From NCBI GenBank assembly GCA_037481835.1, contig JBBFKW010000011.1, forward strand, positions 64,001-128,000: 64,000 bases of DNA, given 5' to 3'. Below the pieces are notes generated by a model, which saw only the letters and a program-made list of their open reading frames with translations, had not been told where the DNA came from and did not search any database. This stretch comes from Desulfosoma sp. (GTDB lineage: Bacteria; Desulfobacterota; Syntrophobacteria; Syntrophobacterales; DSM-9756). Below, in pieces: positions 1-64,000 of the stretch. Numbering within the stretch: the stretch's first letter is position 1; each line of letters starts with the position of its first letter. Position numbers and translations under genes: made by a program.

Positions 1-1142
1 ATTTTCGAAAGATTTTCCGAAACGATCCCAACGTGGGAGGGCGCTATTCCGCCCTGACCTTTTTCGGCCTCGTGCCCGCGGCGCTTTTGGGAATCGACCT
101 TCGGGACATTCTCGACCGTGCCGAAACGATGGCCGGCGCCTGCCGCTGGGACAACGGACCTACCATGGATCGCAATCCCGGTTTGTGGCTCGGGGCCGTG
201 CTGGGTACGTTGGCTCTTGAGGGGCGGGACAAGGTGACCTTTTTTGTGGATCCGGTTTTCGCCAACTTCGGTGACTGGGTGGAGCAGCTCGTCGCCGAAA
301 GCACGGGGAAAGAGGGTACGGGCATCCTCCCGGTGGTGGACGAGCCCTTGGGAGAAGCCGCCGCGTACGGGTCGGATCGATTGTTCGTCACCCTATGCGA
401 CCGCAGAAGCCATGCGAGGGCAGGGACACCCGATCCGGCGGTGCTCTTCGGCGAACGGAACTTTCCCACGGTCTCCATCACGGCGGAAGGGCCGGGGGAC
501 GCAGGGGCTTTGTTTTTCCTGTGGGAATTTGCCACGGTGGTGGCGGGGCACCTTCTGCGCATCAATCCCTTCGATCAGCCCAATGTGGAATCGGCCAAGG
601 TGCAGGCGAAAAAGATGCTTGCGGCCTACAAAGAATCCGGTCGTTTGCCGGAACTACCGGCGGCCTTCCGATGGAACAATGTGGCGGTGATGGGGGAAGC
701 GGAGGGTTCAAGCGCACCCGAAGCGCTTCGCCGTTTCGCCGACGCCGTCGCCGAAGGGGGTTACCTGGGGGTGCACGCCTATGTGGCGCCTTCTCGGGAA
801 ATGGACGACGCTCTTGGCGCCTTGCGAAAAGCCCTTCGAGATCGCACGAAAAAAGCCGTCACGGTGGGCTACGGTCCGCGATTTCTTCACTCCACCGGCC
901 AGCTTCACAAAGGCGATGCCGGCAAAGGGGCTTTCATCCAGATTACGGACGAGCCAAGGCCGGATCTTCCCATTCCGGACGAAGCCGGCCGGCAGGAGGC
1001 TTCGATGAGCTTCGGGACCCTCATCGCCGCCCAAGCCCTGGGCGATCGCGAAGCATTGCTCGCCGCCGGCCGAAGGGTGCTGCGTTTTCACGTCACCGGC
1101 GATGTGGCGCCAACGCTCCATGCCCTCGTCGAGGCACTCTAA
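1..1142 (+). CDS. pgi: Glucose-6-phosphate isomerase (possibly the C-terminal part of a transaldolase-PGI fusion), 5'-truncated by the window edge
   Basis: Frame is open from base 3 (FRKIFRNDPNVGGRYSAL). PGI motifs GGRYS, EQLVAESTGKEG, INPFDQPNVESAK and GPRFLHSTGQLHKG are present. Confidence 0.85.
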   Translation, partial: FRKIFRNDPNVGGRYSALTFFGLVPAALLGIDLRDILDRAETMAGACRWDNGPTMDRNPGLWLGAVLGTLALEGRDKVTFFVDPVFANFGDWVEQLVAESTGKEGTGILPVVDEPLGEAAAYGSDRLFVTLCDRRSHARAGTPDPAVLFGERNFPTVSITAEGPGDAGALFFLWEFATVVAGHLLRINPFDQPNVESAKVQAKKMLAAYKESGRLPELPAAFRWNNVAVMGEAEGSSAPEALRRFADAVAEGGYLGVHAYVAPSREMDDALGALRKALRDRTKKAVTVGYGPRFLHSTGQLHKGDAGKGAFIQITDEPRPDLPIPDEAGRQEASMSFGTLIAAQALGDREALLAAGRRVLRFHVTGDVAPTLHALVEAL

Positions 1143-1165
1143 GGACGCATCGGAGCCTGCTCGTT

Positions 1166-2512
1166 TCAGCGGTTTCCAGTATCGCAAGCCCTTGAAGTCG
1201 ACGCCTCGGGACCGGCAGACGTGCCGAAGACGCGTTGGAAGATGGCGTCCACGTGTTTCAAGTGATACCCGAGGTCGAACAGTGCGTCGAGTTCCGCAGG
1301 GCCGAGATGGGCGGCCACTTCGGGATCCGCCTCCAACCGATCCCTGAGATGCCCGCCCTCCTGCCATACCTTCATGGCGTTTCGCTGCACCACACGGTAC
1401 GCGTCTTCGCGGCTGAGGCCTTTGCCCACCAAAGCGAGGAGCACCCTTTGGGAAAACAGAAGACCTCCGGTGATTTCCATATTGAGGCGCATGCGCTCCG
1501 GATAGGCGACGAGTTTGTCCAGGACGCGGGTGAGGCGGTTCAGCATGTAGTCCAGGAGAATCGTGGAATCCGGTCCGATGATCCGTTCCACGGACGAATG
1601 GCTGATATCCCGCTCGTGCCATAAGGCCACATTTTCCATGGCCGCCAAAGCGTTTCCCCGCAACACCCGGGCCAGCCCCGAAAGGTTTTCGGAGGCGATG
1701 GGGTTGCGCTTGTGGGGCATGGCCGAAGAGCCTTTCTGGCCGGGAGCGAAGTACTCTTCCGCTTCGCGCACTTCGGTGCGCTGGAGGTGCCGGATTTCCA
1801 CGGCGATTTTCTCCACCGTACAGCTGATCACGGCGAGCGTTGTGAAATACTCAGCGTAGCGATCCCTTTGGATCACCTGGGTGCTGATCGGGGCGGGCTC
1901 CAGTCCCAGACGGCGGCACACGCGCTCTTCGATGTCGGGATCGATGTTGGCATAGGTCCCCACGGCCCCCGAAATCTTTCCCACCCGCATGGTCTCTCGG
2001 GCTCGCTGGAGCCTTTCTCGGTTTCGCTGCATTTCGGCGTACCAGAGGGCCCATTTGAGGCCGAAGGTGACGGGTTCGGCGTGGATTCCGTGAGAACGGC
2101 CCATCATGACCGTGTTTTTGAACTCGTAGGCACGTCGCTTGAGCACGTCCAGCAGCCGGTCCAGGTCTTCCAGGAGGAGGTCCGACGCCTCGAGAAAAAG
2201 CAGGGCGTTGGCCGTGTCCAAGACGTCGGAAGACGTCAGTCCTTCGTGGATGAACCGGGAGGCCGGCCCCACGTGTTCGGCCACGCAGGTCAGGAAGGCG
2301 ATGACGTCGTGTTGGGTTTCCTTTTCGATTTCGTCGATCCGTTCCACGCGGAAAGCGGCTTTTTCGCGAATATCCTTCATGGCCCACGGCGGGATTTCCC
2401 CCCGTTCCGCCCGGGCTTCGCACACGGCCAGTTCCACGTCCAGCCACTTGCGGTACTTGTTTTCCAAGGTCCAGATGCGGCCCATCTCCGGGCGCGTGTA
2501 TCTCTCGATCAT
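1166..2512 (-). CDS. purB: Adenylosuccinate lyase
   Basis: MIERYTRPEM N-terminus, GRSHGIHAEP, and the fumarate-lyase signature GSSAMPHKRNP. Confidence 0.97.
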   Translation of the reverse strand: MIERYTRPEMGRIWTLENKYRKWLDVELAVCEARAERGEIPPWAMKDIREKAAFRVERIDEIEKETQHDVIAFLTCVAEHVGPASRFIHEGLTSSDVLDTANALLFLEASDLLLEDLDRLLDVLKRRAYEFKNTVMMGRSHGIHAEPVTFGLKWALWYAEMQRNRERLQRARETMRVGKISGAVGTYANIDPDIEERVCRRLGLEPAPISTQVIQRDRYAEYFTTLAVISCTVEKIAVEIRHLQRTEVREAEEYFAPGQKGSSAMPHKRNPIASENLSGLARVLRGNALAAMENVALWHERDISHSSVERIIGPDSTILLDYMLNRLTRVLDKLVAYPERMRLNMEITGGLLFSQRVLLALVGKGLSREDAYRVVQRNAMKVWQEGGHLRDRLEADPEVAAHLGPAELDALFDLGYHLKHVDAIFQRVFGTSAGPEASTSRACDTGNR

Positions 2513-2557
2513 TGAATCCCAATCCTTTCTGTGAAATGGATTTTTCGTCCCTTGAAT

Positions 2558-3223
2558 TCAGCCGCTTCGGGCGACTTTGTTGAGCTGTTCCATGGCCTTG
2601 CTGGGGGCCAGCAGGACGAGCACGTCTCCGGTTCGGATGACGAAATCGGCCTTTGGAATGAAAATCGGGGTGGCGCTGGACGCTTGTCGCACCGCCAGCA
2701 CCTGGGTTCCGAAACGGTTGATCATGTCCAGTTCCCTCAGGGTTTTTCCCACAAACGGCGGCGGAGCTTCCACTTCGAAAATGCCGTGATCCCCGATAAA
2801 GGGCAAATACTCCAGCATGTTCGGGTAGGCCAGCCGCCTGGCCAGGCTTAATGCCAAGTCCTTTTCAGGAAAAAGGATTTGATCGGCCCCCACGCGCCGG
2901 AGAATCCTTTCGTGTTCTTCACTGAGCGCCTTGGCGTATACGTTTCGGACTCCGATTTCCTTCAGAAGGAACGTGGCGAGAATGCTGGCCAGCATGTTGG
3001 TCCCGATGGTCACCACGGCCACATCGGCTTCGGTGACTCCCAGGTCCAGAAGGTTTTCCTTTTGGGTGGCATCCGCCGTGGCGGCCACGGCGATGTCGTT
3101 TTTGGCATGCTGCACGGCGTCCTTTCGAATATCCAGGCCCAGCACGTCAAAACCCTGCCGGGAGAGTTCCCGTCCCAGGTAGTACCCGAAATTGCCTAAG
3201 CCGATAATGGCGATGCGTTTCAC
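2558..3223 (-). CDS. ktrA: TrkA/KtrA family K+ uptake NAD-binding (RCK) subunit
   Basis: Rossmann motif IIGLGNFG, a C-terminal RCK_C segment (VGKTLRELDM), and adjacency to the TrkH/KtrB gene. Confidence 0.9.
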   Translation of the reverse strand: MKRIAIIGLGNFGYYLGRELSRQGFDVLGLDIRKDAVQHAKNDIAVAATADATQKENLLDLGVTEADVAVVTIGTNMLASILATFLLKEIGVRNVYAKALSEEHERILRRVGADQILFPEKDLALSLARRLAYPNMLEYLPFIGDHGIFEVEAPPPFVGKTLRELDMINRFGTQVLAVRQASSATPIFIPKADFVIRTGDVLVLLAPSKAMEQLNKVARSG

Positions 3224-3234
3224 GGGTCATCCTT

Positions 3235-4602
3235 TCAGCCGATCATCACGGGTTCTTCGGCGTATTCGTAGCGGCTCGTCCGCGTTGTGGGTTGCATGGC
3301 CGAGGCCAGCACCAGAGGCCCCAGACGGCCGATGAACATGAGGGCGATGACCGTGACCTTACCCCAGGAGCTCAGCGTGGGGGTGGCGCCCAGGCTCAGC
3401 CCCACCGTGCCGAACGCCGAGGTGGCCTCGAAAAGGAGATCCAGGAAACGGCCTCGACCTTCCGGGACCCGAAGGCGCCCCAGTTCGGAGCCGAGCAGGA
3501 AGGCCGTGCCCAGGACCACCACCACAGCCGACAACACAAACACGGAGAAAGCCCGCCGCAAGGTTTCATCGGAAATGGTCCTTTTGAACGCATGCACGCA
3601 GGGACTCCCTTTCAGGCGGGCTCGACTGAGAGCTACCAAGACCGCAACAGTCGTGGTCTTGACCCCGCCGCCTGTGGATCCTGGGCAGGCGCCGACGAAC
3701 ATCAAAAGGATCGTTCCCAGAAGGGTCAACTCCTTCATGGAGGAAAAGTCCAGGGAGTTGAAGCCGGCCGTCCGAGTGGTGACGGATTGGAAAAACGAGA
3801 GCAGGATCTTGCGGTGAAGGGGCATGCCGGCCAGAGTGTTCGTCCATTCGGTGCTCAAGAAGAACATGGTGCCGGAGATGAGCAGGAAAACCGTGGTGGT
3901 GACGGCCAGCTTGGAATGCAGGGACAGCCGCCTCCAAGGTTTCCGTGAGTGGAAGGAGCGAGCCGCTTCATGGAGGACGAGAAACCCGAGGCCGCCGGAG
4001 ATGATCAACCCCGCCATGGTCAGGAGCACTACAGGGGAGTCTTGAAACCCCATGAGGGAGTCCGAAAAGAGGGAGAACCCCGCGTTGCAGAAGGCACTCA
4101 CACTGTGGAAGACCGCATGAAAAACAGCTTCACCGGGCGGTATCTTTTGGAGAAAGGCTCCGGCGAGTATGACGGCTCCCGCACCTTCGATCAGAGCGGT
4201 AAAGAGCACGACGTGGGCGATGAGGCTTCCTAGAGGGGCGCTTGGGCCGTAGGTGTAGGTGTCTTGGAGGAGAAAACGGGACTGAAAGGAGACGCGTTGG
4301 CCCAAGGCCATGAGAAGCACGGTGGAAAACACCATGATGCCGAGGCCGCCCACCTGGATCAGGGCCATGAGCACTCCTTGAGCCGATGGGCGGAAAAGGG
4401 TGCCCACATCGTAGAGGCTCAGCCCCGTAACACAGGTGGCCGAAGTGGCCATGAACACGGCATCGAGAAAAGGAATATGGGTCTCCGTTCGGGTGGGAAT
4501 CGCCCACAGAGCCAGACTGCCCGCAAAGATGACGGCAGCGAACCCCACGACGGGGATAAGGGACGCCGGCAGGGGCGAAGTTTTCCTGTGCTCGAGTTTC
4601 AT
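3235..4602 (-). CDS. ktrB: TrkH/KtrB family K+ uptake membrane subunit
   Basis: Four pore-loop motifs (SATCVTGLS, SAFCNAGFS, TTRTAGFN, SAFGTVGLS) and PGSTGGGVKTTT. Confidence 0.93.
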   Translation of the reverse strand: MKLEHRKTSPLPASLIPVVGFAAVIFAGSLALWAIPTRTETHIPFLDAVFMATSATCVTGLSLYDVGTLFRPSAQGVLMALIQVGGLGIMVFSTVLLMALGQRVSFQSRFLLQDTYTYGPSAPLGSLIAHVVLFTALIEGAGAVILAGAFLQKIPPGEAVFHAVFHSVSAFCNAGFSLFSDSLMGFQDSPVVLLTMAGLIISGGLGFLVLHEAARSFHSRKPWRRLSLHSKLAVTTTVFLLISGTMFFLSTEWTNTLAGMPLHRKILLSFFQSVTTRTAGFNSLDFSSMKELTLLGTILLMFVGACPGSTGGGVKTTTVAVLVALSRARLKGSPCVHAFKRTISDETLRRAFSVFVLSAVVVVLGTAFLLGSELGRLRVPEGRGRFLDLLFEATSAFGTVGLSLGATPTLSSWGKVTVIALMFIGRLGPLVLASAMQPTTRTSRYEYAEEPVMIG

Positions 4603-4701
4603 AAGGGATTTTTCCTTGAGCCGAACCGGCTCTCCTATAGCACAAGATCACGGCCGGTGTCCAAAACCCTTTGAAAGGGCTGTGAAAGACCGGACGACGG
4701 T

Positions 4702-4729
4702 TTGACTCTTGCCGAGCGGTGACTATAAT
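4702..4729 (+). promoter_or_regulatory. Sigma70-type promoter for the sfsA-eno-coaE-sdhAB run
   Basis: TTGACT-16 nt-TATAAT in the divergent intergenic region. Confidence 0.65.
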
Positions 4730-4785
4730 CAGCTCACTATGCAAAGCCGTTCGTACGATGCTTGAGACCCTTTTCAGGACTCATC

Positions 4786-5508
4786 ATGCCCGAGGCACTG
4801 CTTCAGACGGTTCGTTTGAATTTGGCGGGGCTCATCCCCGCGGTTTTTGTCCGACGTCCGAACCGTTTTCTGGCGGAAGTGCTCATGGAAGACGGCCGCC
4901 GGGAGAGGGTCCATTGCCCCAATTCGGGATCCATGAAGGGGTGTTTGGAGGAGGGGGCCCCGGTGCGCCTGTCTCGTGCCCCTTCAGGCCGGGTTCGCAA
5001 GACGGCTTACACGTGGGAAATGATCAAGATCAACGGCGGCTGGGTGGGCATCAACACCCAGGTTCCCAACGAACTGGCGGCCCAGGCCGCCCAGAAGCGG
5101 GCGGTTCCCCTTTTTCGAAACGTTCATGCCGTGCAGCGAGAGGTGGCTGTCGGAGCCCACGCCCGCATGGACCTCCGGGCGGAGACCTCCTCGGGGCCCC
5201 TTTGGGTGGAAGTGAAGAACGTGACCCTTGTGGAAGACGGCACGGCCTTTTTCCCCGATGCCGTGACCGATCGAGGGACCAAGCATTTGGACGTTCTTGT
5301 GGACCGGGTCCGCTGCGGCGAGCAGGCGGCCATGTTCTATGTGGTGCAAAGGACGGACGCCCGCCGGTTCGCTCCGGCGGCCCACATTGATCCCGTTTAC
5401 GCCGAGCGTTTCCGGTGGGCGAGAGGCGAAGGGGTCGCTGTGTGCGTCGTGCAGGCCCGGGTCAGTCCCGAAGCGATCGTTTTGGAAAGATTCTTGCCGT
5501 TTGAGTGA
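4786..5508 (+). CDS. sfsA: DNA/RNA nuclease SfsA (sugar fermentation stimulation protein)
   Basis: RRPNRFLA, HCPNSGSM, VEVKNVTL and FPDAVTDRGTKHL motifs. Start placed at ATG 4786. Confidence 0.93.
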   Translation: MPEALLQTVRLNLAGLIPAVFVRRPNRFLAEVLMEDGRRERVHCPNSGSMKGCLEEGAPVRLSRAPSGRVRKTAYTWEMIKINGGWVGINTQVPNELAAQAAQKRAVPLFRNVHAVQREVAVGAHARMDLRAETSSGPLWVEVKNVTLVEDGTAFFPDAVTDRGTKHLDVLVDRVRCGEQAAMFYVVQRTDARRFAPAAHIDPVYAERFRWARGEGVAVCVVQARVSPEAIVLERFLPFE

Positions 5509-6870
<1,362 letters not shown>

Positions 6871-6883
6871 AGCCACATCGGAC

Positions 6884-7531
6884 ATGCAGGATCGGCCCGT
6901 GCGCATCGCCTTGACGGGCGGGATCGCTTCCGGCAAAAGCACGGTGGCGAAAATGCTGGCGGACAAAGGGGCCGTGGTGCTGGATGCCGACGAAGCGGCC
7001 CGCCGAGCGGTTCGGCCGGGCCAGCCCGCGTGGGTGAAGCTCAAGGAAATCCTAGGGCCTGATTTTTTCGATCCCTCCACGGGAGAACTCAAGAGAAGGA
7101 AACTTCGGGAGCGGATCATCCGCGACGAGGCGCTCCGCTCCCAAGTCAATGCCGCGGTACACCCCGCCGTGCTGGAGACCATGGAAGCGGCGTGGCGCGA
7201 GTGGTGCCTGCGCGAGCCGGATCGGCCCGTCATTTTTGATATCCCCTTGCTCTATGAGGCGGACCTCCAAGAAGCCTTCGACTGTGTCGTCCTGGCCTAT
7301 GCCGATCCGCAAACCCAGGTGATGCGGTTGAGTCGCCGGGACGGGGTTTCGCTGGAGGAAGCGCACAAGACCCTGGCCATGCAGCTTCCCATCGAATGGA
7401 AACGCCGTCGGGCCCATGTGGTCATCGACAACTCGGGGGATTTGGAAAGCACACGCCGCCAGGTGGACGCTCTGTGGGAGAAAATCATGCAAAGGAAAAG
7501 GCGATGCCGGAAACACGCACCCACGACGTGA
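6884..7531 (+). CDS. coaE: Dephospho-CoA kinase
   Basis: [15 protein letters not shown]-loop, DIPLLYE and VIDNSG. Confidence 0.94.
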
Positions 7532-9234
7532 TCATAGTGGGATCGGGCCTTGCGGGACTGAGGGCGGCCGTGGAAACGGCCGGCCGCCTCAATGTGGCCC
7601 TCATCAGCAAAGTTTTTCCCACCCGGTCCCATTCGGGCGCCGCCCAGGGAGGGATTGCGGCGGCTTTGGGCAACGAGGAGCCCGATTCTTGGGAATGGCA
7701 CATGTTTGATACCGTCAAGGGCGGCGATTACCTCACGGACCAGGATGCCGCCGAAGTCCTTGCCCGGGATGCACTCCGCGCGGTTTACGAACTGGAACAC
7801 ATGGGGGTACCGTTCAACCGCAACCCTGACGGCACCATCGCCCAGAGGGCATTTGGAGGGCATACGCGAAACTTCGGCGAAGCACCCGTCAAGCGCGCAT
7901 GCTACGCCTCGGACCGTACGGGCCGGGTCATCCTGGATACTCTCTACGGCCAATGCGTCCAGAGGGGGATTCAGGTCTACCCGGAATTGTCCGTGGTGGA
8001 TCTCGTGGTTCGGGACCGAGCCGTTTGCGGCGTCGTGGCTTTGGAATGGGCTACGGGGGAACTCCATATCTTCCATGCCAAGGCCGTCATGTTGGCCACA
8101 GGGGGGTTCGGCAAGGTGTTTAAGACCACGTCCAACTGTTTCGCCAATACGGGGGACGGAGCGGCCTTGGTCTATCGGCACGGCTTTCCCTTGCAGGACA
8201 TGGAATTCGTGCAATTTCACCCTACGGGCATCTACGGCCTCGGGGTGCTCATCAGCGAAGCGGCGCGAGGCGAAGGGGGGATCCTCAAAAACCGTCTCGG
8301 CGAGCGGTTCATGGAACGCTATGCTCCGACGATTAAAGACCTGGCCGCCCGGGATGTGGTCTCGCGGGCGATCATGAGCGAAATCCGGGCCGGGCGGGGA
8401 ATTGACGGCCGCGACTTCGTCCATCTGGACCTGACCCATCTGGGCAAGGAAAAACTGGCGGAAAGACTCTCGGACATTTCCTCCTTCGTGCGCATTTATC
8501 TTGGGATCGACCCGGCGGAGGCCCCCATTCCCGTCCAACCGACGTGCCACTACATGATGGGCGGAATTCCGACGGATGTGGACGGCCGGGCTTTGGACGT
8601 CCACCACCGGCCCATTGAGGGGCTTTACGCCGCCGGGGAGTGCGCCTGTGTGTCCGTTCACGGCGCCAACCGGCTGGGGTGCAATTCGCTCTTGGACTTG
8701 GTGGTTTTCGGACGTCGGGCCGGGAGGCACATGGCGGCCCATGTGCCGAAAGCGGAGCTTGTGCCCCTGCCTTCCCAAAGCGAGACGTCCATTCGGGAAC
8801 GAATGGAAAAGATCAAGGAGAGAACGAAAGGCGTTCGGCCCGCCGTTCTTCGCGAGCGCATGCAACAGGAGATGATGGAACGGTGCGGCGTCTACCGCAC
8901 GGCACAGGGGCTGGAAAAGGCTCTGGGAACCATTCGAGGGTTGCAAGAAGAATATCGGCGAAACGTGTTTTTGGACTATCGAGGCGACCGGTACAATACG
9001 GATCTCATGGAAGCCCTGGAACTGGAATCCCTTCTTGCGCTGTCTGAAGTGATCCTCCTTTCGGCGGCATCCCGTCGTGAAAGCCGTGGAGCCCACAGCC
9101 GGGAAGACTATCCGGAACGGGACGACCTAAACCACCTGCACCACACCCTGCTCTTTCGCGACGAGGAAAAACCCCGGCTGGCCACCAAGCCGGTTTCCAT
9201 CACCCGGTTCCAACCCAAACCGAGGGTTTATTGA
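7504..9234 (+). CDS. sdhA: Succinate dehydrogenase/fumarate reductase flavoprotein subunit
   Basis: GSGLAG FAD motif, [10 protein letters not shown] (covalent FAD His), QFHPTG, HYMMGG, HGANRLG and ESRGAH. Confidence 0.95.
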
Positions 9235-9235
9235 G

Positions 9236-9940
9236 ATGGAACTGACCTTTGAAATCTTTCGGTTCGATCCAGAAGTGGACACCGCGCCGCGCTACCAGAC
9301 GTACCGGGTTTGGGCGGACCCGACGGAAAGGATTCTCGACTGCCTGAACCGGATCAAATGGGAACAGGACGGCAGCCTGAGCTTTCGCATGTCGTGCGGC
9401 CACGGGGTATGCGGATCCGACGCCGTGCGCATCAACGGTCGGTGCGCCCTGGCCTGCCAGAAGCTGGTCAAGGACGTGGCCGAGGCTCAGCCGGTCCGGG
9501 TGGAGCCCTTGCCGTCTTTTCGGGTGCTCAAGGATCTGGTCGTGGATCTGGATCCCTTTTTTGAAAAGGTGCACTGGGTCAAGCCCTATCTTTTGGGCGG
9601 GCCGGAGGCCCCGGAGAAGGAAAGGTTGCAGGATCCGGAAGAAAGGAAGAAACTGGATCACGTGATCCGCTGTATCCTCTGCGCCTGCTGTGTGGCGTCC
9701 TGTCCGGTGACGGCGGAAAACGAGCGGTTTCTCGGGCCGGCCCCCCTTGTGTGGGCGTTCCGCTACATTTTCGACGGCCGGGACAAGGAAAAGGAGGATC
9801 GATTGCGCAGGGTCGACACACCTGACGGCGCCTGGGGCTGCAAGAACCATTTCGAATGCACCCGGGTATGCCCCAAGGAAATCCCCGTCACCAAGAGTAT
9901 CAACATCATCAAGCGGGAAATCGAAAAGGTGCTGCGTTAG
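9236..9940 (+). CDS. sdhB: Succinate dehydrogenase/fumarate reductase iron-sulfur subunit
   Basis: Cluster motifs SCGHGVCGSD, CILCACCVASCP and CKNHFECTRVCP. Confidence 0.95.
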   Translation: MELTFEIFRFDPEVDTAPRYQTYRVWADPTERILDCLNRIKWEQDGSLSFRMSCGHGVCGSDAVRINGRCALACQKLVKDVAEAQPVRVEPLPSFRVLKDLVVDLDPFFEKVHWVKPYLLGGPEAPEKERLQDPEERKKLDHVIRCILCACCVASCPVTAENERFLGPAPLVWAFRYIFDGRDKEKEDRLRRVDTPDGAWGCKNHFECTRVCPKEIPVTKSINIIKREIEKVLR

Positions 9941-9956
9941 AGAAAGGAGGCTCATC

Positions 9957-10235
9957 ATGTTCCAGCAAAAAGACGTGGAAGCGAAAATCAGAGAACTCTA
10001 CCCGGACATCGATAAGTTCGGCATCTTCGTCACGGTGAAAAAAGACAAACTGGTGGGCGCCACCAATTACGCCGTGCAGTTGGAAAAGGACACGCGAACC
10101 GCCACCTTCAAGCTGGGGATCGAGGACGTCAAGCAGTGCATGGCGGGAAACCGTTGTGCGCTCATCACGGCGGAGCTCGGCCAGTTCATCAAGCGCTTCA
10201 TCGACGAAAACTACAGCATCGCGGAAGCGGGCTAG
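9957..10235 (+). CDS. Small hypothetical soluble protein (92 aa, two Cys)
   Basis: Strong AAAGGAGG RBS before ATG 9957, directly after sdhB, with protein-like composition. Confidence 0.75.
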   Translation: MFQQKDVEAKIRELYPDIDKFGIFVTVKKDKLVGATNYAVQLEKDTRTATFKLGIEDVKQCMAGNRCALITAELGQFIKRFIDENYSIAEAG

Positions 10236-10418
10236 AAGCCTGGCCGAGAACGGCTTTCTCCCAGGAGCGCGGGCGTCTCGGTCGCCCCGGAAGCGGGCCG
10301 GAGGCCGCGCTCCCAGGAAAAACATCGCCTTTTTTTATTATCGGACAAGCTCCTAGGGCGGGGTTTTCGACTCCACAGAGAGATTTCCTCCAGAGTGCCG
10401 ACCAAAATCTGCCGACCC

Positions 10419-10514
10419 GTAGGTTGGGGTGAGCGCAGCGAACCCCAACGGATATTGTGCCAACAATTATCAGCCAACCCGTAGGTTGAACTGAGCGCAG
10501 CGAACCCCTTCAAC
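10419..10514 (+). repeat. Two GTAG-type REP-like palindromes (10419-10449 intact, 10481-10514 degenerate)
   Basis: GTAGGTTGGGGTGAGCGCAGCGAACCCCAAC: a GTAG tetranucleotide followed by an imperfect hairpin. The motif recurs elsewhere in the window. Confidence 0.85.
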
Positions 10515-10544
10515 AATCGCCGACGTGGCAAAGGAAGGACTCAA

Positions 10545-11507
10545 ATGCTCCATTGGCTTCCCGGGCCTTTAAACGGCCTTTTCTCCATCGCGTGGCTTTC
10601 GGCCAATACACTCGTGTGGTTTGTCCCCCTCATTCTGGCGGCTTTTCTCAAATGGGTCATTCCCGCCGCCCGATGGCGCGCCTGGTGCGACCGTGTGCTC
10701 AACGGCATGGCCCAGACTTGGGTGGCGTTCAATAACCTGGGAATGGCCTTGACCAAAAGAATCCACTGGAAAGTGAACGGCTTGGATTCTCTGAAGGAGA
10801 AAGGCTGGTATTTGGTGCTGGCCAACCATCAGAGCTGGACGGACATCGTGGTGCTCCAGAAGGTGTTCCACCGTCGCCTTCCCTTTCTGAAGTTTTTTCT
10901 CAAAAAAGAGCTCCTTTACGTCCCGTTTTTGGGCATGGCGTGGTGGGCCCTGGATTTTCCCTTCATGAAAAGATCCTCCGCCGCGGCCGTGAGGAAAAAA
11001 CCGGAAATTCAGGCTCGGGACGTGGCCGAAACCGTCAAGGCCTGCGAGAAATTCAAGCGGGTTCCCATCGCGGTAATGAATTTTGCCGAGGGAACCCGGG
11101 CGACGGGTGCCAAAATCCTGGAAAAGGGTTCCCCCTACACCCATCTGCTGAGGCCGAAAGCCGCGGGGGCCGCTCTGGTGTTGGCCACGCTCAAGGAGCG
11201 GTTGCAAAGCATTGTGGATGTGACCGTCGTCTATCCCGAAGGGCCCATCAGCTTTTGGCGTTTTCTGTGCGGCAAGGTTCGAGAGGTCTGGATCCACGTG
11301 GAGGCGATTCCCATCCACAAAGACCTCTTGGGGGATTATTTTAACGACCGGGAATTCCAGAAGCGCTTCCAAAAATGGCTGAACGATCTTTGGGAAGCCA
11401 AAGACCGCCGGATCGAAGCCATGAAACGGGAATGGCACCGACAAGCTTTGGGAAAAACCGGCGACGCTTTCCAGCCTGCAGGGGATTGGGACGGATCCGT
11501 GGCGTAA
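10545..11507 (+). CDS. PlsC-superfamily acyltransferase (YihG-like)
   Basis: NHQSWTD, KFFLKKEL, WWALDFPFMKR and FAEGTR motifs. Confidence 0.9.
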   Translation: MLHWLPGPLNGLFSIAWLSANTLVWFVPLILAAFLKWVIPAARWRAWCDRVLNGMAQTWVAFNNLGMALTKRIHWKVNGLDSLKEKGWYLVLANHQSWTDIVVLQKVFHRRLPFLKFFLKKELLYVPFLGMAWWALDFPFMKRSSAAAVRKKPEIQARDVAETVKACEKFKRVPIAVMNFAEGTRATGAKILEKGSPYTHLLRPKAAGAALVLATLKERLQSIVDVTVVYPEGPISFWRFLCGKVREVWIHVEAIPIHKDLLGDYFNDREFQKRFQKWLNDLWEAKDRRIEAMKREWHRQALGKTGDAFQPAGDWDGSVA

Positions 11508-11544
11508 CGCGCCGGGACCTGTGTGTGGGCATGGAGTGGGGACG

Positions 11545-13446
11545 ATGCACGGATTGGCGAAGCGCCTGGGCGTTTTGGACATTTTTTGCATCGCCTTCGG
11601 GGCGATGGTCAGTTCCGGCATTTTCATTCTGCCGGGTTTGGCCCATGCCAAGGCCGGTCCCGCCGTGGTGGTCTCTTACTTCCTGGCCGGATGCCTCATG
11701 GGCTCGGCGGCCTTGAGCACCATAGAGCTGGTCACGGCCATGCCCAAGGCCGGGGGCGACTATTTTTTCATCGCCCGTGCCATGGGGCCGGCGGTGGGCA
11801 CGGTTTTGGGGCTTTTCAGCTGGTTTGCCCTCACCCTGAAAAGTGCCTTCGCTTTGGTGGGCATTTGGGCTTTTGCCGAAAAATTCTTTCCGTTCGACGC
11901 CCGGGCCGTGGTGGTGGGGCTGGCTGTTTTTTTCACGCTGCTGAACCTCTGGGGAACAAAGGGCTCCAGCCTGTTCCAAACGGTTTTTGTGCTCATTTTG
12001 TTGAGCCTCATGAGCCTTTTCGTGGCCCTGGGATTTCCCCACGTGCGCATTGAAAATTACGCCCCGTTCACACCCTACGGATGGAACGCGGTCTTTGCCA
12101 CGGCGGGTTTCGTTTTCGTCTCCTATGGCGGACTGATTCAAATTTCCGCTCTGGCCGAAGAGGTCAAGAATCCTTCCCGAACCATCCCCCTGGGGATCTT
12201 GTTCGCACTGGGTGTCACCGTCGCCGCCTACTGTCTCATGGTGTTCGTGACGGCCGGCATCCTGGGATCCGAAGCTTTGGATACCTCCTTGACGCCCATC
12301 AGCGACGCGGCGGCGGTCTTTATGGGCCGAGGCGGGGAGATCGCGCTGACGGTGGCGGCCATGACGGCCTTTCTCACCACGGCCAACGCCGGGATCTTAT
12401 CGGCCTCGCGGTATCTTTTGAGCCTCAGCCGGGACGAGCTTTTGCCCACCCTTTTCGGCAGAGTCCATCCCAAGAGGAAAACCCCGGTGCCCGCAGTCCT
12501 CACCACGGGGGCTTTTCTCATCGGCTTGTTTTTCGTTCCCCTGGAATCCCTGGTGAAGATGGCCTCTATGGTTCTCCTGTTCACACAGGCTTTGGCCAAT
12601 GCGTGCGTCGTCATCCTGAGGGAAAGCCGCATCCATAACTATCAACCGACCTTTAAAGCCCCGGGCTACCCGTGGCTCCAAATCGTCAGCCTCGCGGGAG
12701 TGGTCCTCCTGGTCGTGGAAATCGGGTTGCAGACGTTTCTCATCGGTTTGGTTTTCATCGCCGCCGGCTTGATCTTTTTCTGGTTCTACGGGCGTCTCAA
12801 GCAGGAACGGGAATACGCGTTGCTCCATGTCCTTTCACGGCTTTCGGCCCGTAAGGTGGTGCGCAGCGCCCTGGAGTCGGAACTGAAGGAAATCATCCGT
12901 GAGCGCGATGAGCTGTGCCTGGACCGGTTCGATCGCATCATCGAGGCGGCGGAAGTCATCGACTTGAAGGAGCCCTGCACCGTGGACGCCGTGCTGGATC
13001 GGCTCAACCCGGTGCTTGCCCTTCGCGGATTGGAGTCGCCTTTGAACCCGGAGGCCCTGAACGGCAAAGAGCCGCTGGTGAAGTTTGTGGAAATCTTTTC
13101 GGGAATCGGCGTCGCGGAAATGAGTGCAACCCGGCCTGATGCGTTTGACGTGATCCTTATCAGGAGCCAAGACGGGCTCCGATTTCCCGGAACGGACGCT
13201 CCCATTCACGCCCTGTTTTTCTTCCTCGTGGGATCCAACGAGCAGGACTTCCACCTCAAAGCGGTAGCGGCCTTGGCCCAGGTCCTTCAGGATCCCCAGT
13301 TCGATGTGCGATGGCGGCACGCCCGGAACGCCCAGGCCCTCAAAGACCTTATCGTCTTGGCGGATCGTCGGCGCGTGTGTTCGTTGGAGCCCCGCCCGTG
13401 GGAGCTCGACATCGTGCCGGACGGCCAATCCCGCCGGCCGACCTGA
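11545..13446 (+). CDS. APC-family amino acid permease with C-terminal PTS EIIA-like domain
   Basis: GAMVSSGIFILPG, MPKAGGDY and AEEVKNP motifs with ~12 TM segments. Soluble tail (GLRFPGTDAPIHALFFFLV...HLKAVAALAQVL) resembles EIIA(Ntr/Fru). Confidence 0.85.
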   Translation: MHGLAKRLGVLDIFCIAFGAMVSSGIFILPGLAHAKAGPAVVVSYFLAGCLMGSAALSTIELVTAMPKAGGDYFFIARAMGPAVGTVLGLFSWFALTLKSAFALVGIWAFAEKFFPFDARAVVVGLAVFFTLLNLWGTKGSSLFQTVFVLILLSLMSLFVALGFPHVRIENYAPFTPYGWNAVFATAGFVFVSYGGLIQISALAEEVKNPSRTIPLGILFALGVTVAAYCLMVFVTAGILGSEALDTSLTPISDAAAVFMGRGGEIALTVAAMTAFLTTANAGILSASRYLLSLSRDELLPTLFGRVHPKRKTPVPAVLTTGAFLIGLFFVPLESLVKMASMVLLFTQALANACVVILRESRIHNYQPTFKAPGYPWLQIVSLAGVVLLVVEIGLQTFLIGLVFIAAGLIFFWFYGRLKQEREYALLHVLSRLSARKVVRSALESELKEIIRERDELCLDRFDRIIEAAEVIDLKEPCTVDAVLDRLNPVLALRGLESPLNPEALNGKEPLVKFVEIFSGIGVAEMSATRPDAFDVILIRSQDGLRFPGTDAPIHALFFFLVGSNEQDFHLKAVAALAQVLQDPQFDVRWRHARNAQALKDLIVLADRRRVCSLEPRPWELDIVPDGQSRRPT

Positions 13447-13588
13447 AGCCGCCCCGGAGGCGCCGGGCTTGTTGGGGTTGGGGGCGAGGTTTCCACGAAA
13501 GTCGAGGCGAACGGGCGGGAACCTTCGATTTTCATGGCCGGTTGTTTCGCTGTGTGGCGATGGGGATGGAATTGGGGGCCTTATTTTT

Positions 13589-13761
13589 GTTGGGGTTCGC
13601 TGCGCTCACCCCAACCTACATCTGCATCTCGGCGGCCGACATTCTTGAAGAGGCTCGCAGGCTGGATCTTGGGGTTCGCTGCGCTCACCCCCATTTCCTG
13701 TGAGATCGTGCTGTTTCGTCGTCACGGATCGTGAACGATGGGGGTGGGTGAGTGCAGCGAA
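13589..13761. repeat. REP-like cluster (13589-13619 intact, reverse; ~13669-13693 and ~13738-13761 degenerate)
   Basis: GTTGGGGTTCGCTGCGCTCACCCCAACCTAC is the reverse complement of the 10419 element. It lies between convergent genes. Confidence 0.8.
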
Positions 13762-13771
13762 TGCGTTTCGG

Positions 13772-14953
13772 TCAATAGGCTTTTTGCAAGACGTACAGGG
13801 CCTCATCCAAGGTCATGTCTTCGGGGTTGAACAGCAACGCGCCGTCGTCCAAGGCCGTTCGGGCGATGCTTTCCAGCATGGTTTGAGGGACGTCGGCATC
13901 CCGGAGCCGCGTGGGAAGGCCCGAAAGGCTCCGGACGTCTTCCTGAAACCGGCGAAGCGTTTCGATGGTCTTTTCCGCTCGAACCAAGGCCGGCGTTTGG
14001 GCGTAAACTTCCGGCCCCGCCATGGGCAAAAGGAGTTCCCTGATGGCGTCCCGCCTTTTTTCCAAATTGTATTCCAGCCCGTGGGGCAAAAAGATGTTCA
14101 TGGCCGTCCCGTGATGGATATGGCACAGGGCCCCGGCGGCGTGTCCCAGGGCGTGCACCATGCCGACCATGGCGTTGGAAAAGGCGATCCCGGCAAAACA
14201 GGCGGCCCCGGCCAGGGCGAGCCGCCCTTGGGTGTTGGATCCTTCCCGAAGGACGGCGGGCAGGTTTTCCACGATGAGGCGGATGGCCGTCGCCGCGTAG
14301 GCGTCGCTCAAAGGGTTTTTTTGCACTGAAATGGAAGCTTCCACGGCGTGGGCAAGGGCGTCCATGGCGGTGGCGGCCGTGAGCTTCTCCGGGAGGCTCA
14401 GCGTCATGCGAGGGTCCAGGATGGCCACGTCGGGGTACAAGTGGCTGGACGCGAAGGCCATCTTCACGTTTTTTCGAGGATTGGCGATGACGGCCACCAA
14501 GGTGACTTCCGATCCCGTTCCGGCCGTCGTGGGGATGACAATCAAGGGCCTCAAAGGCCCCTGGATCCGGTCGGCTCCCGAAAACTGCAAAAGATCATCC
14601 CCGCCCTGGGTGATCAGGATATTGACGGCCTTGGCCGTATCGATCACTGAACCGCCGCCGAGGGCCACCAGGCTGTCGCATGCGCTATGGCGATAAGCGG
14701 CGGCGCCTTCCCGGACAACCGTCACAGAAGAGTCCGCCGGGACCTGGTCGTAAATGGCGCCGATGAGCACCTCCGAGTCCTGGAGCGCGGCCGTCACCGT
14801 GTTGAGAAGCCCGGCTTTGGCCACGCCCAGGTCCGTGATGAGCAACGGGCGCGACGCACCAAGCCTTTTCAATTCATAGGGAAGGTTTTCCAAGGCCTTG
14901 TACCCGCAGACGATTTTTACCGGGCAGTGAAATTCAAAATAAGACGGCATCAT
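13772..14953 (-). CDS. Iron-containing alcohol dehydrogenase
   Basis: LGGGSVIDTAK, IPTTAGTGSE, DALAHAVE, and metal ligands in GMVHALGH...HHG. Confidence 0.93.
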   Translation of the reverse strand: MMPSYFEFHCPVKIVCGYKALENLPYELKRLGASRPLLITDLGVAKAGLLNTVTAALQDSEVLIGAIYDQVPADSSVTVVREGAAAYRHSACDSLVALGGGSVIDTAKAVNILITQGGDDLLQFSGADRIQGPLRPLIVIPTTAGTGSEVTLVAVIANPRKNVKMAFASSHLYPDVAILDPRMTLSLPEKLTAATAMDALAHAVEASISVQKNPLSDAYAATAIRLIVENLPAVLREGSNTQGRLALAGAACFAGIAFSNAMVGMVHALGHAAGALCHIHHGTAMNIFLPHGLEYNLEKRRDAIRELLLPMAGPEVYAQTPALVRAEKTIETLRRFQEDVRSLSGLPTRLRDADVPQTMLESIARTALDDGALLFNPEDMTLDEALYVLQKAY

Positions 14954-14970
14954 GGCGTGCTCCTTCTTTT

Positions 14971-17448
14971 TTAGACGCCCAGAGGAATTCCCAGAAGATA
15001 GAGCCAGGCGCGCTTCCATAATTTTTCCGCCATCGGTATCGGCGACACTCTTTTGACGACCCGTTTGGCGATCCATTCCGGGTAGAGGAGGCTCTGGATG
15101 CGATCGAGCAGGCGCGTGAGCTTCATGGCCGCGGCCAAGTCACCCACGACACTCAGGCGGTTTTGGGCGAAGCCGTCCACCGTGCTCAAACGCGCTGTGA
15201 GCATCCGGGTTGCCGTGTCCATGTTCTTGAAGCCGATCGTGAGGTCGGCTTCTCGTTCCGAAAGGGTATCTCCCAGGTAGCGGAGCCTTTTTCTTCCGTC
15301 CAGACGAAGGGCCATCCGCGGCCCGAAGGGAAGCACCTTGAAAAGGACCGTAAACCCATCTGGCCAGGACGCCAATTCGCGCCGGAATACGTCGTCCATG
15401 CCCGATGCCGATTGGAGGGCTCGCCCGAGAATGGTGAAAAAAACTCGGACAACGAAAGGCTTCAACACCGCACGGTCGGGCACGCCGTCGAAACGTCCAT
15501 GAGTCGGCATGGGAACCTTCAACCGCCGCAGCGTCTTTTTCATGGGAATGCCGTTCCGTGTGTAGCCTCGTAAAGCATAGTAGGCGTCCAGCATGGCATC
15601 GAGGGCCAGGAGGGGCGGCGTTTCGGGGGACGGCGCCGGTTCGGGACAGCCCAAACGGGCGAGGCGACGCCACAGCGTTCTTTTGGATCCCGATCCGGCG
15701 GAATCGCACGGTCTATTTTCCGTGAGGATTCTTTCGGGCAGAGTGTCGTCCTTTCGGCTGACGCCTTCCATGGCGTTCAGAAGCCGTTCCAGGACGACGA
15801 TGCGGTCGCCCGCGCGAAGGAACTCGGCCGGACTGAGGGAAATCCCGTAGATCGTTTCAAAGAGCCTCGTGAAAAGACGAAGATCCATGAGTCGCACGGC
15901 CACGGCGGGCAGGTTTTGCATGGTCCAGGCCAGGATCGCTTTGGGTGTGAATCGGGCGATGGGGGCTTCCAGAAGATAGGCATAGGTGGTGAAAAGGCAG
16001 GTGGGCAGAGAATTGATCCCTGCATAAAGGCTTTCGAAAAAACGCACGAAGTGGGCTTTGGCTTTGGGGGAGCGCGGCTTCAAAAAACCGAGAAAGACCT
16101 CCAAGGGGAAAAGGGTTGCCGACAAGTGACATCCACCGCGGTTGGCCACGGCGTAAGCCAGGCCTTGTCCCCAGGATCCCCTGGGATCGTAAGCGGGGAG
16201 TTCCAGCCCCTTGACATGCATGGCGAAAGAGGTGCCGCCGTATTTTTCCGAAAGACGGCGCACCCCCTGGGCCATGGCGTCTCCCAGGCCTTGGCGAAAG
16301 GCGATGGCCTCAATGGCTTCCGACACGCCGTGCGGGGAACCGAAACGCAACGGCGAGGTCATCAAGCCTTTTTCTGAAGCTTCCATGACATAGGCCAGAA
16401 TTCCTCCGCATGAGATGGTATCCAGCCCGAGGCGGCCGCACTGTTCGTTCCAGGCCGCCACGAGGTCCGGATCGAAAATTCCCAGATTGGTTCCCAAAAG
16501 CCCGACGGTCTCATATTCGGGGAGTTGCCGAATTTTCTGGTCCGAAAAGACGCCCTTGTGCCCGCACAAAATGGTGCACGGCCGACAGGTGCTGGGTTTG
16601 GCTCCGAAGCGGTCCCGCATGGTCCACCCGCTGATTTGGGACGCGTGCGGATCACAACCGTCTTGAAAGTTTCGGATGGGCAAAATCCCTCCGGCATTGC
16701 ACAGATCCACATGGCTGGCCGTCCCGGCGTTTCGGTAAAGGTTTCCTGTAAAGCGGTTCCGGTGGATATAGGCCGTGGCACGCCGACAGGCTTTTTCAAA
16801 GCCCTGGGGATCGGCGGGGATGTATCGAGCCGTGCCGCCCCGGGCGACCACGGCTTTGAGCTTTTTCGAGCCCAAAACGGCGCCGAATCCGCCCCGGCCC
16901 AAAAAGCGGTGGCCGGACGCGATATTGGCGAAAAGAACCAGGTTTTCGCCGGCAGGGCCGATGGCAAGAGCGCCGTCTTTGGCGCCGAGTTCAAGCGCCT
17001 CCTGGGTCTCTTGGGTGTCGCGGCCCCAAAGATGGGCGGCGTCAAGAAACCGCGCTCCGGTTTCATCGATTTCCAGAACGATCGGTTCTGAACATCGTCC
17101 CGTGAGGACAAGCCCTTCGTAGCCGGCCGTTTTAAGGGCGATCCCGAAAGGACCGCCGCACGATGAGGACGCGGTGAGCCCTGTGAGCGGCGATTTGGTC
17201 ACAGCGGAAAACCGTGCGCTGCACGGGGCGCCGGAGGCGACCACCACACCGGCGAAGACGGCCATCACATTGTCCGGGCCCAAGGGATCGAGGCCCGGTC
17301 GGATGCGTTCCGCAAAAAAGCGCAGCGCAAGTCCTTTGCCGCCGAGAAAGCGCCGCCGATCTTCCGTGGAAATGCGAAAAACCCTGGTCGTGCGGCGGGA
17401 CAAGTCCACTTCCAGCACACGATCGCAACTGCCCACCCAATCCGCCAT
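14971..17448 (-). CDS. Aldehyde:ferredoxin oxidoreductase (W/Mo AOR family) with C-terminal SCP2-like extension
   Basis: FLGGKGLA, TKSPLTG, IGPAGENLV, GRGGFGAVLGSKKLK, CRPCTILC, PEYET, GLDTIS, VKGLELPAYDPR and NRGGCH. About 170 extra C-terminal residues follow the usual YYALRG end. Confidence 0.9.
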   Translation of the reverse strand: MADWVGSCDRVLEVDLSRRTTRVFRISTEDRRRFLGGKGLALRFFAERIRPGLDPLGPDNVMAVFAGVVVASGAPCSARFSAVTKSPLTGLTASSSCGGPFGIALKTAGYEGLVLTGRCSEPIVLEIDETGARFLDAAHLWGRDTQETQEALELGAKDGALAIGPAGENLVLFANIASGHRFLGRGGFGAVLGSKKLKAVVARGGTARYIPADPQGFEKACRRATAYIHRNRFTGNLYRNAGTASHVDLCNAGGILPIRNFQDGCDPHASQISGWTMRDRFGAKPSTCRPCTILCGHKGVFSDQKIRQLPEYETVGLLGTNLGIFDPDLVAAWNEQCGRLGLDTISCGGILAYVMEASEKGLMTSPLRFGSPHGVSEAIEAIAFRQGLGDAMAQGVRRLSEKYGGTSFAMHVKGLELPAYDPRGSWGQGLAYAVANRGGCHLSATLFPLEVFLGFLKPRSPKAKAHFVRFFESLYAGINSLPTCLFTTYAYLLEAPIARFTPKAILAWTMQNLPAVAVRLMDLRLFTRLFETIYGISLSPAEFLRAGDRIVVLERLLNAMEGVSRKDDTLPERILTENRPCDSAGSGSKRTLWRRLARLGCPEPAPSPETPPLLALDAMLDAYYALRGYTRNGIPMKKTLRRLKVPMPTHGRFDGVPDRAVLKPFVVRVFFTILGRALQSASGMDDVFRRELASWPDGFTVLFKVLPFGPRMALRLDGRKRLRYLGDTLSEREADLTIGFKNMDTATRMLTARLSTVDGFAQNRLSVVGDLAAAMKLTRLLDRIQSLLYPEWIAKRVVKRVSPIPMAEKLWKRAWLYLLGIPLGV

Positions 17449-17516
17449 GGCTCCTCCTTAGCCCCTGAGGCCTTGATCTGGGAAAGTCTCGCTTCTCACC
17501 ATCGCTCCTTGAACGA

Positions 17517-18284
17517 TCACGTCTCCTCCTCAACCCAATCTTTCACCACACGGGCCAACTGTTCGACCATGTCCACGATGCGGGGACCGGCCCGACACGT
17601 GAGCCCGCAAGGAAAGAGAAAGACGCGCCCCGTTCGGACGGCCGAGCTGTTTCGCCACCGAGGGTCTTGGCGCGTCTGGGTTTCGAGGGACGGCTCGCAG
17701 AAGAACACAAGGTCCGGATCCCACGAGACGACCTCCTCATGGGACACCCTCGCATAGGGAGGTGCCCCTTCGCCCAGGAAATTGACGCCGCCCGCCCGCT
17801 GGATCACGTCGTATTGGAAAGCTCCAGGCCCCACGGTGATGAGCGGGTCCCATTGCATGATGCGAAAGATTTTGGGCCGCTTGACGGGTGGAATTCTCTC
17901 GGTATCCCTGTCGATGAGGCGCAGGCGCGCTTCGAGCCGGGCGACGAGCCGTTGCCCATCCTCCGGCCGGCCGAGGCGCTCGGCCAGCAGGACGATTGCC
18001 TCCAAAGCTTCGGAGACGGTCCCGGGGTCGCTGTGAAAGACGGGGATTCCCTGGGATTGGAGCCACAAGGCCACTTCCTCGTGATGGCGGCCGAAGGTGC
18101 ACACGAGATCCGGCGCGTCCCGGCAGAGGGCCTGGACATTGGGAGAAGCCCAGCTTCCATAGGTTTTGAGGTGCCTCACGTCCTCGGGGAAATCGCAATC
18201 TTCGGAAACCCCCACAAGGACATCGAGAGCCCCGAGGGCGGCCATGGTTTCCGTGTGGGTCGGTGCAATGGAAATGACTCTCAC
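17517..18284 (-). CDS. BtuF/TroA-like helical-backbone substrate-binding protein, apparently without a signal peptide
   Basis: RVISIAPTHTETMAALG, SAVRTGRVF and RAGPRIVD. GAGGA RBS precedes GTG 18284; start uncertain. Confidence 0.75.
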   Translation of the reverse strand: MRVISIAPTHTETMAALGALDVLVGVSEDCDFPEDVRHLKTYGSWASPNVQALCRDAPDLVCTFGRHHEEVALWLQSQGIPVFHSDPGTVSEALEAIVLLAERLGRPEDGQRLVARLEARLRLIDRDTERIPPVKRPKIFRIMQWDPLITVGPGAFQYDVIQRAGGVNFLGEGAPPYARVSHEEVVSWDPDLVFFCEPSLETQTRQDPRWRNSSAVRTGRVFLFPCGLTCRAGPRIVDMVEQLARVVKDWVEEET

Positions 18285-18469
18285 AGCTCTTTCCTCTGTG
18301 CCCCATGCCTTGGCTGACCCATCCTGCAAAATTCTCCGCCTTGTGATATGTTTTTTACGAAAGACGACAGGTTTTTTCAGAACCCGGTCTTCATCGGATA
18401 GCACAATCCTCGGAAAGGTGTCGATGGCTATTGAGGTGCACGGCGTCACGGAGGGCGACGAGGACGATC

Positions 18470-19564
18470 ATGGGCAGATGGTTGGACTGCTACGCGGGCT
18501 CTAAGATTTTTGAAATGGTGCGCGATGAAGGACTGCGCCAAGATCGCGTTCAGATGGTGCTCGGGGCCGCAGGAGGCCCCAAGTGGCTGGTGCTTTACGG
18601 GCTGGATCGGGTTCTGTGTCGGGAATGGTTGCCCAATCGGAAAACGCCCTTGGATTGCCTCGGGGCGTCCATCGGAGCCTGGCGTTTTGCCGCCTACTGC
18701 CAGGCGGACCCCGGGGCGGCTCTGGACCGCTTTCTGGAAGCCTACCGGCGCCAATCCTACAGCATGGCCCCCACACCGGCGGAAGTGAGCCGCGTGCTCG
18801 GCGGGGTGCTTCGATCCTTCGTGGACCCGGACGCCGCCCGGGAGATCTCAGCCCAAGAAAACCGCCGCCTGCACATCGTCACCGTTCGGGGACGCGCCCT
18901 ATTGAACGCCGAGGCGTCTCCGCTTGTGGGATTGGGCCTTGTGGGAGCCTCCCTGGTGAACAGCGTGGCCCCCGAAGGGCTGCTTTGGTTTTTTGAAAGA
19001 ATGATTTTTTCTCATCCGCAGAGTCCTCTTCTTGGCGAATTGGACAACGGGAAGTGGCCTGTGCGGCGGGTGCCCATGGATGACCGCAATGTGGTTCCGG
19101 CCCTTTTGGCCTCCGGGTCCATCCCGCTGCTCATGGAGCCCGTTAAGGACATCCCCGGAGCGCCTCCTGGAACTTACTGGGACGGGGGCCTTACGGACTA
19201 TCACGTCACGCTGCCTCTTCGCCCCGGATCCGGCCGGATCATCCTTTACCCCCACTATACGGACCGACTGGTCCCCGGCTGGTTCGACAAGCGCTTTCCC
19301 GGCCGCCGGCCGGACTCCGAGCGGCTGGCCGAAGTCCTTCTCCTGGTGCCGTCCCGGCGTTTTGTGGAGCGGCTCCCTTACGGCCGCATCCCGGATCGCA
19401 AGGATTTTTGGACTTTCGCCGGAAAGGATTCCCAACGCCTTCGCTTCTGGGATACGGTGGTCGCCGCGTCGCACATCCTGGGAAACGAGTTTATGGACCT
19501 GGCCCTTTCGGGCAAGATCCGCGAGCGGGTCCGCCCCATGGAGGCCTTTTGGGCCCTGAGATAA
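18470..19564 (+). CDS. Patatin-like phospholipase family protein
   Basis: Gly-rich GAAGGPKW, nucleophile elbow GASIG, ASGSIP and the catalytic DGG. Confidence 0.82.
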   Translation: MGRWLDCYAGSKIFEMVRDEGLRQDRVQMVLGAAGGPKWLVLYGLDRVLCREWLPNRKTPLDCLGASIGAWRFAAYCQADPGAALDRFLEAYRRQSYSMAPTPAEVSRVLGGVLRSFVDPDAAREISAQENRRLHIVTVRGRALLNAEASPLVGLGLVGASLVNSVAPEGLLWFFERMIFSHPQSPLLGELDNGKWPVRRVPMDDRNVVPALLASGSIPLLMEPVKDIPGAPPGTYWDGGLTDYHVTLPLRPGSGRIILYPHYTDRLVPGWFDKRFPGRRPDSERLAEVLLLVPSRRFVERLPYGRIPDRKDFWTFAGKDSQRLRFWDTVVAASHILGNEFMDLALSGKIRERVRPMEAFWALR

Positions 19565-19595
19565 CCCCCAGGCTCATTGGGGTAAGGAGCGCCCC

Positions 19596-20015
19596 ATGGT
19601 TCGACATGCCGAAATCAAGGACCTGGAAAGGGTCGCCGAAATCGAGCGCCTCTCCTTTCCCAACCCGTGGACGCCTTATTATTTGGAAAACGCTCTCAAG
19701 GACTTCTTTCTCGTCTACGACGACGGCGAGGTCCAAGGCTACCTGGCGGCCACGTGCCGGGACCAGGACGAAAAGGCGACCATTTTGAAAGTCGCCGTGC
19801 ATCCGGAGGCGCGGGGCCGGGGGATCGCCTCTGCGCTGGTCCAGGGGGCTTTGCAAGCTTTCGAACACAGGGGCATCAAGCACGTGGAGCTGGACGTAAA
19901 GATCATCTCGGCAGGCGCCGTGCATCTCTATGAAAAGTTCGGGTTCCGCATCCAACGCATGGTCACCGTCGACGTGGACGACACCAGCTTTCTCGTCATG
20001 AAGAAAGACATCTAG
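19596..20015 (+). CDS. RimI-like GNAT N-acetyltransferase
   Basis: IERLSFPNPW, acetyl-CoA motif VAVHPEARGRGIA, and AVHLYEKFGF. Confidence 0.85.
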   Translation: MVRHAEIKDLERVAEIERLSFPNPWTPYYLENALKDFFLVYDDGEVQGYLAATCRDQDEKATILKVAVHPEARGRGIASALVQGALQAFEHRGIKHVELDVKIISAGAVHLYEKFGFRIQRMVTVDVDDTSFLVMKKDI

Positions 20016-22234
20016 GAGGCCCTGTCCGCAAGACGGCAGCTTCGGGTTTTTTGAAGGGCCTTCAGGATCCTTTCAAACCGGAAAGGCTTTTCCACGAAAT
20101 CCGCCGCACCCTTGGCCAGAAGTTCTTCCCGCTTGTCAGGGTCCAGATACCCCGTGGCGATGATGACAGGAAGGTCCGGATGGCGTTTGAGGATTTCTTC
20201 CAGACATCGGGCGCCCCCCATGCCCGGCATGTTGAGGTCCAAAATGACGCCGTCGGGTTTGGGATCCATGCTGCCGAGAAGGAGCAGGGCCGTTTCTCCA
20301 TCTGCGGCCGTTTGCACGTGCAACCCGTAACTTTCTAAGAGATTTTGTCCGATTTCCAGCAGATGGGGCTCGTCATCCACGAGAAGGATACGCAAGCCGT
20401 CCAGGTTCACCTGGACGACGTCTTCTTCTTTGGGGGCGAAGGCTGCCGGCTCGGTCGTTGTGACCGGGAAATAGATGTGGAACCGGGTGCCTTTGCCCCG
20501 CTCGCTGTCACAGACGATACCGCCGCCGAAGCGCTTGATCACGCTGTAGACGATGGCAAGCCCCAAGCCTGTGCCCTTGTCGGGGGTCTTGGTTGTAAAA
20601 AAAGGCTCATAGATGCGCTCTTGAATCTCCTGCGGAATGCCGGGGCCCGTGTCCATGATGGAAAGGCGCACCGCGGGTCCCGTGCGGAGTATGCCGAGCT
20701 TTTGGGCCATCACGGAATCCACGTCGGCCGGGCTGGTTTCGATGGTGATGGTTCCTCCCTCCGGCATGGCGTCCCGGGTGTTCATGACCAGGTTCATGAC
20801 GACCTGTTCCAATTGGTTGGCATCGGCCGTGACCTTTCCCAGATGGCCTTCCAGGCGAAGGTCCAAACGATACATCTTGGGCAGAACCCGCTCGAGCATC
20901 TCGCACACCCGCACCACCGCCGTGTTGATGTCGACGGGTGTGACTTTTTCCTCGGTCTTTCGCCCGTAAATGAGCAACTGCCGGGTGAGGTTGGCTCCTC
21001 GATCCACGGTTTGAAAGAGCTTCTGGAGAAAGACCCGGTCGGGATGATCCTCGTCGACCCGTTTCGAGAGAATATGGAGGTACCCGTGGATCATTTGCAA
21101 AATGTTGTTGAAATCGTGGGCGATGCCCCCGGCCAGCGTGCCGATGGCTTCCAGTTTCTGGAGTTGGACCAGCTCCTGTTTCATCTGGCGCTTTTCCGTC
21201 ACGTCCCGGGCGATGCATAAGAGCGCGGGCTGCTGCTGCCATTCCATGGGCACCACGTTCATGTCCACACAAATGAGGCGCCCCGACGGATGGGCAAAGC
21301 GCAGGGTGGTCAAAGGAGGGACAGCTTGGGGGTTGAGTTCCAAGGTTTCAAAGAGCTGCATCAAAGCGTCTTGGTCGTCCGGGACCACGTGATCCAGGAG
21401 CAGGCTTTCCTCGATTTCTTCCAAAGGTCGGCCGAAAAGGCTCAGGGTGCGCGGGTTGGGAAACCTGATGCGCCCCTCTTGACAGATGAAGATGGCGTCG
21501 TTGGCGTTTTCCACAAGATGTCGGTACTTGGCTTCCGTCTCTTCAACGGACGATTCCAGTTTCTTCGAATATTCTTCCAGCTTGGCGCGTGTGCGCGCCA
21601 GTTCGTTCCTAAGGAGGAATTCCCGCCATCGGTGGGTGTGGTCGATGTGGGCGGCGATGAGAATGATGGCCAGGGTGCCCAGGACAAAAAGGTTGTTGGC
21701 GAAAAACATGTTCAGGGCGGGATAGGGATCCAACCCAAAGGCGCTCGCCGCATAGAGGACATAGAGGGCGATGCAGTTTGGAGCCAACTTCTTTACAGGA
21801 ACGGGCAGGACCACGCAGTAGGTGAGAAAGACCAGATTAAGCCCCGCATAATACGGGGTGTGGGTTCCGCCCGTATCCACGATCATCGCGATGATGCAGA
21901 GCCCCACCGCGTAAAACGCCAAGGTGCCCAAAACGAAGCTGTTCACAGGCCGCCGCTTTTGCCGATTGACCAGGTAAAGCACCCAACAGGTGATGGCCGC
22001 AAGAATGCGGTAGACGATGAATTTTTCAAAAAGGGCGGGAAAGAGCAGAGCATCCAAGATGCCGAAAAGGGGCACGAGGGTGCCGCCCATGATCAAAATG
22101 ACGTTCACCCGAAAGCGCAGGAGAGCCTTGAGCTCTTCGGCAAAGCCCTCCTGGAGTGCCTTTAAATTCGGCGCGGGGATGGAAGGGGCCGTCTCTAATG
22201 CCCATAGCCCGCCGAAAATTTTATCCTCGGCCAT
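20012..22234 (-). CDS. Membrane-bound hybrid sensor histidine kinase (about 6 TM, PAS, HisKA, HATPase, receiver), PhcS-like input domain
   Basis: H-box LAGGIAHDFNN, N-box QVVMNLVMN, DTGPGI, EPFFTTK, GTGLGL, and receiver LLVDDE...DLNMPGMGG...KPF. Confidence 0.92.
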   Translation of the reverse strand: MAEDKIFGGLWALETAPSIPAPNLKALQEGFAEELKALLRFRVNVILIMGGTLVPLFGILDALLFPALFEKFIVYRILAAITCWVLYLVNRQKRRPVNSFVLGTLAFYAVGLCIIAMIVDTGGTHTPYYAGLNLVFLTYCVVLPVPVKKLAPNCIALYVLYAASAFGLDPYPALNMFFANNLFVLGTLAIILIAAHIDHTHRWREFLLRNELARTRAKLEEYSKKLESSVEETEAKYRHLVENANDAIFICQEGRIRFPNPRTLSLFGRPLEEIEESLLLDHVVPDDQDALMQLFETLELNPQAVPPLTTLRFAHPSGRLICVDMNVVPMEWQQQPALLCIARDVTEKRQMKQELVQLQKLEAIGTLAGGIAHDFNNILQMIHGYLHILSKRVDEDHPDRVFLQKLFQTVDRGANLTRQLLIYGRKTEEKVTPVDINTAVVRVCEMLERVLPKMYRLDLRLEGHLGKVTADANQLEQVVMNLVMNTRDAMPEGGTITIETSPADVDSVMAQKLGILRTGPAVRLSIMDTGPGIPQEIQERIYEPFFTTKTPDKGTGLGLAIVYSVIKRFGGGIVCDSERGKGTRFHIYFPVTTTEPAAFAPKEEDVVQVNLDGLRILLVDDEPHLLEIGQNLLESYGLHVQTAADGETALLLLGSMDPKPDGVILDLNMPGMGGARCLEEILKRHPDLPVIIATGYLDPDKREELLAKGAADFVEKPFRFERILKALQKTRSCRLADRAS

Positions 22235-22281
22235 GATGTGTTTTTTCTTTCAAGTCCTCAAAGAGCGCACGCCTAGGAGCC

Positions 22282-23763
22282 TCAGGACGTTTCGTTCTGA
22301 CGGCGTGCGACAACGAACAGATTGATCCCTTCCGGTTCCGAAAGGATCGTCACCCGGTCCCCGAAGGGGGTTTCCGCAAAAACCTCGCGAAGCTCTTTTT
22401 CGCTCCGATGGATGAGCTTCCAGTGCAAGATGTGGTCCATGACGGCTTTGTTGGGGTTGCTGGGGGCGAAATTGCCGATGATGAGGCAGCCTCCCGGTTT
22501 CAAGTGTTCGTGGCACCGCGTGACGAGCGCCGCAAAGAGCCGGCGGTCCAGGTAGTCCGTTAAACCGGCCGAATAGATGATGTCTTGAGGGGCAAGGCTC
22601 TGGCGGTTTCGTCCCAGAGCCCATCGGACGGCGTTGTCGTTTAAATAACGGATTCTGGCCCGGTGGGAAAAGGTGTTGACGGTGGTGTCCGTATAGTGGA
22701 GCGCTTCCACGTCGGCGTCCATGCAGGTGGCTTCCACACGGTCGTCCAAGGGGCATTCTTTAAGGAAATCAAACAATTCCCGGCTGGATCCACACGCCAG
22801 ATTCAGGATGCGGATGGTTCCGTTGGAGGACAAATCCCGAAGGGTACGGCGGAGAAGTTCTTCGGCCAGTAAAGAGCGACGCCCCCGCACGGCTCGAGAG
22901 GCCGGGGAATTGAGGCACCAGGCGTCCACCAGGAGTCCGAGTTTGCCGTCGCCTTCCGGTCGGTTTTTGTAGATCATTTCCATCATGAGAAAGTCGCCGG
23001 CATATCCTTTCGGCTTGTAATAGGCCCGTTCGGCGAAGCGGCTCCTCATGAAGTAAGGAAAGAGTTCCTTGAAAACATAGCCCCAGGCGTAATCTTGAAA
23101 TTCGCTTTGCGCCACAAGGGGATCCAGATCCCGAAGGCTGTCGTTCAAAGAGTTCAGGATGTCCGTGCAGCGTTCCTGAAGAACATGCGATTCCTCCCCG
23201 TCGGCCTTGCCTTGCTGCAGGGCGTAGCTCAGATCGAAAAGTTCCGCCTTGGTTTTTTCCACCACTTCATGGATGAGCGTTCCGGGGCGGCTGCGGAAAA
23301 ATTCCTCGGGAACGGGACGCGCTTCATAGAAGTGCCTTCGCCCGGTGGAGAGGGATGCGGCGTAGGCTGTAAGGGGTTCCCGTTCCTCCAACACACGCCG
23401 AAACTTGGAACACACCGATCGCGCCACGTCCGTAATGAGCGCGCTGTATCGATAGGGGTCGGCGTGGCGAAGCGCCTCCATGGATTCCCAGTCGAAGAGG
23501 CGCAAAACGGTGCGCTCTGTGGCCCGAACAGTGCGCACTCGGGACACCCCGTCGAAGAAACCGGTTTCGCCGAAAAATTCCCCGGGCCCGATGTACGCCA
23601 CGGCGATGGTTGTGCCGTTTTGGCCGAAGGCGACTTCTACGGCTCCCTGTTCCACGTAGTAAAGGCAGCGTTCCCGGTCCCCTCGAACGAGGATATTTTC
23701 TCCTTTGGCATAGACGGCCTTGTGCCCGAGCGATTCCAAAACATCGTGCGACGGTTCTTCCAT
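22282..23763 (-). CDS. Cyclic-nucleotide-binding domain fused to a class I SAM methyltransferase (PhcB-like)
   Basis: N-terminal cNMP motif (YYVEQGAVEV...GPGEFFGE...RVRTVRA). C-terminal YYKPKGYAGDF, ILNLACGSSRE, DIIYSAGLTDYL and LKPGGCLIIGNF. Confidence 0.85.
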   Translation of the reverse strand: MEEPSHDVLESLGHKAVYAKGENILVRGDRERCLYYVEQGAVEVAFGQNGTTIAVAYIGPGEFFGETGFFDGVSRVRTVRATERTVLRLFDWESMEALRHADPYRYSALITDVARSVCSKFRRVLEEREPLTAYAASLSTGRRHFYEARPVPEEFFRSRPGTLIHEVVEKTKAELFDLSYALQQGKADGEESHVLQERCTDILNSLNDSLRDLDPLVAQSEFQDYAWGYVFKELFPYFMRSRFAERAYYKPKGYAGDFLMMEMIYKNRPEGDGKLGLLVDAWCLNSPASRAVRGRRSLLAEELLRRTLRDLSSNGTIRILNLACGSSRELFDFLKECPLDDRVEATCMDADVEALHYTDTTVNTFSHRARIRYLNDNAVRWALGRNRQSLAPQDIIYSAGLTDYLDRRLFAALVTRCHEHLKPGGCLIIGNFAPSNPNKAVMDHILHWKLIHRSEKELREVFAETPFGDRVTILSEPEGINLFVVARRQNETS

Positions 23764-24085
23764 AAGGTGCAGCCTCCCCGTTCCCTTTCGCAAGGCCCTT
23801 GCACGACGATTCCATGGGTCTATGAAAAGGATCGGCCGCTCAAAAGATTTTCTTGAAGCCTTTAAAGGCTCCCTCCAAAGGCTTTCTTTCGGCCTGGTTC
23901 AAAAACATCCACTGGGACGCTCCCCCTCCATCACCGTGGATTCTTTTTATCCGCTTCGAGCCTGCCCCGTGCCGGGACGACCGCCCCGAACCCATGGGGG
24001 TCTTCCTTGGAAGCCTCTGTCAATCTCTTAGAATCATTAGAAAATCCCATGTGTGCCTGCCCAGTCGGCCTGACAGGGAAGGGTA

Positions 24086-24100
24086 TGGCACGGCTGTTGC
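24086..24100 (+). promoter_or_regulatory. Sigma54 (-24/-12) promoter
   Basis: TGGCACGGCTGTTGC matches TGGCACG-N4-TTGC exactly, 80 bp upstream of the ZraP-like gene. Confidence 0.85.
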
Positions 24101-24180
24101 CTTATTGAAGAACCGAAGGCGACAGGGTCCCGGGAACGGCTCGGGAGGCACAAATCATCGATGCATGAAAGGAGTTTCTC

Positions 24181-24555
24181 ATGAAAGGGATGCGATGGGT
24201 TTTGGTTCTGGGTCTGGTTTTCGTAGCGGCGTCTTCGGTCTGGGCGCGCGGCCCCTACGGGCCGGGGATGGGCCCCTGCTGGGCGCAGTCGACCCCCGAG
24301 GGGCAGGCCTTTGCCGAGGAAGTTGCGCCGCTTCGCCAACAGCTCTACCAAAAGCAGTTGCAGTATCAGCAGATGCTCAACGACCCCAATACCGACCCCA
24401 AGGCGTTGGGCACGACGGCTCGTGAAATGCAACAGATCCGGCAGCAGATTTGGCAGAAGGCTCAGGACGCCGGTATCCCCTGCGGCTACGGTCCCAAAGG
24501 GCGGGGAGCCGGGTGGGGCATGGGAGCCGGTCCCGGAATGGGGCAAACCCAATAA
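24181..24555 (+). CDS. ZraP/Spy/CpxP-family periplasmic protein
   Basis: Signal peptide, Gly/Met-rich ends, helical core LRQQLYQKQLQYQQMLNDPNTD, and an upstream sigma54 promoter as in zraP. Confidence 0.78.
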   Translation: MKGMRWVLVLGLVFVAASSVWARGPYGPGMGPCWAQSTPEGQAFAEEVAPLRQQLYQKQLQYQQMLNDPNTDPKALGTTAREMQQIRQQIWQKAQDAGIPCGYGPKGRGAGWGMGAGPGMGQTQ

Positions 24556-24562
24556 GGACCAT

Positions 24563-24592
24563 GGTCGGGGTTCGCCCAGCGGACCCCGGCCC
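24563..24592. terminator. Hairpin between convergent genes
   Basis: GGTCGGGGTTCGC...GCGGACCCCGGCC inverted repeat; there is no clear U-tract. Confidence 0.45.
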
Positions 24593-24610
24593 TCACCTCA
24601 CAAACGCTCA

Positions 24611-25951
24611 TTAAAAGCCGGCTGCCTGCTGGCGGATCTGGGCCAGAGGCATGTCGGCAATCAATTTTTCAAGCTGATTGGCCGAGAAGCCGCAGCGGCG
24701 TATGGCGGGAATCACGGGTTCCGGGTCCAACCGTTCCATTTGGGCTCCAGCGAGGAACCGGTTCGTGATGAAGTCCGCCACCGTGATCAAGGCCACTTCT
24801 TCCGGAGCCACCTGGGTGATGAGCGCATCCGCCTTGTGATGGCCGGAAACCACCTCGGCCACGTCCACGGGAAGGTTCCAGTGTCGCACCAGAAGAGCCC
24901 CCGCTTCCGAATGGTCCATGCCGAAAAGTTCTTTTTCGATGTCCTTCAAGGGGCGGGTGCTGTGGAGCGCCTGCCGGTAGAAAAGCGGGGCGTGTTCGGT
25001 GACGAGCTGGTCCAAGACGACCTTGCCGATATCATGCAGGAGGCCGTACGTGTAGGCGCGCCCTTGAACCAGTCCCAGCCGGCGGGCCAAGAATTCGGCT
25101 ACCAAGGCCGTCGTCACGGCGTGCTGAAAAAGGCCGCCTTTGCACAGGGAATAGCCCCCCGGTTTGGACGGAAAGATGCCTGAAAGAAAAACCGACAAAG
25201 CGAGTTGCAGAATGCGCCTTTCGCCGAGGAACACCAAGGCGCGGTCGAGGGATTCGATTTTTTCCGGAGCCCCGTATATGGGCGAATTGCACAGGGCCAA
25301 CACCTTGGCCGCGAGCACTTGATCCAAGCGGATTTCCCGACTGATTTCCCCCATCTGGTAGGTTTCGGACCGCAGGAGGGAGAGGATCTTGAAAGCGATT
25401 TGGGGGATGGGTTTCACGTGAGCCACGGCGTTTTCCACGGTCGTTCGATCCGGCTTAGGGATAGGGTGCGATGTCCCCGGCCGAAAAAAATGGCTGCCTA
25501 CCGGAACGATTTCCGGGGTCCAGTCGAGGCAATGCAGTCGAAGGCAGCAGGTGAAGGTCCCGCCGGTTTCACTGACTTTGACGGGGATTCGGGTCGAACG
25601 CAGGAAGAGCTCAACGCGTTCCAACGTGCGGGCGCCCAGTTGAAGATCCAGCTGCACGTCGTCGCTTGGGCCCACGATGGCCCCGCCGGCGACGGCGGCT
25701 TCCATCCGGGACGCTTTGGCCCCTTTGTTTTCCAGGGCGTTCAGGAAGAGGGGAAGGCCCGTGGCCGCATACCGCAGCGGCTCGGCCGGAGGCCCCCCGC
25801 CGCTCAGAGGTTCGGCCAAAAGGGCATGGAACAAGCCGCCCACTCCGGCCTCCTTGTCCCACAAAGCCACTCCCACACAGGTTCCCAAATAGGCCTCCAA
25901 CACCTCGGGGCCCCGAGAACGCACGGCCATTTCCCCTGAAGGGACAATCAC
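24611..25951 (-). CDS. CheD-like deamidase domain fused to an HDOD domain
   Basis: N-terminal AYLGTCVGVALWD...GGLFHALL (CheD Cys/His). C-terminal DQVLAAKVLALCNSPIYG and GLLHDIGKVVL. AGGAGG RBS before GTG 25951. Confidence 0.85.
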   Translation of the reverse strand: MIVPSGEMAVRSRGPEVLEAYLGTCVGVALWDKEAGVGGLFHALLAEPLSGGGPPAEPLRYAATGLPLFLNALENKGAKASRMEAAVAGGAIVGPSDDVQLDLQLGARTLERVELFLRSTRIPVKVSETGGTFTCCLRLHCLDWTPEIVPVGSHFFRPGTSHPIPKPDRTTVENAVAHVKPIPQIAFKILSLLRSETYQMGEISREIRLDQVLAAKVLALCNSPIYGAPEKIESLDRALVFLGERRILQLALSVFLSGIFPSKPGGYSLCKGGLFQHAVTTALVAEFLARRLGLVQGRAYTYGLLHDIGKVVLDQLVTEHAPLFYRQALHSTRPLKDIEKELFGMDHSEAGALLVRHWNLPVDVAEVVSGHHKADALITQVAPEEVALITVADFITNRFLAGAQMERLDPEPVIPAIRRCGFSANQLEKLIADMPLAQIRQQAAGF

Positions 25952-26247
25952 GCTTCGCACCTCCTTGCCTCTTCCCAGCATGAACGAATTCCACCGTGCC
26001 CCTGAAAAGGGCGATAGTCGGTCAGCCAAGCGCCCTGACCGGGACAAGAATAGCGTCCCTACGGGCACACGCCCAAGAAAGGATCGGACCGACCCGCAAC
26101 ACGGCTAGAAAATAAGCCGCTTGCTGCTAAAGTAAAGACGGCCCCTCGTTTTTCACGGTCTCGACACCGCTTGTATCACAAAGGCGTTGGGACTGTCATC
26201 CGATTGAGCCCATGAGGAGACATCCAAGGGCGGACCCCATGGGCTTG

Positions 26248-26574
26248 TCATTCAACCGTGATCAAATCTTTGATGGCTTCGAACTTCTTGTCTCCGATTC
26301 CCTGCACGTTCTTGATATCCTCTTTGGCTTTGAACGGACCGTGGGCTTGGCGGTATTGAACGATGCGTTCGGAGATGGCGGGGCCGATTCCGGGAAGCGC
26401 TTGCAACTGTTGGGCATCGGCGGTGTTGATGTTGACGAGGGTGGTTGGTTTGCCGGGTGCCGGGGCTTGCTGCTGCCCCACGGCGGGGAAGGCGCCCAAG
26501 GCGATGAAAGCGGCCGCAAGGAGGACAAGCCATGCCGCCGCCCGTCGCAACGTGAAGGACATGTCCAGTTTCAT
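26248..26574 (-). CDS. comEA: ComEA-family helix-hairpin-helix DNA-binding protein
   Basis: Signal peptide, VNINTADAQQLQALPGIGP...A.RIVQYR...GPF, and VQGIGDK. Confidence 0.9.
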   Translation of the reverse strand: MKLDMSFTLRRAAAWLVLLAAAFIALGAFPAVGQQQAPAPGKPTTLVNINTADAQQLQALPGIGPAISERIVQYRQAHGPFKAKEDIKNVQGIGDKKFEAIKDLITVE

Positions 26575-26775
26575 AGTCTACTCCTTATATTGTGCCGAAG
26601 GCGTCCGCCCGAGGATGTCCGAAAGGAGGTTTTTCTTATTCATATCCGCAGTGCTCGCGTGGTGTCGATAGGAAAATGAGGGGGTTCGTCCTCGGAGAAA
26701 CGATGGCGCTTGATGCCTGGCCCGGCTCGTGGCAGACTACGACCACCGTGGATTCGGAACGCGAAAGGGCTTCCC

Positions 26776-27852
26776 ATGCGCGACCTTCTGGAACTCACCA
26801 AAAAACTTATCACCTTCCGGACCATGCACACTCGGCCGGATGAGATCCGCCGGTGCGCTGATTTCATCGAATCCTTCCTGCGATCCGTTCCGGTTGGAGT
26901 GAGGCGCATGGAGCGCGACGGCATTCCCTCCCTCTGGGTCCTTCCGGAGGCGGATCGCGTGCCTGTGCTCCTCATGAGCCATATCGACGTGGTTGCCGCG
27001 CCGGAATCCCTGTTCGAACCCGTGGAACGGGACGGCTGCCTGTACGGCCGAGGAAGCATCGACGACAAGTACGCCGTTGCCCTATCCCTCCTGCTCCTCG
27101 CTCGACATGTGAAGGAACAGGCTGCCCGCGGCCAAGGGCTGGAACGCCTTCCCTTCGGCATTCTCATCACGGGGGATGAGGAGATCGGGGGCTACCGTGG
27201 GGCCCGAGAGGCTCTGCCCGGAATCCCTGCGGATTTCGCCATTGCCTTGGACGGCGGAAGCCTCCACGAAATCATCGTCAAAGAAAAGGGAATCCTGCGC
27301 CTTCGCTTGATCGCCCAGGGCAGGACTGCTCATGGGGCCCGGCCTTGGCTCGGCCGAAACGCCATCGAAATCCTCATGGACGATCTCAACGCCGTGAAGG
27401 CCCTGTTTGCCGAACACACCGAAGATCACTGGCACCGCACGCTCAATATCGGCCTCATCCAGGGAGGCGTGTCCGTCAACCAGGTTCCCGACAGGGCGGA
27501 AGCGCACCTGGACATCCGATACACGGAAAACGACGATCCGGACGACCTTGTGGATGCCATCCGTCGCGCAGTGCGGTCCCATGTGGACGTGGTGGAGTGC
27601 GAGCCCCTGTTCCTCGGGGAGACTTCCGGCCCGGTCCAGATCCTCTTGAACCTCGTCCCGGGGGCCCGTCTCGGCCGAGCCCACGGGGCTTCAGATGCTC
27701 GGTTTCTCTCCCAGTTCGGTATCCCCGGCGTTGTCTGGGGCGCCGACGGCGAAGAAAGCCAGCATGCGGAAAACGAGCACGTGACCATCGACAGCATGGT
27801 GCGGCTTTACGAGACTCTTGATCAATTCGTGCGGATTTTGGGGAACAGTTGA
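26776..27852 (+). CDS. M20 family metallopeptidase/deacylase (ArgE/DapE-like)
   Basis: SHIDVV, LYGRGSIDDK, DEEIGG, AHGARPWLGRNA, SDARF and QHAENE. Confidence 0.9.
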   Translation: MRDLLELTKKLITFRTMHTRPDEIRRCADFIESFLRSVPVGVRRMERDGIPSLWVLPEADRVPVLLMSHIDVVAAPESLFEPVERDGCLYGRGSIDDKYAVALSLLLLARHVKEQAARGQGLERLPFGILITGDEEIGGYRGAREALPGIPADFAIALDGGSLHEIIVKEKGILRLRLIAQGRTAHGARPWLGRNAIEILMDDLNAVKALFAEHTEDHWHRTLNIGLIQGGVSVNQVPDRAEAHLDIRYTENDDPDDLVDAIRRAVRSHVDVVECEPLFLGETSGPVQILLNLVPGARLGRAHGASDARFLSQFGIPGVVWGADGEESQHAENEHVTIDSMVRLYETLDQFVRILGNS

Positions 27853-27897
27853 ACAGCCTCCCCAAATGTTTAGCCCCTCTTGAACAAAGGATATGTG

Positions 27898-28299
27898 ATG
27901 GACGAAAAACCGCGGCTCCTCGTGTGGAACTTCACCCCGGAGGAAAAGGAGAAACTCGATCGCATGTTGGAATTGGTCAAGGCCCCTCCGGCTTTCAGCA
28001 TCTCTCCCTCCCAGGGGCACATGCTGGTTCGCGATATCCTTCACTCGGATCAGGCGGGGACCGAAGAGTTCGTGTGCGACGAAAAAATCGTCCTTTTCTA
28101 CAACATTCCCCAGAAAGGCGTTTTGTTCCTCATCCAAAAGTTCAAAGACGCCGATTTGCCCCGCCCCATTTTCGCCGTCGTCACCGAGCATTCCATCAAC
28201 TGGCCTTTCAGCGAACTGGCGGCGCATCTCATCGAAGAGCGCCGTGCGGTTCGGGAGCGGTCCAAAAAGGGGGACACGGATACGGAGTCTTCTTCGTAA
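27898..28299 (+). CDS. Conserved hypothetical protein (DUF3783-like)
   Basis: C-terminal pattern IFAVVTEHSINWPFSELAAHLIEER, recalled as typical of this family. Confidence 0.65.
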   Translation: MDEKPRLLVWNFTPEEKEKLDRMLELVKAPPAFSISPSQGHMLVRDILHSDQAGTEEFVCDEKIVLFYNIPQKGVLFLIQKFKDADLPRPIFAVVTEHSINWPFSELAAHLIEERRAVRERSKKGDTDTESSS

Positions 28300-28346
28300 C
28301 GGCCTTGTGGCACGGGGCCATTTCGAACCGACAATCGGAGGACGGC

Positions 28347-29783
28347 ATGAGCCTAAAGCGAATCACGAAGAACGCGGTGTTTCTCTCTTTAGTCTGGATG
28401 TTTGTCGGTGCGGCGATCGCATGGGCTGAGGTTCGGGAACGCACCGTCACGATCAGCCAAAGCGGGATCGCCCTCTTTCGGGAAGTGGATGTGCTGGCTG
28501 TTCCCCCGGGACGTCACACCGTGGTTCTCGAAGGGTTTCCCCAGACCATGGATTTGGAAACCCTGACGGTTCGGCCCTTGACGGAAGGGGAAAACCTCTC
28601 GACCTATACTTTGGTCGCCCATTACCGGCCGATTTCGGAAAACCAGCTTCTCAAGAACTTTGTCGGCAAGCAGGTGGATCTGGTCATGACCAATCCCAAG
28701 GGGAGTCTGGACGCCCGCATGGTGCGGCGTGTCCAGGTGCTTTCGGAGGGGACCGAAGGGGGATCACCGGTGTTCCTCACGGAAGACGGGGTGTACACGG
28801 GCGAGTATCACGGGATCTTTTTCCCGTCCCTTCCCGAGGTCCTGACGGCGGAACCCAAGGCTTTTTGGGACGTGGAAAATAAGAATAAGGCCCCCGTGGA
28901 GGTCCGCGCGGAAAGGCTTTACGAGGCGAGCGGCCTGCAGTGGAAGGCCTTTTACGTGCTTTACCTCAATGCTGAAGCATCGCAGGCGGCCCTGGAAGGC
29001 CGGGTTCTTTTACATAACACCACGGACGTGGATTTTCCGGGCGTCAAGGTTCTGCTGCTGGCCGGGGATCTGCGCCAAGCTCGCCGCGGCGTCACGCCTC
29101 GAGCGCCCATGGCCGACATGGCCCGTGCGGCCAAAGCCGCCGCTCCCATGGAAGCGACGCCTGTGTTCGAATACCACTTGTATCGGCTTCCTGAGCCTGT
29201 CACGCTGGGGGCCGGAGATCCCGTGCAGGTGACCTTGGTGAAGGCGCCTTCGGTTCCCGTGGAACGGCGGTTGGTGAGCACGGGGGACGGGTCCGGGGCG
29301 GAATGGGGCCGCGAACGCAACGAAAGCCAAAAGCAGCCGGTCAGGGCTTTGTTCGATATCCGGAACGAAGTCGGAGCGGGCTTGGGCATGCCCCTGCCCG
29401 CCGGCCAGGTGTCGGCCCGCCTGATCACGGAAAATGGGGAAGCCATCCCCTTGGGCGAAGATACCATTGAGCACACGCCCGTCCATGGAACGCTTCATTT
29501 GGAATTCGGCCGGTCTTTCGACGTGCGGGTGGAACGCGCCCTCGTGGAGGCCAAAAAAGTGGGCCAACAGGTGCAACGCCTGCGGTGGGTTTTGACCGTC
29601 TTTAACGGCAAGGCTCAGCCGGAACGGATTTTCTTGGAAGACACCCTGTCCGGGGACTGGAAGATCATCCAGTCGAGCCAGCCTTACGAAAAGGTCCACG
29701 CCGGGCTTGTGCGCTTTCCCGTGGAGGTGCCGGCCCAGGGACGAGCGGAAGTCTCCTACGAAGTGGAAATAACGTCCCGGTGA
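28347..29783 (+). CDS. Exported DUF4139/DUF4140-type protein
   Basis: Signal peptide, LYEASGLQWKAFY, VLLLAGD, FEYHLYRL, GLGMPLPAG, and LGEDTIEHTP. Confidence 0.75.
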   Translation: MSLKRITKNAVFLSLVWMFVGAAIAWAEVRERTVTISQSGIALFREVDVLAVPPGRHTVVLEGFPQTMDLETLTVRPLTEGENLSTYTLVAHYRPISENQLLKNFVGKQVDLVMTNPKGSLDARMVRRVQVLSEGTEGGSPVFLTEDGVYTGEYHGIFFPSLPEVLTAEPKAFWDVENKNKAPVEVRAERLYEASGLQWKAFYVLYLNAEASQAALEGRVLLHNTTDVDFPGVKVLLLAGDLRQARRGVTPRAPMADMARAAKAAAPMEATPVFEYHLYRLPEPVTLGAGDPVQVTLVKAPSVPVERRLVSTGDGSGAEWGRERNESQKQPVRALFDIRNEVGAGLGMPLPAGQVSARLITENGEAIPLGEDTIEHTPVHGTLHLEFGRSFDVRVERALVEAKKVGQQVQRLRWVLTVFNGKAQPERIFLEDTLSGDWKIIQSSQPYEKVHAGLVRFPVEVPAQGRAEVSYEVEITSR

Positions 29784-29917
29784 TCCAGGAAGGAGCGGTC
29801 CCCTCGCTGATGTTTTTCTGGAGCGGGGGGCCTCCTGCAGGGCGCGAAAACACATCCGTTTTCATTGGCTGTTTTTCCGAAGATCAGCGGGTGCGGTTGT
29901 GCGCGGCCCGCGCCTTC

Positions 29918-30904
29918 TCAGCGGGGAGCCGCGGCCGGGTCCGTCGATCCGGCAGGGGGAAACAAGGATGGGTAGAGGCGCCGTGCCAGGTCTTCCACGG
30001 CCTCTACGGCTCGAGGCCCCGGTCGGGAATACAGGGCTTCGTCCACCATGAAAACGCGGCCGGAACGCACCGCGCGCAGCCGGTCGAAATGGGGGCGTTC
30101 CTGGGGAAGCACGGGACTGGGGTTCATGGGCCCCTTTTGAACGATGTATCCATCAGGGTCCAGGGCCAGGACGTTTTCCACGGACGTCTGAACGATGGGC
30201 TCCGGGAGCGATACGGCGTTTACGGCGCCCACGGCTTCCATGACGGCGTTGGGCATGCCGCCGCGGCCCGCCACGGCCAGGGGGTCGGCCTGGATTTCAA
30301 AAACCAGCCGAGGCCTTTCTGAAACCTGGGCGCACCGGCTGCGCACGGCATCGAGGCGCTGGCGCAGTCCGGCGATGGCGCGCCGGGCGTTTTCCGCGTT
30401 TCCTGTGAGGATCCCCAACCGCTCCATGGCCGAAAAAACGCCCTCAAAATCCTTGGGGGCGAAGACGGCCACGGGAATGCCCGCTTCCGCCATGCGGGCC
30501 GATTCCGGATCGGCGCTTCTGCGGCTGGCGCTTTGAACGACGAGGTCGGGTTTAAGCCCGATGATCATTTCCACGTTGGGCCGCATGTGCGTGCCGACGG
30601 ACGGGAGGCGGCTGATTTCCGGAGGATAGGCGTCCGCCTGGGTGCGCCCCACCACGGCGGATCCGGCTCCGATGGCGTAAAGCATCTCCGCAAAAGCCCC
30701 GTAGAGGGGGATGACGCGCCGGGCCGGCGCCTCGAGCCGCACCGTTCGGCCGGTATCGTCCACCACGTCCACGGCCGCCTGGGCCGTTCCCAAGAGCATC
30801 CACAGGATCAGGCAAACCGCCCACAGGCCCAACCACCCTTCGTGCCGTGACGGACTTATCACCGAAATCCTCCTCTTATCTATTGCGGCGGGCGTGCCCG
30901 CCAT
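29918..30904 (-). CDS. ABC transporter substrate-binding protein (BtuF/iron-chelate family)
   Basis: VDDTGRTVRLEAPARRVI, PNVEMIIGLKPDLV, AVRSGRVF and RPGPR. Start uncertain. Confidence 0.85.
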   Translation of the reverse strand: MAGTPAAIDKRRISVISPSRHEGWLGLWAVCLILWMLLGTAQAAVDVVDDTGRTVRLEAPARRVIPLYGAFAEMLYAIGAGSAVVGRTQADAYPPEISRLPSVGTHMRPNVEMIIGLKPDLVVQSASRRSADPESARMAEAGIPVAVFAPKDFEGVFSAMERLGILTGNAENARRAIAGLRQRLDAVRSRCAQVSERPRLVFEIQADPLAVAGRGGMPNAVMEAVGAVNAVSLPEPIVQTSVENVLALDPDGYIVQKGPMNPSPVLPQERPHFDRLRAVRSGRVFMVDEALYSRPGPRAVEAVEDLARRLYPSLFPPAGSTDPAAAPR

Positions 30905-30935
30905 CGTGGTATCCAGGCCGGAGCACCCAGCCTCC

Positions 30936-31739
30936 CTACGGCTCGCCGACGATGGTTTTCTCATTGCGGGGGGCGAAAAACACCTGCTGCACCCCGTCTC
31001 GGCCGGGCACGGGGTAGACGGACGCCGGGGTTTCGTAAACGGTTTCCAAAATGTCGGCCTTGAGCACCTCCTTTGTCGGGCCGTCGGCGACAATGCGGCC
31101 GCCTTTGAGGAAAACGAGACGCCGGCAGAAGACGGCGGCGGTGTTGATGTCGTGGAGCACGGCGACGATGGTTCGCCCTTCTTTTTCCTGCAGGGTTTTC
31201 AGCAGGGAGAAGATCTGGAGCTTTCGATGGACGTCCATGGCGGATACGGCCTCGTCCAAAAGCAGCACCGGAGTGTCCTGAGCCAGGGCCTTGGCGACGA
31301 AAACCCTTTGCCGCTCCCCGCCGCTCACGCCGGTGATGGGCCGCTCGGCCAGATCCAGCGTCTCGGTCCGTTCCATGGCCTGCCGCACGGCCTCCTCGTC
31401 CTCGGGCGTTTCATGCCCGCCCCGCTTCTGGTGAGGGTATCGTCCCATGGCCACCACGTCCCAACAGGAAAAAGGGTAAGGGACATGGACGTCTTGAGGG
31501 ACGACCGCGATGTGTCGGGCCCTTTCCCGGTGGGGGACCGTGACCAGGGGACGGCCGTTTAGGCGGATGCGCCCCGCCGTTACCGGCAAAACGCCGCTCA
31601 GAGCGAGGATGAGCGTGGTCTTGCCGGATCCGTTTGGGCCCAAGACGCCGACAAACTCCCCCGCCCCGATGGACAGGTGGACGTCGTGGAGGACCTTTCG
31701 GTCCGGATACCCGCAATGGACATGCTCGAGTTCAATCAC
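30936..31739 (-). CDS. ABC transporter ATP-binding protein (BtuD/FepC family)
   Basis: Walker A GPNGSGKT, SGGERQR, LLLDE and VLHDIN. The GTG start overlaps the permease stop. Confidence 0.92.
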   Translation of the reverse strand: MIELEHVHCGYPDRKVLHDVHLSIGAGEFVGVLGPNGSGKTTLILALSGVLPVTAGRIRLNGRPLVTVPHRERARHIAVVPQDVHVPYPFSCWDVVAMGRYPHQKRGGHETPEDEEAVRQAMERTETLDLAERPITGVSGGERQRVFVAKALAQDTPVLLLDEAVSAMDVHRKLQIFSLLKTLQEKEGRTIVAVLHDINTAAVFCRRLVFLKGGRIVADGPTKEVLKADILETVYETPASVYPVPGRDGVQQVFFAPRNEKTIVGEP

Positions 31740-32890
31740 AGCGCCACGGCCTTTTTCTTCCGGATCAAAAGATAGGCGAAAAAAGGCGCTCCCAAAATGG
31801 CCGTCACCACCCCGAGAGGGATTTCGCGGCCGTCGGCAAGGATCGTTCGAGCCAGCGTATCGGAGACCAGGGTGAGCAGGGCGCCGAGGATCATGGCGGC
31901 GGGAAGCAGCTGTTTGTGTGCCGGGCCGAGGCACAAACGGGCCACATGAGGGACCACCAGTCCGATGAATCCCACAACCCCGCTCACGGCCACGGCGGCC
32001 GCCGCAACCAGGGACGCCGCGGCAAGGAGACGGCGCCGCACCCGATCCGTCGGAACGCCGCTTTGAAACGCCGCGGTGTCTCCCAACGCCAGCAGATCCA
32101 TTTCCCGGGCGTAAGCGAAAATCACCCACGATCCGCCGAGCATGTAGGGCAGAATGGCCATTACGTGCTGCCAGCTTCGTCCCGAGAGGCTTCCCATGAT
32201 CCAAAAGACGATGGCCGAAAGGGATTCCTCGTGGAGGCTCTTCAGGAGACTGATCCACGCTGAAAGAAAGGTGGAAATGATAATGCCGCCCAGGACCAGC
32301 GTGGTGGGATGGATCCTGCCCTGGAGCCGACCCAGGAGCAGCACCAGGCCGAGCGCCCCCATGGCGCCCACGAAAGCGATCACGGGCAGCATCCCCATCC
32401 CAGCCAGTTTCCACGAAGTCCATCCGAAAAGAATCGCCGTGGACGCCCCAAAAGCCGCTCCGGTGGACACCCCCAGCGTAAAGGGGTCCGCCAGGGGATT
32501 GAGCAGGATGCCCTGGTAGACCGTGCCGGAAAGAGCCAGGGCGGCTCCCACGACCAAGGCCAACACCACGCGGGCGAACCGGAGATGGACGACGATGTAG
32601 TGGGCCGTCGCCGCGTGCGTGTCGGGGACACCCGCCTCTAGGGGATGAAAGGCCGAGAGGAGCACCCGCCATAAGGTGTCGGGTTCCACGGGAAAGGGGC
32701 CCAGGGTGATGCAGTAGAGCGAAACCGCCGGGAGAAGAAGGAGCGCTGAAGCCCAGAAAAGGCGCGCTTTCATCCGCCGGGCGCGCCGCAACGGTCTTAA
32801 GGCTTCGGCTTTGTGCGGCCCCGGCGATGAGGGGAGGCTCGAGGCCTGCTGGGTTTTTTGAAAGTCCCGAAGGGTTTCCACATCGTTCAC
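31736..32890 (-). CDS. ABC transporter permease (BtuC/FecCD family)
   Basis: NPLADPFTLGVSTGA, FWIMGSL, IGLVVPHVAR and EIPLGVVTA. Start is either 32890 (GTGA overlap with cbiL) or 32773. Confidence 0.9.
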   Translation of the reverse strand: MNDVETLRDFQKTQQASSLPSSPGPHKAEALRPLRRARRMKARLFWASALLLLPAVSLYCITLGPFPVEPDTLWRVLLSAFHPLEAGVPDTHAATAHYIVVHLRFARVVLALVVGAALALSGTVYQGILLNPLADPFTLGVSTGAAFGASTAILFGWTSWKLAGMGMLPVIAFVGAMGALGLVLLLGRLQGRIHPTTLVLGGIIISTFLSAWISLLKSLHEESLSAIVFWIMGSLSGRSWQHVMAILPYMLGGSWVIFAYAREMDLLALGDTAAFQSGVPTDRVRRRLLAAASLVAAAAVAVSGVVGFIGLVVPHVARLCLGPAHKQLLPAAMILGALLTLVSDTLARTILADGREIPLGVVTAILGAPFFAYLLIRKKKAVAL

Positions 32891-33603
32891 GTCGGGGCGC
32901 CGGTTTTCTTCACGATGAGAAGGGAAAGGTAGTGGGGTTTGAGGCTTTGCAGAGCCGCGAAGTCTTTTTCCACAATCTGACCGTCCAAGCCGCAGCGACT
33001 CACAAAGCAAACGCGATCCTGGAGTCCCAGGTCCTGAATCTTTTGCAAAATCTGGGGAAACTGCTTGTAGGCTTTCATGAGCACCACATTGTCCGAAAAA
33101 GGCAGCACCTCCGGCAGCCGTTCCCCGCCCTTGGCCCCGGAAATGACCGTCAGGGTTTCTTCGGCTTCCGAAAGCGGAACCCCCGCGCAGGCGGCCGCCG
33201 CCTGGTAGGACGTGATGCCAGGTACAATTTCCACGGGCACCTGAGGCAAGCGGTTTCGAATTTTTCGAAGAAGGTAAATAAAAGTGCTGAAGGTCATGGG
33301 GTCGCCGAGGGTAAGGAACGCCGTGTGGACGCCGGCTTTCAGGCGTTCCACGACGGTTTCACAGTTGGCCCGCCACGCCGCTTCCAGGCGGTCCTTGTTG
33401 AAGGTCATGGGGAAATCCAGAAAGCTTACGGGGACTTCATGAGGGAGATGGGCTCGGACGATATCCAACGCGAGGCTGTAGTCGTTGGAAGACGACGAGG
33501 CGGCGAAGACATGGCCGACGCGGCCGAGGATCTTCACCGCCTTGAGGGTGAGCAGGTCCGGGTCTCCCGGGCCCACACCGATGCCGTAGAGTGTTCCAAG
33601 CAT
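32887..33603 (-). CDS. cbiL: Precorrin-2/cobalt-factor II C20-methyltransferase
   Basis: GTLYGIGVGPGDPDLLTLKA, FPMT, LTLGDPMTFST, VPGITS and YLSLLIV. Confidence 0.92.
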   Translation of the reverse strand: MLGTLYGIGVGPGDPDLLTLKAVKILGRVGHVFAASSSSNDYSLALDIVRAHLPHEVPVSFLDFPMTFNKDRLEAAWRANCETVVERLKAGVHTAFLTLGDPMTFSTFIYLLRKIRNRLPQVPVEIVPGITSYQAAAACAGVPLSEAEETLTVISGAKGGERLPEVLPFSDNVVLMKAYKQFPQILQKIQDLGLQDRVCFVSRCGLDGQIVEKDFAALQSLKPHYLSLLIVKKTGAPT

Positions 33604-33608
33604 GGAAC

Positions 33609-34295
33609 CTATCCTTTCGTTTCCGGCGGGGCGGCCGCTCGAGCGAGTTCCATCAGGGCATGGAGAATGGCCACGGCCACCGGGCTTCCGCCCTTTCGGC
33701 CCAGCACGGTGATGGACGGCACGTCCTGACGGCGCCACAGGATTTCTTTGGCCGTATCCGCCTGCACAAACCCGACGGGAACGCCGATGAGCAGAGCCGG
33801 CCGGATGCCCTCTTCGTCGATGAGCCGCAGGATTTCCAAGAGGGCGGTGGGGGCGTTGCCGATGGCGACAAGGGCTCCGTGCAGCTCGGGCGCGACGCGG
33901 CGAAAACCCGCGACGGTAAGGGTCACGCCGTCCCTTTCGGCCGCCTCCCGGGATGCCGGATCCGATGCGGGAACCTGCACGGCCGTGCCGAACCAACGGA
34001 GCCGAGTTGGGGAAAGGCCCACCTGCACCATGCGCGTGTCCGTGTAGAGGGCGGCACGGCGATGCAGAGCGGCGCAGCCGGCCTCAAGAGCCCGTTCGTG
34101 GATCCGGATGCGCTCGGCGAATTCAAAGTCGCCCGTGGTGTGGATCACCCGGCGCACGACGGTCCACTGTTCGGGCGAAAAGTCGTGCGGCCCCATTTCG
34201 GCGTCAATGATTCGAAAGCTGGCCTCTTCAATGTCCTTGCCCGCCGAAACCAGGGGTGTGTCCCGGCCGGGCGGCGCTTTTGAAGGCGGAATCAT
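33609..34295 (-). CDS. cbiC: Precorrin-8X methylmutase
   Basis: IEEASFRII, RRVIHTTGDF, IGNAPTAL, GVPVGFV and GRKGGS. Confidence 0.93.
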   Translation of the reverse strand: MIPPSKAPPGRDTPLVSAGKDIEEASFRIIDAEMGPHDFSPEQWTVVRRVIHTTGDFEFAERIRIHERALEAGCAALHRRAALYTDTRMVQVGLSPTRLRWFGTAVQVPASDPASREAAERDGVTLTVAGFRRVAPELHGALVAIGNAPTALLEILRLIDEEGIRPALLIGVPVGFVQADTAKEILWRRQDVPSITVLGRKGGSPVAVAILHALMELARAAAPPETKG

Positions 34296-34450
34296 GTGGT
34301 GCCCGTCTCCTTGAAATAAAAAATCCTTGAAACGTTTCCGTTCCAAGGATTGCACCCGGTTTCCTTCATCCCCGTTGTCGCGAAAGAACCCTTGCCGCGG
34401 GGTCCTGTCGCGGGGAAGATCCCTTTGCCATCGGGATCTCTTCCCTTGAA

Positions 34451-34617
34451 GAAGTCAGGCAGGTCTTCTGGCTCACGGATCGTCCTACCGGCCGCCCTTC
34501 CCATCCCACGCCCGTGGAACAGTGGGTCTGTCGGCTTTCGTCCCCGTTCACAGCGGCGGGACCGCGACGGAATCGCACCGTCTTCCCTCTTCAACCCGCA
34601 TGCGGGTACCTGACTTC
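34451..34617 (-). ncRNA. Cobalamin (B12) riboswitch
   Basis: Minus strand reads AAGAGGGAA-GACGGTGCGATTCCGTC-GCGGTCCCGCCGCTGT...CCACTG...GGGAAG...GAGCCAGAAGACCTGCC (B12 box). It is closed by the GAAGTCAGG/CCTGACTTC stem and lies upstream of cbiC. Confidence 0.95.
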
Positions 34618-34759
34618 CTTCGGCTTGTCAGAGAACAGAAAACTGTCTTCTTCTAGACCAAAGCGCCGATGCCGTCAACACCCCAAGCCGGCCCACAGCG
34701 GGAAAAAACCCAAGGGTCCGGGGGGGCGTGGAAGGGGGGGCAATCCCTCGGGCCTTTGT

Positions 34760-34837
34760 GTTGGGGTTCGCTTCGCTCACCCCAACCTACATCCTGGAAC
34801 AAACCCGTAGGTTGGGGTGAGCGAAGCGAACCCCAAC
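34760..34837. repeat. Inverted pair of REP-like palindromes (34760-34790 reverse, 34807-34837 forward)
   Basis: Two 31-nt copies that are exact reverse complements of each other, separated by 16 nt. Confidence 0.88.
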
Positions 34838-34873
34838 TTCCATTTTTCTCATGGAAACCAACGAACCCTATCG

Positions 34874-34960
34874 CCCCAATCCCCTCTGCCCCAATGCCCC
34901 AAATCCCCAATCACGTAATGACCTAATGACCTAATGACCCAATGACCCAATAACCCCATA
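34874..34960. repeat. Degenerate ~8-nt short tandem repeat (AATGACCY / CCCCAAT)
   Basis: AATGACCT AATGACCT AATGACCC AATGACCC AATAACCC, preceded by CCCCAAT variants. Confidence 0.8.
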
Positions 34961-34961
34961 C

Positions 34962-36698
34962 CTATTCATCTTCTTCCAATCGGATCATGCCCGATTTCTT
35001 GATGGCCGCCACACCCCCCTGCACGTTCACGGCGTTTTGGATGCCCGCCGCACGCAGCTGCAACAAGGCTTCGTAGGATCGCACGCCCGAATTGCACACG
35101 ACAAACAGCCGCTTGTCCTTGGGAACGGCGTCGAGCCGCTGGGCCAGGGTTTCCTGGGGGATGTTGATCCAACGGTCGCCGAAGGCCTTGACGAAGGGTT
35201 CCGCGTTGCGCGGACCTCGCACGTCCAGGCACACCACGTCGGGGGCGGCGTCCTGGAGGAAGCAGGTTTCGAAATCGTCCGGGTCCGCGGTCACGTTGAG
35301 GCCGTCCAGGATATTTTCGGCGGTGTTGCCCAGAGCGTTGACGATGTCCATAGCTGCGGCGAAAGGCGGCGTGTAGGCCACTTCCAGGTTGGAAAGGTCG
35401 TCCACGGTGCCGCGGCGGGCCAAGAGGGCCGCGACGGCGTTGATGCGCCCCACGAGGGCGTCGCCGTTTCGGCTCACGCCCTGAATGCCGAGGAGCCGGC
35501 GCGTCTTTCGGTCCACCACGAGGGCCAGGGCCATGAGGTCTTGGGTGGGGTAGAAATGGGCGCGGTCAGCTTGGATCACCAGGGCCTGCACGGCATCGAA
35601 GCCTTCCGATACGGCCGTTTTGTGCGTGATGCCCGCCGTAGCCACGGCCATCTCAAAAATCTTCACGGCGAAAGATCCCACGGCCCCTTCGAACGTGGCG
35701 CACCCGCCTGCGATGTTGGTCCCGATGATGCGCCCTTGACGGTTGGCGAGAGATCCTTGCGGGAAATGGAAAGGCTTTCCCGTGATCCGATGAATCACCT
35801 CGATACAGTCGCCTCCAGCGTAAATGCAGGGATCCGACGTCTGCAGCCGCTGATTGACGACAACGGCGCCGCGAGGGGATACGAGCAGGCCGGCTTGGGC
35901 CGCCAAAAACCCGTTGGGGCGGACGCCCACGGCCGTGATCACCAAGTCCGCCGGAAGGTCTCTTTGGTTCGTGCGCACCGTGAGCGATTCGCCGTCGTCG
36001 GCGGGGATCACTTCTCGAACCGTCTCCCCCGTGTACACGGCCACCCCGCGTTCGTCCAAATGGGCCGCCACCATGCGGGCGAGGGTCGGATCGAGCACGC
36101 CGGGAAGGACCTGGGGCGCGATTTCCACCAGGGACGTCTCCACACCCCACAGATCGGTCAAGGCTTCGGCCATTTCGCAGCCGATGGCCCCGGCCCCGAC
36201 AATGACCGCGCGACCCACCGCCCCCTTGGACAGCATGTCCTTGATGGCCGAGGCGTCGTGGAGGTTGGAAACGCTCATGACCCGCGGGTGGTCCAACCCG
36301 GGGATGGGCAGTTTGTTGGGAAGGCTCCCCGTGGCCAGCACGAGGAAGTCGTAGGGGAGCTCCCGGTCCTCGTGAGTTTCCAAGCAGTGCACATGAAGGA
36401 TTTTCCGCTCCCGGTCGATGGCTTCCGCCCGGGTTCGCGTCATCACGTGCACCCCCTTGGCTTTTTCGAAAAACTCGGGAGTGCGCAGCATGTGGAAACT
36501 CGTGCTCATGAGCGCCGACAGATCGCTCACATCCCCCGAGATGTAATAGGGAATGCCGCAGCCGCCGTAGGAAATGTATTGGTCCTGATCCACCATGACG
36601 ACGTCGTAATCGGGACGGAGCCTCTTGATGCGGCAGGCCGCCTTGGGCCCCAGAGCCACCGCTCCCACGATGACCACACGCTGTGTCGCCATTGCCAT
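34962..36698 (-). CDS. FAD-dependent pyridine nucleotide-disulfide oxidoreductase with rhodanese domain (CoA-disulfide/persulfide reductase-like)
   Basis: Single active Cys in ISYGGCGIPYY, GAGAIGCE, IYAGGD, LEVAYTPPF, and C-terminal rhodanese LDVR...VCNSGVRS. Confidence 0.9.
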   Translation of the reverse strand: MAMATQRVVIVGAVALGPKAACRIKRLRPDYDVVMVDQDQYISYGGCGIPYYISGDVSDLSALMSTSFHMLRTPEFFEKAKGVHVMTRTRAEAIDRERKILHVHCLETHEDRELPYDFLVLATGSLPNKLPIPGLDHPRVMSVSNLHDASAIKDMLSKGAVGRAVIVGAGAIGCEMAEALTDLWGVETSLVEIAPQVLPGVLDPTLARMVAAHLDERGVAVYTGETVREVIPADDGESLTVRTNQRDLPADLVITAVGVRPNGFLAAQAGLLVSPRGAVVVNQRLQTSDPCIYAGGDCIEVIHRITGKPFHFPQGSLANRQGRIIGTNIAGGCATFEGAVGSFAVKIFEMAVATAGITHKTAVSEGFDAVQALVIQADRAHFYPTQDLMALALVVDRKTRRLLGIQGVSRNGDALVGRINAVAALLARRGTVDDLSNLEVAYTPPFAAAMDIVNALGNTAENILDGLNVTADPDDFETCFLQDAAPDVVCLDVRGPRNAEPFVKAFGDRWINIPQETLAQRLDAVPKDKRLFVVCNSGVRSYEALLQLRAAGIQNAVNVQGGVAAIKKSGMIRLEEDE

Positions 36699-36783
36699 CC
36701 CTCTCATGCCGTTACCGGTTTCTGAAGCCGCGGGCGTCCCCCCAGGTCACAGCGCAGTTTGGGGTGCCCCAGCGGATCGGCAT

Positions 36784-37050
36784 TCATTGGTTGCCAAAGC
36801 CGCGAATTTCCCCGCAGTCCGGACAGGTCCAGGTGATGCCGTTACAGGTCATACCCCAGAAATTTTCTTCCATGCAGTCGGAACACATCATGAACCCGCA
36901 GGGACACGTCCAGCAAAAGGGCTGTTCCGCGCCGCACACAGAGCACACGTACCGATGCGGCCGCCGCGCGCGGCGTCTCGGCGCCACGGCCGTTCCATTA
37001 TCAACCGAGGACGCCTTCTCGTCCCCTTGCGGATATAGCTCTGATGCCAT
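36784..37050 (-). CDS. Small Cys-rich putative metal-binding protein
   Basis: CSVC, CWTCPC, CSDC, C and CPDC motifs. GGAGGAG RBS upstream. Confidence 0.72.
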   Translation of the reverse strand: MASELYPQGDEKASSVDNGTAVAPRRRARRPHRYVCSVCGAEQPFCWTCPCGFMMCSDCMEENFWGMTCNGITWTCPDCGEIRGFGNQ

Positions 37051-37383
37051 GGACGCTCGTCTCTCCTCCCAGCCCCCTATAGCACCTCCGAGTCCCGTTA
37101 GACAAGGCGGCCGCCGGCACAGGGGGGCGCCTTGTCTGAGGAGCCTCCGTTGTCGGCGCGAGGCCTTCCCCCGGCTTTAAAGGGCATCGGGGATCCAAGA
37201 TTTGCGGGAGGCCCATGCGGCACAGAAACGACGATGAACGGCGATTTGCTGTGCCCTGTTGAAGGGGCGGCCTCGCCTGCGACCGTGGACCGTTTTGGCC
37301 ATCCGCGTAAGCGGGGCTGACAGGGTGACGAAAATTCCACCTCAGCCCAGGGGCGCCGTCGAATCGTTTTTGATATCGACCCC

Positions 37384-38097
37384 TCATGGGATGCGGCTTT
37401 TGCGTCCCACCGCCAAATCGTGCACGGGAATGAGGATGTCGGCCATGGCGCGGACTTTTTGGATGCTGTCGTAGGCGGCCAGGGCGTCGGTATGGACGCC
37501 GGGCGTTACGGCGGGCCCGGTGGCGGGAAAATTCTTGTCGTTGCAGCAAAACCCCGTGATCACCGCGCGCCCTGCCTCCGTATTGACGATGACGGACTGC
37601 CCACCGGGGGTGTGGCCCGGCGTCCACACCAGTTCGATGCCGTCTCGAAAGACCACGTCCCCGCGGACCGTCTCGATCTTCACACCGTCCAGGATCCCCG
37701 GAACATAGCGGTGATCCAAAGGATGAGGGTTTTGATAGAAGGCGTATTCCTCTTCCTGCACCACCACCACGGCGTTGGGGCACTTGGCGTCGTTTTCGCA
37801 ATGGTCGTTATGGAGATGGGTGTGGATGATCACATCCACATCCTCGGGTTTCAACCCGACGGAAGCCAGAGCGTCTTCGAATTCCAAAATCTTCAAACCG
37901 TAGTGCTCGGCCACATGATCGGGCACCATGAACTCTTCCAGCCCTGAGTCCACCAAGATGACTTCGTCGCCGCCCTCGATGACGAAAACGTAGATGGGAA
38001 TCCAAATCCTTTTGCCGTAGTCCTTGAGGTACGTCATGATGCCCTGGTCCGTTTCGTTGGCGCCCACCACCAAGGGGCGAATGGTATACCGTCGCAT
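37384..38097 (-). CDS. Metallo-beta-lactamase-fold hydrolase, N-acyl homoserine lactonase family
   Basis: ILVDSG, THLHNDH, TPGHTPGGQS and IPVHD. Confidence 0.85.
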   Translation of the reverse strand: MRRYTIRPLVVGANETDQGIMTYLKDYGKRIWIPIYVFVIEGGDEVILVDSGLEEFMVPDHVAEHYGLKILEFEDALASVGLKPEDVDVIIHTHLHNDHCENDAKCPNAVVVVQEEEYAFYQNPHPLDHRYVPGILDGVKIETVRGDVVFRDGIELVWTPGHTPGGQSVIVNTEAGRAVITGFCCNDKNFPATGPAVTPGVHTDALAAYDSIQKVRAMADILIPVHDLAVGRKSRIP

Positions 38098-38221
38098 GCC
38101 CGTTTCTCCTTTTCGATTCCGCATGTCAACCGCATCAGCCTCCCGCACGGCTCGATCACCTGCCCCAAGGAAAGACATGGGATCGGAGAAATGTCAAGAA
38201 AGGTCGATGGATGAGGCGGCG

Positions 38222-40042
38222 CTATCGGGACTCTGATCGCCTGTTGAGGAGCCAGTCGATGACCCGGCCTGGGTCGGGTTGGGGAATCTCGGAACTTGGG
38301 GGCTGGGACGGTTTTGGGAGGCTTGAGGGCTGGTGGGCGGGTTCGGCGCCGCTCGCCGGCCCCGGTTCGGACGGCGTAGCGGTTAAAGGGGTTCCCTCGG
38401 AGGTCTTAACGGCGTGTGGAACGGATTCCGGGCGGGAGGGAACAGGGGGACTGGGCGCCGTCTCGGTGATCGGGGGGGATGGGGAGGCAGGGGCCTGAAA
38501 GGAGGCTTCCCCCTCGGGCTTTTCCGGCAGGGCCTGCGATGGAGCGGCTCTTGCCCCTGAGGTCGGCGAACGAGGCCGTTCGGGTTGCTCCCTGGATGGG
38601 GGGACTGCAGCGACGGATCTGGCGTTCTTGTTCGGGCTCACCGTTTTTTCGGCCGCTTTAGCCTTGAATTTGTGTTGCAACGCTTCGTGCTCGGCGATCC
38701 GCACCTTTTCCGGGTCCCAAGAACCAGGCCCAACCGTAAGGGACACCATACCGGAGGCGTCAAGAGAATCGGGCGATGCGGCCCGCTCCAGCAGAGCCGG
38801 GCTCAACACCGGGTGGCGGGAAAAAGTCGAGAGGCTGCCTCGGGGTTCGAACGGTTGTCCAAGAGCCGAAGATTCTTCACGGCTTTTCTTCAGGGCATCG
38901 CTCTTATCCGGCGCTTCCTGCCGTGTTTTCTTTTCGGACTGTGGATCCCCCGCCGAGGCGTCATGGGGTTCGGCGGTGCCTTTTTCAGAAGGGGGCAGGG
39001 GCTTTACGATACGCTGGCCGTTGGAATCTACACCGGCCGCCGCCGGTGCCGTCTCTTGTCTCTTCTCCGGCACTCCCGAAGGTGCCGTAAAGGATTGGAG
39101 GCGCTTCACGCCTTCCAGAACCCATGTCCATGCCGTTTTCGGCCCTTCCGGGAGCCATACAAGCGCCGCCGCCAGCACGGCGGCGCACAGACCCGCCAAG
39201 GCGATTTTCCGATGTCTCCAAGGCTTGGCTTGAGTCCGGCCTTCCAGGTCGGCGATGACTTCCCGCACGATTTGCGGGGTCACGGGTTTTCGGCCGTAGC
39301 CGAAACCCGTAATAAAAGCGTTGTCGCAAATGATGTTGATCCTTCGGGGGATCCCCTGCGCTTCCTTGACGATGAGCTCCAGGGCTCCTTGCGTGAATAC
39401 CTCCCGCGGGGCACTCTGAACCAGAGCCAGCCGGTGGCGGATGTAATCCACGCTTTCCTTGGGGGTGAGCGGCTTCAAGGTGGTTCGGATGGCGATGCGT
39501 TGCTTGAGCTGCCTGAGCTGGTGAAGATTGAGGGTGTTTTCCAGTTCCGGTTGGCCGATGAGAATGATCTGGATGAGCTTGTCCTTGGTACTCTCCAGAT
39601 TGGAAAGCATGCGAAGGTTTTCCAGAGTCTCTACGGGCATGTTTTGGGCTTCGTCGATAATGAGCACCACGTTCCAACCGTCTTGATATTCCTTGATGAG
39701 GACCGTGTGGAGGTGGTGAACCATCTCATAAGGGTCCAGGTCGGGCGGTTCCAAACCGAGCTCACGGTAAATGACCCGAAGCAGCCCCGTGAAAGACACG
39801 TTGGCGTTGAAGACGAGGACCGTCTTGATATGGGTGCGGTCGTAGCGTTCCAGGTAGCTGCGCACAATGGTCGTCTTCCCCAGGCCGATTTCCCCCGTGA
39901 TGGTGATGAACCCTTTGCGCTGCTGGACTCCGTAAATGATGGCCGCCAAGGCTTCCTTATGACTCGGACTTAGATACAGAAAATCCGGATCCGGCGTGAT
40001 GTGGAAGGGTTCCGCCCGGAACCCGTAAAAATCGAGATACAT
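38222..40042 (-). CDS. ExeA/GspA-family AAA ATPase with TM segment and long Pro/Ser-rich periplasmic tail
   Basis: MYLDFYGFRAEPFHITPDP, TGEIGLGKT, IIDEAQN, LIGQPEL, LKQRI and GIPRRINIICD. Confidence 0.9.
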   Translation of the reverse strand: MYLDFYGFRAEPFHITPDPDFLYLSPSHKEALAAIIYGVQQRKGFITITGEIGLGKTTIVRSYLERYDRTHIKTVLVFNANVSFTGLLRVIYRELGLEPPDLDPYEMVHHLHTVLIKEYQDGWNVVLIIDEAQNMPVETLENLRMLSNLESTKDKLIQIILIGQPELENTLNLHQLRQLKQRIAIRTTLKPLTPKESVDYIRHRLALVQSAPREVFTQGALELIVKEAQGIPRRINIICDNAFITGFGYGRKPVTPQIVREVIADLEGRTQAKPWRHRKIALAGLCAAVLAAALVWLPEGPKTAWTWVLEGVKRLQSFTAPSGVPEKRQETAPAAAGVDSNGQRIVKPLPPSEKGTAEPHDASAGDPQSEKKTRQEAPDKSDALKKSREESSALGQPFEPRGSLSTFSRHPVLSPALLERAASPDSLDASGMVSLTVGPGSWDPEKVRIAEHEALQHKFKAKAAEKTVSPNKNARSVAAVPPSREQPERPRSPTSGARAAPSQALPEKPEGEASFQAPASPSPPITETAPSPPVPSRPESVPHAVKTSEGTPLTATPSEPGPASGAEPAHQPSSLPKPSQPPSSEIPQPDPGRVIDWLLNRRSESR

Positions 40043-40123
40043 GGATGGCACGCTCGTATGGCTTCAAAGTAAACGTTCAGTGCATGCACGCTTAAGTTCG
40101 AAAATGCCGCCATGTCGGACGGA

Positions 40124-41050
40124 TCACGGGAGTCCCTGAAGATACGCCCTGTCTTCCGGCGAGAGCGTTCCTGTATCCGAGCATTCCCAGATAATATCCT
40201 GAACTTTGGCTTGCGCTTCAAAACTGAGTTTTTTCCCGAAAGTGAGTTCAACAATTTCATAGAGGCATGACAAGCCGGTGATGGCTCCCGGCGTATACTG
40301 ATTTTCGCTCCCTGGGGCCGATAAGTGTGCCGCGAGGCAATAAGTCGGGACACAGAAAGTCGAAAGGCCGGGTTGCAGCTTATAAGGAGGGACGTGAAGT
40401 ACCATCATCGGCTGGTAGCTGCTGTCTTGCGGGTAAAAAACCATACCCGGCGGAAGCATAAATTCCATGGCTTCCGAAGATTCATTAATGAAGGTCACAG
40501 AAACTTGAAAAGTCGCGCCTATGGTGGGGGGAAGGCATCCATAAATGCATTGGGCGTTGTCGCCACAGTTTTGCATACATTGGATCATCTGTTGAATCGT
40601 TGCGGGATCGAGGCTGCTGAGATCATAACAACTCTCGTCTCCCCCCGCGACGCTTTGAATGCGTGCGGGAAGGGCCTGCAGCCGGGTGAGTTTCCAATAA
40701 GCACCGGAAGGATCTTGAGGGTTTGGGGTATAGGTCAGGTCCAAATCGAAAGGTTGGCCTCTGTACATGACCACGGCGTTAAGAATGTTCAGAGAGGCGT
40801 CCAGGACGCCGCCTTGAGGTCCCGCGACGGGTGTGGGTCCCGCCCAGGTGAGCTTCCAATAGGCCCCTGAAGGATCCTGGGGCAAAGTGACGAAATCAAA
40901 AAGGCCTCGATAGCGCTCGGATCCGACCGTCACGTAGGGAAGGGTCAGTTTCAGGGCGTCGTCGGCCGTGCCGCCGGCTCCGTAACCCGGCGCCGGTATT
41001 CCCGCCATCAGGACCATGGCGAGAATCACCCAAGAAGCTTTGCGAATCAT
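40124..41050 (-). CDS. Secreted hypothetical protein with two internal repeats, a Cys-rich linker and a YC...QxxIW domain
   Basis: Signal peptide, AAAGGAG RBS, and PQDPSGAYWKLT present twice. Confidence 0.8.
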   Translation of the reverse strand: MIRKASWVILAMVLMAGIPAPGYGAGGTADDALKLTLPYVTVGSERYRGLFDFVTLPQDPSGAYWKLTWAGPTPVAGPQGGVLDASLNILNAVVMYRGQPFDLDLTYTPNPQDPSGAYWKLTRLQALPARIQSVAGGDESCYDLSSLDPATIQQMIQCMQNCGDNAQCIYGCLPPTIGATFQVSVTFINESSEAMEFMLPPGMVFYPQDSSYQPMMVLHVPPYKLQPGLSTFCVPTYCLAAHLSAPGSENQYTPGAITGLSCLYEIVELTFGKKLSFEAQAKVQDIIWECSDTGTLSPEDRAYLQGLP

Positions 41051-41080
41051 GGCCTTTCTCCTTTTTGTGGTGAGGTTTTT

Positions 41081-42070
41081 TTAAAGGAGCTCCTTGATGG
41101 CTTCCAACACGGGATTCACATCCTTGGATTTCGGCAATTCCAGCGGCTTGATGCTGCCCAATGCGGTTCGAACGCAGTCGTATTGTTCCCAGCCCTTGAG
41201 TTCATAGGTAAGATCCACGTTCTTCCATTTGGGATGTCCGTGCTGGCGCAACCAGTCTTGGTTTTCATAGAGAATCTTGGCAAACTGCCCCACTTCGCCG
41301 CATTGTCGGAACCGGTAATCGTAAGTGATGAGCACGGCCTTGACGGCGGCCGTGGGAACTTCCTCCTTTTGCCAGTCGTACGTCCCTGCAGGAATGACGG
41401 CCTGAGGGTAAAATTCCGTCACGTTCTTATTGGTAATGGGGATCAGCTTGAGCTTGTCCTCGGCTTTGACGTTCTCTTTGAAAAGTTTCACAGGATAACC
41501 GGCCACGTAGAACATGGCGTCCAGCGTGCCGGCTTTGATGCGTTCCAGCGCTTCCTCGGTGCCCACCGGGGCCAATTCCGCAGGTTTGACTTTAGAGATT
41601 TCAAAAAGAAGCTTGGCTGTAAGATAGGTTCCGCTGCCTTCCTTGTCGATGGCGACCCGCTTGCCCTCCAAGTCATCGAAGTCGTTGATGTCGTTTCGTC
41701 CCACCAAATGGATTTCCTCGTTGTACAGAGGAAACACCATTTTGATTTTCTGGGCGATGCGTTTAAGAGCCGGGTTTGTCTGGACCTTGGCCACGAAGGC
41801 CAAGACATCCGATTGGACGATCCCGAGCTGAACGCCGGGCCGTTTAAAGACCGCGTAGACGTTTTCAACCGACCCTGTGGAATTGAAGACCTCCAAGTCA
41901 TAGCCCCGCGCTTTCATGAGTTCCTGCAGGTTCAGCCCGAACTGATAGTAGGTTCCCTTGGGCCCTCCGGTGACGATGCCCAACTTTATGGCAACCGCGG
42001 GGGACGCCGCGAAAACGACGACAAGGGCCGCACCCAACGCCCACAGGATCAGCCGACGAGTGCACCGCAT
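41081..42070 (-). CDS. TAXI family TRAP transporter solute-binding protein
   Basis: IVTGGPKGTYY, STGSVEN, GIVQSDV, PLYNEEIHLV, GSGT and IPAGTY. Confidence 0.9.
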   Translation of the reverse strand: MRCTRRLILWALGAALVVVFAASPAVAIKLGIVTGGPKGTYYQFGLNLQELMKARGYDLEVFNSTGSVENVYAVFKRPGVQLGIVQSDVLAFVAKVQTNPALKRIAQKIKMVFPLYNEEIHLVGRNDINDFDDLEGKRVAIDKEGSGTYLTAKLLFEISKVKPAELAPVGTEEALERIKAGTLDAMFYVAGYPVKLFKENVKAEDKLKLIPITNKNVTEFYPQAVIPAGTYDWQKEEVPTAAVKAVLITYDYRFRQCGEVGQFAKILYENQDWLRQHGHPKWKNVDLTYELKGWEQYDCVRTALGSIKPLELPKSKDVNPVLEAIKELL

Positions 42071-42290
42071 GGAGGCCTCCTTTTTCGTTCGGTGGATGAA
42101 AAGAGTCCGACTTGTCGGAACCCCTTCGGCCGAATGCCAAAGCCGGGGATTTATTGCGAGCAATCCTCCCGTTTCCGGGATGGCGTTCAAACCGGCATTG
42201 CTTTGGAAAACCTCTACCAAAGCTTTACCGAGGGGGCAACAAGAGATTCACGAGGAGGGATGGGGCCGGCTCTGGTTCGCGACGCCCCAA

Positions 42291-43997
42291 TCAAAAAAGG
42301 TCGCTATCCGCCCTGGTGAAAAAGAAGCGGTGCATGTCCCCTGTATCCAAGGGCCTTTGGAAAGGAACGTAAACAAACCATAGGCCTTGGGGTTCCGGCT
42401 GGTGTTGAAACCCGATGGTGCGGAGCTCTCCGGTGAGCCACTCCGGGGCCTTTGAAAGCCATAGGCTCAACGTGTGCACACCCAAGGCGCGTCCCAGCCA
42501 TTGAAACCCTCGTGCCAACGCCTGGGGATGGGCGGGGTCCACAAAAAAGTCTCCCACCACGGCGCCGTTGGATTTTTTCTCGGCGACCATGTAGGCCGCC
42601 AGGCCCCCGAACCGGCGACGGACTTCGACCTTTACGTAGTTCCTGTCCGGATCAGCAAAGCGCCAGTTCAGGTAAGGGCTTTTCCGGACCACGAGAAAGC
42701 GCCCATAGGCGCGCTTTGCCCTTTCATAGAGGGCGTCGTGGTCCGGGCCGAACTTTTCAAAGCTGCGGCAGGAGTAACGCAGCATGGACGCCTTCGAGAC
42801 CGCCAGGGCGTCGACGGCCGCGGTGTATTCGTCCACGGGGTAGACCGGCCGGTAGCCGAGGAAGAGTTTTCCCATCTTTTGAATGTTGCCCGTGTTGAAG
42901 CCATATACGAAGGGCACCTGATGGTCGCAGTAGCGCGCAAAGAAATAAAGAGCCGTTCGCACCAAAACGGAGGTTTTCCCGAAGCCCACATGGCGGACCC
43001 CCGGGTGGGTCATGGTGTCCCCGACCTGAAGGACCGCGGCGGGTGTTGCATCGGATTCGATGTCCTCCACGGGAACGAAGTAGCCGGAAAAATTAGCGAC
43101 GATACGATCCTCGCCGTCCCGGCATACGGCCACGGCGTCCCGGCCGAAAGGGCACTCTCGATATTTCCAGCGCCAATGTTCGATGGAGCGCGGCACTGAA
43201 AAAATCCGGCAAAAAAGGTCCACCAATGCCGGATCGTCTTCCTGGGGACAAGGCCGGATGCAATAGGCGTCTTTTTCGGCTTCTATTATTTCGTATCCCC
43301 AGGCTCCGCTTTCATGCATCCGTTTTTGCTTGTGCCATCCGGCCGCCAGGCGGTCACGGTCTTCGCCGGGCGGCAGGTCGCTGAGCCGCTCGAGAACGGC
43401 GGCGCATGTGGGGGCCGTCCGGGGTCCGATGGCCTTGTTGTGGCGAATCTTGAAGCCGGCTTCAGCCAAGCTGATCGTGTAGGCGCGCTTGGGTTTGACG
43501 GCGGTTTCCCGTGCGCTGTCTTCTTCGTAGATCATTTCATCGCACAAAAGAATCCGGCCGTTGGACCGGAGCAACTCCCGGCAGGCGTTGAAGAGGTCCG
43601 AGAGCGAAGGAAAATACTGGGTAGATTCGAAAAACACGATCCAATCGTAGGAACCGGGTTTCCACCAGGAAGGATGCCTTCCTTCAAACGGTTCGCAAAG
43701 GAACGTCACTTTGGGGTGCGCACAGTGCGTTTCCGCGTATCGGATCATGGGGGGCTCGGGAGCCAGCGCCGTGACCCGATGGCCTCTGAGGGCCAGTTGC
43801 TGGGCGAAGTGCCCGAAACCGCACCCCACGTCCAGAACGGACAGGGATTCTCCCTGAATGCGCTCCAGCATGAGCGCGGTCAGATTGTTCTGGGCGTCTT
43901 CCAGGGACGCGGTGTCATCGTCCCAATAGCCGAAATGGAGGTCATGGCCCTTGACGATGCGACGGTAGACGGAAAAAGGAAAGGACAGCTCTTCCAT
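42291..43997 (-). CDS. SAM methyltransferase (sterol/tocopherol MT-like N-terminus) fused to a GNAT-like domain
   Basis: LHFGYW, SLEDAQ and VLDVGCGFG in the first half. Second half has HWRWKYRECP, GDTMTHPGVR, YGFNT and RKSPYLNWRF. Confidence 0.8.
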   Translation of the reverse strand: MEELSFPFSVYRRIVKGHDLHFGYWDDDTASLEDAQNNLTALMLERIQGESLSVLDVGCGFGHFAQQLALRGHRVTALAPEPPMIRYAETHCAHPKVTFLCEPFEGRHPSWWKPGSYDWIVFFESTQYFPSLSDLFNACRELLRSNGRILLCDEMIYEEDSARETAVKPKRAYTISLAEAGFKIRHNKAIGPRTAPTCAAVLERLSDLPPGEDRDRLAAGWHKQKRMHESGAWGYEIIEAEKDAYCIRPCPQEDDPALVDLFCRIFSVPRSIEHWRWKYRECPFGRDAVAVCRDGEDRIVANFSGYFVPVEDIESDATPAAVLQVGDTMTHPGVRHVGFGKTSVLVRTALYFFARYCDHQVPFVYGFNTGNIQKMGKLFLGYRPVYPVDEYTAAVDALAVSKASMLRYSCRSFEKFGPDHDALYERAKRAYGRFLVVRKSPYLNWRFADPDRNYVKVEVRRRFGGLAAYMVAEKKSNGAVVGDFFVDPAHPQALARGFQWLGRALGVHTLSLWLSKAPEWLTGELRTIGFQHQPEPQGLWFVYVPFQRPLDTGDMHRFFFTRADSDLF

Positions 43998-44029
43998 GGA
44001 AAGACGGCGGCTCCTTCAATTCCTTGCCT

Positions 44030-45214
44030 TTAGGGCTGTGTGGATTCGACGACAAATGAGAATCGGATCCTCCTGGAACCTATGGAGGCGTTCACAGAGC
44101 CGATTCTTCCGAAATATCGGCCGGGGCTCAATCGCTCGAAACAGTCCTCGGGAAATTCCGCAACCCTTCCGGTTCCAAAAGCGGCCGCCGCCGGGATGAA
44201 ATTGGCGTTGGGGCTCCACTCGAAAAGCCACGGCCGCGTGATCTCAGGCGGAACGAAAATCCGGAAGGGTTTACAATACCTAGGCATCGTTTCCCCCGGA
44301 TCAGCCTCAGCCATGTCCCGATGCCGAACCTGCGGCACGTGCCGAACGAACAATTCATACCATGGAAAGTGTTTCCTCAAAAAGATCTTGTGGGAATCGG
44401 CCATGAGCCGCCTCTTGATGTGTACGCCTTCCAGACCGCAGCGGTCGAATTCGTGAACGACCGCCGCTTTCGGGCACACAACCAAGCGCCATCCCCTTTC
44501 CCGCATGCGGACAAACAGGTCCGTATCTTCAAAGTAGAGGAAAAACCGGGGGTCAAAGAGCCCTCCGACATCGCGGACGGCTTCGGCACGCAGAAGCACC
44601 GAACCGCCCGAGAGGTTTTTCACGGGAAAGGGGGTCATCGTTGCCCATGCGCGCACTGCCTGTCGGCGCCACAACTCGCCTGCCGCCCGCAGGAACGGCG
44701 CGGCACGAAAACCCAACCTGTCGGCCACAGAGAGCATCAAAATCCAGTTTGGGGGAACAGAAGGGGGCAAAAGGAATCGGCACAGGGGATCCCAGTAAAT
44801 CTTGGGCCCGACGGCCCCAATGCGCCCGTCGGCGTTGAGAACGTCGAGCATGTTCTCAAGACAACGGCCTAGCAGGTAGGCGTCGGGATTGAGGAGCAGC
44901 AGAGCGTCCCCCGGGCATTTTTTCCAAGCCATGGTGCAGGCTTGTCCGAAACCCAGATTGTGCGGGGCCACGATCAATCGGACCGGTTTGGGAAGATCGC
45001 GTTCCAAGACGGCCGCTTCTTGCGGACTTTCACTGTTGTCCACGACCACGACGGTTACCGATGCGGGGCAAGGGGAAGCCAAAATCGAAGCCACCGCTCG
45101 AAGGGTCAGCGTCGCACTGAAATAGTTGACCACGATCGCGACGACTCGGCGGATGGGAGCAGCCGATCTTGGGGACGGAAGCCGCCCTGGGCTGAGAGGA
45201 TACCAAAGAGGCAT
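44030..45214 (-). CDS. Glycosyltransferase family 2
   Basis: IVVNY, VVVDNS, NLGFGQA, LLLNPD and GGLFDPRFFLYFEDTDL. Confidence 0.92.
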   Translation of the reverse strand: MPLWYPLSPGRLPSPRSAAPIRRVVAIVVNYFSATLTLRAVASILASPCPASVTVVVVDNSESPQEAAVLERDLPKPVRLIVAPHNLGFGQACTMAWKKCPGDALLLLNPDAYLLGRCLENMLDVLNADGRIGAVGPKIYWDPLCRFLLPPSVPPNWILMLSVADRLGFRAAPFLRAAGELWRRQAVRAWATMTPFPVKNLSGGSVLLRAEAVRDVGGLFDPRFFLYFEDTDLFVRMRERGWRLVVCPKAAVVHEFDRCGLEGVHIKRRLMADSHKIFLRKHFPWYELFVRHVPQVRHRDMAEADPGETMPRYCKPFRIFVPPEITRPWLFEWSPNANFIPAAAAFGTGRVAEFPEDCFERLSPGRYFGRIGSVNASIGSRRIRFSFVVESTQP

Positions 45215-45423
45215 GGAAAGGCTATTCTCCTTGCATAGAATGTCGCCTTTCCGCTAGCAGCTCTCGGGGTCGGTGTCAAAACCGTTTTGGCAGGGTTTCG
45301 TTCAGAAAGACTTCCAAAAACGACGGGACTTGACCGCATTCCGGTCTTGTATGCTATGCTGCGCGCGAGAAAAAACAAAGAGGCGGGCATGGCGCCGTCG
45401 CCCATCATGGAGCGTTCAAGAGC

Positions 45424-47052
45424 ATGATCCAGACCCTGAGAACCTTGTGGGAAAGAGTGCGGCCGGTTTCCGAGGGCCCTCTTACGCTTACGGCGGCCCA
45501 AGGACCGAACGGGGCCAAGTTGGAAAAGATGCCGGTCTTTCCCGTGCTGGAGGAAACGGATTTCCCCGATGCGCCTCCACGCTACAATCCCCTGCCCGTC
45601 TCGTACCTCAAGCGGTTCAAGGTCTTGCCCGTGGAAGAGACCGATCACGGCGTCACGGTGGTCATGGTGGATCCTTTGGACCTGGCGACCCAGGAAGTGG
45701 TTCGAAAAGCGTACGGCAAGCCGCTGAAAATCTACCGGGCGTCCGCCGAAGCCATCGCCCAGTTCATATACCAGTGGTACGAAGCGGACAGCGCGCTCCA
45801 AGACACCGAAGGAGAACTGGAAGAGAGCGCGGATTTGGATGCCCACCTGTGGGACAACCCCGAGCATCTTCGGGATATGGCCTCCGAGGCGCCCATCGTC
45901 CGTCTGGTCAATCACTTGATTTCCCGGGCCGTGGACGTGGGCGCGTCGGACATCCACATCGAGCCGCTGAAAAAGCTGGTCAAGGTGCGCTACCGCATCG
46001 ACGGCGTCCTCCATGATCAGGAGGACATCCCCAAGAAATTCCAGGCGGCCATCGCCTCTCGGATCAAGCTCATGGCCCGCATGAACATCGCCGAAATGCG
46101 CCTCCCCCAGGACGGTCGCATCAAGTTCAAAATGGCCAAGAAGGAAATCGACATTCGCGTCTCCAGTCTTCCCACGGTTTTCGGCGAGAGTCTGGTGTTG
46201 CGCCTCTTGCAAAAGGAAGACATCCTCCTGGATCTCGACATCCTCGGCTTTCCCAAGGATCTCCTCGGCCGATTCAAGCAGATCATTTCCCTCCCTTACG
46301 GCATCCTTCTCGTCACGGGGCCTACCGGGTCGGGGAAGACGACGACCCTCTACGCCGCCATCAATGAAATCAACAGCCCGGACCGCAAGATCGTCACCGT
46401 GGAAGACCCCGTAGAATACCAGCTCGACGGGGTCAACCAGGTGCAGGTGCAGCCGAAGATCGGGCTGACTTTTGCTCATTGTCTTCGCTCCTTCCTTCGG
46501 CAAGACCCGGACGTGATGCTCGTCGGGGAAATCCGAGATCTGGAAACGGCCGAAATCGCCATCCAGGCGGCCCTGACCGGCCACATGGTTTTTTCGACCC
46601 TGCACACCAACGATGCCGCCGGAGCCATCACCCGGCTGGAAGACATGGGTGTGGAACCCTTCATGATCACCTCCGCCGTCGTGGCCGTGCTCGCCCAAAG
46701 GCTGGTCCGCAAAGTGTGTTCGGCGTGTATGGACGAAATCGTCCTGAGCGAGGAAGAACGGCGCATCCTGGCCCAGGAGTTTTCCGTCTCTCCAGAGGCC
46801 GTGCCGGCCTCTTACCGGAAAGGGCGAGGGTGCGACCAATGCGGCGGGACGGGATACCGCGGTCGTATCGGCCTTTTCGAATTCCTGCCGGTGGACGAAC
46901 CGATCCAGCGCGAAATCCTCAAAGGCTCCGACCGCAACGCCATCGTCGCCAAGGCGGTGGAATTGGGCATGCGGACCCTGCGCCGTGACGGTCTGGAAAA
47001 GGTGGTGGACGGGATCACCACCTTTGAAGAAGTCATTCGGGTGACACGGTAA
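45424..47052 (+). CDS. gspE: Type II secretion ATPase GspE
   Basis: ASDIHIEP, RLPQDGR, TGPTGSGKTTT, EDPVEY, LRQDPD, TLHTNDA, and a CxxC...CxxC zinc motif. Confidence 0.95.
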   Translation: MIQTLRTLWERVRPVSEGPLTLTAAQGPNGAKLEKMPVFPVLEETDFPDAPPRYNPLPVSYLKRFKVLPVEETDHGVTVVMVDPLDLATQEVVRKAYGKPLKIYRASAEAIAQFIYQWYEADSALQDTEGELEESADLDAHLWDNPEHLRDMASEAPIVRLVNHLISRAVDVGASDIHIEPLKKLVKVRYRIDGVLHDQEDIPKKFQAAIASRIKLMARMNIAEMRLPQDGRIKFKMAKKEIDIRVSSLPTVFGESLVLRLLQKEDILLDLDILGFPKDLLGRFKQIISLPYGILLVTGPTGSGKTTTLYAAINEINSPDRKIVTVEDPVEYQLDGVNQVQVQPKIGLTFAHCLRSFLRQDPDVMLVGEIRDLETAEIAIQAALTGHMVFSTLHTNDAAGAITRLEDMGVEPFMITSAVVAVLAQRLVRKVCSACMDEIVLSEEERRILAQEFSVSPEAVPASYRKGRGCDQCGGTGYRGRIGLFEFLPVDEPIQREILKGSDRNAIVAKAVELGMRTLRRDGLEKVVDGITTFEEVIRVTR

Positions 47053-48260
47053 TGCCTCGATTTTTCTACGAAGGCGTGGACCTTCAGGGCCGCAGGGTGC
47101 GAGGGGCTGAAGAGGCGCCCGACCGCGAGAGTTTGCTCGTGACCCTGAGCGGCAAGGGCGTCCATGTCCTGCGCTGGTCCGAAACCCCCTTGGGCCGGCA
47201 ACGCCTGTCCTTTTTCCAAAAGGGGCGCCTTACGGCGAAACAGCGGCTGGAATTCATCGCCGAACTGGCGCACTTGGTTCGCTCGGGCGTCCCCCTGGAC
47301 CGATGCCTCCAGATTTTGGCCGATTCCACCACCACGGAGCGCGTCCGCCAACTGGCCGCCACCCTGCGCGACGGCCTACGAGAAGGCCAGAGTCTTTCCG
47401 AGGCCATGGCTCAGAAAGCGCCTGAATTCGGTGAACTTACCGTGAGTATGATTCGGGTCGGAGAAGCGGGCGGGGTCTTGGACGATTCCTTGGAAAAGCT
47501 CGCCGGGTTCATGGCGAGGACGGAAGAGATCAAGCGCTTTATCGTCTCTTCGTCCATTTATCCCATCGTGCTGCTTTTCGTTGGGATCGCCTCCGTGGCT
47601 TCCATTTTGGGTTTCGTCATTCCCAAGTTCGCCGCCATCCTGGAAGACCTGGGGCCCAACATCCCGGCGGCCACGCGAGCCCTCATCGTGGTGAGCGCCG
47701 TCTTTCGCGGTTTCTGGTGGCTGTTCGCCCTGCTGATCCTCGTTTTCGGGGCGGCGATCGTCGCCTATGCCCGTAAGCCTAAAAACCGCGATCGACTCCA
47801 TGCCCTCTTGTTGAAAATCCCCTTCTTGGGGCCTCTCATGCTGGAAGTGGAACTCGCCCGCATGACACGCACTCTGGGCACGCTTTTGCAAAGCGGGGTG
47901 CCTCTTCTCAAGTCGTTGTCCATCGCCCGGGCCGTGGCCCGCAACGTGGTCGTCAAGGAAGCGCTCCAGGAGATTTATGAAAGGGTCCAGCAGGGGATGG
48001 CCATGAGCGCCCTCATGCGCCAGTCGCCCGTTTTCCCGGCCATGGTGGTGCACATGACGGCCATCGGGGAAGAGACCGGGGAACTGGGCCGAATCCTGGG
48101 TGCCGTAGCCGACAACTTGGAAAAGGAGATCCAGAGCAAGACGAAAGCGGCGCTGGCCCTCTTGGAACCCGTGGTCATCGTGGGCATGGGGATTCTCATC
48201 GGCGGCATGGTCATTTCCATGCTCTTGGCCATTTTCGGAATCCATGAAATCTCCTTTTGA
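47052..48260 (+). CDS. gspF: Type II secretion inner-membrane platform protein GspF
   Basis: SGVPLD, GEAGGVL, IYP, VIPKF, GEETGEL and LLEPV. Confidence 0.93.
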   Translation: MPRFFYEGVDLQGRRVRGAEEAPDRESLLVTLSGKGVHVLRWSETPLGRQRLSFFQKGRLTAKQRLEFIAELAHLVRSGVPLDRCLQILADSTTTERVRQLAATLRDGLREGQSLSEAMAQKAPEFGELTVSMIRVGEAGGVLDDSLEKLAGFMARTEEIKRFIVSSSIYPIVLLFVGIASVASILGFVIPKFAAILEDLGPNIPAATRALIVVSAVFRGFWWLFALLILVFGAAIVAYARKPKNRDRLHALLLKIPFLGPLMLEVELARMTRTLGTLLQSGVPLLKSLSIARAVARNVVVKEALQEIYERVQQGMAMSALMRQSPVFPAMVVHMTAIGEETGELGRILGAVADNLEKEIQSKTKAALALLEPVVIVGMGILIGGMVISMLLAIFGIHEISF

Positions 48261-48702
48261 GCGCTTCGGGTTTACCTTGGTCGAGCTCCTCGTGGTGATG
48301 GCCATCATGGCCGTCTCGCTCGCCCTGATTTTTGCCACCGTGGGAAGCGGGCTGGGCAGGAAGCAGGACCGCCGCTTTGCCGTGGAGCTGGGCGGACTCT
48401 TGAGAAAAGCGAGGAACCAGGCCATGGCGGGCGGCGTTCCCGTGGCCGTCGTATTTTCCGAAGAAAGCCGCCGGTGCTGGATCGCCGAACCCGGGGAAGG
48501 GTTCGTGGATATTCCCGCCGAGTTGGAAATCCAGGCGCTGGGACTGCTCCGCGCGGAGAACGTCCTTTACCTCGTCTTCTACCCGGACGGAGCTTCCAGC
48601 GGTGCGGAACTGGAGGTCGTCCGAAGGGGGGCGGTTTTGAGCCGCATTCGGGTGGATCCTTTGACGGGGCTGGCTCTGGCTGTCGTCGGAGAGGGCGGCT
48701 AG
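48244..48702 (+). CDS. gspH: Minor pseudopilin, GspH-like
   Basis: Prepilin motif GFTLVELLVV, ARNQA and FYPDGASSG. Confidence 0.8.
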   Translation: MKSPFERFGFTLVELLVVMAIMAVSLALIFATVGSGLGRKQDRRFAVELGGLLRKARNQAMAGGVPVAVVFSEESRRCWIAEPGEGFVDIPAELEIQALGLLRAENVLYLVFYPDGASSGAELEVVRRGAVLSRIRVDPLTGLALAVVGEGG

Positions 48703-48742
48703 GAGCTCGTCCGATCATGATGCGTCGTCGCTCCGGAGCCGA

Positions 48743-49069
48743 ATGCACGTTGGGGTTCGCTTCGCTCACCCCAACCTACGAATCTGTTCAAGGATATCGG
48801 CCGACGAGATGGAGGCTTCTATGAAAGTCGCGCTCAGAGTGTGAAAAGCCCTGACTTTCATCGTTCGTTGTCTCGCCGGGGCAAGATGCACGTTGGGGTT
48901 CGCTTCGCTCACCCCAACCTACGAATCTGTTCAAGGATGTCGGCCGACGAGATGGAGGCTTATGTGAAAATCGCGCTCAAAGTGTGAAAAGCCCGGACTT
49001 TCATCGTTCGTTGTCTCGCCGGGGCACGATGTTGAGACGTAGGTTGGGGTGAGCGAAGCGAACCCCAAC
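48743..49069. repeat. Two tandem 143-bp units, each starting with a reverse REP, closed by an inverted (forward) REP
   Basis: REPs at 48749-48779, 48892-48922 and 49039-49069. The two inter-REP segments are near-identical. Confidence 0.9.
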
Positions 49070-49086
49070 ACCAACCACTTCATGGG

Positions 49087-49572
49087 ATGAACGGCGTGTG
49101 GGGAACAAATCGGAGGCGCACGGGGCGCCCGGTTGGGCTGAGGCCTGGAAGCTGGACTGGGAATTTGCGGCCCTCGCAGGCCGCACGGGGTTTTACCCTG
49201 CTCGAGGTCTTGATCGCTCTCACGGTCATGGGCATTACCGTGGCGGTCCTCTTTTACGGATTTTCCCAATCGGCGCGGCTGCAAATGAAGGCCCACGAGG
49301 TCATGGAAGCCTCCCGGGTGGCCCGCCTCGTTTTGGCCGACCGCGCCCTTCTTTCGGAGGCCACGGCGAGAGGGCGCCTGAACGGCCCGGTGGATGGGGA
49401 GCCCGGGTGGTTTTACTCCCTGGAAGCGCGCCCGCTGGTGGTGCCCCTGGACAAGCGGGCGGAAGCCTACGAAGACCCCAACATGGTGGAACTGACCCTG
49501 TGCGTGTATTCCGAGGAATCGGGCCGAAGCGGATCGCGATGCCTTGTGGGCTGGGTCGAAAGGAAGGGATGA
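49087..49572 (+). CDS. gspI: Minor pseudopilin, GspI-like
   Basis: RGFTLLEVLIAL prepilin motif and position in the operon. Start uncertain. Confidence 0.75.
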   Translation: MNGVWGTNRRRTGRPVGLRPGSWTGNLRPSQAARGFTLLEVLIALTVMGITVAVLFYGFSQSARLQMKAHEVMEASRVARLVLADRALLSEATARGRLNGPVDGEPGWFYSLEARPLVVPLDKRAEAYEDPNMVELTLCVYSEESGRSGSRCLVGWVERKG

Positions 49573-50309
49573 GGGCGATCCGCGGTTCTTCCCTGAATCC
49601 TTTTTCTTCTCAGGCCGTGGGGCGTTTCGGGAAACGGGCTCCTTCCAAGGCTTTTCGGGGGTTTACCCTGGTGGAAGTCCTGGTGGCCATGGCCCTTACG
49701 GCCATGGTGGTCACCCTGCTCGGCACGGCCATGCGCTCCGGCCTCCTTTCCTGGCGCAAGCTGGGCCTGGAAAATCAAGCGGATATTTTTTCTTACGCCG
49801 TGCCGGCATCCCTCGGGCGCTACGTGGAATTCATGGCCACGGAAGCGACACCCTGGAAAGGCCGCGAGGGGCATCTCTTCCCCCTGTGCGGGTCGGCTCG
49901 AGGCATCACCTTTTACAGCACCTACGGTCCTGCGGGTTCCAGCCGGCAGGGCCTTCGACTCATCGGCTACCTCTACGATCCGTCTCAAAACACGCTGGAT
50001 GTCTACGATGTGGACATCCTAGAAAAAGAAGGGGAGGAGACGGATCTGCTCGCCCTGGCGAAAGGCCTCTTGGAGGGGCGCGACAACGTGGGCCCTCCGA
50101 TGAGCCGTTACGGCGATGTCACTGAGTTCCGCGTGGCCTACGGCGATACGGATTCCTCGGACGGGGCGGGGCAAAACCTTCTGTGGCAGGACCAATGGGC
50201 CTGCGAGGAGAATCCCCGGGCTCCGCGAGGGGTTCGGCTTGTTTTCGGTGTGAGGTCCGGAGCGAGCGAAAGGGTCACGTCATGGATTTTCCCAACCCGG
50301 GTGCCGTAA
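49569..50309 (+). CDS. gspJ: Minor pseudopilin, GspJ-like
   Basis: RGFTLVEVLVAMAL and PRGVRL near the C-terminus. The ATG overlaps the gspI stop. Confidence 0.78.
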   Translation: MRAIRGSSLNPFSSQAVGRFGKRAPSKAFRGFTLVEVLVAMALTAMVVTLLGTAMRSGLLSWRKLGLENQADIFSYAVPASLGRYVEFMATEATPWKGREGHLFPLCGSARGITFYSTYGPAGSSRQGLRLIGYLYDPSQNTLDVYDVDILEKEGEETDLLALAKGLLEGRDNVGPPMSRYGDVTEFRVAYGDTDSSDGAGQNLLWQDQWACEENPRAPRGVRLVFGVRSGASERVTSWIFPTRVP

Positions 50310-51136
50310 GGCCCTTTTCGAGATCCCACAGAGGACGGTTTGCGGGGGAGCCCGGGGCCGTGCTGGTTTTTGTCCTGTGGGCCTTGGCTTTGCTGTCCTT
50401 TTTGGGATTGCAGGTGGCCGTGGCGTCCCGGCTGCGGGCTTGGGAGGCCCTTGGGGCATGGGATCAGCTGCAAAGGGCCGAAGCCCTGCGGTCGGTTTTG
50501 CGCTATTACGCCGTTTCGGGAAAAAACAACAATGCGATGCGGCCTGGAATATGGTATCGGTGGTTTGTGGGCGGCCAGGAAGTATGGGTGTCCTTGGAGA
50601 AAGAATCGTCCAAAATCCAGGTCGTGGAAGCCAACGACGCCAGGCTGCGCCAGGCCTTGACCGATTTTCTGCCCCTGTCGGACCCGCGGGAGGTGGACGA
50701 GCTGGTGGATGCCCTTCTGGACTGGCAGGATGCGGACGATTTGGTCCGGCTTCACGGGGCCGAAGCCGAATGGTACCTTCAAAGAGGGCTGCCGCCGCCG
50801 ACCAATCGGCCCTTCGCGAGCTTGTGTGAAATCCAGAAGGTTCGAGGCGTCTCTCCCGAACTGTTTTGGGGCGATCCTCTGGAAGAGGCCTACACCACAT
50901 GGGAACAGGAAGACGTGGGGGGTGAAACGGACATGATCGTGCCCGAACGGCGGTCCCTGGCGGATCTTTTGACCGTCGTCGGATCGAAGGCGGAACGGGT
51001 CACGGTGCTCATGCCTTATAGAGAAAATGTTTACGAGGTGGCCGTCGTGGTGGGAAAAGCCGGCACCGACGGGTGGGTGGTGGCGGATCGATGTCACGGC
51101 TTTGTCATGTCCGGCTTTCTTTCGGAAAAGTACTGA
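50282..51136 (+). CDS. gspK: Pseudopilin GspK
   Basis: GAVLVFVLWALALL, ESSKI, LVDALLDWQDADD, GAEAEWY and NRPF...VRGVSPEL. Confidence 0.88.
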   Translation: MDFPNPGAVRPFSRSHRGRFAGEPGAVLVFVLWALALLSFLGLQVAVASRLRAWEALGAWDQLQRAEALRSVLRYYAVSGKNNNAMRPGIWYRWFVGGQEVWVSLEKESSKIQVVEANDARLRQALTDFLPLSDPREVDELVDALLDWQDADDLVRLHGAEAEWYLQRGLPPPTNRPFASLCEIQKVRGVSPELFWGDPLEEAYTTWEQEDVGGETDMIVPERRSLADLLTVVGSKAERVTVLMPYRENVYEVAVVVGKAGTDGWVVADRCHGFVMSGFLSEKY

Positions 51137-51214
51137 AAAACGCCTTCAGGGTGGACGATTGGGGGACGCGAGCAGACGGGCGGACGGTCCCCAGGTGGGT
51201 ATCCCCATGGGGAG

Positions 51215-52537
51215 GTGACACGGGCTTTGTTGGCGGGCGCACGCATTCTCGGGGTCTATCTGGATGAAAACCGGCTGGATTATGTCCATGCGGTGAAACG
51301 CTGGGGGCGGGTGCGCCTTGAGCCGCTGGAAAACCGGAAGCCGGCCTGCGGAACTTTGGAAGACGGCGGTCCCAAAGGGCTGGAGACGTTCTTGCGCGAT
51401 CTTTCCCCCAAGTCCGACAGGCGCCTTGCCATCGGCCTTCCGCGGGCCCTGTTCTTCGTTCGGGACATGGCCGTGCCGCCCGTGCCCATGGAAGATGCCC
51501 TGGAGGCTGTGCGAAACGCCTTGCCCATTCATGTGCATCTTCCCCTCGAAGACATTTATTGGGACGTGGATCTGGTGAGGCGCCACGACAAGACGGTGGC
51601 GGCCACCCTAATCTACGTGGAAAAAAAAGCCGTGGACGGCATCCTCTCGGTGCTTTCCGACACGGGCCATCGAGACCGGCTCGAAGGCCTCTTTCCCATC
51701 TCCTTCGGCCTTGCGGCCTGGCTTCGCGCAGGAGGCCGTCCTCCCATGGGGCTGGTGAGGCGGGAGGACGGCTTGCAGGAGGTGCTCGCCGTGGATCAGG
51801 ACGGCGTGGTCCGCACCCGATTGTTGGACCCATCCGAAGGCGTGTGGGGCCGGGATGAACTGATGAGCTTCCTGCAGGCCCAGTGGGGTGTCACCCCTGA
51901 AAACGTCCAGGATTGGACGGCGACCTCGCAGAGTGCCCATCTTCTCGATTCTCCCTTTTCCCATGATTGGCCCCATCCGTCGTTAAATCTCGGGACGGCG
52001 ACCGCCTTCGCCCTTCTCCGCACCGGGCCGATCCTGTGCACGGACGGCAGAGCGCCGCGGGTTCCGGGGTTTCATCCCGCCAAGGTCGTGGTGCCGCTCC
52101 TTTTGGTCCTTGGCCTTACGGCCTGGGGCCTTTCCTGGCACGTGGAACGCCGCACGGCGGCTCTGGAAATGAAAGCGGCGCGCTTGGCGGAAGAAACGAA
52201 ACGGCTGGAAGCCGAACTCAAACCGCTGGAAAAAAACGCCCAGGAAATGGAACAGCTCAAGAAGCTCATCAAGGAGGCGGACGTCTATATCAAGGGAAAA
52301 CCGCGATTCTACGAGCTCCTGAACGACATTGCGGAGCGTGTCCCGGAGGGGACATGGATTTCCCAGTTCAATTATTCCGCGGGCAAGATGACCGCCTCTT
52401 TTCAGAGCCCGGATTCCATGAAGACCATAGAAAAGCTCAGGGAGTCCCCTCTACTCAAGGACGTGAAACTCCAAGGGTCGGTCAACCGCGGTCGGGACAA
52501 CAAGGAAACGTTCAACGTGGTCTTGGAGCTGAAATGA
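51215..52537 (+). CDS. gspL: GspL/PilN-like assembly protein
   Basis: Cytoplasmic actin-like N-domain, single TM, coiled coil, and a PilN-like tail (LLNDIAERVPEGTWI...LRESPLLKDV). Confidence 0.75.
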   Translation: MTRALLAGARILGVYLDENRLDYVHAVKRWGRVRLEPLENRKPACGTLEDGGPKGLETFLRDLSPKSDRRLAIGLPRALFFVRDMAVPPVPMEDALEAVRNALPIHVHLPLEDIYWDVDLVRRHDKTVAATLIYVEKKAVDGILSVLSDTGHRDRLEGLFPISFGLAAWLRAGGRPPMGLVRREDGLQEVLAVDQDGVVRTRLLDPSEGVWGRDELMSFLQAQWGVTPENVQDWTATSQSAHLLDSPFSHDWPHPSLNLGTATAFALLRTGPILCTDGRAPRVPGFHPAKVVVPLLLVLGLTAWGLSWHVERRTAALEMKAARLAEETKRLEAELKPLEKNAQEMEQLKKLIKEADVYIKGKPRFYELLNDIAERVPEGTWISQFNYSAGKMTASFQSPDSMKTIEKLRESPLLKDVKLQGSVNRGRDNKETFNVVLELK

Positions 52538-53130
52538 TTCAATTGTGGGGGCGCAGAACGCGGCGCTGGGCCGGGATCGCCGTTTTGGGGGTGATCCTCT
52601 GGGGGCTGTGGTATTTCATGGACTGTGCCCCCAAGATGGCCTCGGCCTCGGCCGTCGAAGCGTCCGTGGAATTGGAAAGGGCCAAGCAGGACAAGCTCCG
52701 CACCCAGATCGCCAAGATCAAGGAAGACCTGTCCCACCAGGCCCAGATGGCCGAAGAACTGGGCCGGGTGGAACAGCTGCTTCTCGAGGCCAAGAGCCTC
52801 GATGAAGCGGCGGCCAAGATGCAACAGCGCATCCAGGAATCCTTCGAAAAGACGGGCATCCAGGTGCAGGCGTACAACGTTTTGAGTCCCGGGGCGTGGG
52901 AGGAGATTCCCATGGCCCAGGTGGAATTCCGGCTACGCGCCGACGATGCGGCTCTGGCGGGGCTGCTCAAGTTTTTGGAAGACGAGGAAAAGCTGGTGCG
53001 TGTGGAATCCTTGACCGTGGCGTATCGACCGGCCAAGGATTTTCCTCTTTCCGTCACGCTGCGGGTGGGCACGCTGTTTGTGGATACGAAGAGCCTGAAG
53101 ACGTTCTTGGGTCAACCATCGAAAAAGTGA
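52534..53130 (+). CDS. gspM: GspM/PilO-like assembly protein
   Basis: N-terminal TM, coiled coil and LAGLLKFLE...VRVESL, located between gspL and gspD. Confidence 0.72.
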   Translation: MIQLWGRRTRRWAGIAVLGVILWGLWYFMDCAPKMASASAVEASVELERAKQDKLRTQIAKIKEDLSHQAQMAEELGRVEQLLLEAKSLDEAAAKMQQRIQESFEKTGIQVQAYNVLSPGAWEEIPMAQVEFRLRADDAALAGLLKFLEDEEKLVRVESLTVAYRPAKDFPLSVTLRVGTLFVDTKSLKTFLGQPSKK

Positions 53131-53151
53131 GGCGCTGGAGGAGAGGCGACG

Positions 53152-55449
53152 ATGGGGGTGCGAAGGTCCGCATGGACGATGGGAATGCGAGCCGGGGTGA
53201 TTGTTTTGGCCGTGTGGGTGAGCGGGTGTTCGACGACGCCGTTCCCGCAGCGCCCCACAGGCGGCCCTTCGGCCCCCCCGGCCGTATCGGCTCCGGTCCT
53301 GCCGGCGCCCGAAGGCGCTCCAACCGCCCCGAGGAGCACCGAAGCGGTCATCAGCGCCCCTACTCAGGGGTCCCTGACGAAAGTGCCGCCTCGCGACCTT
53401 TCCTACACGGGCCGCCCGGTCAGCGGGGCCGCTTCGGATGTGGCCGCCAAGGGCCCTCGAAAAGAACCCGAGCAGCAGAAGACCGTGGACATCGACATGG
53501 CTTTCGATGCCGCCGACCTCTACCAGGTGCTGGATGCGACTATTTACCAGCTTTTCGGCGTGAACTACATCGTGGATCCGAGCATCAAAGCCAAGGTCAC
53601 CTTCCGGGCGAAGGGGGCGTACACGAAAGCCGCCTTCCTTAAGCTGCTCAACGATGTGCTCCAGGTGAGCGGTCTCGCCTTGGTGCCGGGTCCCGGGGAT
53701 ATGGTCAAGGTCGTGCGCAAGGATTTGAGCGGCGGGCTGAGCGCCGCGGGCGTCGAAGCCGTTCCCGTGGAAACGGGCTACACGGACGTGACCCGCCTCA
53801 TCCGTCTGCGGTACCTCGGGGCGGAAACCGCCGCAGCCAACATCAAACCGTTCCTTTCCCCCAACGCCGTCGTGGTTCCGGACAAGGCGAGCAACGCCTT
53901 GGTCATTACGGACACGCTGACCAACATCGAAAAGGTGGCCGGGGTGCTCGCCCTGATGGATGTGGATCGCATCCAGGAGATCTCGTGGAGGATCTTTCCG
54001 CTGCTCCATGCGGAGGCGGACCAGGTGGCCCAGGAGCTGACGGAAATCCTTGGAAAGGAAGGCCTTTTCATGCGCCCGGGAACGGAGCCGGGCAGCTTCC
54101 AGGTTTTTGCCATCAAGAGCCTGAATGCGGTTTTTATGGCGTCCCGGTGGTCGTCGATCATCGATCAGGCGGCGCGCTGGATTGCCGTCATCGACCGGCC
54201 CGGTGAAGCCGGCCAAGGTATCTATGTCTATTTCGTGGAAAACGGGTCAGCCGTGGAACTGGCCGATGTGCTCGCCCGGGTCTACGGCCTGTCCACCTCC
54301 ACGTCGCGCACCCTCAGGACCGACACGCGATCGACGACAAGCGTGTCGCGCTCCTCCAAGTCGCTCACCTCCAAGTCCCCCACATCCCTCACGAGCGCGG
54401 CCGGCGGGACCGGCCTTTCCACGGAAAGGCCTTCGGCCGCAGGGGCTTCAACAGCCCCGGAGCGTTCGGCCATCGGCGCGGCCGCAGGGCAGGTGGGCGA
54501 AGAAGTGGCGTTCATCCCCGACGAGGCGACCAATAGCATCGTCATCAAGGCCAGGGAAAAGGATTACCGGATCATCCGAGGTGTCTTGGAAAAACTGGAC
54601 CAAATCCCGCGCCAGGTGCTCATCAATGTGATCATCGCCGAACTGTCTCTTTCCGGTTCGGCGGAATACGGCATCGAGTGGTTCCTGCAGGGCCACTACA
54701 AGGATTACACGGGCCAGTTCGTCCTGGACAACGCCCGATCCCGGGCCGTAAACACCGCCTTGGGAAGCGGCACGGGTTTCGCCGCGGCGGTCTTCGACAG
54801 CACGGATTTCCTCAGAGGCCTCATCAGCGCCTTGGGCAAGGATACCTCCCTGAACATTCTTTCTTCTCCCAACATCATGGCTTCGGACAACAAGGAAGCC
54901 TACATCGAAGTGGCCGAGGAAATTCCCATCGTCACGGGGGAAGTGACGAGCCAGGAGACCACGGCGACTTCGCGGACGATCCAATACCGCAAGACGGGCA
55001 TCATTCTGAAGGTGACGCCGCACATCAATACCAGCGGTCTGGTGAAGATGGACATTTCCCAGGAAGTGAGCCAACCGGGAGAAAAAGACCCGGACCTCAA
55101 GACGACTTCCATCATCAGCCGCGTGGCGGAAACCTCTCTGGTCGTGCAAGACGGCCAGATGATCGTCATCGGCGGTTTGATGCGCAACCGCGATTCGGTG
55201 AGCCGCTCGGGCATTCCGGGCTTGCGCAACGTGCCCCTTCTGAAATATGTTTTCGGCAGCGAGGGTAAGGAAAACTCCAAGACGGAACTCATCATCCTGA
55301 TCACGCCGCGGGTCGTTCGCGATCGCAGGGAAGCGGAAGCCGTCACGCAGGAATTTTCGAAAAAGGTCCAAGGGCTTCGGGAAATGTTGCAGTCCCGGGG
55401 GGCCGTGGTGGAGGAAAACTTTAAAGCTTCCGAACCGGCAGGACGATAA
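53152..55449 (+). CDS. gspD: Type II secretion secretin GspD (lipoprotein-type signal)
   Basis: VSGC lipobox, DEATNSIVI, LDQIPRQVLI, ILSSP, TGIILKVTPHIN, IVIGGLM, GIPGLRNVP and TELIILITPRV. Confidence 0.95.
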   Translation: MGVRRSAWTMGMRAGVIVLAVWVSGCSTTPFPQRPTGGPSAPPAVSAPVLPAPEGAPTAPRSTEAVISAPTQGSLTKVPPRDLSYTGRPVSGAASDVAAKGPRKEPEQQKTVDIDMAFDAADLYQVLDATIYQLFGVNYIVDPSIKAKVTFRAKGAYTKAAFLKLLNDVLQVSGLALVPGPGDMVKVVRKDLSGGLSAAGVEAVPVETGYTDVTRLIRLRYLGAETAAANIKPFLSPNAVVVPDKASNALVITDTLTNIEKVAGVLALMDVDRIQEISWRIFPLLHAEADQVAQELTEILGKEGLFMRPGTEPGSFQVFAIKSLNAVFMASRWSSIIDQAARWIAVIDRPGEAGQGIYVYFVENGSAVELADVLARVYGLSTSTSRTLRTDTRSTTSVSRSSKSLTSKSPTSLTSAAGGTGLSTERPSAAGASTAPERSAIGAAAGQVGEEVAFIPDEATNSIVIKAREKDYRIIRGVLEKLDQIPRQVLINVIIAELSLSGSAEYGIEWFLQGHYKDYTGQFVLDNARSRAVNTALGSGTGFAAAVFDSTDFLRGLISALGKDTSLNILSSPNIMASDNKEAYIEVAEEIPIVTGEVTSQETTATSRTIQYRKTGIILKVTPHINTSGLVKMDISQEVSQPGEKDPDLKTTSIISRVAETSLVVQDGQMIVIGGLMRNRDSVSRSGIPGLRNVPLLKYVFGSEGKENSKTELIILITPRVVRDRREAEAVTQEFSKKVQGLREMLQSRGAVVEENFKASEPAGR

Positions 55450-55565
55450 CACAGTAAGCACTGTGTGTCGGGGAAGGTTCGCCCCTGCGCGCGAGCGCCT
55501 TCGGCGCCGGAAGAGTGGGGCGGACCGTGTCCTAGAGCGAAGAGCCTGATCAAGGAGGGTCTTCC

Positions 55566-57476
55566 ATGAAGGTTCGGGTGAAGGGCTTGGGGTTTGCCGT
55601 GTGGTGCGCGCTGCTGTGCGCGCTTTTCCTGGTTCCCTGTGCCGGCTGGGGTCAGGATGACAACGGCAAGGACAACGAAACCCTCGTGGTTTCGCCGAGT
55701 TTTGTGGACGTGGGGACGTTCCGGCTCCTTCCCGGGCAGAGCCTGGAACCGGGCTCCTTTACCGTGACGGTCACGGGCGGACCGAAGGTTTCGGATAACC
55801 AAACCTCCACCTTCCTCGCCTCCAGCGATGCGGTCTGGCTCAAGCTGGAACCCACCAAGGGGGACATCCCGGGGACCATCACGGTCACCGTGACCATTTC
55901 CGAACTCATGGAAGGGACCTTTTCCGGGACCATCACGGTGGTCTCCGGGCTCAATCCCGAAAAATCCGCCACCGTGGCTGTCTCTTTAACGGTCATTCGA
56001 ACGCCGGGGAACCTCTTGACCGTCTCCCCGACGGAAATCCAGCTGGATTTCACCACGGCGGATCTTTCGCCGCGGTCCTTCCCCGTCTCCGTCCGCAACG
56101 CCGACCCGACGGACACGACCTTTCTGTGGTCCGCGGCCTCCGGCGTCCCGTGGCTCACGCTCTCACCTTCCGACGGCAGGGGCAACACCACGGCGACCCT
56201 CACGGTGGATCCCACGAAAATCCCCATTCTTGCGGATGAATCTTACGTGGAGGGAAAGGTCGTCTTTCATTCGAGCCTGAACACCGAGCCGGTGGAGCTC
56301 GTGGTGAAAGCCCGGGTCATCCGGGTGTCCAAGGAGCGCTTGACGGTCTACCCCGCGTATCTCTTCTGGAGCCTGGAACGGACTGCGGAAGGGCTTTTGG
56401 GTGAGGCTTCGACGCAGACGCTCTTCGTCATTTCCCAGGAGGCGGGATGGTACGCTCTGGTGGACGTGCCCTTCTTGGACGTCTCCGTGGATCCCGACCT
56501 CAATGTCCCCGGGGCCACGGGGCGGTCCGGATCCATTCAAGTCACCCCCGTCACGTCGGTCCTCCAATCCATGGGATACGGCCGCTTTACGGGGCGCATC
56601 ACCGTCTACAACGCCACCGCCGATGCCTTCCGGATCATTCCGGTCACGGTGGATGTGCGCCGTCCCGGCGAAGCCATATCCGGTCCGCCGGTTTCCGTGA
56701 GCATTTCCCAGACGACCTCCGGCTTCCTGCTGGTGGAAACGGTGGATTCGGCCTGGCTTGAGCTCATTTTGGCCGCGCCGGATCTTGCGATCCGCTACAA
56801 CAGCCAGGCCGCCTGCACCCAGGCCGGAGGCCGCTGGGTGGATCCCGACGGGGCCTTGGGCAGTCTGGACGAAACGTGCAGTCTGGACGAGAAGATTTAC
56901 CTGCTCGTGGCGTTCCCCGATGCCCTTCCCGGCGTCGTCTATGCGCTTTCCGCCCAGCATCCCAACGGGTTCGCCGTGGCGTTTCGAAGCGGCGTGAAAC
57001 AGGAAGGGGCCGATGATTTTTACTACGCCTCGGGCCCCATCGGGTCCATTCCGCTGGGCCCCGTGCGTCTTTTGGGCTTGCAGGGCCGGATCATCGTCAG
57101 TTCCCGCGTGGGGCGGTCCCTGGCCGATGCCGTGGAAGTGCAACGGGCCCAGATCAATGTGCGCACACCCGAAGGCACATGGCTCGTCTCGGAAACCTAC
57201 CAGGGCGGCATCTATGATTATGGGGAGGAAAGACCGCTTCGGCTGCAGCGGGATCCGGGGACTTTCAACTTTAAGGGAACATGGGGAGAGACCCCCGTGA
57301 CGTGCCGGGCCGGAGACGGGGTGCACACGCTTTATGTGCTGGAATTTATCGAAAGAGGTGTGGCATACGTCTATGAAATTACGTCCCTGTCTTCCCAGAA
57401 GATGACGGGACGGTGGACCTTCCAGTACGGGAAACAATGGGAGGCCTTTGAAGCGACCCGGGTCGCTTTCCGGTAA
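55566..57476 (+). CDS. Secreted protein with tandem BACON/Ig-like repeats
   Basis: Signal peptide and AAGGAGG RBS. Repeated beta-rich units L.VSP...SDAVWLKLEP.KG, SGVPWLTLSPSDG and VDVPFLDVS. Confidence 0.78.
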   Translation: MKVRVKGLGFAVWCALLCALFLVPCAGWGQDDNGKDNETLVVSPSFVDVGTFRLLPGQSLEPGSFTVTVTGGPKVSDNQTSTFLASSDAVWLKLEPTKGDIPGTITVTVTISELMEGTFSGTITVVSGLNPEKSATVAVSLTVIRTPGNLLTVSPTEIQLDFTTADLSPRSFPVSVRNADPTDTTFLWSAASGVPWLTLSPSDGRGNTTATLTVDPTKIPILADESYVEGKVVFHSSLNTEPVELVVKARVIRVSKERLTVYPAYLFWSLERTAEGLLGEASTQTLFVISQEAGWYALVDVPFLDVSVDPDLNVPGATGRSGSIQVTPVTSVLQSMGYGRFTGRITVYNATADAFRIIPVTVDVRRPGEAISGPPVSVSISQTTSGFLLVETVDSAWLELILAAPDLAIRYNSQAACTQAGGRWVDPDGALGSLDETCSLDEKIYLLVAFPDALPGVVYALSAQHPNGFAVAFRSGVKQEGADDFYYASGPIGSIPLGPVRLLGLQGRIIVSSRVGRSLADAVEVQRAQINVRTPEGTWLVSETYQGGIYDYGEERPLRLQRDPGTFNFKGTWGETPVTCRAGDGVHTLYVLEFIERGVAYVYEITSLSSQKMTGRWTFQYGKQWEAFEATRVAFR

Positions 57477-57540
57477 AGGAAAGGGCTCGAGGGCGTTCGG
57501 GCCGGACGCGATGGCTCAGGACGGTCGTGAGGAGAGGGCG

Positions 57541-58722
57541 ATGATCAGGAAATGCATGGCGATAGGGCTGTGGCTGTTGGTCCTTTCCGGCTGTGGCACG
57601 TCGGTGATGGAGCTCAAGACGCCCGTGGCCAGGGAATCTTCCGCGGGGGAATTCAAGCGCGTGGTGGTCCTGCCGTTTTCCGACTACACGCCCGAGGATT
57701 CCCTCTACGGCTACTGGAGGCGCAACGTCCTGATCAACGAAGCCCTGACCGATGAGCTCATCCGGTTCGGTTTTTCGTCGGTGATCTATGAAGATGTCAT
57801 CGCCTACCTCCTGGATCGGGGCATCATCCAGGACGCCACACCCGATGAAGGCAAGAGCGCGGCGACGGCCACTTTGGAAAAGGAACTGGCCAAGGACTGG
57901 TCTTCGGGGATGAAGGCGGAAATCCTCCGCGCCATCTACCAAAACGAGGCCAACAGGCGTGCGGCGGAGCCCTACTGGAACCGGGAACGTCTGATCTCCC
58001 TCGACAGCGACGCCGTGAGGGGACTGGGCGCCCGTTTCCGGGCGGACTACGTCCTTCGGGGTCGGGTCCTGGTGTTCCACTCGGGTCAGGAAGACAGCTT
58101 CAACCCGGTCCAGACGGGCCTTCTGCCTTTCTTCTTCAAGGTGGGATCCCGCACGGTTTTCGGGGTCGCCCAGAGTGACACCTACGAGATGATCGACAAA
58201 ATGGCCATCGGAGGCCTGGTCGGGGCCGCCTTGGCCAAGGACAATTGGCCTGTGGAAGACAATGACAAGAAGTTCGTCGGGGCGCCGCGCTTCGGCGGGG
58301 GCCTTGTCCATGAGGAAGACTATGCGAGCTTGAACACGGCCATTTGGGGGGCGGCGGGAGCCGGCATCGCCTTTCTGGCGCACAAGGGAGGCCGCGTGGA
58401 CAGCGCGTGGGTGCAGCTGCGGATGATCGCCCAAGATGCCCGCACGGGCCAGATCGTGTGGGTGAACCGCGCGGAAGTGAAGGTCATGCCCAAAACCGTC
58501 TTCGGGGAAAAAGACGTGGATGTCTTGACCAGCGAAGCGATCCAACACGCCGTGGGCCGGCTCGTGGATAACTTCGTGGCGAGCCTGACCGGCCGGGAAG
58601 TCGTCCGAAGCCGCGTGGACGGCACGTTTTATGTCACGCCCGCAGGCGGGATCCTCGCCCCGGACCGCACCCGGTACGGCACCATCCACGTGGGACCGCC
58701 CGTGGCACCCGCGGTGCAGTAA
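57541..58722 (+). CDS. Outer-membrane lipoprotein, CsgG/PelC/FlgO-like fold
   Basis: LSGC lipobox, KRVVVLPFSDYT, LGARFRADYVLRGRV and VQLRMIAQDARTGQIVW. Confidence 0.7.
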   Translation: MIRKCMAIGLWLLVLSGCGTSVMELKTPVARESSAGEFKRVVVLPFSDYTPEDSLYGYWRRNVLINEALTDELIRFGFSSVIYEDVIAYLLDRGIIQDATPDEGKSAATATLEKELAKDWSSGMKAEILRAIYQNEANRRAAEPYWNRERLISLDSDAVRGLGARFRADYVLRGRVLVFHSGQEDSFNPVQTGLLPFFFKVGSRTVFGVAQSDTYEMIDKMAIGGLVGAALAKDNWPVEDNDKKFVGAPRFGGGLVHEEDYASLNTAIWGAAGAGIAFLAHKGGRVDSAWVQLRMIAQDARTGQIVWVNRAEVKVMPKTVFGEKDVDVLTSEAIQHAVGRLVDNFVASLTGREVVRSRVDGTFYVTPAGGILAPDRTRYGTIHVGPPVAPAVQ

Positions 58723-58792
58723 AGAGGAGCCCATGGACTTTATCGGCGAGGAACGTCCGCAAAGGGTGAAGCTGCTCGGGACGTTCCCGCCC

Positions 58793-58822
58793 TTGACTTC
58801 CTAGCCCCTAGGGGGATATTAA
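58793..58822 (+). promoter_or_regulatory. Possible sigma70 promoter for the subtilase operon
   Basis: TTGACT followed 18 nt later by TATTAA in an AT-rich patch. Confidence 0.4.
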
Positions 58823-58847
58823 GAATTTATTCTGGCAAGCGGCTGGT

Positions 58848-58967
58848 CTTCCGTGCACCAAATCCTCTAGCGCTCCCATTCCCGTTGGGCTCTTTTTCAA
58901 GAAGATTTCTCCCGTTTTTTATCTCGTTCAGAGCGTAGGCTTCCGTGCACCGAACCCTCTAGCGCTC
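58848..58967 (+). repeat. 28-bp direct repeat pair (58848-58875, 58940-58967)
   Basis: CTTCCGTGCACC(A/G)AA(T/C)CCTCTAGCGCTC, with 2 mismatches and a 92-bp period. Confidence 0.85.
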
Positions 58968-59048
58968 TCGTTGTTGCTTCGCTGTATTTCTCGACGGTCC
59001 GTTCCCGTTCTCAGACTAATGCCTTTTACCGGTTCAAAGGAGTCTAGG

Positions 59049-60959
59049 GTGCGATCCGGAATACCTCAACCCCCATACGGAAGCCTCTGCGGGCTGATTT
59101 GCCTCGTGCTCCTTGCGGCCATCGTCTGGGCGGTTTCCATTGGCGCCGCATGCGCGCAGGAACCCCCGCCCTATGTTCCCGGCGAAATTCTCGTGAAGTT
59201 CAAGGACGGGACCTTCGCCCGGCAAGGGGATCGAAGAACCCGGGCCGCTTTGGAAGAGCGGCGCGTGTTACAGGCTTTGGGCCTGCGCGTGGATCGGCAT
59301 TGGCCGGAGCTGGGCATTCACCGTGGCAGATTGGAAGCCGGCGTGACGATGGAAGAAGCCTTGCAAAACCTCCGGTCCCGCCCCGATGTGGAATTCGCCG
59401 AACCCAACTACCTCCGCCATAAATTGGAGATTGTGCCCAACGACCCCTATTACGGCGAACAATGGGCCTTGGAAAAGATGGGCATGCCCCTGGCGTGGGA
59501 GGTGAGCACCGGAAGTGAGGGCATCCTCTTGGCCGTGGTGGACAGCGGCGTGGATTTCGGCCATGAAGATCTGGCTGGAAAGATTTGGAAAAATCCCGGC
59601 GAAGTGTGCGGAAACGGCTGGGATGACGACCACGACGGGTACGTGGACGACTGCTACGGCGTCAACGTCATCACGGGCCGGGGCGATCCCATGGACGACG
59701 ACGGCCACGGGACCCACCTTGCCGGGACCGCCGCCGCGGTGGGCTACAACGGCCGCGGCATGGCCGGCGTGGATTGGCACACGAAAATCCTTCCCATAAA
59801 ATTCTTAGGGGAAGGGGGCGGCAATGTGGCCGACTTCGTGGAAGCCGTCTCCTTCGCCAAGGCGCGGGGCGTTCGGGTCATGAACATGAGCTTCGGGGCT
59901 TATTCCTATTCCGAGGCGGAAAAACAGGCCATCGCCGGAGCTCCCAATATCCTTTTCGTGGCGGCGGCGGGCAACGAACGCTACGACAACGATTTCCATC
60001 CCCTTTATCCGGCAAGCTACGACCTTCCCAACCTCATCTCTGTCGCCTCCAGCAACAAGTCGGACAAACTTTCGGTTTTTTCGAACTACGGGGTCCAAAC
60101 GGTCCACGTGGCGGCTCCCGGCGAAAACATTCTGGGCACCCTTCCCGGAAACGACTACGACAACCTTACGGGAACGTCCATGTCCACGGCCCTCGTCAGC
60201 GGTCTGGCCGCACTGATCTTTTCAATGTATCCTTCAGCAACGCCGGCTGCCGTTAAAGGTCGTATTTTGCGTACAGCGGACCAAAACGACGCCCTTCAAG
60301 GCATCCTCTCGAAAGGACGGGTCAATGCCTACCGAGCGCTTGTCGAACCGGTCGCAGGACCCTACATCTTTCGACTGATCCCCGACAGTGGACCTGCGGG
60401 ATCTCAGGTCGTCATTCGGGGTTGTTCTTTCGGACGCTCTCCGGGGGCCGTTCGTTTCAGCGCCAATGTGCCGGCTGAAATTATCTCATGGGCTGACGAG
60501 GTCATTGTGGTCAAAGTCCCCGATGGGGCCATTCCTGGAGGTGTGGTTGTACACACAGCCGACGGGGCTGAAAGCAACGGGGCTTTCTTCACTGTGACGG
60601 CCAAGATTGCGGGAGGGCTGAGATTTGTCTTTCCTGAAATTCGGGCCAATCCGTCCCATGTACCCATCCTGGTTCTCAGCAACCCTTCAAAAGATCCGGC
60701 ACTAGTTCATCTCCGGGTCATCGAAGCCACTTCAAGGACAAAGACGTTGAAAGTTATCCACTTGGAAGGCTTGGAAAAGTGGATCGAAAACCTGAGCGGT
60801 TACGCGCCCCGCCCTGAGCAGTTGCTTATGGTTGACTGCCAGTCTGAAAGCCTCGTGGGAGCAGCGGTGGTGACATTCAGGGAGGACATGAGAAGTATTT
60901 ACGTCGCGCCTCTCATTAAGGCGCAGCCGACAGATTTTGAGGAGGTGAGTCCCCGGTGA
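59049..60959 (+). CDS. Subtilisin-like S8 serine protease with IPT/TIG domain and an extra C-terminal domain
   Basis: Catalytic triad AVVDSG, GHGTHLAG and GTSMS, oxyanion AAAGN, prodomain YVPGEILVKFK...FAEPNY, and IPT PDSGPAGSQVVIRG...F. AAGGAG RBS before GTG 59049. Confidence 0.93.
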   Translation: MRSGIPQPPYGSLCGLICLVLLAAIVWAVSIGAACAQEPPPYVPGEILVKFKDGTFARQGDRRTRAALEERRVLQALGLRVDRHWPELGIHRGRLEAGVTMEEALQNLRSRPDVEFAEPNYLRHKLEIVPNDPYYGEQWALEKMGMPLAWEVSTGSEGILLAVVDSGVDFGHEDLAGKIWKNPGEVCGNGWDDDHDGYVDDCYGVNVITGRGDPMDDDGHGTHLAGTAAAVGYNGRGMAGVDWHTKILPIKFLGEGGGNVADFVEAVSFAKARGVRVMNMSFGAYSYSEAEKQAIAGAPNILFVAAAGNERYDNDFHPLYPASYDLPNLISVASSNKSDKLSVFSNYGVQTVHVAAPGENILGTLPGNDYDNLTGTSMSTALVSGLAALIFSMYPSATPAAVKGRILRTADQNDALQGILSKGRVNAYRALVEPVAGPYIFRLIPDSGPAGSQVVIRGCSFGRSPGAVRFSANVPAEIISWADEVIVVKVPDGAIPGGVVVHTADGAESNGAFFTVTAKIAGGLRFVFPEIRANPSHVPILVLSNPSKDPALVHLRVIEATSRTKTLKVIHLEGLEKWIENLSGYAPRPEQLLMVDCQSESLVGAAVVTFREDMRSIYVAPLIKAQPTDFEEVSPR

Positions 60960-61429
60960 GACTGATCGGGTGGTTGGGCTTGGTGAGTTTTCTGCTGGTT
61001 TCGTGCGGCGGCCTGCGTTTCGGGGGGCTGTCGCCGGAACAATCCCTGCGTCAAAGGGCCGAAGCGTATTGGACCGCTCAGAAGAGTAAGAACTGGAAAG
61101 AGGTTCGCACCTACGTGGATCCTGAGATTGTCGGGACACTGGATAAATATTTCAAGAGAAGGGAAGAGTCCCAAAGTTATTCCACCATTGTTTCTGCAGA
61201 AATTAAGGATCTGGAGGTTCGAGGGGACACGGGGCGCACGGTCACGGACGTTTCCGCGCAGCTGACCCATCCCCTGTTGGGCGGTAAAGCCTATATGGTT
61301 AAACAGACCGTGGAGGAACGCTGGGTCCGGCGCGGGGGGGTCTGGTACGTGGTGATCGAATCCCCGAGCCTGGAGGATTTTCTGAAAAAGTTACATTCAA
61401 AACCCGGCGATCCAGCTTCGGGGGGCTGA
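60956..61429 (+). CDS. Small lipoprotein (possible NTF2-like fold)
   Basis: LVSC lipobox, LRQRAEAYW...WKEV..Y and E.WVRRGGVWY. The GTG start overlaps the protease stop. Confidence 0.75.
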   Translation: MRLIGWLGLVSFLLVSCGGLRFGGLSPEQSLRQRAEAYWTAQKSKNWKEVRTYVDPEIVGTLDKYFKRREESQSYSTIVSAEIKDLEVRGDTGRTVTDVSAQLTHPLLGGKAYMVKQTVEERWVRRGGVWYVVIESPSLEDFLKKLHSKPGDPASGG

Positions 61430-61523
61430 AGAAAGGAGGTGAGAAAGGCCTGAATGGAAGACAGATCCTTGGATAAACGGGGGAAAAGCTTTTGGTGAGG
61501 TTTTAGAAAACAAAGGAGAAAGA

Positions 61524-61967
61524 ATGATGAGGAAAGTGGCGAGTGTCCTTTTGGTTCTGGCGATGGTCCTTGCGGTCGGGATGGCTTATGCCGGAGATGC
61601 CAGAGTTCCTATGGAACTGCAAGCGCAATTCGAACAACAAACGGGCACCAAGGCCAGCTACTATCTTTGGTTCCCTGTCGTCGCTGAATATCCCAAAGAC
61701 CTTAATTGGACGAACTTTCTCATTCTGTCAAACTATACCGGTGGGAACATCGTAATTGGATGTTGGTACACCTCTTTCCAGAGGACTCAAACCCTTCAGA
61801 CGTACGAACTCGGGAAATTTGAGAAGCTGATTCTGCCCGTCGGGCAAACGGTGGGTTCCAACCAAGGCTACGACATCCTGTGCGGATCGGACAACTTCTT
61901 CGGTGGAGCCGTTCTCTTGTTTGAAGGGGGTTCTCTGGCCACCTCCATGCCGTGGGTTTACTTCTAA
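61524..61967 (+). CDS. Small secreted beta-rich protein (147 aa)
   Basis: AAAGGAG RBS, Sec signal ending AYA, and a downstream terminator. Confidence 0.85.
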   Translation: MMRKVASVLLVLAMVLAVGMAYAGDARVPMELQAQFEQQTGTKASYYLWFPVVAEYPKDLNWTNFLILSNYTGGNIVIGCWYTSFQRTQTLQTYELGKFEKLILPVGQTVGSNQGYDILCGSDNFFGGAVLLFEGGSLATSMPWVYF

Positions 61968-62019
61968 TCAACAAACAAAAGGTCTCGTGAAGCTGTCTTG
62001 AGGCAGGAGTGAGGGGAAT

Positions 62020-62061
62020 GGGTCCCGTGAGCCGGTTTAGATTCACGGGGCCCTTTATTTT
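62020..62061 (+). terminator. Rho-independent terminator
   Basis: GGGTCCCGTGA...TCACGGGGCCC stem followed by TTTATTTT. Confidence 0.75.
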
Positions 62062-62138
62062 CCTCGGCGGAAAAGGGCGCGGAATGGCCGTGAAAAACCT
62101 TTAGAACTCTTCCCTCGGCAATATTTCGATTTTAGGTA

Positions 62139-62681
62139 TTACGGTTTTTGAAAGAAAAAGATGTTGTTCAGGCCCAGCTGAAAGCGCGCATGGCGCTCCA
62201 GGGCAAAACCATGACGACGGAATATGGGGGGGATGCGGCGTATATCGAAACGGTGATGTTCTTCCGCAGATATCCCGTCGGCGAGGCGCAATCCGACAAG
62301 AACCTTGAGAATACCGTCCACGGCAGGGTGAGGCACTGTGGCGATGAGGCGACCGCCTTTGCGCAAGACCCGAAAAGCTTCTGCCGCGAGGGAATCCTTG
62401 TCGTCCACATGTTCCAGAACGGCCAGCATCGTGATGACATCCACGGACGCATCGGGCAGGGGGATTCGGGCACAGGCGCTGCCCCGTAGGAAATGGATTC
62501 GGCCTTCCGTGCGGTTCGGGCACAGGGGGTCCAGACAGAACCCGCTCTGGATGCGTTCTTGGAGAAAATAGAGAAACGAACCATCGTGGCCGCCGATGTC
62601 CAACAGCACGCACCGTCGGGGTATATGGGGCGCTACCACGCGATAGCGCCATATGCGGAGCAACCGGTCTAGGATTTTCAT
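62139..62681 (-). CDS. Class I SAM-dependent methyltransferase
   Basis: LLDIGG, DVITMLAVLEHV and RVLRKGGRLIATVP. Confidence 0.85.
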   Translation of the reverse strand: MKILDRLLRIWRYRVVAPHIPRRCVLLDIGGHDGSFLYFLQERIQSGFCLDPLCPNRTEGRIHFLRGSACARIPLPDASVDVITMLAVLEHVDDKDSLAAEAFRVLRKGGRLIATVPHPAVDGILKVLVGLRLADGISAEEHHRFDIRRIPPIFRRHGFALERHARFQLGLNNIFFFQKP

Positions 62682-62729
62682 CGGGTTTCTCGAATGGTCA
62701 TGACTCCGCTTCGTTCCTATCCGCTTTGG

Positions 62730-63890
62730 TCACCGCGCCTCGATGCGGAACACGGAAAGGAGAAAAGCTGAGAAAACGACCTGAATCCCGGCAGCCATAA
62801 AAAGGCCCGAGGGGACGACCAAGCGCATGACCTGTGACGGGTCCAAGGAGGAGAAGTGCGCGGACCTCCATACCATGAAAGAATAAAAGGCTCCAGCAAA
62901 ACCCAGCAAGAACAAAAGCCCACCCAAGGCGATTCCGTACTCGAGCCGTGCTCGAAAAACGGCGGAAATGGCTTCCGGCTTTACGGGCAGTATGCCCCGC
63001 CGATAGGCATATTCTGTAGAGACCAGGTAAAATAAAACGATTTGAAGTCCCAATAGGCACCCAAAAGCGGCATAGGTCATGGTATGGACATCAAGGACGA
63101 TCCGGCCGAATTGGAGCGGGCGAACAGCCACCGCAAGAAGCAGCAGTAGACTTACCACTGTCAAGAAAAGGCCGGGATAGAAGAAGAGCCACTTAGGACT
63201 GTAAACTAAAAGAAAACGCAGATGGCGCCACCCGTCTCGCCATGTCCGCAGGTGCGAAGGACGCCCCCTGCCGTCGCGGCTGAGCACGGTGGGCACCTCG
63301 GCCATGCGCATGCGTCGTAAAGAGGCCTTCACGATCATCTCGCTGGCGAATTCCATGCCGGTGGTTTTGAGATCCAACGCCTGAACTGCATCTTTGCGAA
63401 ATCCGCGAAGCCCGCAGTGGAAATCCCCAAGATTGGTTCGGAAGAAAAGATTTCCGAGGTAGCTGAGAACGGGATTCCCGAGATAGCGATGGATGAAGGG
63501 CATGGCCCCTGGTTTGATCCCGCCGAGGAATCGGTTTCCGATGACGAAGTCGTAGCCGCTTCGGAGCTTTTCGAGAAAAGGTTCCAGATTCAGAAAGTCG
63601 TAGGAATCGTCGCTGTCTCCCATGATGATGTAAGTGCCGCGCGCCGCGGCTATGCCTCCTAGGAGCGCACTGCCGTAACCCTTCTTCTCCACCGAAACGA
63701 CTCGAGCTCCTAAGGCTTGGGCGATCTGCACGGAATCGTCCGTGCTGCCGTTGTCTGCAACGACCACCTCGCCTCGAACTTTGTTTCGACTGAGAAAGCT
63801 CTGCGCCTTCTTGATGCACGTGCCCACGGTGCGAGACTCGTTGAGGCACGGCATGACAATGGAAAGTTCCACTTCTGAGGTGTCCTTCAC
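62730..63890 (-). CDS. GT2 polyprenol-phosphate glycosyltransferase (DPM synthase-like) with C-terminal TM helices
   Basis: SIVMPCLNE, VADNGSTD, GYGSAL, MGDSDDSYD, DFHCGLRGF, GMEFASEM and WRDGWRHL. Confidence 0.92.
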   Translation of the reverse strand: MKDTSEVELSIVMPCLNESRTVGTCIKKAQSFLSRNKVRGEVVVADNGSTDDSVQIAQALGARVVSVEKKGYGSALLGGIAAARGTYIIMGDSDDSYDFLNLEPFLEKLRSGYDFVIGNRFLGGIKPGAMPFIHRYLGNPVLSYLGNLFFRTNLGDFHCGLRGFRKDAVQALDLKTTGMEFASEMIVKASLRRMRMAEVPTVLSRDGRGRPSHLRTWRDGWRHLRFLLVYSPKWLFFYPGLFLTVVSLLLLLAVAVRPLQFGRIVLDVHTMTYAAFGCLLGLQIVLFYLVSTEYAYRRGILPVKPEAISAVFRARLEYGIALGGLLFLLGFAGAFYSFMVWRSAHFSSLDPSQVMRLVVPSGLFMAAGIQVVFSAFLLSVFRIEAR

Positions 63891-64000
63891 GAAAAGGCTC
63901 CTATGACAATCTCATCGACGCGGACTCCATTACCACCTGCCCCCTTCGGAGCTTCGTTCCCGCTCAAGGTCGGCGAGGGTGCGCTGGGTGCGTTCCCTCA

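Follow-up and report, generated by a model that had tools for sequence, protein, structure and literature searches.

Analysis of the 64,000-nt window from Desulfosoma sp. (the whole stretch of DNA that was analysed) placed five open reading frames, designated A to E, directly 3' of the secretin gene gspD and all on the plus strand (Table 1). An earlier note, made from the sequence, had described five exported products behind a secretin, namely a BACON-like repeat protein (A), a CsgG/PelC-fold-like lipoprotein (B), a subtilase (C), a small lipoprotein (D) and a small secreted protein (E) sharing a domain with the protease. These assignments were borne out, with GspD as the secretin. The gspE, gspF and gspH genes of the preceding cluster matched annotated Comamonas gsp genes in sequence. 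No gspG was found inside the gsp cluster; TIGR01710 exceeded its cut-off only on contig C12 of the same genome. Glycosyl- and methyltransferases had been placed on both flanks of the locus. Those downstream, on the opposite strand, are the only ones adjoining the five genes, whereas those upstream (42291–45214) are separated from A by 10 kb that include the whole gsp operon. The downstream glycan cluster continues on the minus strand past the window end, via wzt and wzm, up to a gene here called S.

The strong ribosome site and terminator ascribed to E were also recovered, as an AGGAG motif and a downstream hairpin with a T run (z −3.2, 2 of 200 shuffles); a consensus terminator scan did not list the same site. 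Scanning for sigma-70-like consensus sites gave four in 7 kb against 1.6 expected. The site in the B/C gap recurs at the matching place in a genus relative (G002, 10/12) and was not listed in another (G001). Because this site separates B from C, A to E probably do not form a single unit, and are better described as two putative modules, A+B and C+D+E.

Table 1. Positions of the genes and sites discussed (window coordinates, unless genome and contig are named)
Feature	Position	Strand	Basis
gspE, F, H, I, J, K, L, M-like genes	45424..53130	+	ORFs; names from sequence likeness and order
Secretin GspD, own lipobox SGC26	53152..55449	+	TIGR02517, 437 bits (cut-off 351); lipobox read by eye
A: signal peptide, three Ig-like (BACON) repeats, unnamed ~250-aa C-terminal domain	55566..57476	+	Pfam, family search
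B: outer-membrane-type lipoprotein, CsgG/PelC/FlgT/TraT core	57541..58722	+	AF2 model, fold comparison
Sigma-70-like promoter site, B/C gap	58793..58820	+	Consensus match only, 9/12
C: secreted subtilase	59049..60959	+	Pfam, catalytic residues; open frame from 58971
D: small lipoprotein, overlaps C stop	60956..61429	+	hhalign, profile hits
E: secreted single ASRAH/DUF5719-superfamily beta-sandwich, short N-terminal helix	61524..61967	+	AF2, fold comparison
Hairpin with T run, terminator-like; separates E from the glycan cluster converging on it	62020..62061	+	Folding vs. shuffles
Methyltransferase and GT2, last genes of the glycan cluster	62139..63890	−	Pfam/ORFs
S: 460-aa secreted homologue of Comamonas 'cell surface protein'	G000:C11:138949-140331	−	tblastn, profile
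D': only paralogue of D, directly before S, beyond window end	G000:C11:140393-140956	−	Profile hits

Genes were counted in 401 genomes of the phylum, and four genomes of the genus (G000–G003) were compared. The full five-gene order beside gspD, whose conservation had been proposed as a check, occurred only in close relatives (two of the four genus genomes) and is thus genus-restricted, whereas A and B are found across the phylum, mostly without C, D and E. B was present in 64 of the 401 genomes and the A C-terminal domain in 27, every one of them B-positive; D and E were each found in two. In G001, gspD, A and B were kept and C was reduced to a 60-codon remnant. S, D and E co-occurred in G000 and G002, and none of them was present in G001 or G003. 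Identities between relatives of 43–63% for D and 47–85% for E, compared to 89–96% for B, indicate that D and E diverge fast.

Secretin-associated genes A and B

Two BACON matches in A exceeded the Pfam cut-off, the third repeat being recognized by eye, and A is a single-copy partner gene of B. The lipobox of B reads LSGC18, and its AF2 model superposed on PelC (Z 13.1), CsgG (Z 13.1) and FlgT (Z 13.7), and on TraT, which forms a decameric ring, with Z 9.0 over 172 aligned residues. B had no Pfam match to CsgG, PelC, FlgT, GNA1162 or TraT, and its profile found nothing significant among PDB sequences. With the ring lipoproteins of these families, B has the lipobox and the alpha/beta core (Z 9–14) in common; it differs in its large helical inserts, its linkage to secretins and, in some lineages, a fusion to OmpA. 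One insert, between two core strands, was modelled at pLDDT 50–70 as a hydrophobic, Gly/Ala-rich helical hairpin (residues 213–230 and 258–282).

Sixty B loci were surveyed for neighbours. A secretin-type gene lay on the same strand within 300 nt of B in 23 loci and within 6 kb in 29, and A within 4 kb in 19; a secretin or A was near in 42, and neither in 18 (several at contig edges). The secretin was often that of type IV pili, with B behind pilQ in many genomes. These counts bear on the possibility that B is itself a CsgG-like, type VIII-like export pore for A, independent of the secretin. Its similarity to CsgG, the invariable presence of B with A (27/27) and the adjacency of A in 19/60 loci, often with no secretin near, would fit such a pore. 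CsgG, however, has transmembrane beta-hairpins forming a barrel where the B model has helices. Moreover, 37 of the 64 B genomes had no A hit, many have B behind pilQ, and TraT, to which the B fold also aligns, has transmembrane helices according to the available part of its description (PMC11733297). We consider a B pore improbable. A complex prediction for B (residues 19–366) with the A C-terminal domain scored 0.14 against a mark of 0.32; the controls were not folded, so this result is neutral.

A and B would instead form an older module, separate from C-D-E, in which B is an oligomeric outer-membrane lipoprotein held by its helical hairpin and associated phylum-wide with T4aP and T2SS secretins, and A its Ig-repeat partner. 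The gene linkage was observed directly; binding and a ring are inferred. The module is not S-layer-specific, because S was found in 7 of 66 B-positive genomes and 18 of the 60 B loci had neither secretin nor A nearby. In a literature search with most subscription journals outside its scope, no paper joined pilQ and pilM with a downstream lipoprotein in Desulfobulbaceae, none joined secretins, type IV pili and FlgT/CsgG ring lipoproteins, and none addressed the pilQ secretin of cable bacteria.

Subtilase C and the small secreted protein E

The start of C is probably the GTG at 59049, behind AAAGGAG, rather than 58971, as read from the sequence. A prodomain (PF22148), the S8 domain (PF00082, 184 bits), a TIG domain and a single ASRAH/DUF5719-like tail domain follow in this order, and the Asp-His-Ser triad and oxyanion Asn are intact (D191, H246, S403 and N335). 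The homology of the tail to E (hhalign 96.6%, E 6e-10) was missed by plain BLASTP; the tail keeps the Asn of the ASRAH signature and has Phe in place of Trp. A second subtilase lies near another ExeA gene, on contig C1.

E was modelled as a complete eight-stranded sandwich without a donor strand (AF2 pLDDT 87), preceded by an extension modelled with confidence as a helix (pLDDT about 94) and not as a strand. It aligned with TM1070 (1nc7; Z 12.4, rmsd 2.5, 103 residues) and with ASRT (2ii7; Z 8.7); Foldseek gave an E-value of 5e-5 and DUF5719 was its Atlas neighbour, while the E profile found nothing significant among PDB sequences. Within the family, N70, following strand 2, is kept in 23/23 members and W49 of strand 1, which presumably corresponds to W7 of TM1070, in 22/23. 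The eight strands, the Asn after strand 2 and the Trp of strand 1 are those of the ASRAH superfamily (ASRT PF07100, TM1070, DUF5719), which also shares with the C tail the position at the end of secreted enzymes; in G362, an E-like tail (E 8.7e-6) was found on a secreted transglutaminase-like enzyme, with wzm/wzt and a D-like gene beside it. The available part of PMC2739507 describes ASRAH domains as predicted sugar binders on secreted enzymes, forming tetramers, and the secreted families presented there carry two or four copies, whereas E is a stand-alone single domain with an N-terminal helix and no His/Cys signature. The signal peptide of E ends in Ala-X-Ala with no lipobox Cys. A D-x-N-x-T motif for N-glycosylation (residues 59–63) was not conserved in the E family, and a motif scan, which is a weak test, found no convincing oligosaccharyltransferase.

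In the fibre model that grew out of the earlier note, E would be the main building block of a fibre or sheath, polymerized by strand exchange after removal of a propeptide by C, with A as the tip and B and D as anchors. Type V pilins are lipoprotein precursors with a propeptide that a dedicated protease removes and an incomplete fold that a donor strand completes. As in type V pili and curli, a secreted beta-rich subunit, a protease and a lipoprotein of CsgG fold are encoded close together; in contrast to them, E is no lipoprotein and has no open groove, donor strand or amyloid repeats, and the five genes do not travel together. The domain common to E and C and the expression signals of E would suit a fibre, as would the basic residue followed by [VIL]-P after the signal peptide (R/K at position 27 in 17/23, P in 21/23) and a 20-residue segment before the domain that is absent from the C tail. 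A surface polymer also has a precedent in the Delftia nanopods, which are reportedly tubular. Their main protein is NpdA, according to the available part of PMC3110197. However, the E sandwich is complete in cis and aligned with a closed tetramer, its extension is helical, the helix-domain junction has no conserved basic site (K43 in 11/23), and codon use in E, calculated from few codons, was 0.62 compared to 0.76–0.81 in chaperone genes. A and B, furthermore, occur without C, D and E in most genomes, and S, outside the window, is a larger and better candidate for the main subunit. We regard a fibre of E matured by C as improbable.

Lipoprotein D, protein S and a candidate S-layer locus

The S gene lies about 13 kb past E, at the head of the glycan-export cluster converging on E, and 20–30 kb from gspE-M and gspD on the same contig. 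S matched the 'cell surface protein' of Comamonas odontotermitis (tblastn E 1e-5), and the S-family profile did so with E 1.6e-31 over its N-terminal 160 positions; the match to this protein covers only the N-terminal third of S. Weak profile hits on N-terminal or short stretches (L192, L196 with 572 aa, and L200) were discarded, and no match to the S family was found in Pfam, NCBIfam or PDB sequences. The C. odontotermitis locus comprises gspE-M, gspD, a small lipoprotein, the cell surface protein, a PPIase, an ABC permease and ATPase, and methyl- and glycosyltransferases. The available part of PMC10765051 counts C. odontotermitis among the species with npdA and places npdA beside a gsp cluster; from the species list and gene context, its cell surface protein is probably the NpdA orthologue. 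S is likely the major subunit of a surface layer. In G086, from another family, gsp genes, wzm/wzt, a D-like gene and S occur together, with B-A at the end of the glycan operon, and a Nitratiruptor plasmid encodes homologues of S along with D-like proteins and an S8 peptidase without an E-like tail.

Pfam gave only weak NTF2/SnoaL-like hints for D. D aligned with the S-adjacent lipoproteins (hhalign 97.4%, E 1.6e-11), and a profile of E-side D proteins only matched the lipoprotein beside S in seven loci, Comamonas included (E 7.7e-8), with no other match among 920 ORFs and no non-D ORF among 3847 and 13,416 control ORFs. D-like genes adjoined 10 of the 11 S genes examined; D being homologous to these lipoproteins, the D-E pair therefore repeats a pattern of lipoprotein and secreted subunit, and the D family appears to be a lipoprotein family, as yet unnamed, whose genes neighbour NpdA-like ones in three phyla. 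Any relationship of E to the S-layer proteins would lie below significance: E and S profiles compared at 30% probability with signal peptides and, without them, at a score of 17, below the 21 reached by the best shuffle, and neither S-layer domains in profile comparison nor the ~300-aa proteins following other D-like genes matched E significantly.

This lack of significant homology would also suit an independent C-D-E cassette, in which a free lectin-like protein and a secreted protease that has a sugar-binding tail and serves nutrition or biofilms are ordinary T2SS cargo, and A-B is an unrelated secretin accessory. The predicted sugar binding of ASRAH domains, the promoter-like site of the cassette, its lower GC3 (0.59–0.65 from 60100 onward, genome mean 0.72), its loss in G001 and the position of the second subtilase are consistent with such cargo. 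Members of the D family, on the other hand, are otherwise seen next to S-layer-like genes and wzm/wzt. In the four genomes of the genus, D-E and S also occur or are missing as a set, which is weak evidence because these genomes are kin. We consider the independent cassette somewhat unlikely.

We favour, with a probability of about 60%, the reading that this is the locus of an NpdA-like S-layer, exported by the T2SS and associated with glycan. The five genes would make up the accessory end of the locus, C-D-E being an accessory cassette and A-B an outer-membrane module associated with the secretin. Homology and gene order suggest that a dedicated T2SS would export S, forming an S-layer over, or decorated by, the glycan exported by wzm/wzt. 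The C-D-E cassette, transcribed towards and not with the S operon, would copy the D'-S pattern in small from its own promoter-like site: D would act as the tether and E as a minor secreted subunit of ASRAH type, probably a closed oligomer binding the surface glycan or layer, while C, retained at the surface through the domain that it has in common with E, would process or turn over surface proteins. The T2SS-linked, glycan-associated surface structure of the earlier note, with a surface layer among its options, was thus right in spirit and wrong in its details, namely a five-gene order that proved genus-restricted and a main subunit for which S is preferable.

To our knowledge, the attachment of T2SS-exported S-layers to the outer membrane, and the crossing of such layers by pili and cargo, are poorly known. 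The D and B families, both of them unnamed and widespread families of putative outer-membrane lipoproteins, provide two candidates for testing; B is present in about a sixth of the sampled Desulfobacterota genomes and often lies behind pilQ or gspD. A more speculative and rather unlikely extension is that B forms a TraT-like, helix-anchored ring around or beside T4aP and T2SS secretins, an undescribed secretin accessory of Desulfobacterota comparable to FlgT at the flagellar L ring, which would hold the Ig-rod A and so make a portal for passage across the surface layer. In the same reading, the D family would supply the missing anchor that fixes NpdA-type S-layers to the outer membrane, in Comamonas as well as in Desulfobacterota and Nitratiruptor. 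D-E-C would be a second pair of anchor and subunit, in miniature, by which a protease is built into the lattice and can open or remodel it.

Among known systems, the locus most resembles the NpdA-type S-layers with an adjacent T2SS of Paracidovorax, Delftia and Comamonas (PMC10765051, as far as available), which likewise combine a gspE-M,D cluster, a Sec-exported surface protein of ~450–510 aa with a small lipoprotein neighbour, and wzm/wzt with methyl- and glycosyltransferases. It differs in its host, a member of Desulfobacterota, since the available text of that paper names Beta- and Gammaproteobacteria and no 'Deltaproteobacteria'. It differs also in the position of S, which lies beyond the glycan cluster and faces the gsp operon, in the insertion of A-E behind gspD, and in the location of gspG elsewhere. 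The literature search, again with most subscription journals outside it, found no such S-layer for four host-genus names in the titles or abstract beginnings of the 10 papers listed among 47 matches. NpdA-like layers would extend to sulfate reducers, and the S-layer locus can be likened by analogy to those of Slr4 (PMC7821379) and VapA.

Composition and distribution of the five-gene locus

Behind the secretin gene gspD, open reading frames for the BACON-repeat protein A (636 aa), the CsgG/PelC-fold lipoprotein B (393 aa), the subtilase C (frame of 662 aa, likely start at 59049), the small lipoprotein D (157 aa) and the small secreted protein E (147 aa) followed on one strand, as the earlier note had described. 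Pfam searches identified BACON in A and S8 with its prodomain in C (TIG and DUF5719 weakly), while B, D and E gave no match above the cut-off. A promoter-like site was located between B and C, and a hairpin downstream of E. GC content dropped from ~0.61 within this stretch (see table). Elsewhere in the 3.6-Mb genome (G000), an 835-aa subtilase lies ~4 kb beyond a second ExeA-like gene; it is 39% identical to C across S8 and TIG, with a tail that appeared kelch-like by eye.

The gene order beside gspD, previously proposed to encode a protease-matured fibre, was conserved within the genus only. It was complete in G000, a second genome of the genus (G002) and metagenome loci L056 and L058; loci L055, L057 and L059 begin inside C and contained C-D-E. 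G001 carried gspD-A-B plus two short C fragments, and in G003, which has one secretin, neither B nor E was found. Among 401 genomes of the phylum (one sample), B occurred in 64, the A C-terminal domain in 27, E in 2 and D in 2 (single-sequence search). Searching 1.84 billion representatives with the E profile returned 18 matches, mostly stand-alone secreted proteins of ~150 aa. The observations behind the fibre proposal were largely right, including a domain common to E and the protease (E family, 23 rows, against C tail, 7 rows: profile alignment 96.6%, E-value 6e-10), but a fibre built from all five products is unlikely.

The predicted model of E (pLDDT 87) comprises a signal peptide, a helix (30–40) and eight strands, and matched TM1070 (Z 12.4) and ASRT (Z 8.7). 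An Atlas search retrieved DUF5719/ASRT clusters, one row being a cluster with 16% Slr4 members (a lead only). Based on this model, E is assigned to the ASRAH superfamily, described as tetrameric with predicted sugar binding (PMC2739507). Because the predicted sandwich is already complete, donor-strand exchange, as envisaged for a fibre subunit, is argued against. The codon use of E (a small codon sample) was unlike that of a highly expressed gene.

The A-B module and the B family

The 60 B loci compared came from 57 of the 64 B-positive genomes plus G001, G019 and L020. A secretin-type gene lay within 300 nt of B on the same strand in 23 loci and within 6 kb in 29; A was within 4 kb in 19, and either A or a secretin was nearby in 42. 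The other 18 included six from one family and several contig ends. Usual orders were pilMNOPQ-B, pilMNOP-(split secretin)-B, pilP-B-secretin and B-A facing pilQ. The split secretin consists of an AMIN/N0/STN/TPR protein lacking the secretin domain, then a separate secretin.

All 27 A-positive genomes contained B, an overlap partly built in because the A seed was drawn from B neighbours, and counts that include non-independent kin; five family-f2 genomes outside the seed had both, unlinked. A was single-copy, apart from one fragmented genome with two contig-end matches. Its relatives carry ASH/HYDIN Ig repeats in place of BACON, and in seven of them, encoded after B, the terminal domain is a retropepsin-like aspartic protease (L065, L066, L067, L068, L070, L071, L072).

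The B model (pLDDT 74) matched FlgT, PelC and CsgG (Z about 13) and, with the longest alignment of the fold matches, TraT (Z 9.0). Between its two core strands lie two nearly uncharged Gly/Ala-rich helices, resembling the membrane helices described for TraT (PMC11733297). In one lineage, B homologues encoded behind pilQ are fused to an OmpA-type peptidoglycan-binding domain (many besides those tabulated). Proteins of ~1000 aa with beta-propeller and prealbumin repeats, encoded after pilQ-B (L082–L084, L086, L099), and a Big_1 repeat protein after the L061 secretin are candidate pilus adhesins.

Features located in the window (C11:64001-128000) and in other sequences (C11 and C1 are G000 contigs)
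Feature	Location	Strand
308-aa secreted protein with internal repeat, adjoining exeA; no family match above cut-off	window 40124-41050	-
GC 0.49-0.57, mid-C through E	window 60100-62000	
S, 460-aa secreted protein	C11:138949-140331	
D' lipoprotein	C11:140393-140956	
Membrane protein with TPR tail, upstream of S	C11:143311-145347	
Weak GspC-like match (E-value 0.012, far under cut-off)	C11:151241-152107	
Second ExeA-like gene and 835-aa subtilase	C1:8687-17128	
Split secretin after pilMNOP	L020:4284-8170; L061, L073-L075, L077, L087	
B-OmpA-type fusions	L089:10996-12567; L090:10851-12509	
Transglutaminase-elicitor-like enzymes	L196:7861-10413; L204:2071-3764	

The D family and the secreted protein S

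The genes for methyl- and glycosyltransferases that face E are the last of an operon-like run which extends along C11 past the end of the window, ordered TPR membrane protein (presumably TMTC-like), two exported proteins, the D paralogue D', the secreted protein S, wzm, wzt, methyltransferase, MBOAT, AlgX-like, PIG-L/GT2, GT2 and methyltransferase. S had 190 homologues and no match in family databases. It matched a 'cell surface protein' of Comamonas odontotermitis, encoded after gspE-M, gspD and a small gene and before PPIase, ABC exporter and methyl/glycosyltransferase genes. PMC10765051 lists this species among npdA carriers, with NpdA a demonstrated S-layer protein and npdA adjoining a gsp cluster; PMC7821379 describes the same arrangement for Slr4. 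The connection of S to NpdA runs through the Comamonas protein, by species listing and gene arrangement rather than NpdA sequence.

E-side D and S-side lipoproteins aligned at 97.4% (E-value 1.6e-11; 37% with just two S-side rows), and a profile from E-side D alone found, in Comamonas, the small gene that separates gspD from the surface protein gene (E-value 7.7e-8). A D-like gene adjoined S in 10 of 11 cases examined, the exception (G406) having an N gap there, and the only two in G000 precede E and S. A wider D profile matched 22 of 73 chosen genomes; 16 of 27 A-positive genomes had matches vs. 3 of 37 B-positive, A-negative ones (10/21 vs. 3/37 with seed genomes removed). Of the further D-like genes, most have wzt-like genes in their vicinity; six precede secreted 290–370-aa proteins, one S-related at 93.6%. 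One 50-kb region of G086 holds gsp, wzm/wzt, D-like, S and B-A genes, and G362 encodes a transglutaminase-like enzyme with an E-like repeat tail near a D-like gene. As judged from sequence, D is the probable tie between the five-gene locus and S.

Secreted transglutaminase-elicitor-like enzymes are encoded next to D-like lipoproteins and could act as cross-linkers of a surface layer. On a 35-kb Nitratiruptor plasmid (L159, NZ_AP023064.1), a PPIase-lipoprotein-S module occurs twice, together with a prepilin-type gene and genes for an S8 peptidase and an O-glycosyltransferase.

A probable variant of the T2SS S-layer locus

Taking the observed genes, domains, distributions and neighbourhoods together with the modelled folds, the locus is best read as a variant of the T2SS S-layer locus that includes two lipoprotein families still to be named. 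S would form the surface layer, anchored by D', D would anchor E, C would be kept at the cell surface by its own tail, and B may make a ring with secretins and bind A. S occurred in 7 of 66 B-positive genomes vs. 1 of 86 others, and S, D and E were all found in G000 and G002 but in neither G001 nor G003. Counting against the S-layer reading, S was not found in most B genomes, E resembled S in short motif order only, its profile score lying inside the range of shuffled controls, and E shows the codon use noted above.

Among known systems, the S-layer genes for NpdA, Slr4 and VapA have T2SS clusters alongside. Known ASRAH members are tetramers, E being represented here by a model, and lipoproteins of the CsgG/PelC/TraT fold form rings, as B may do.
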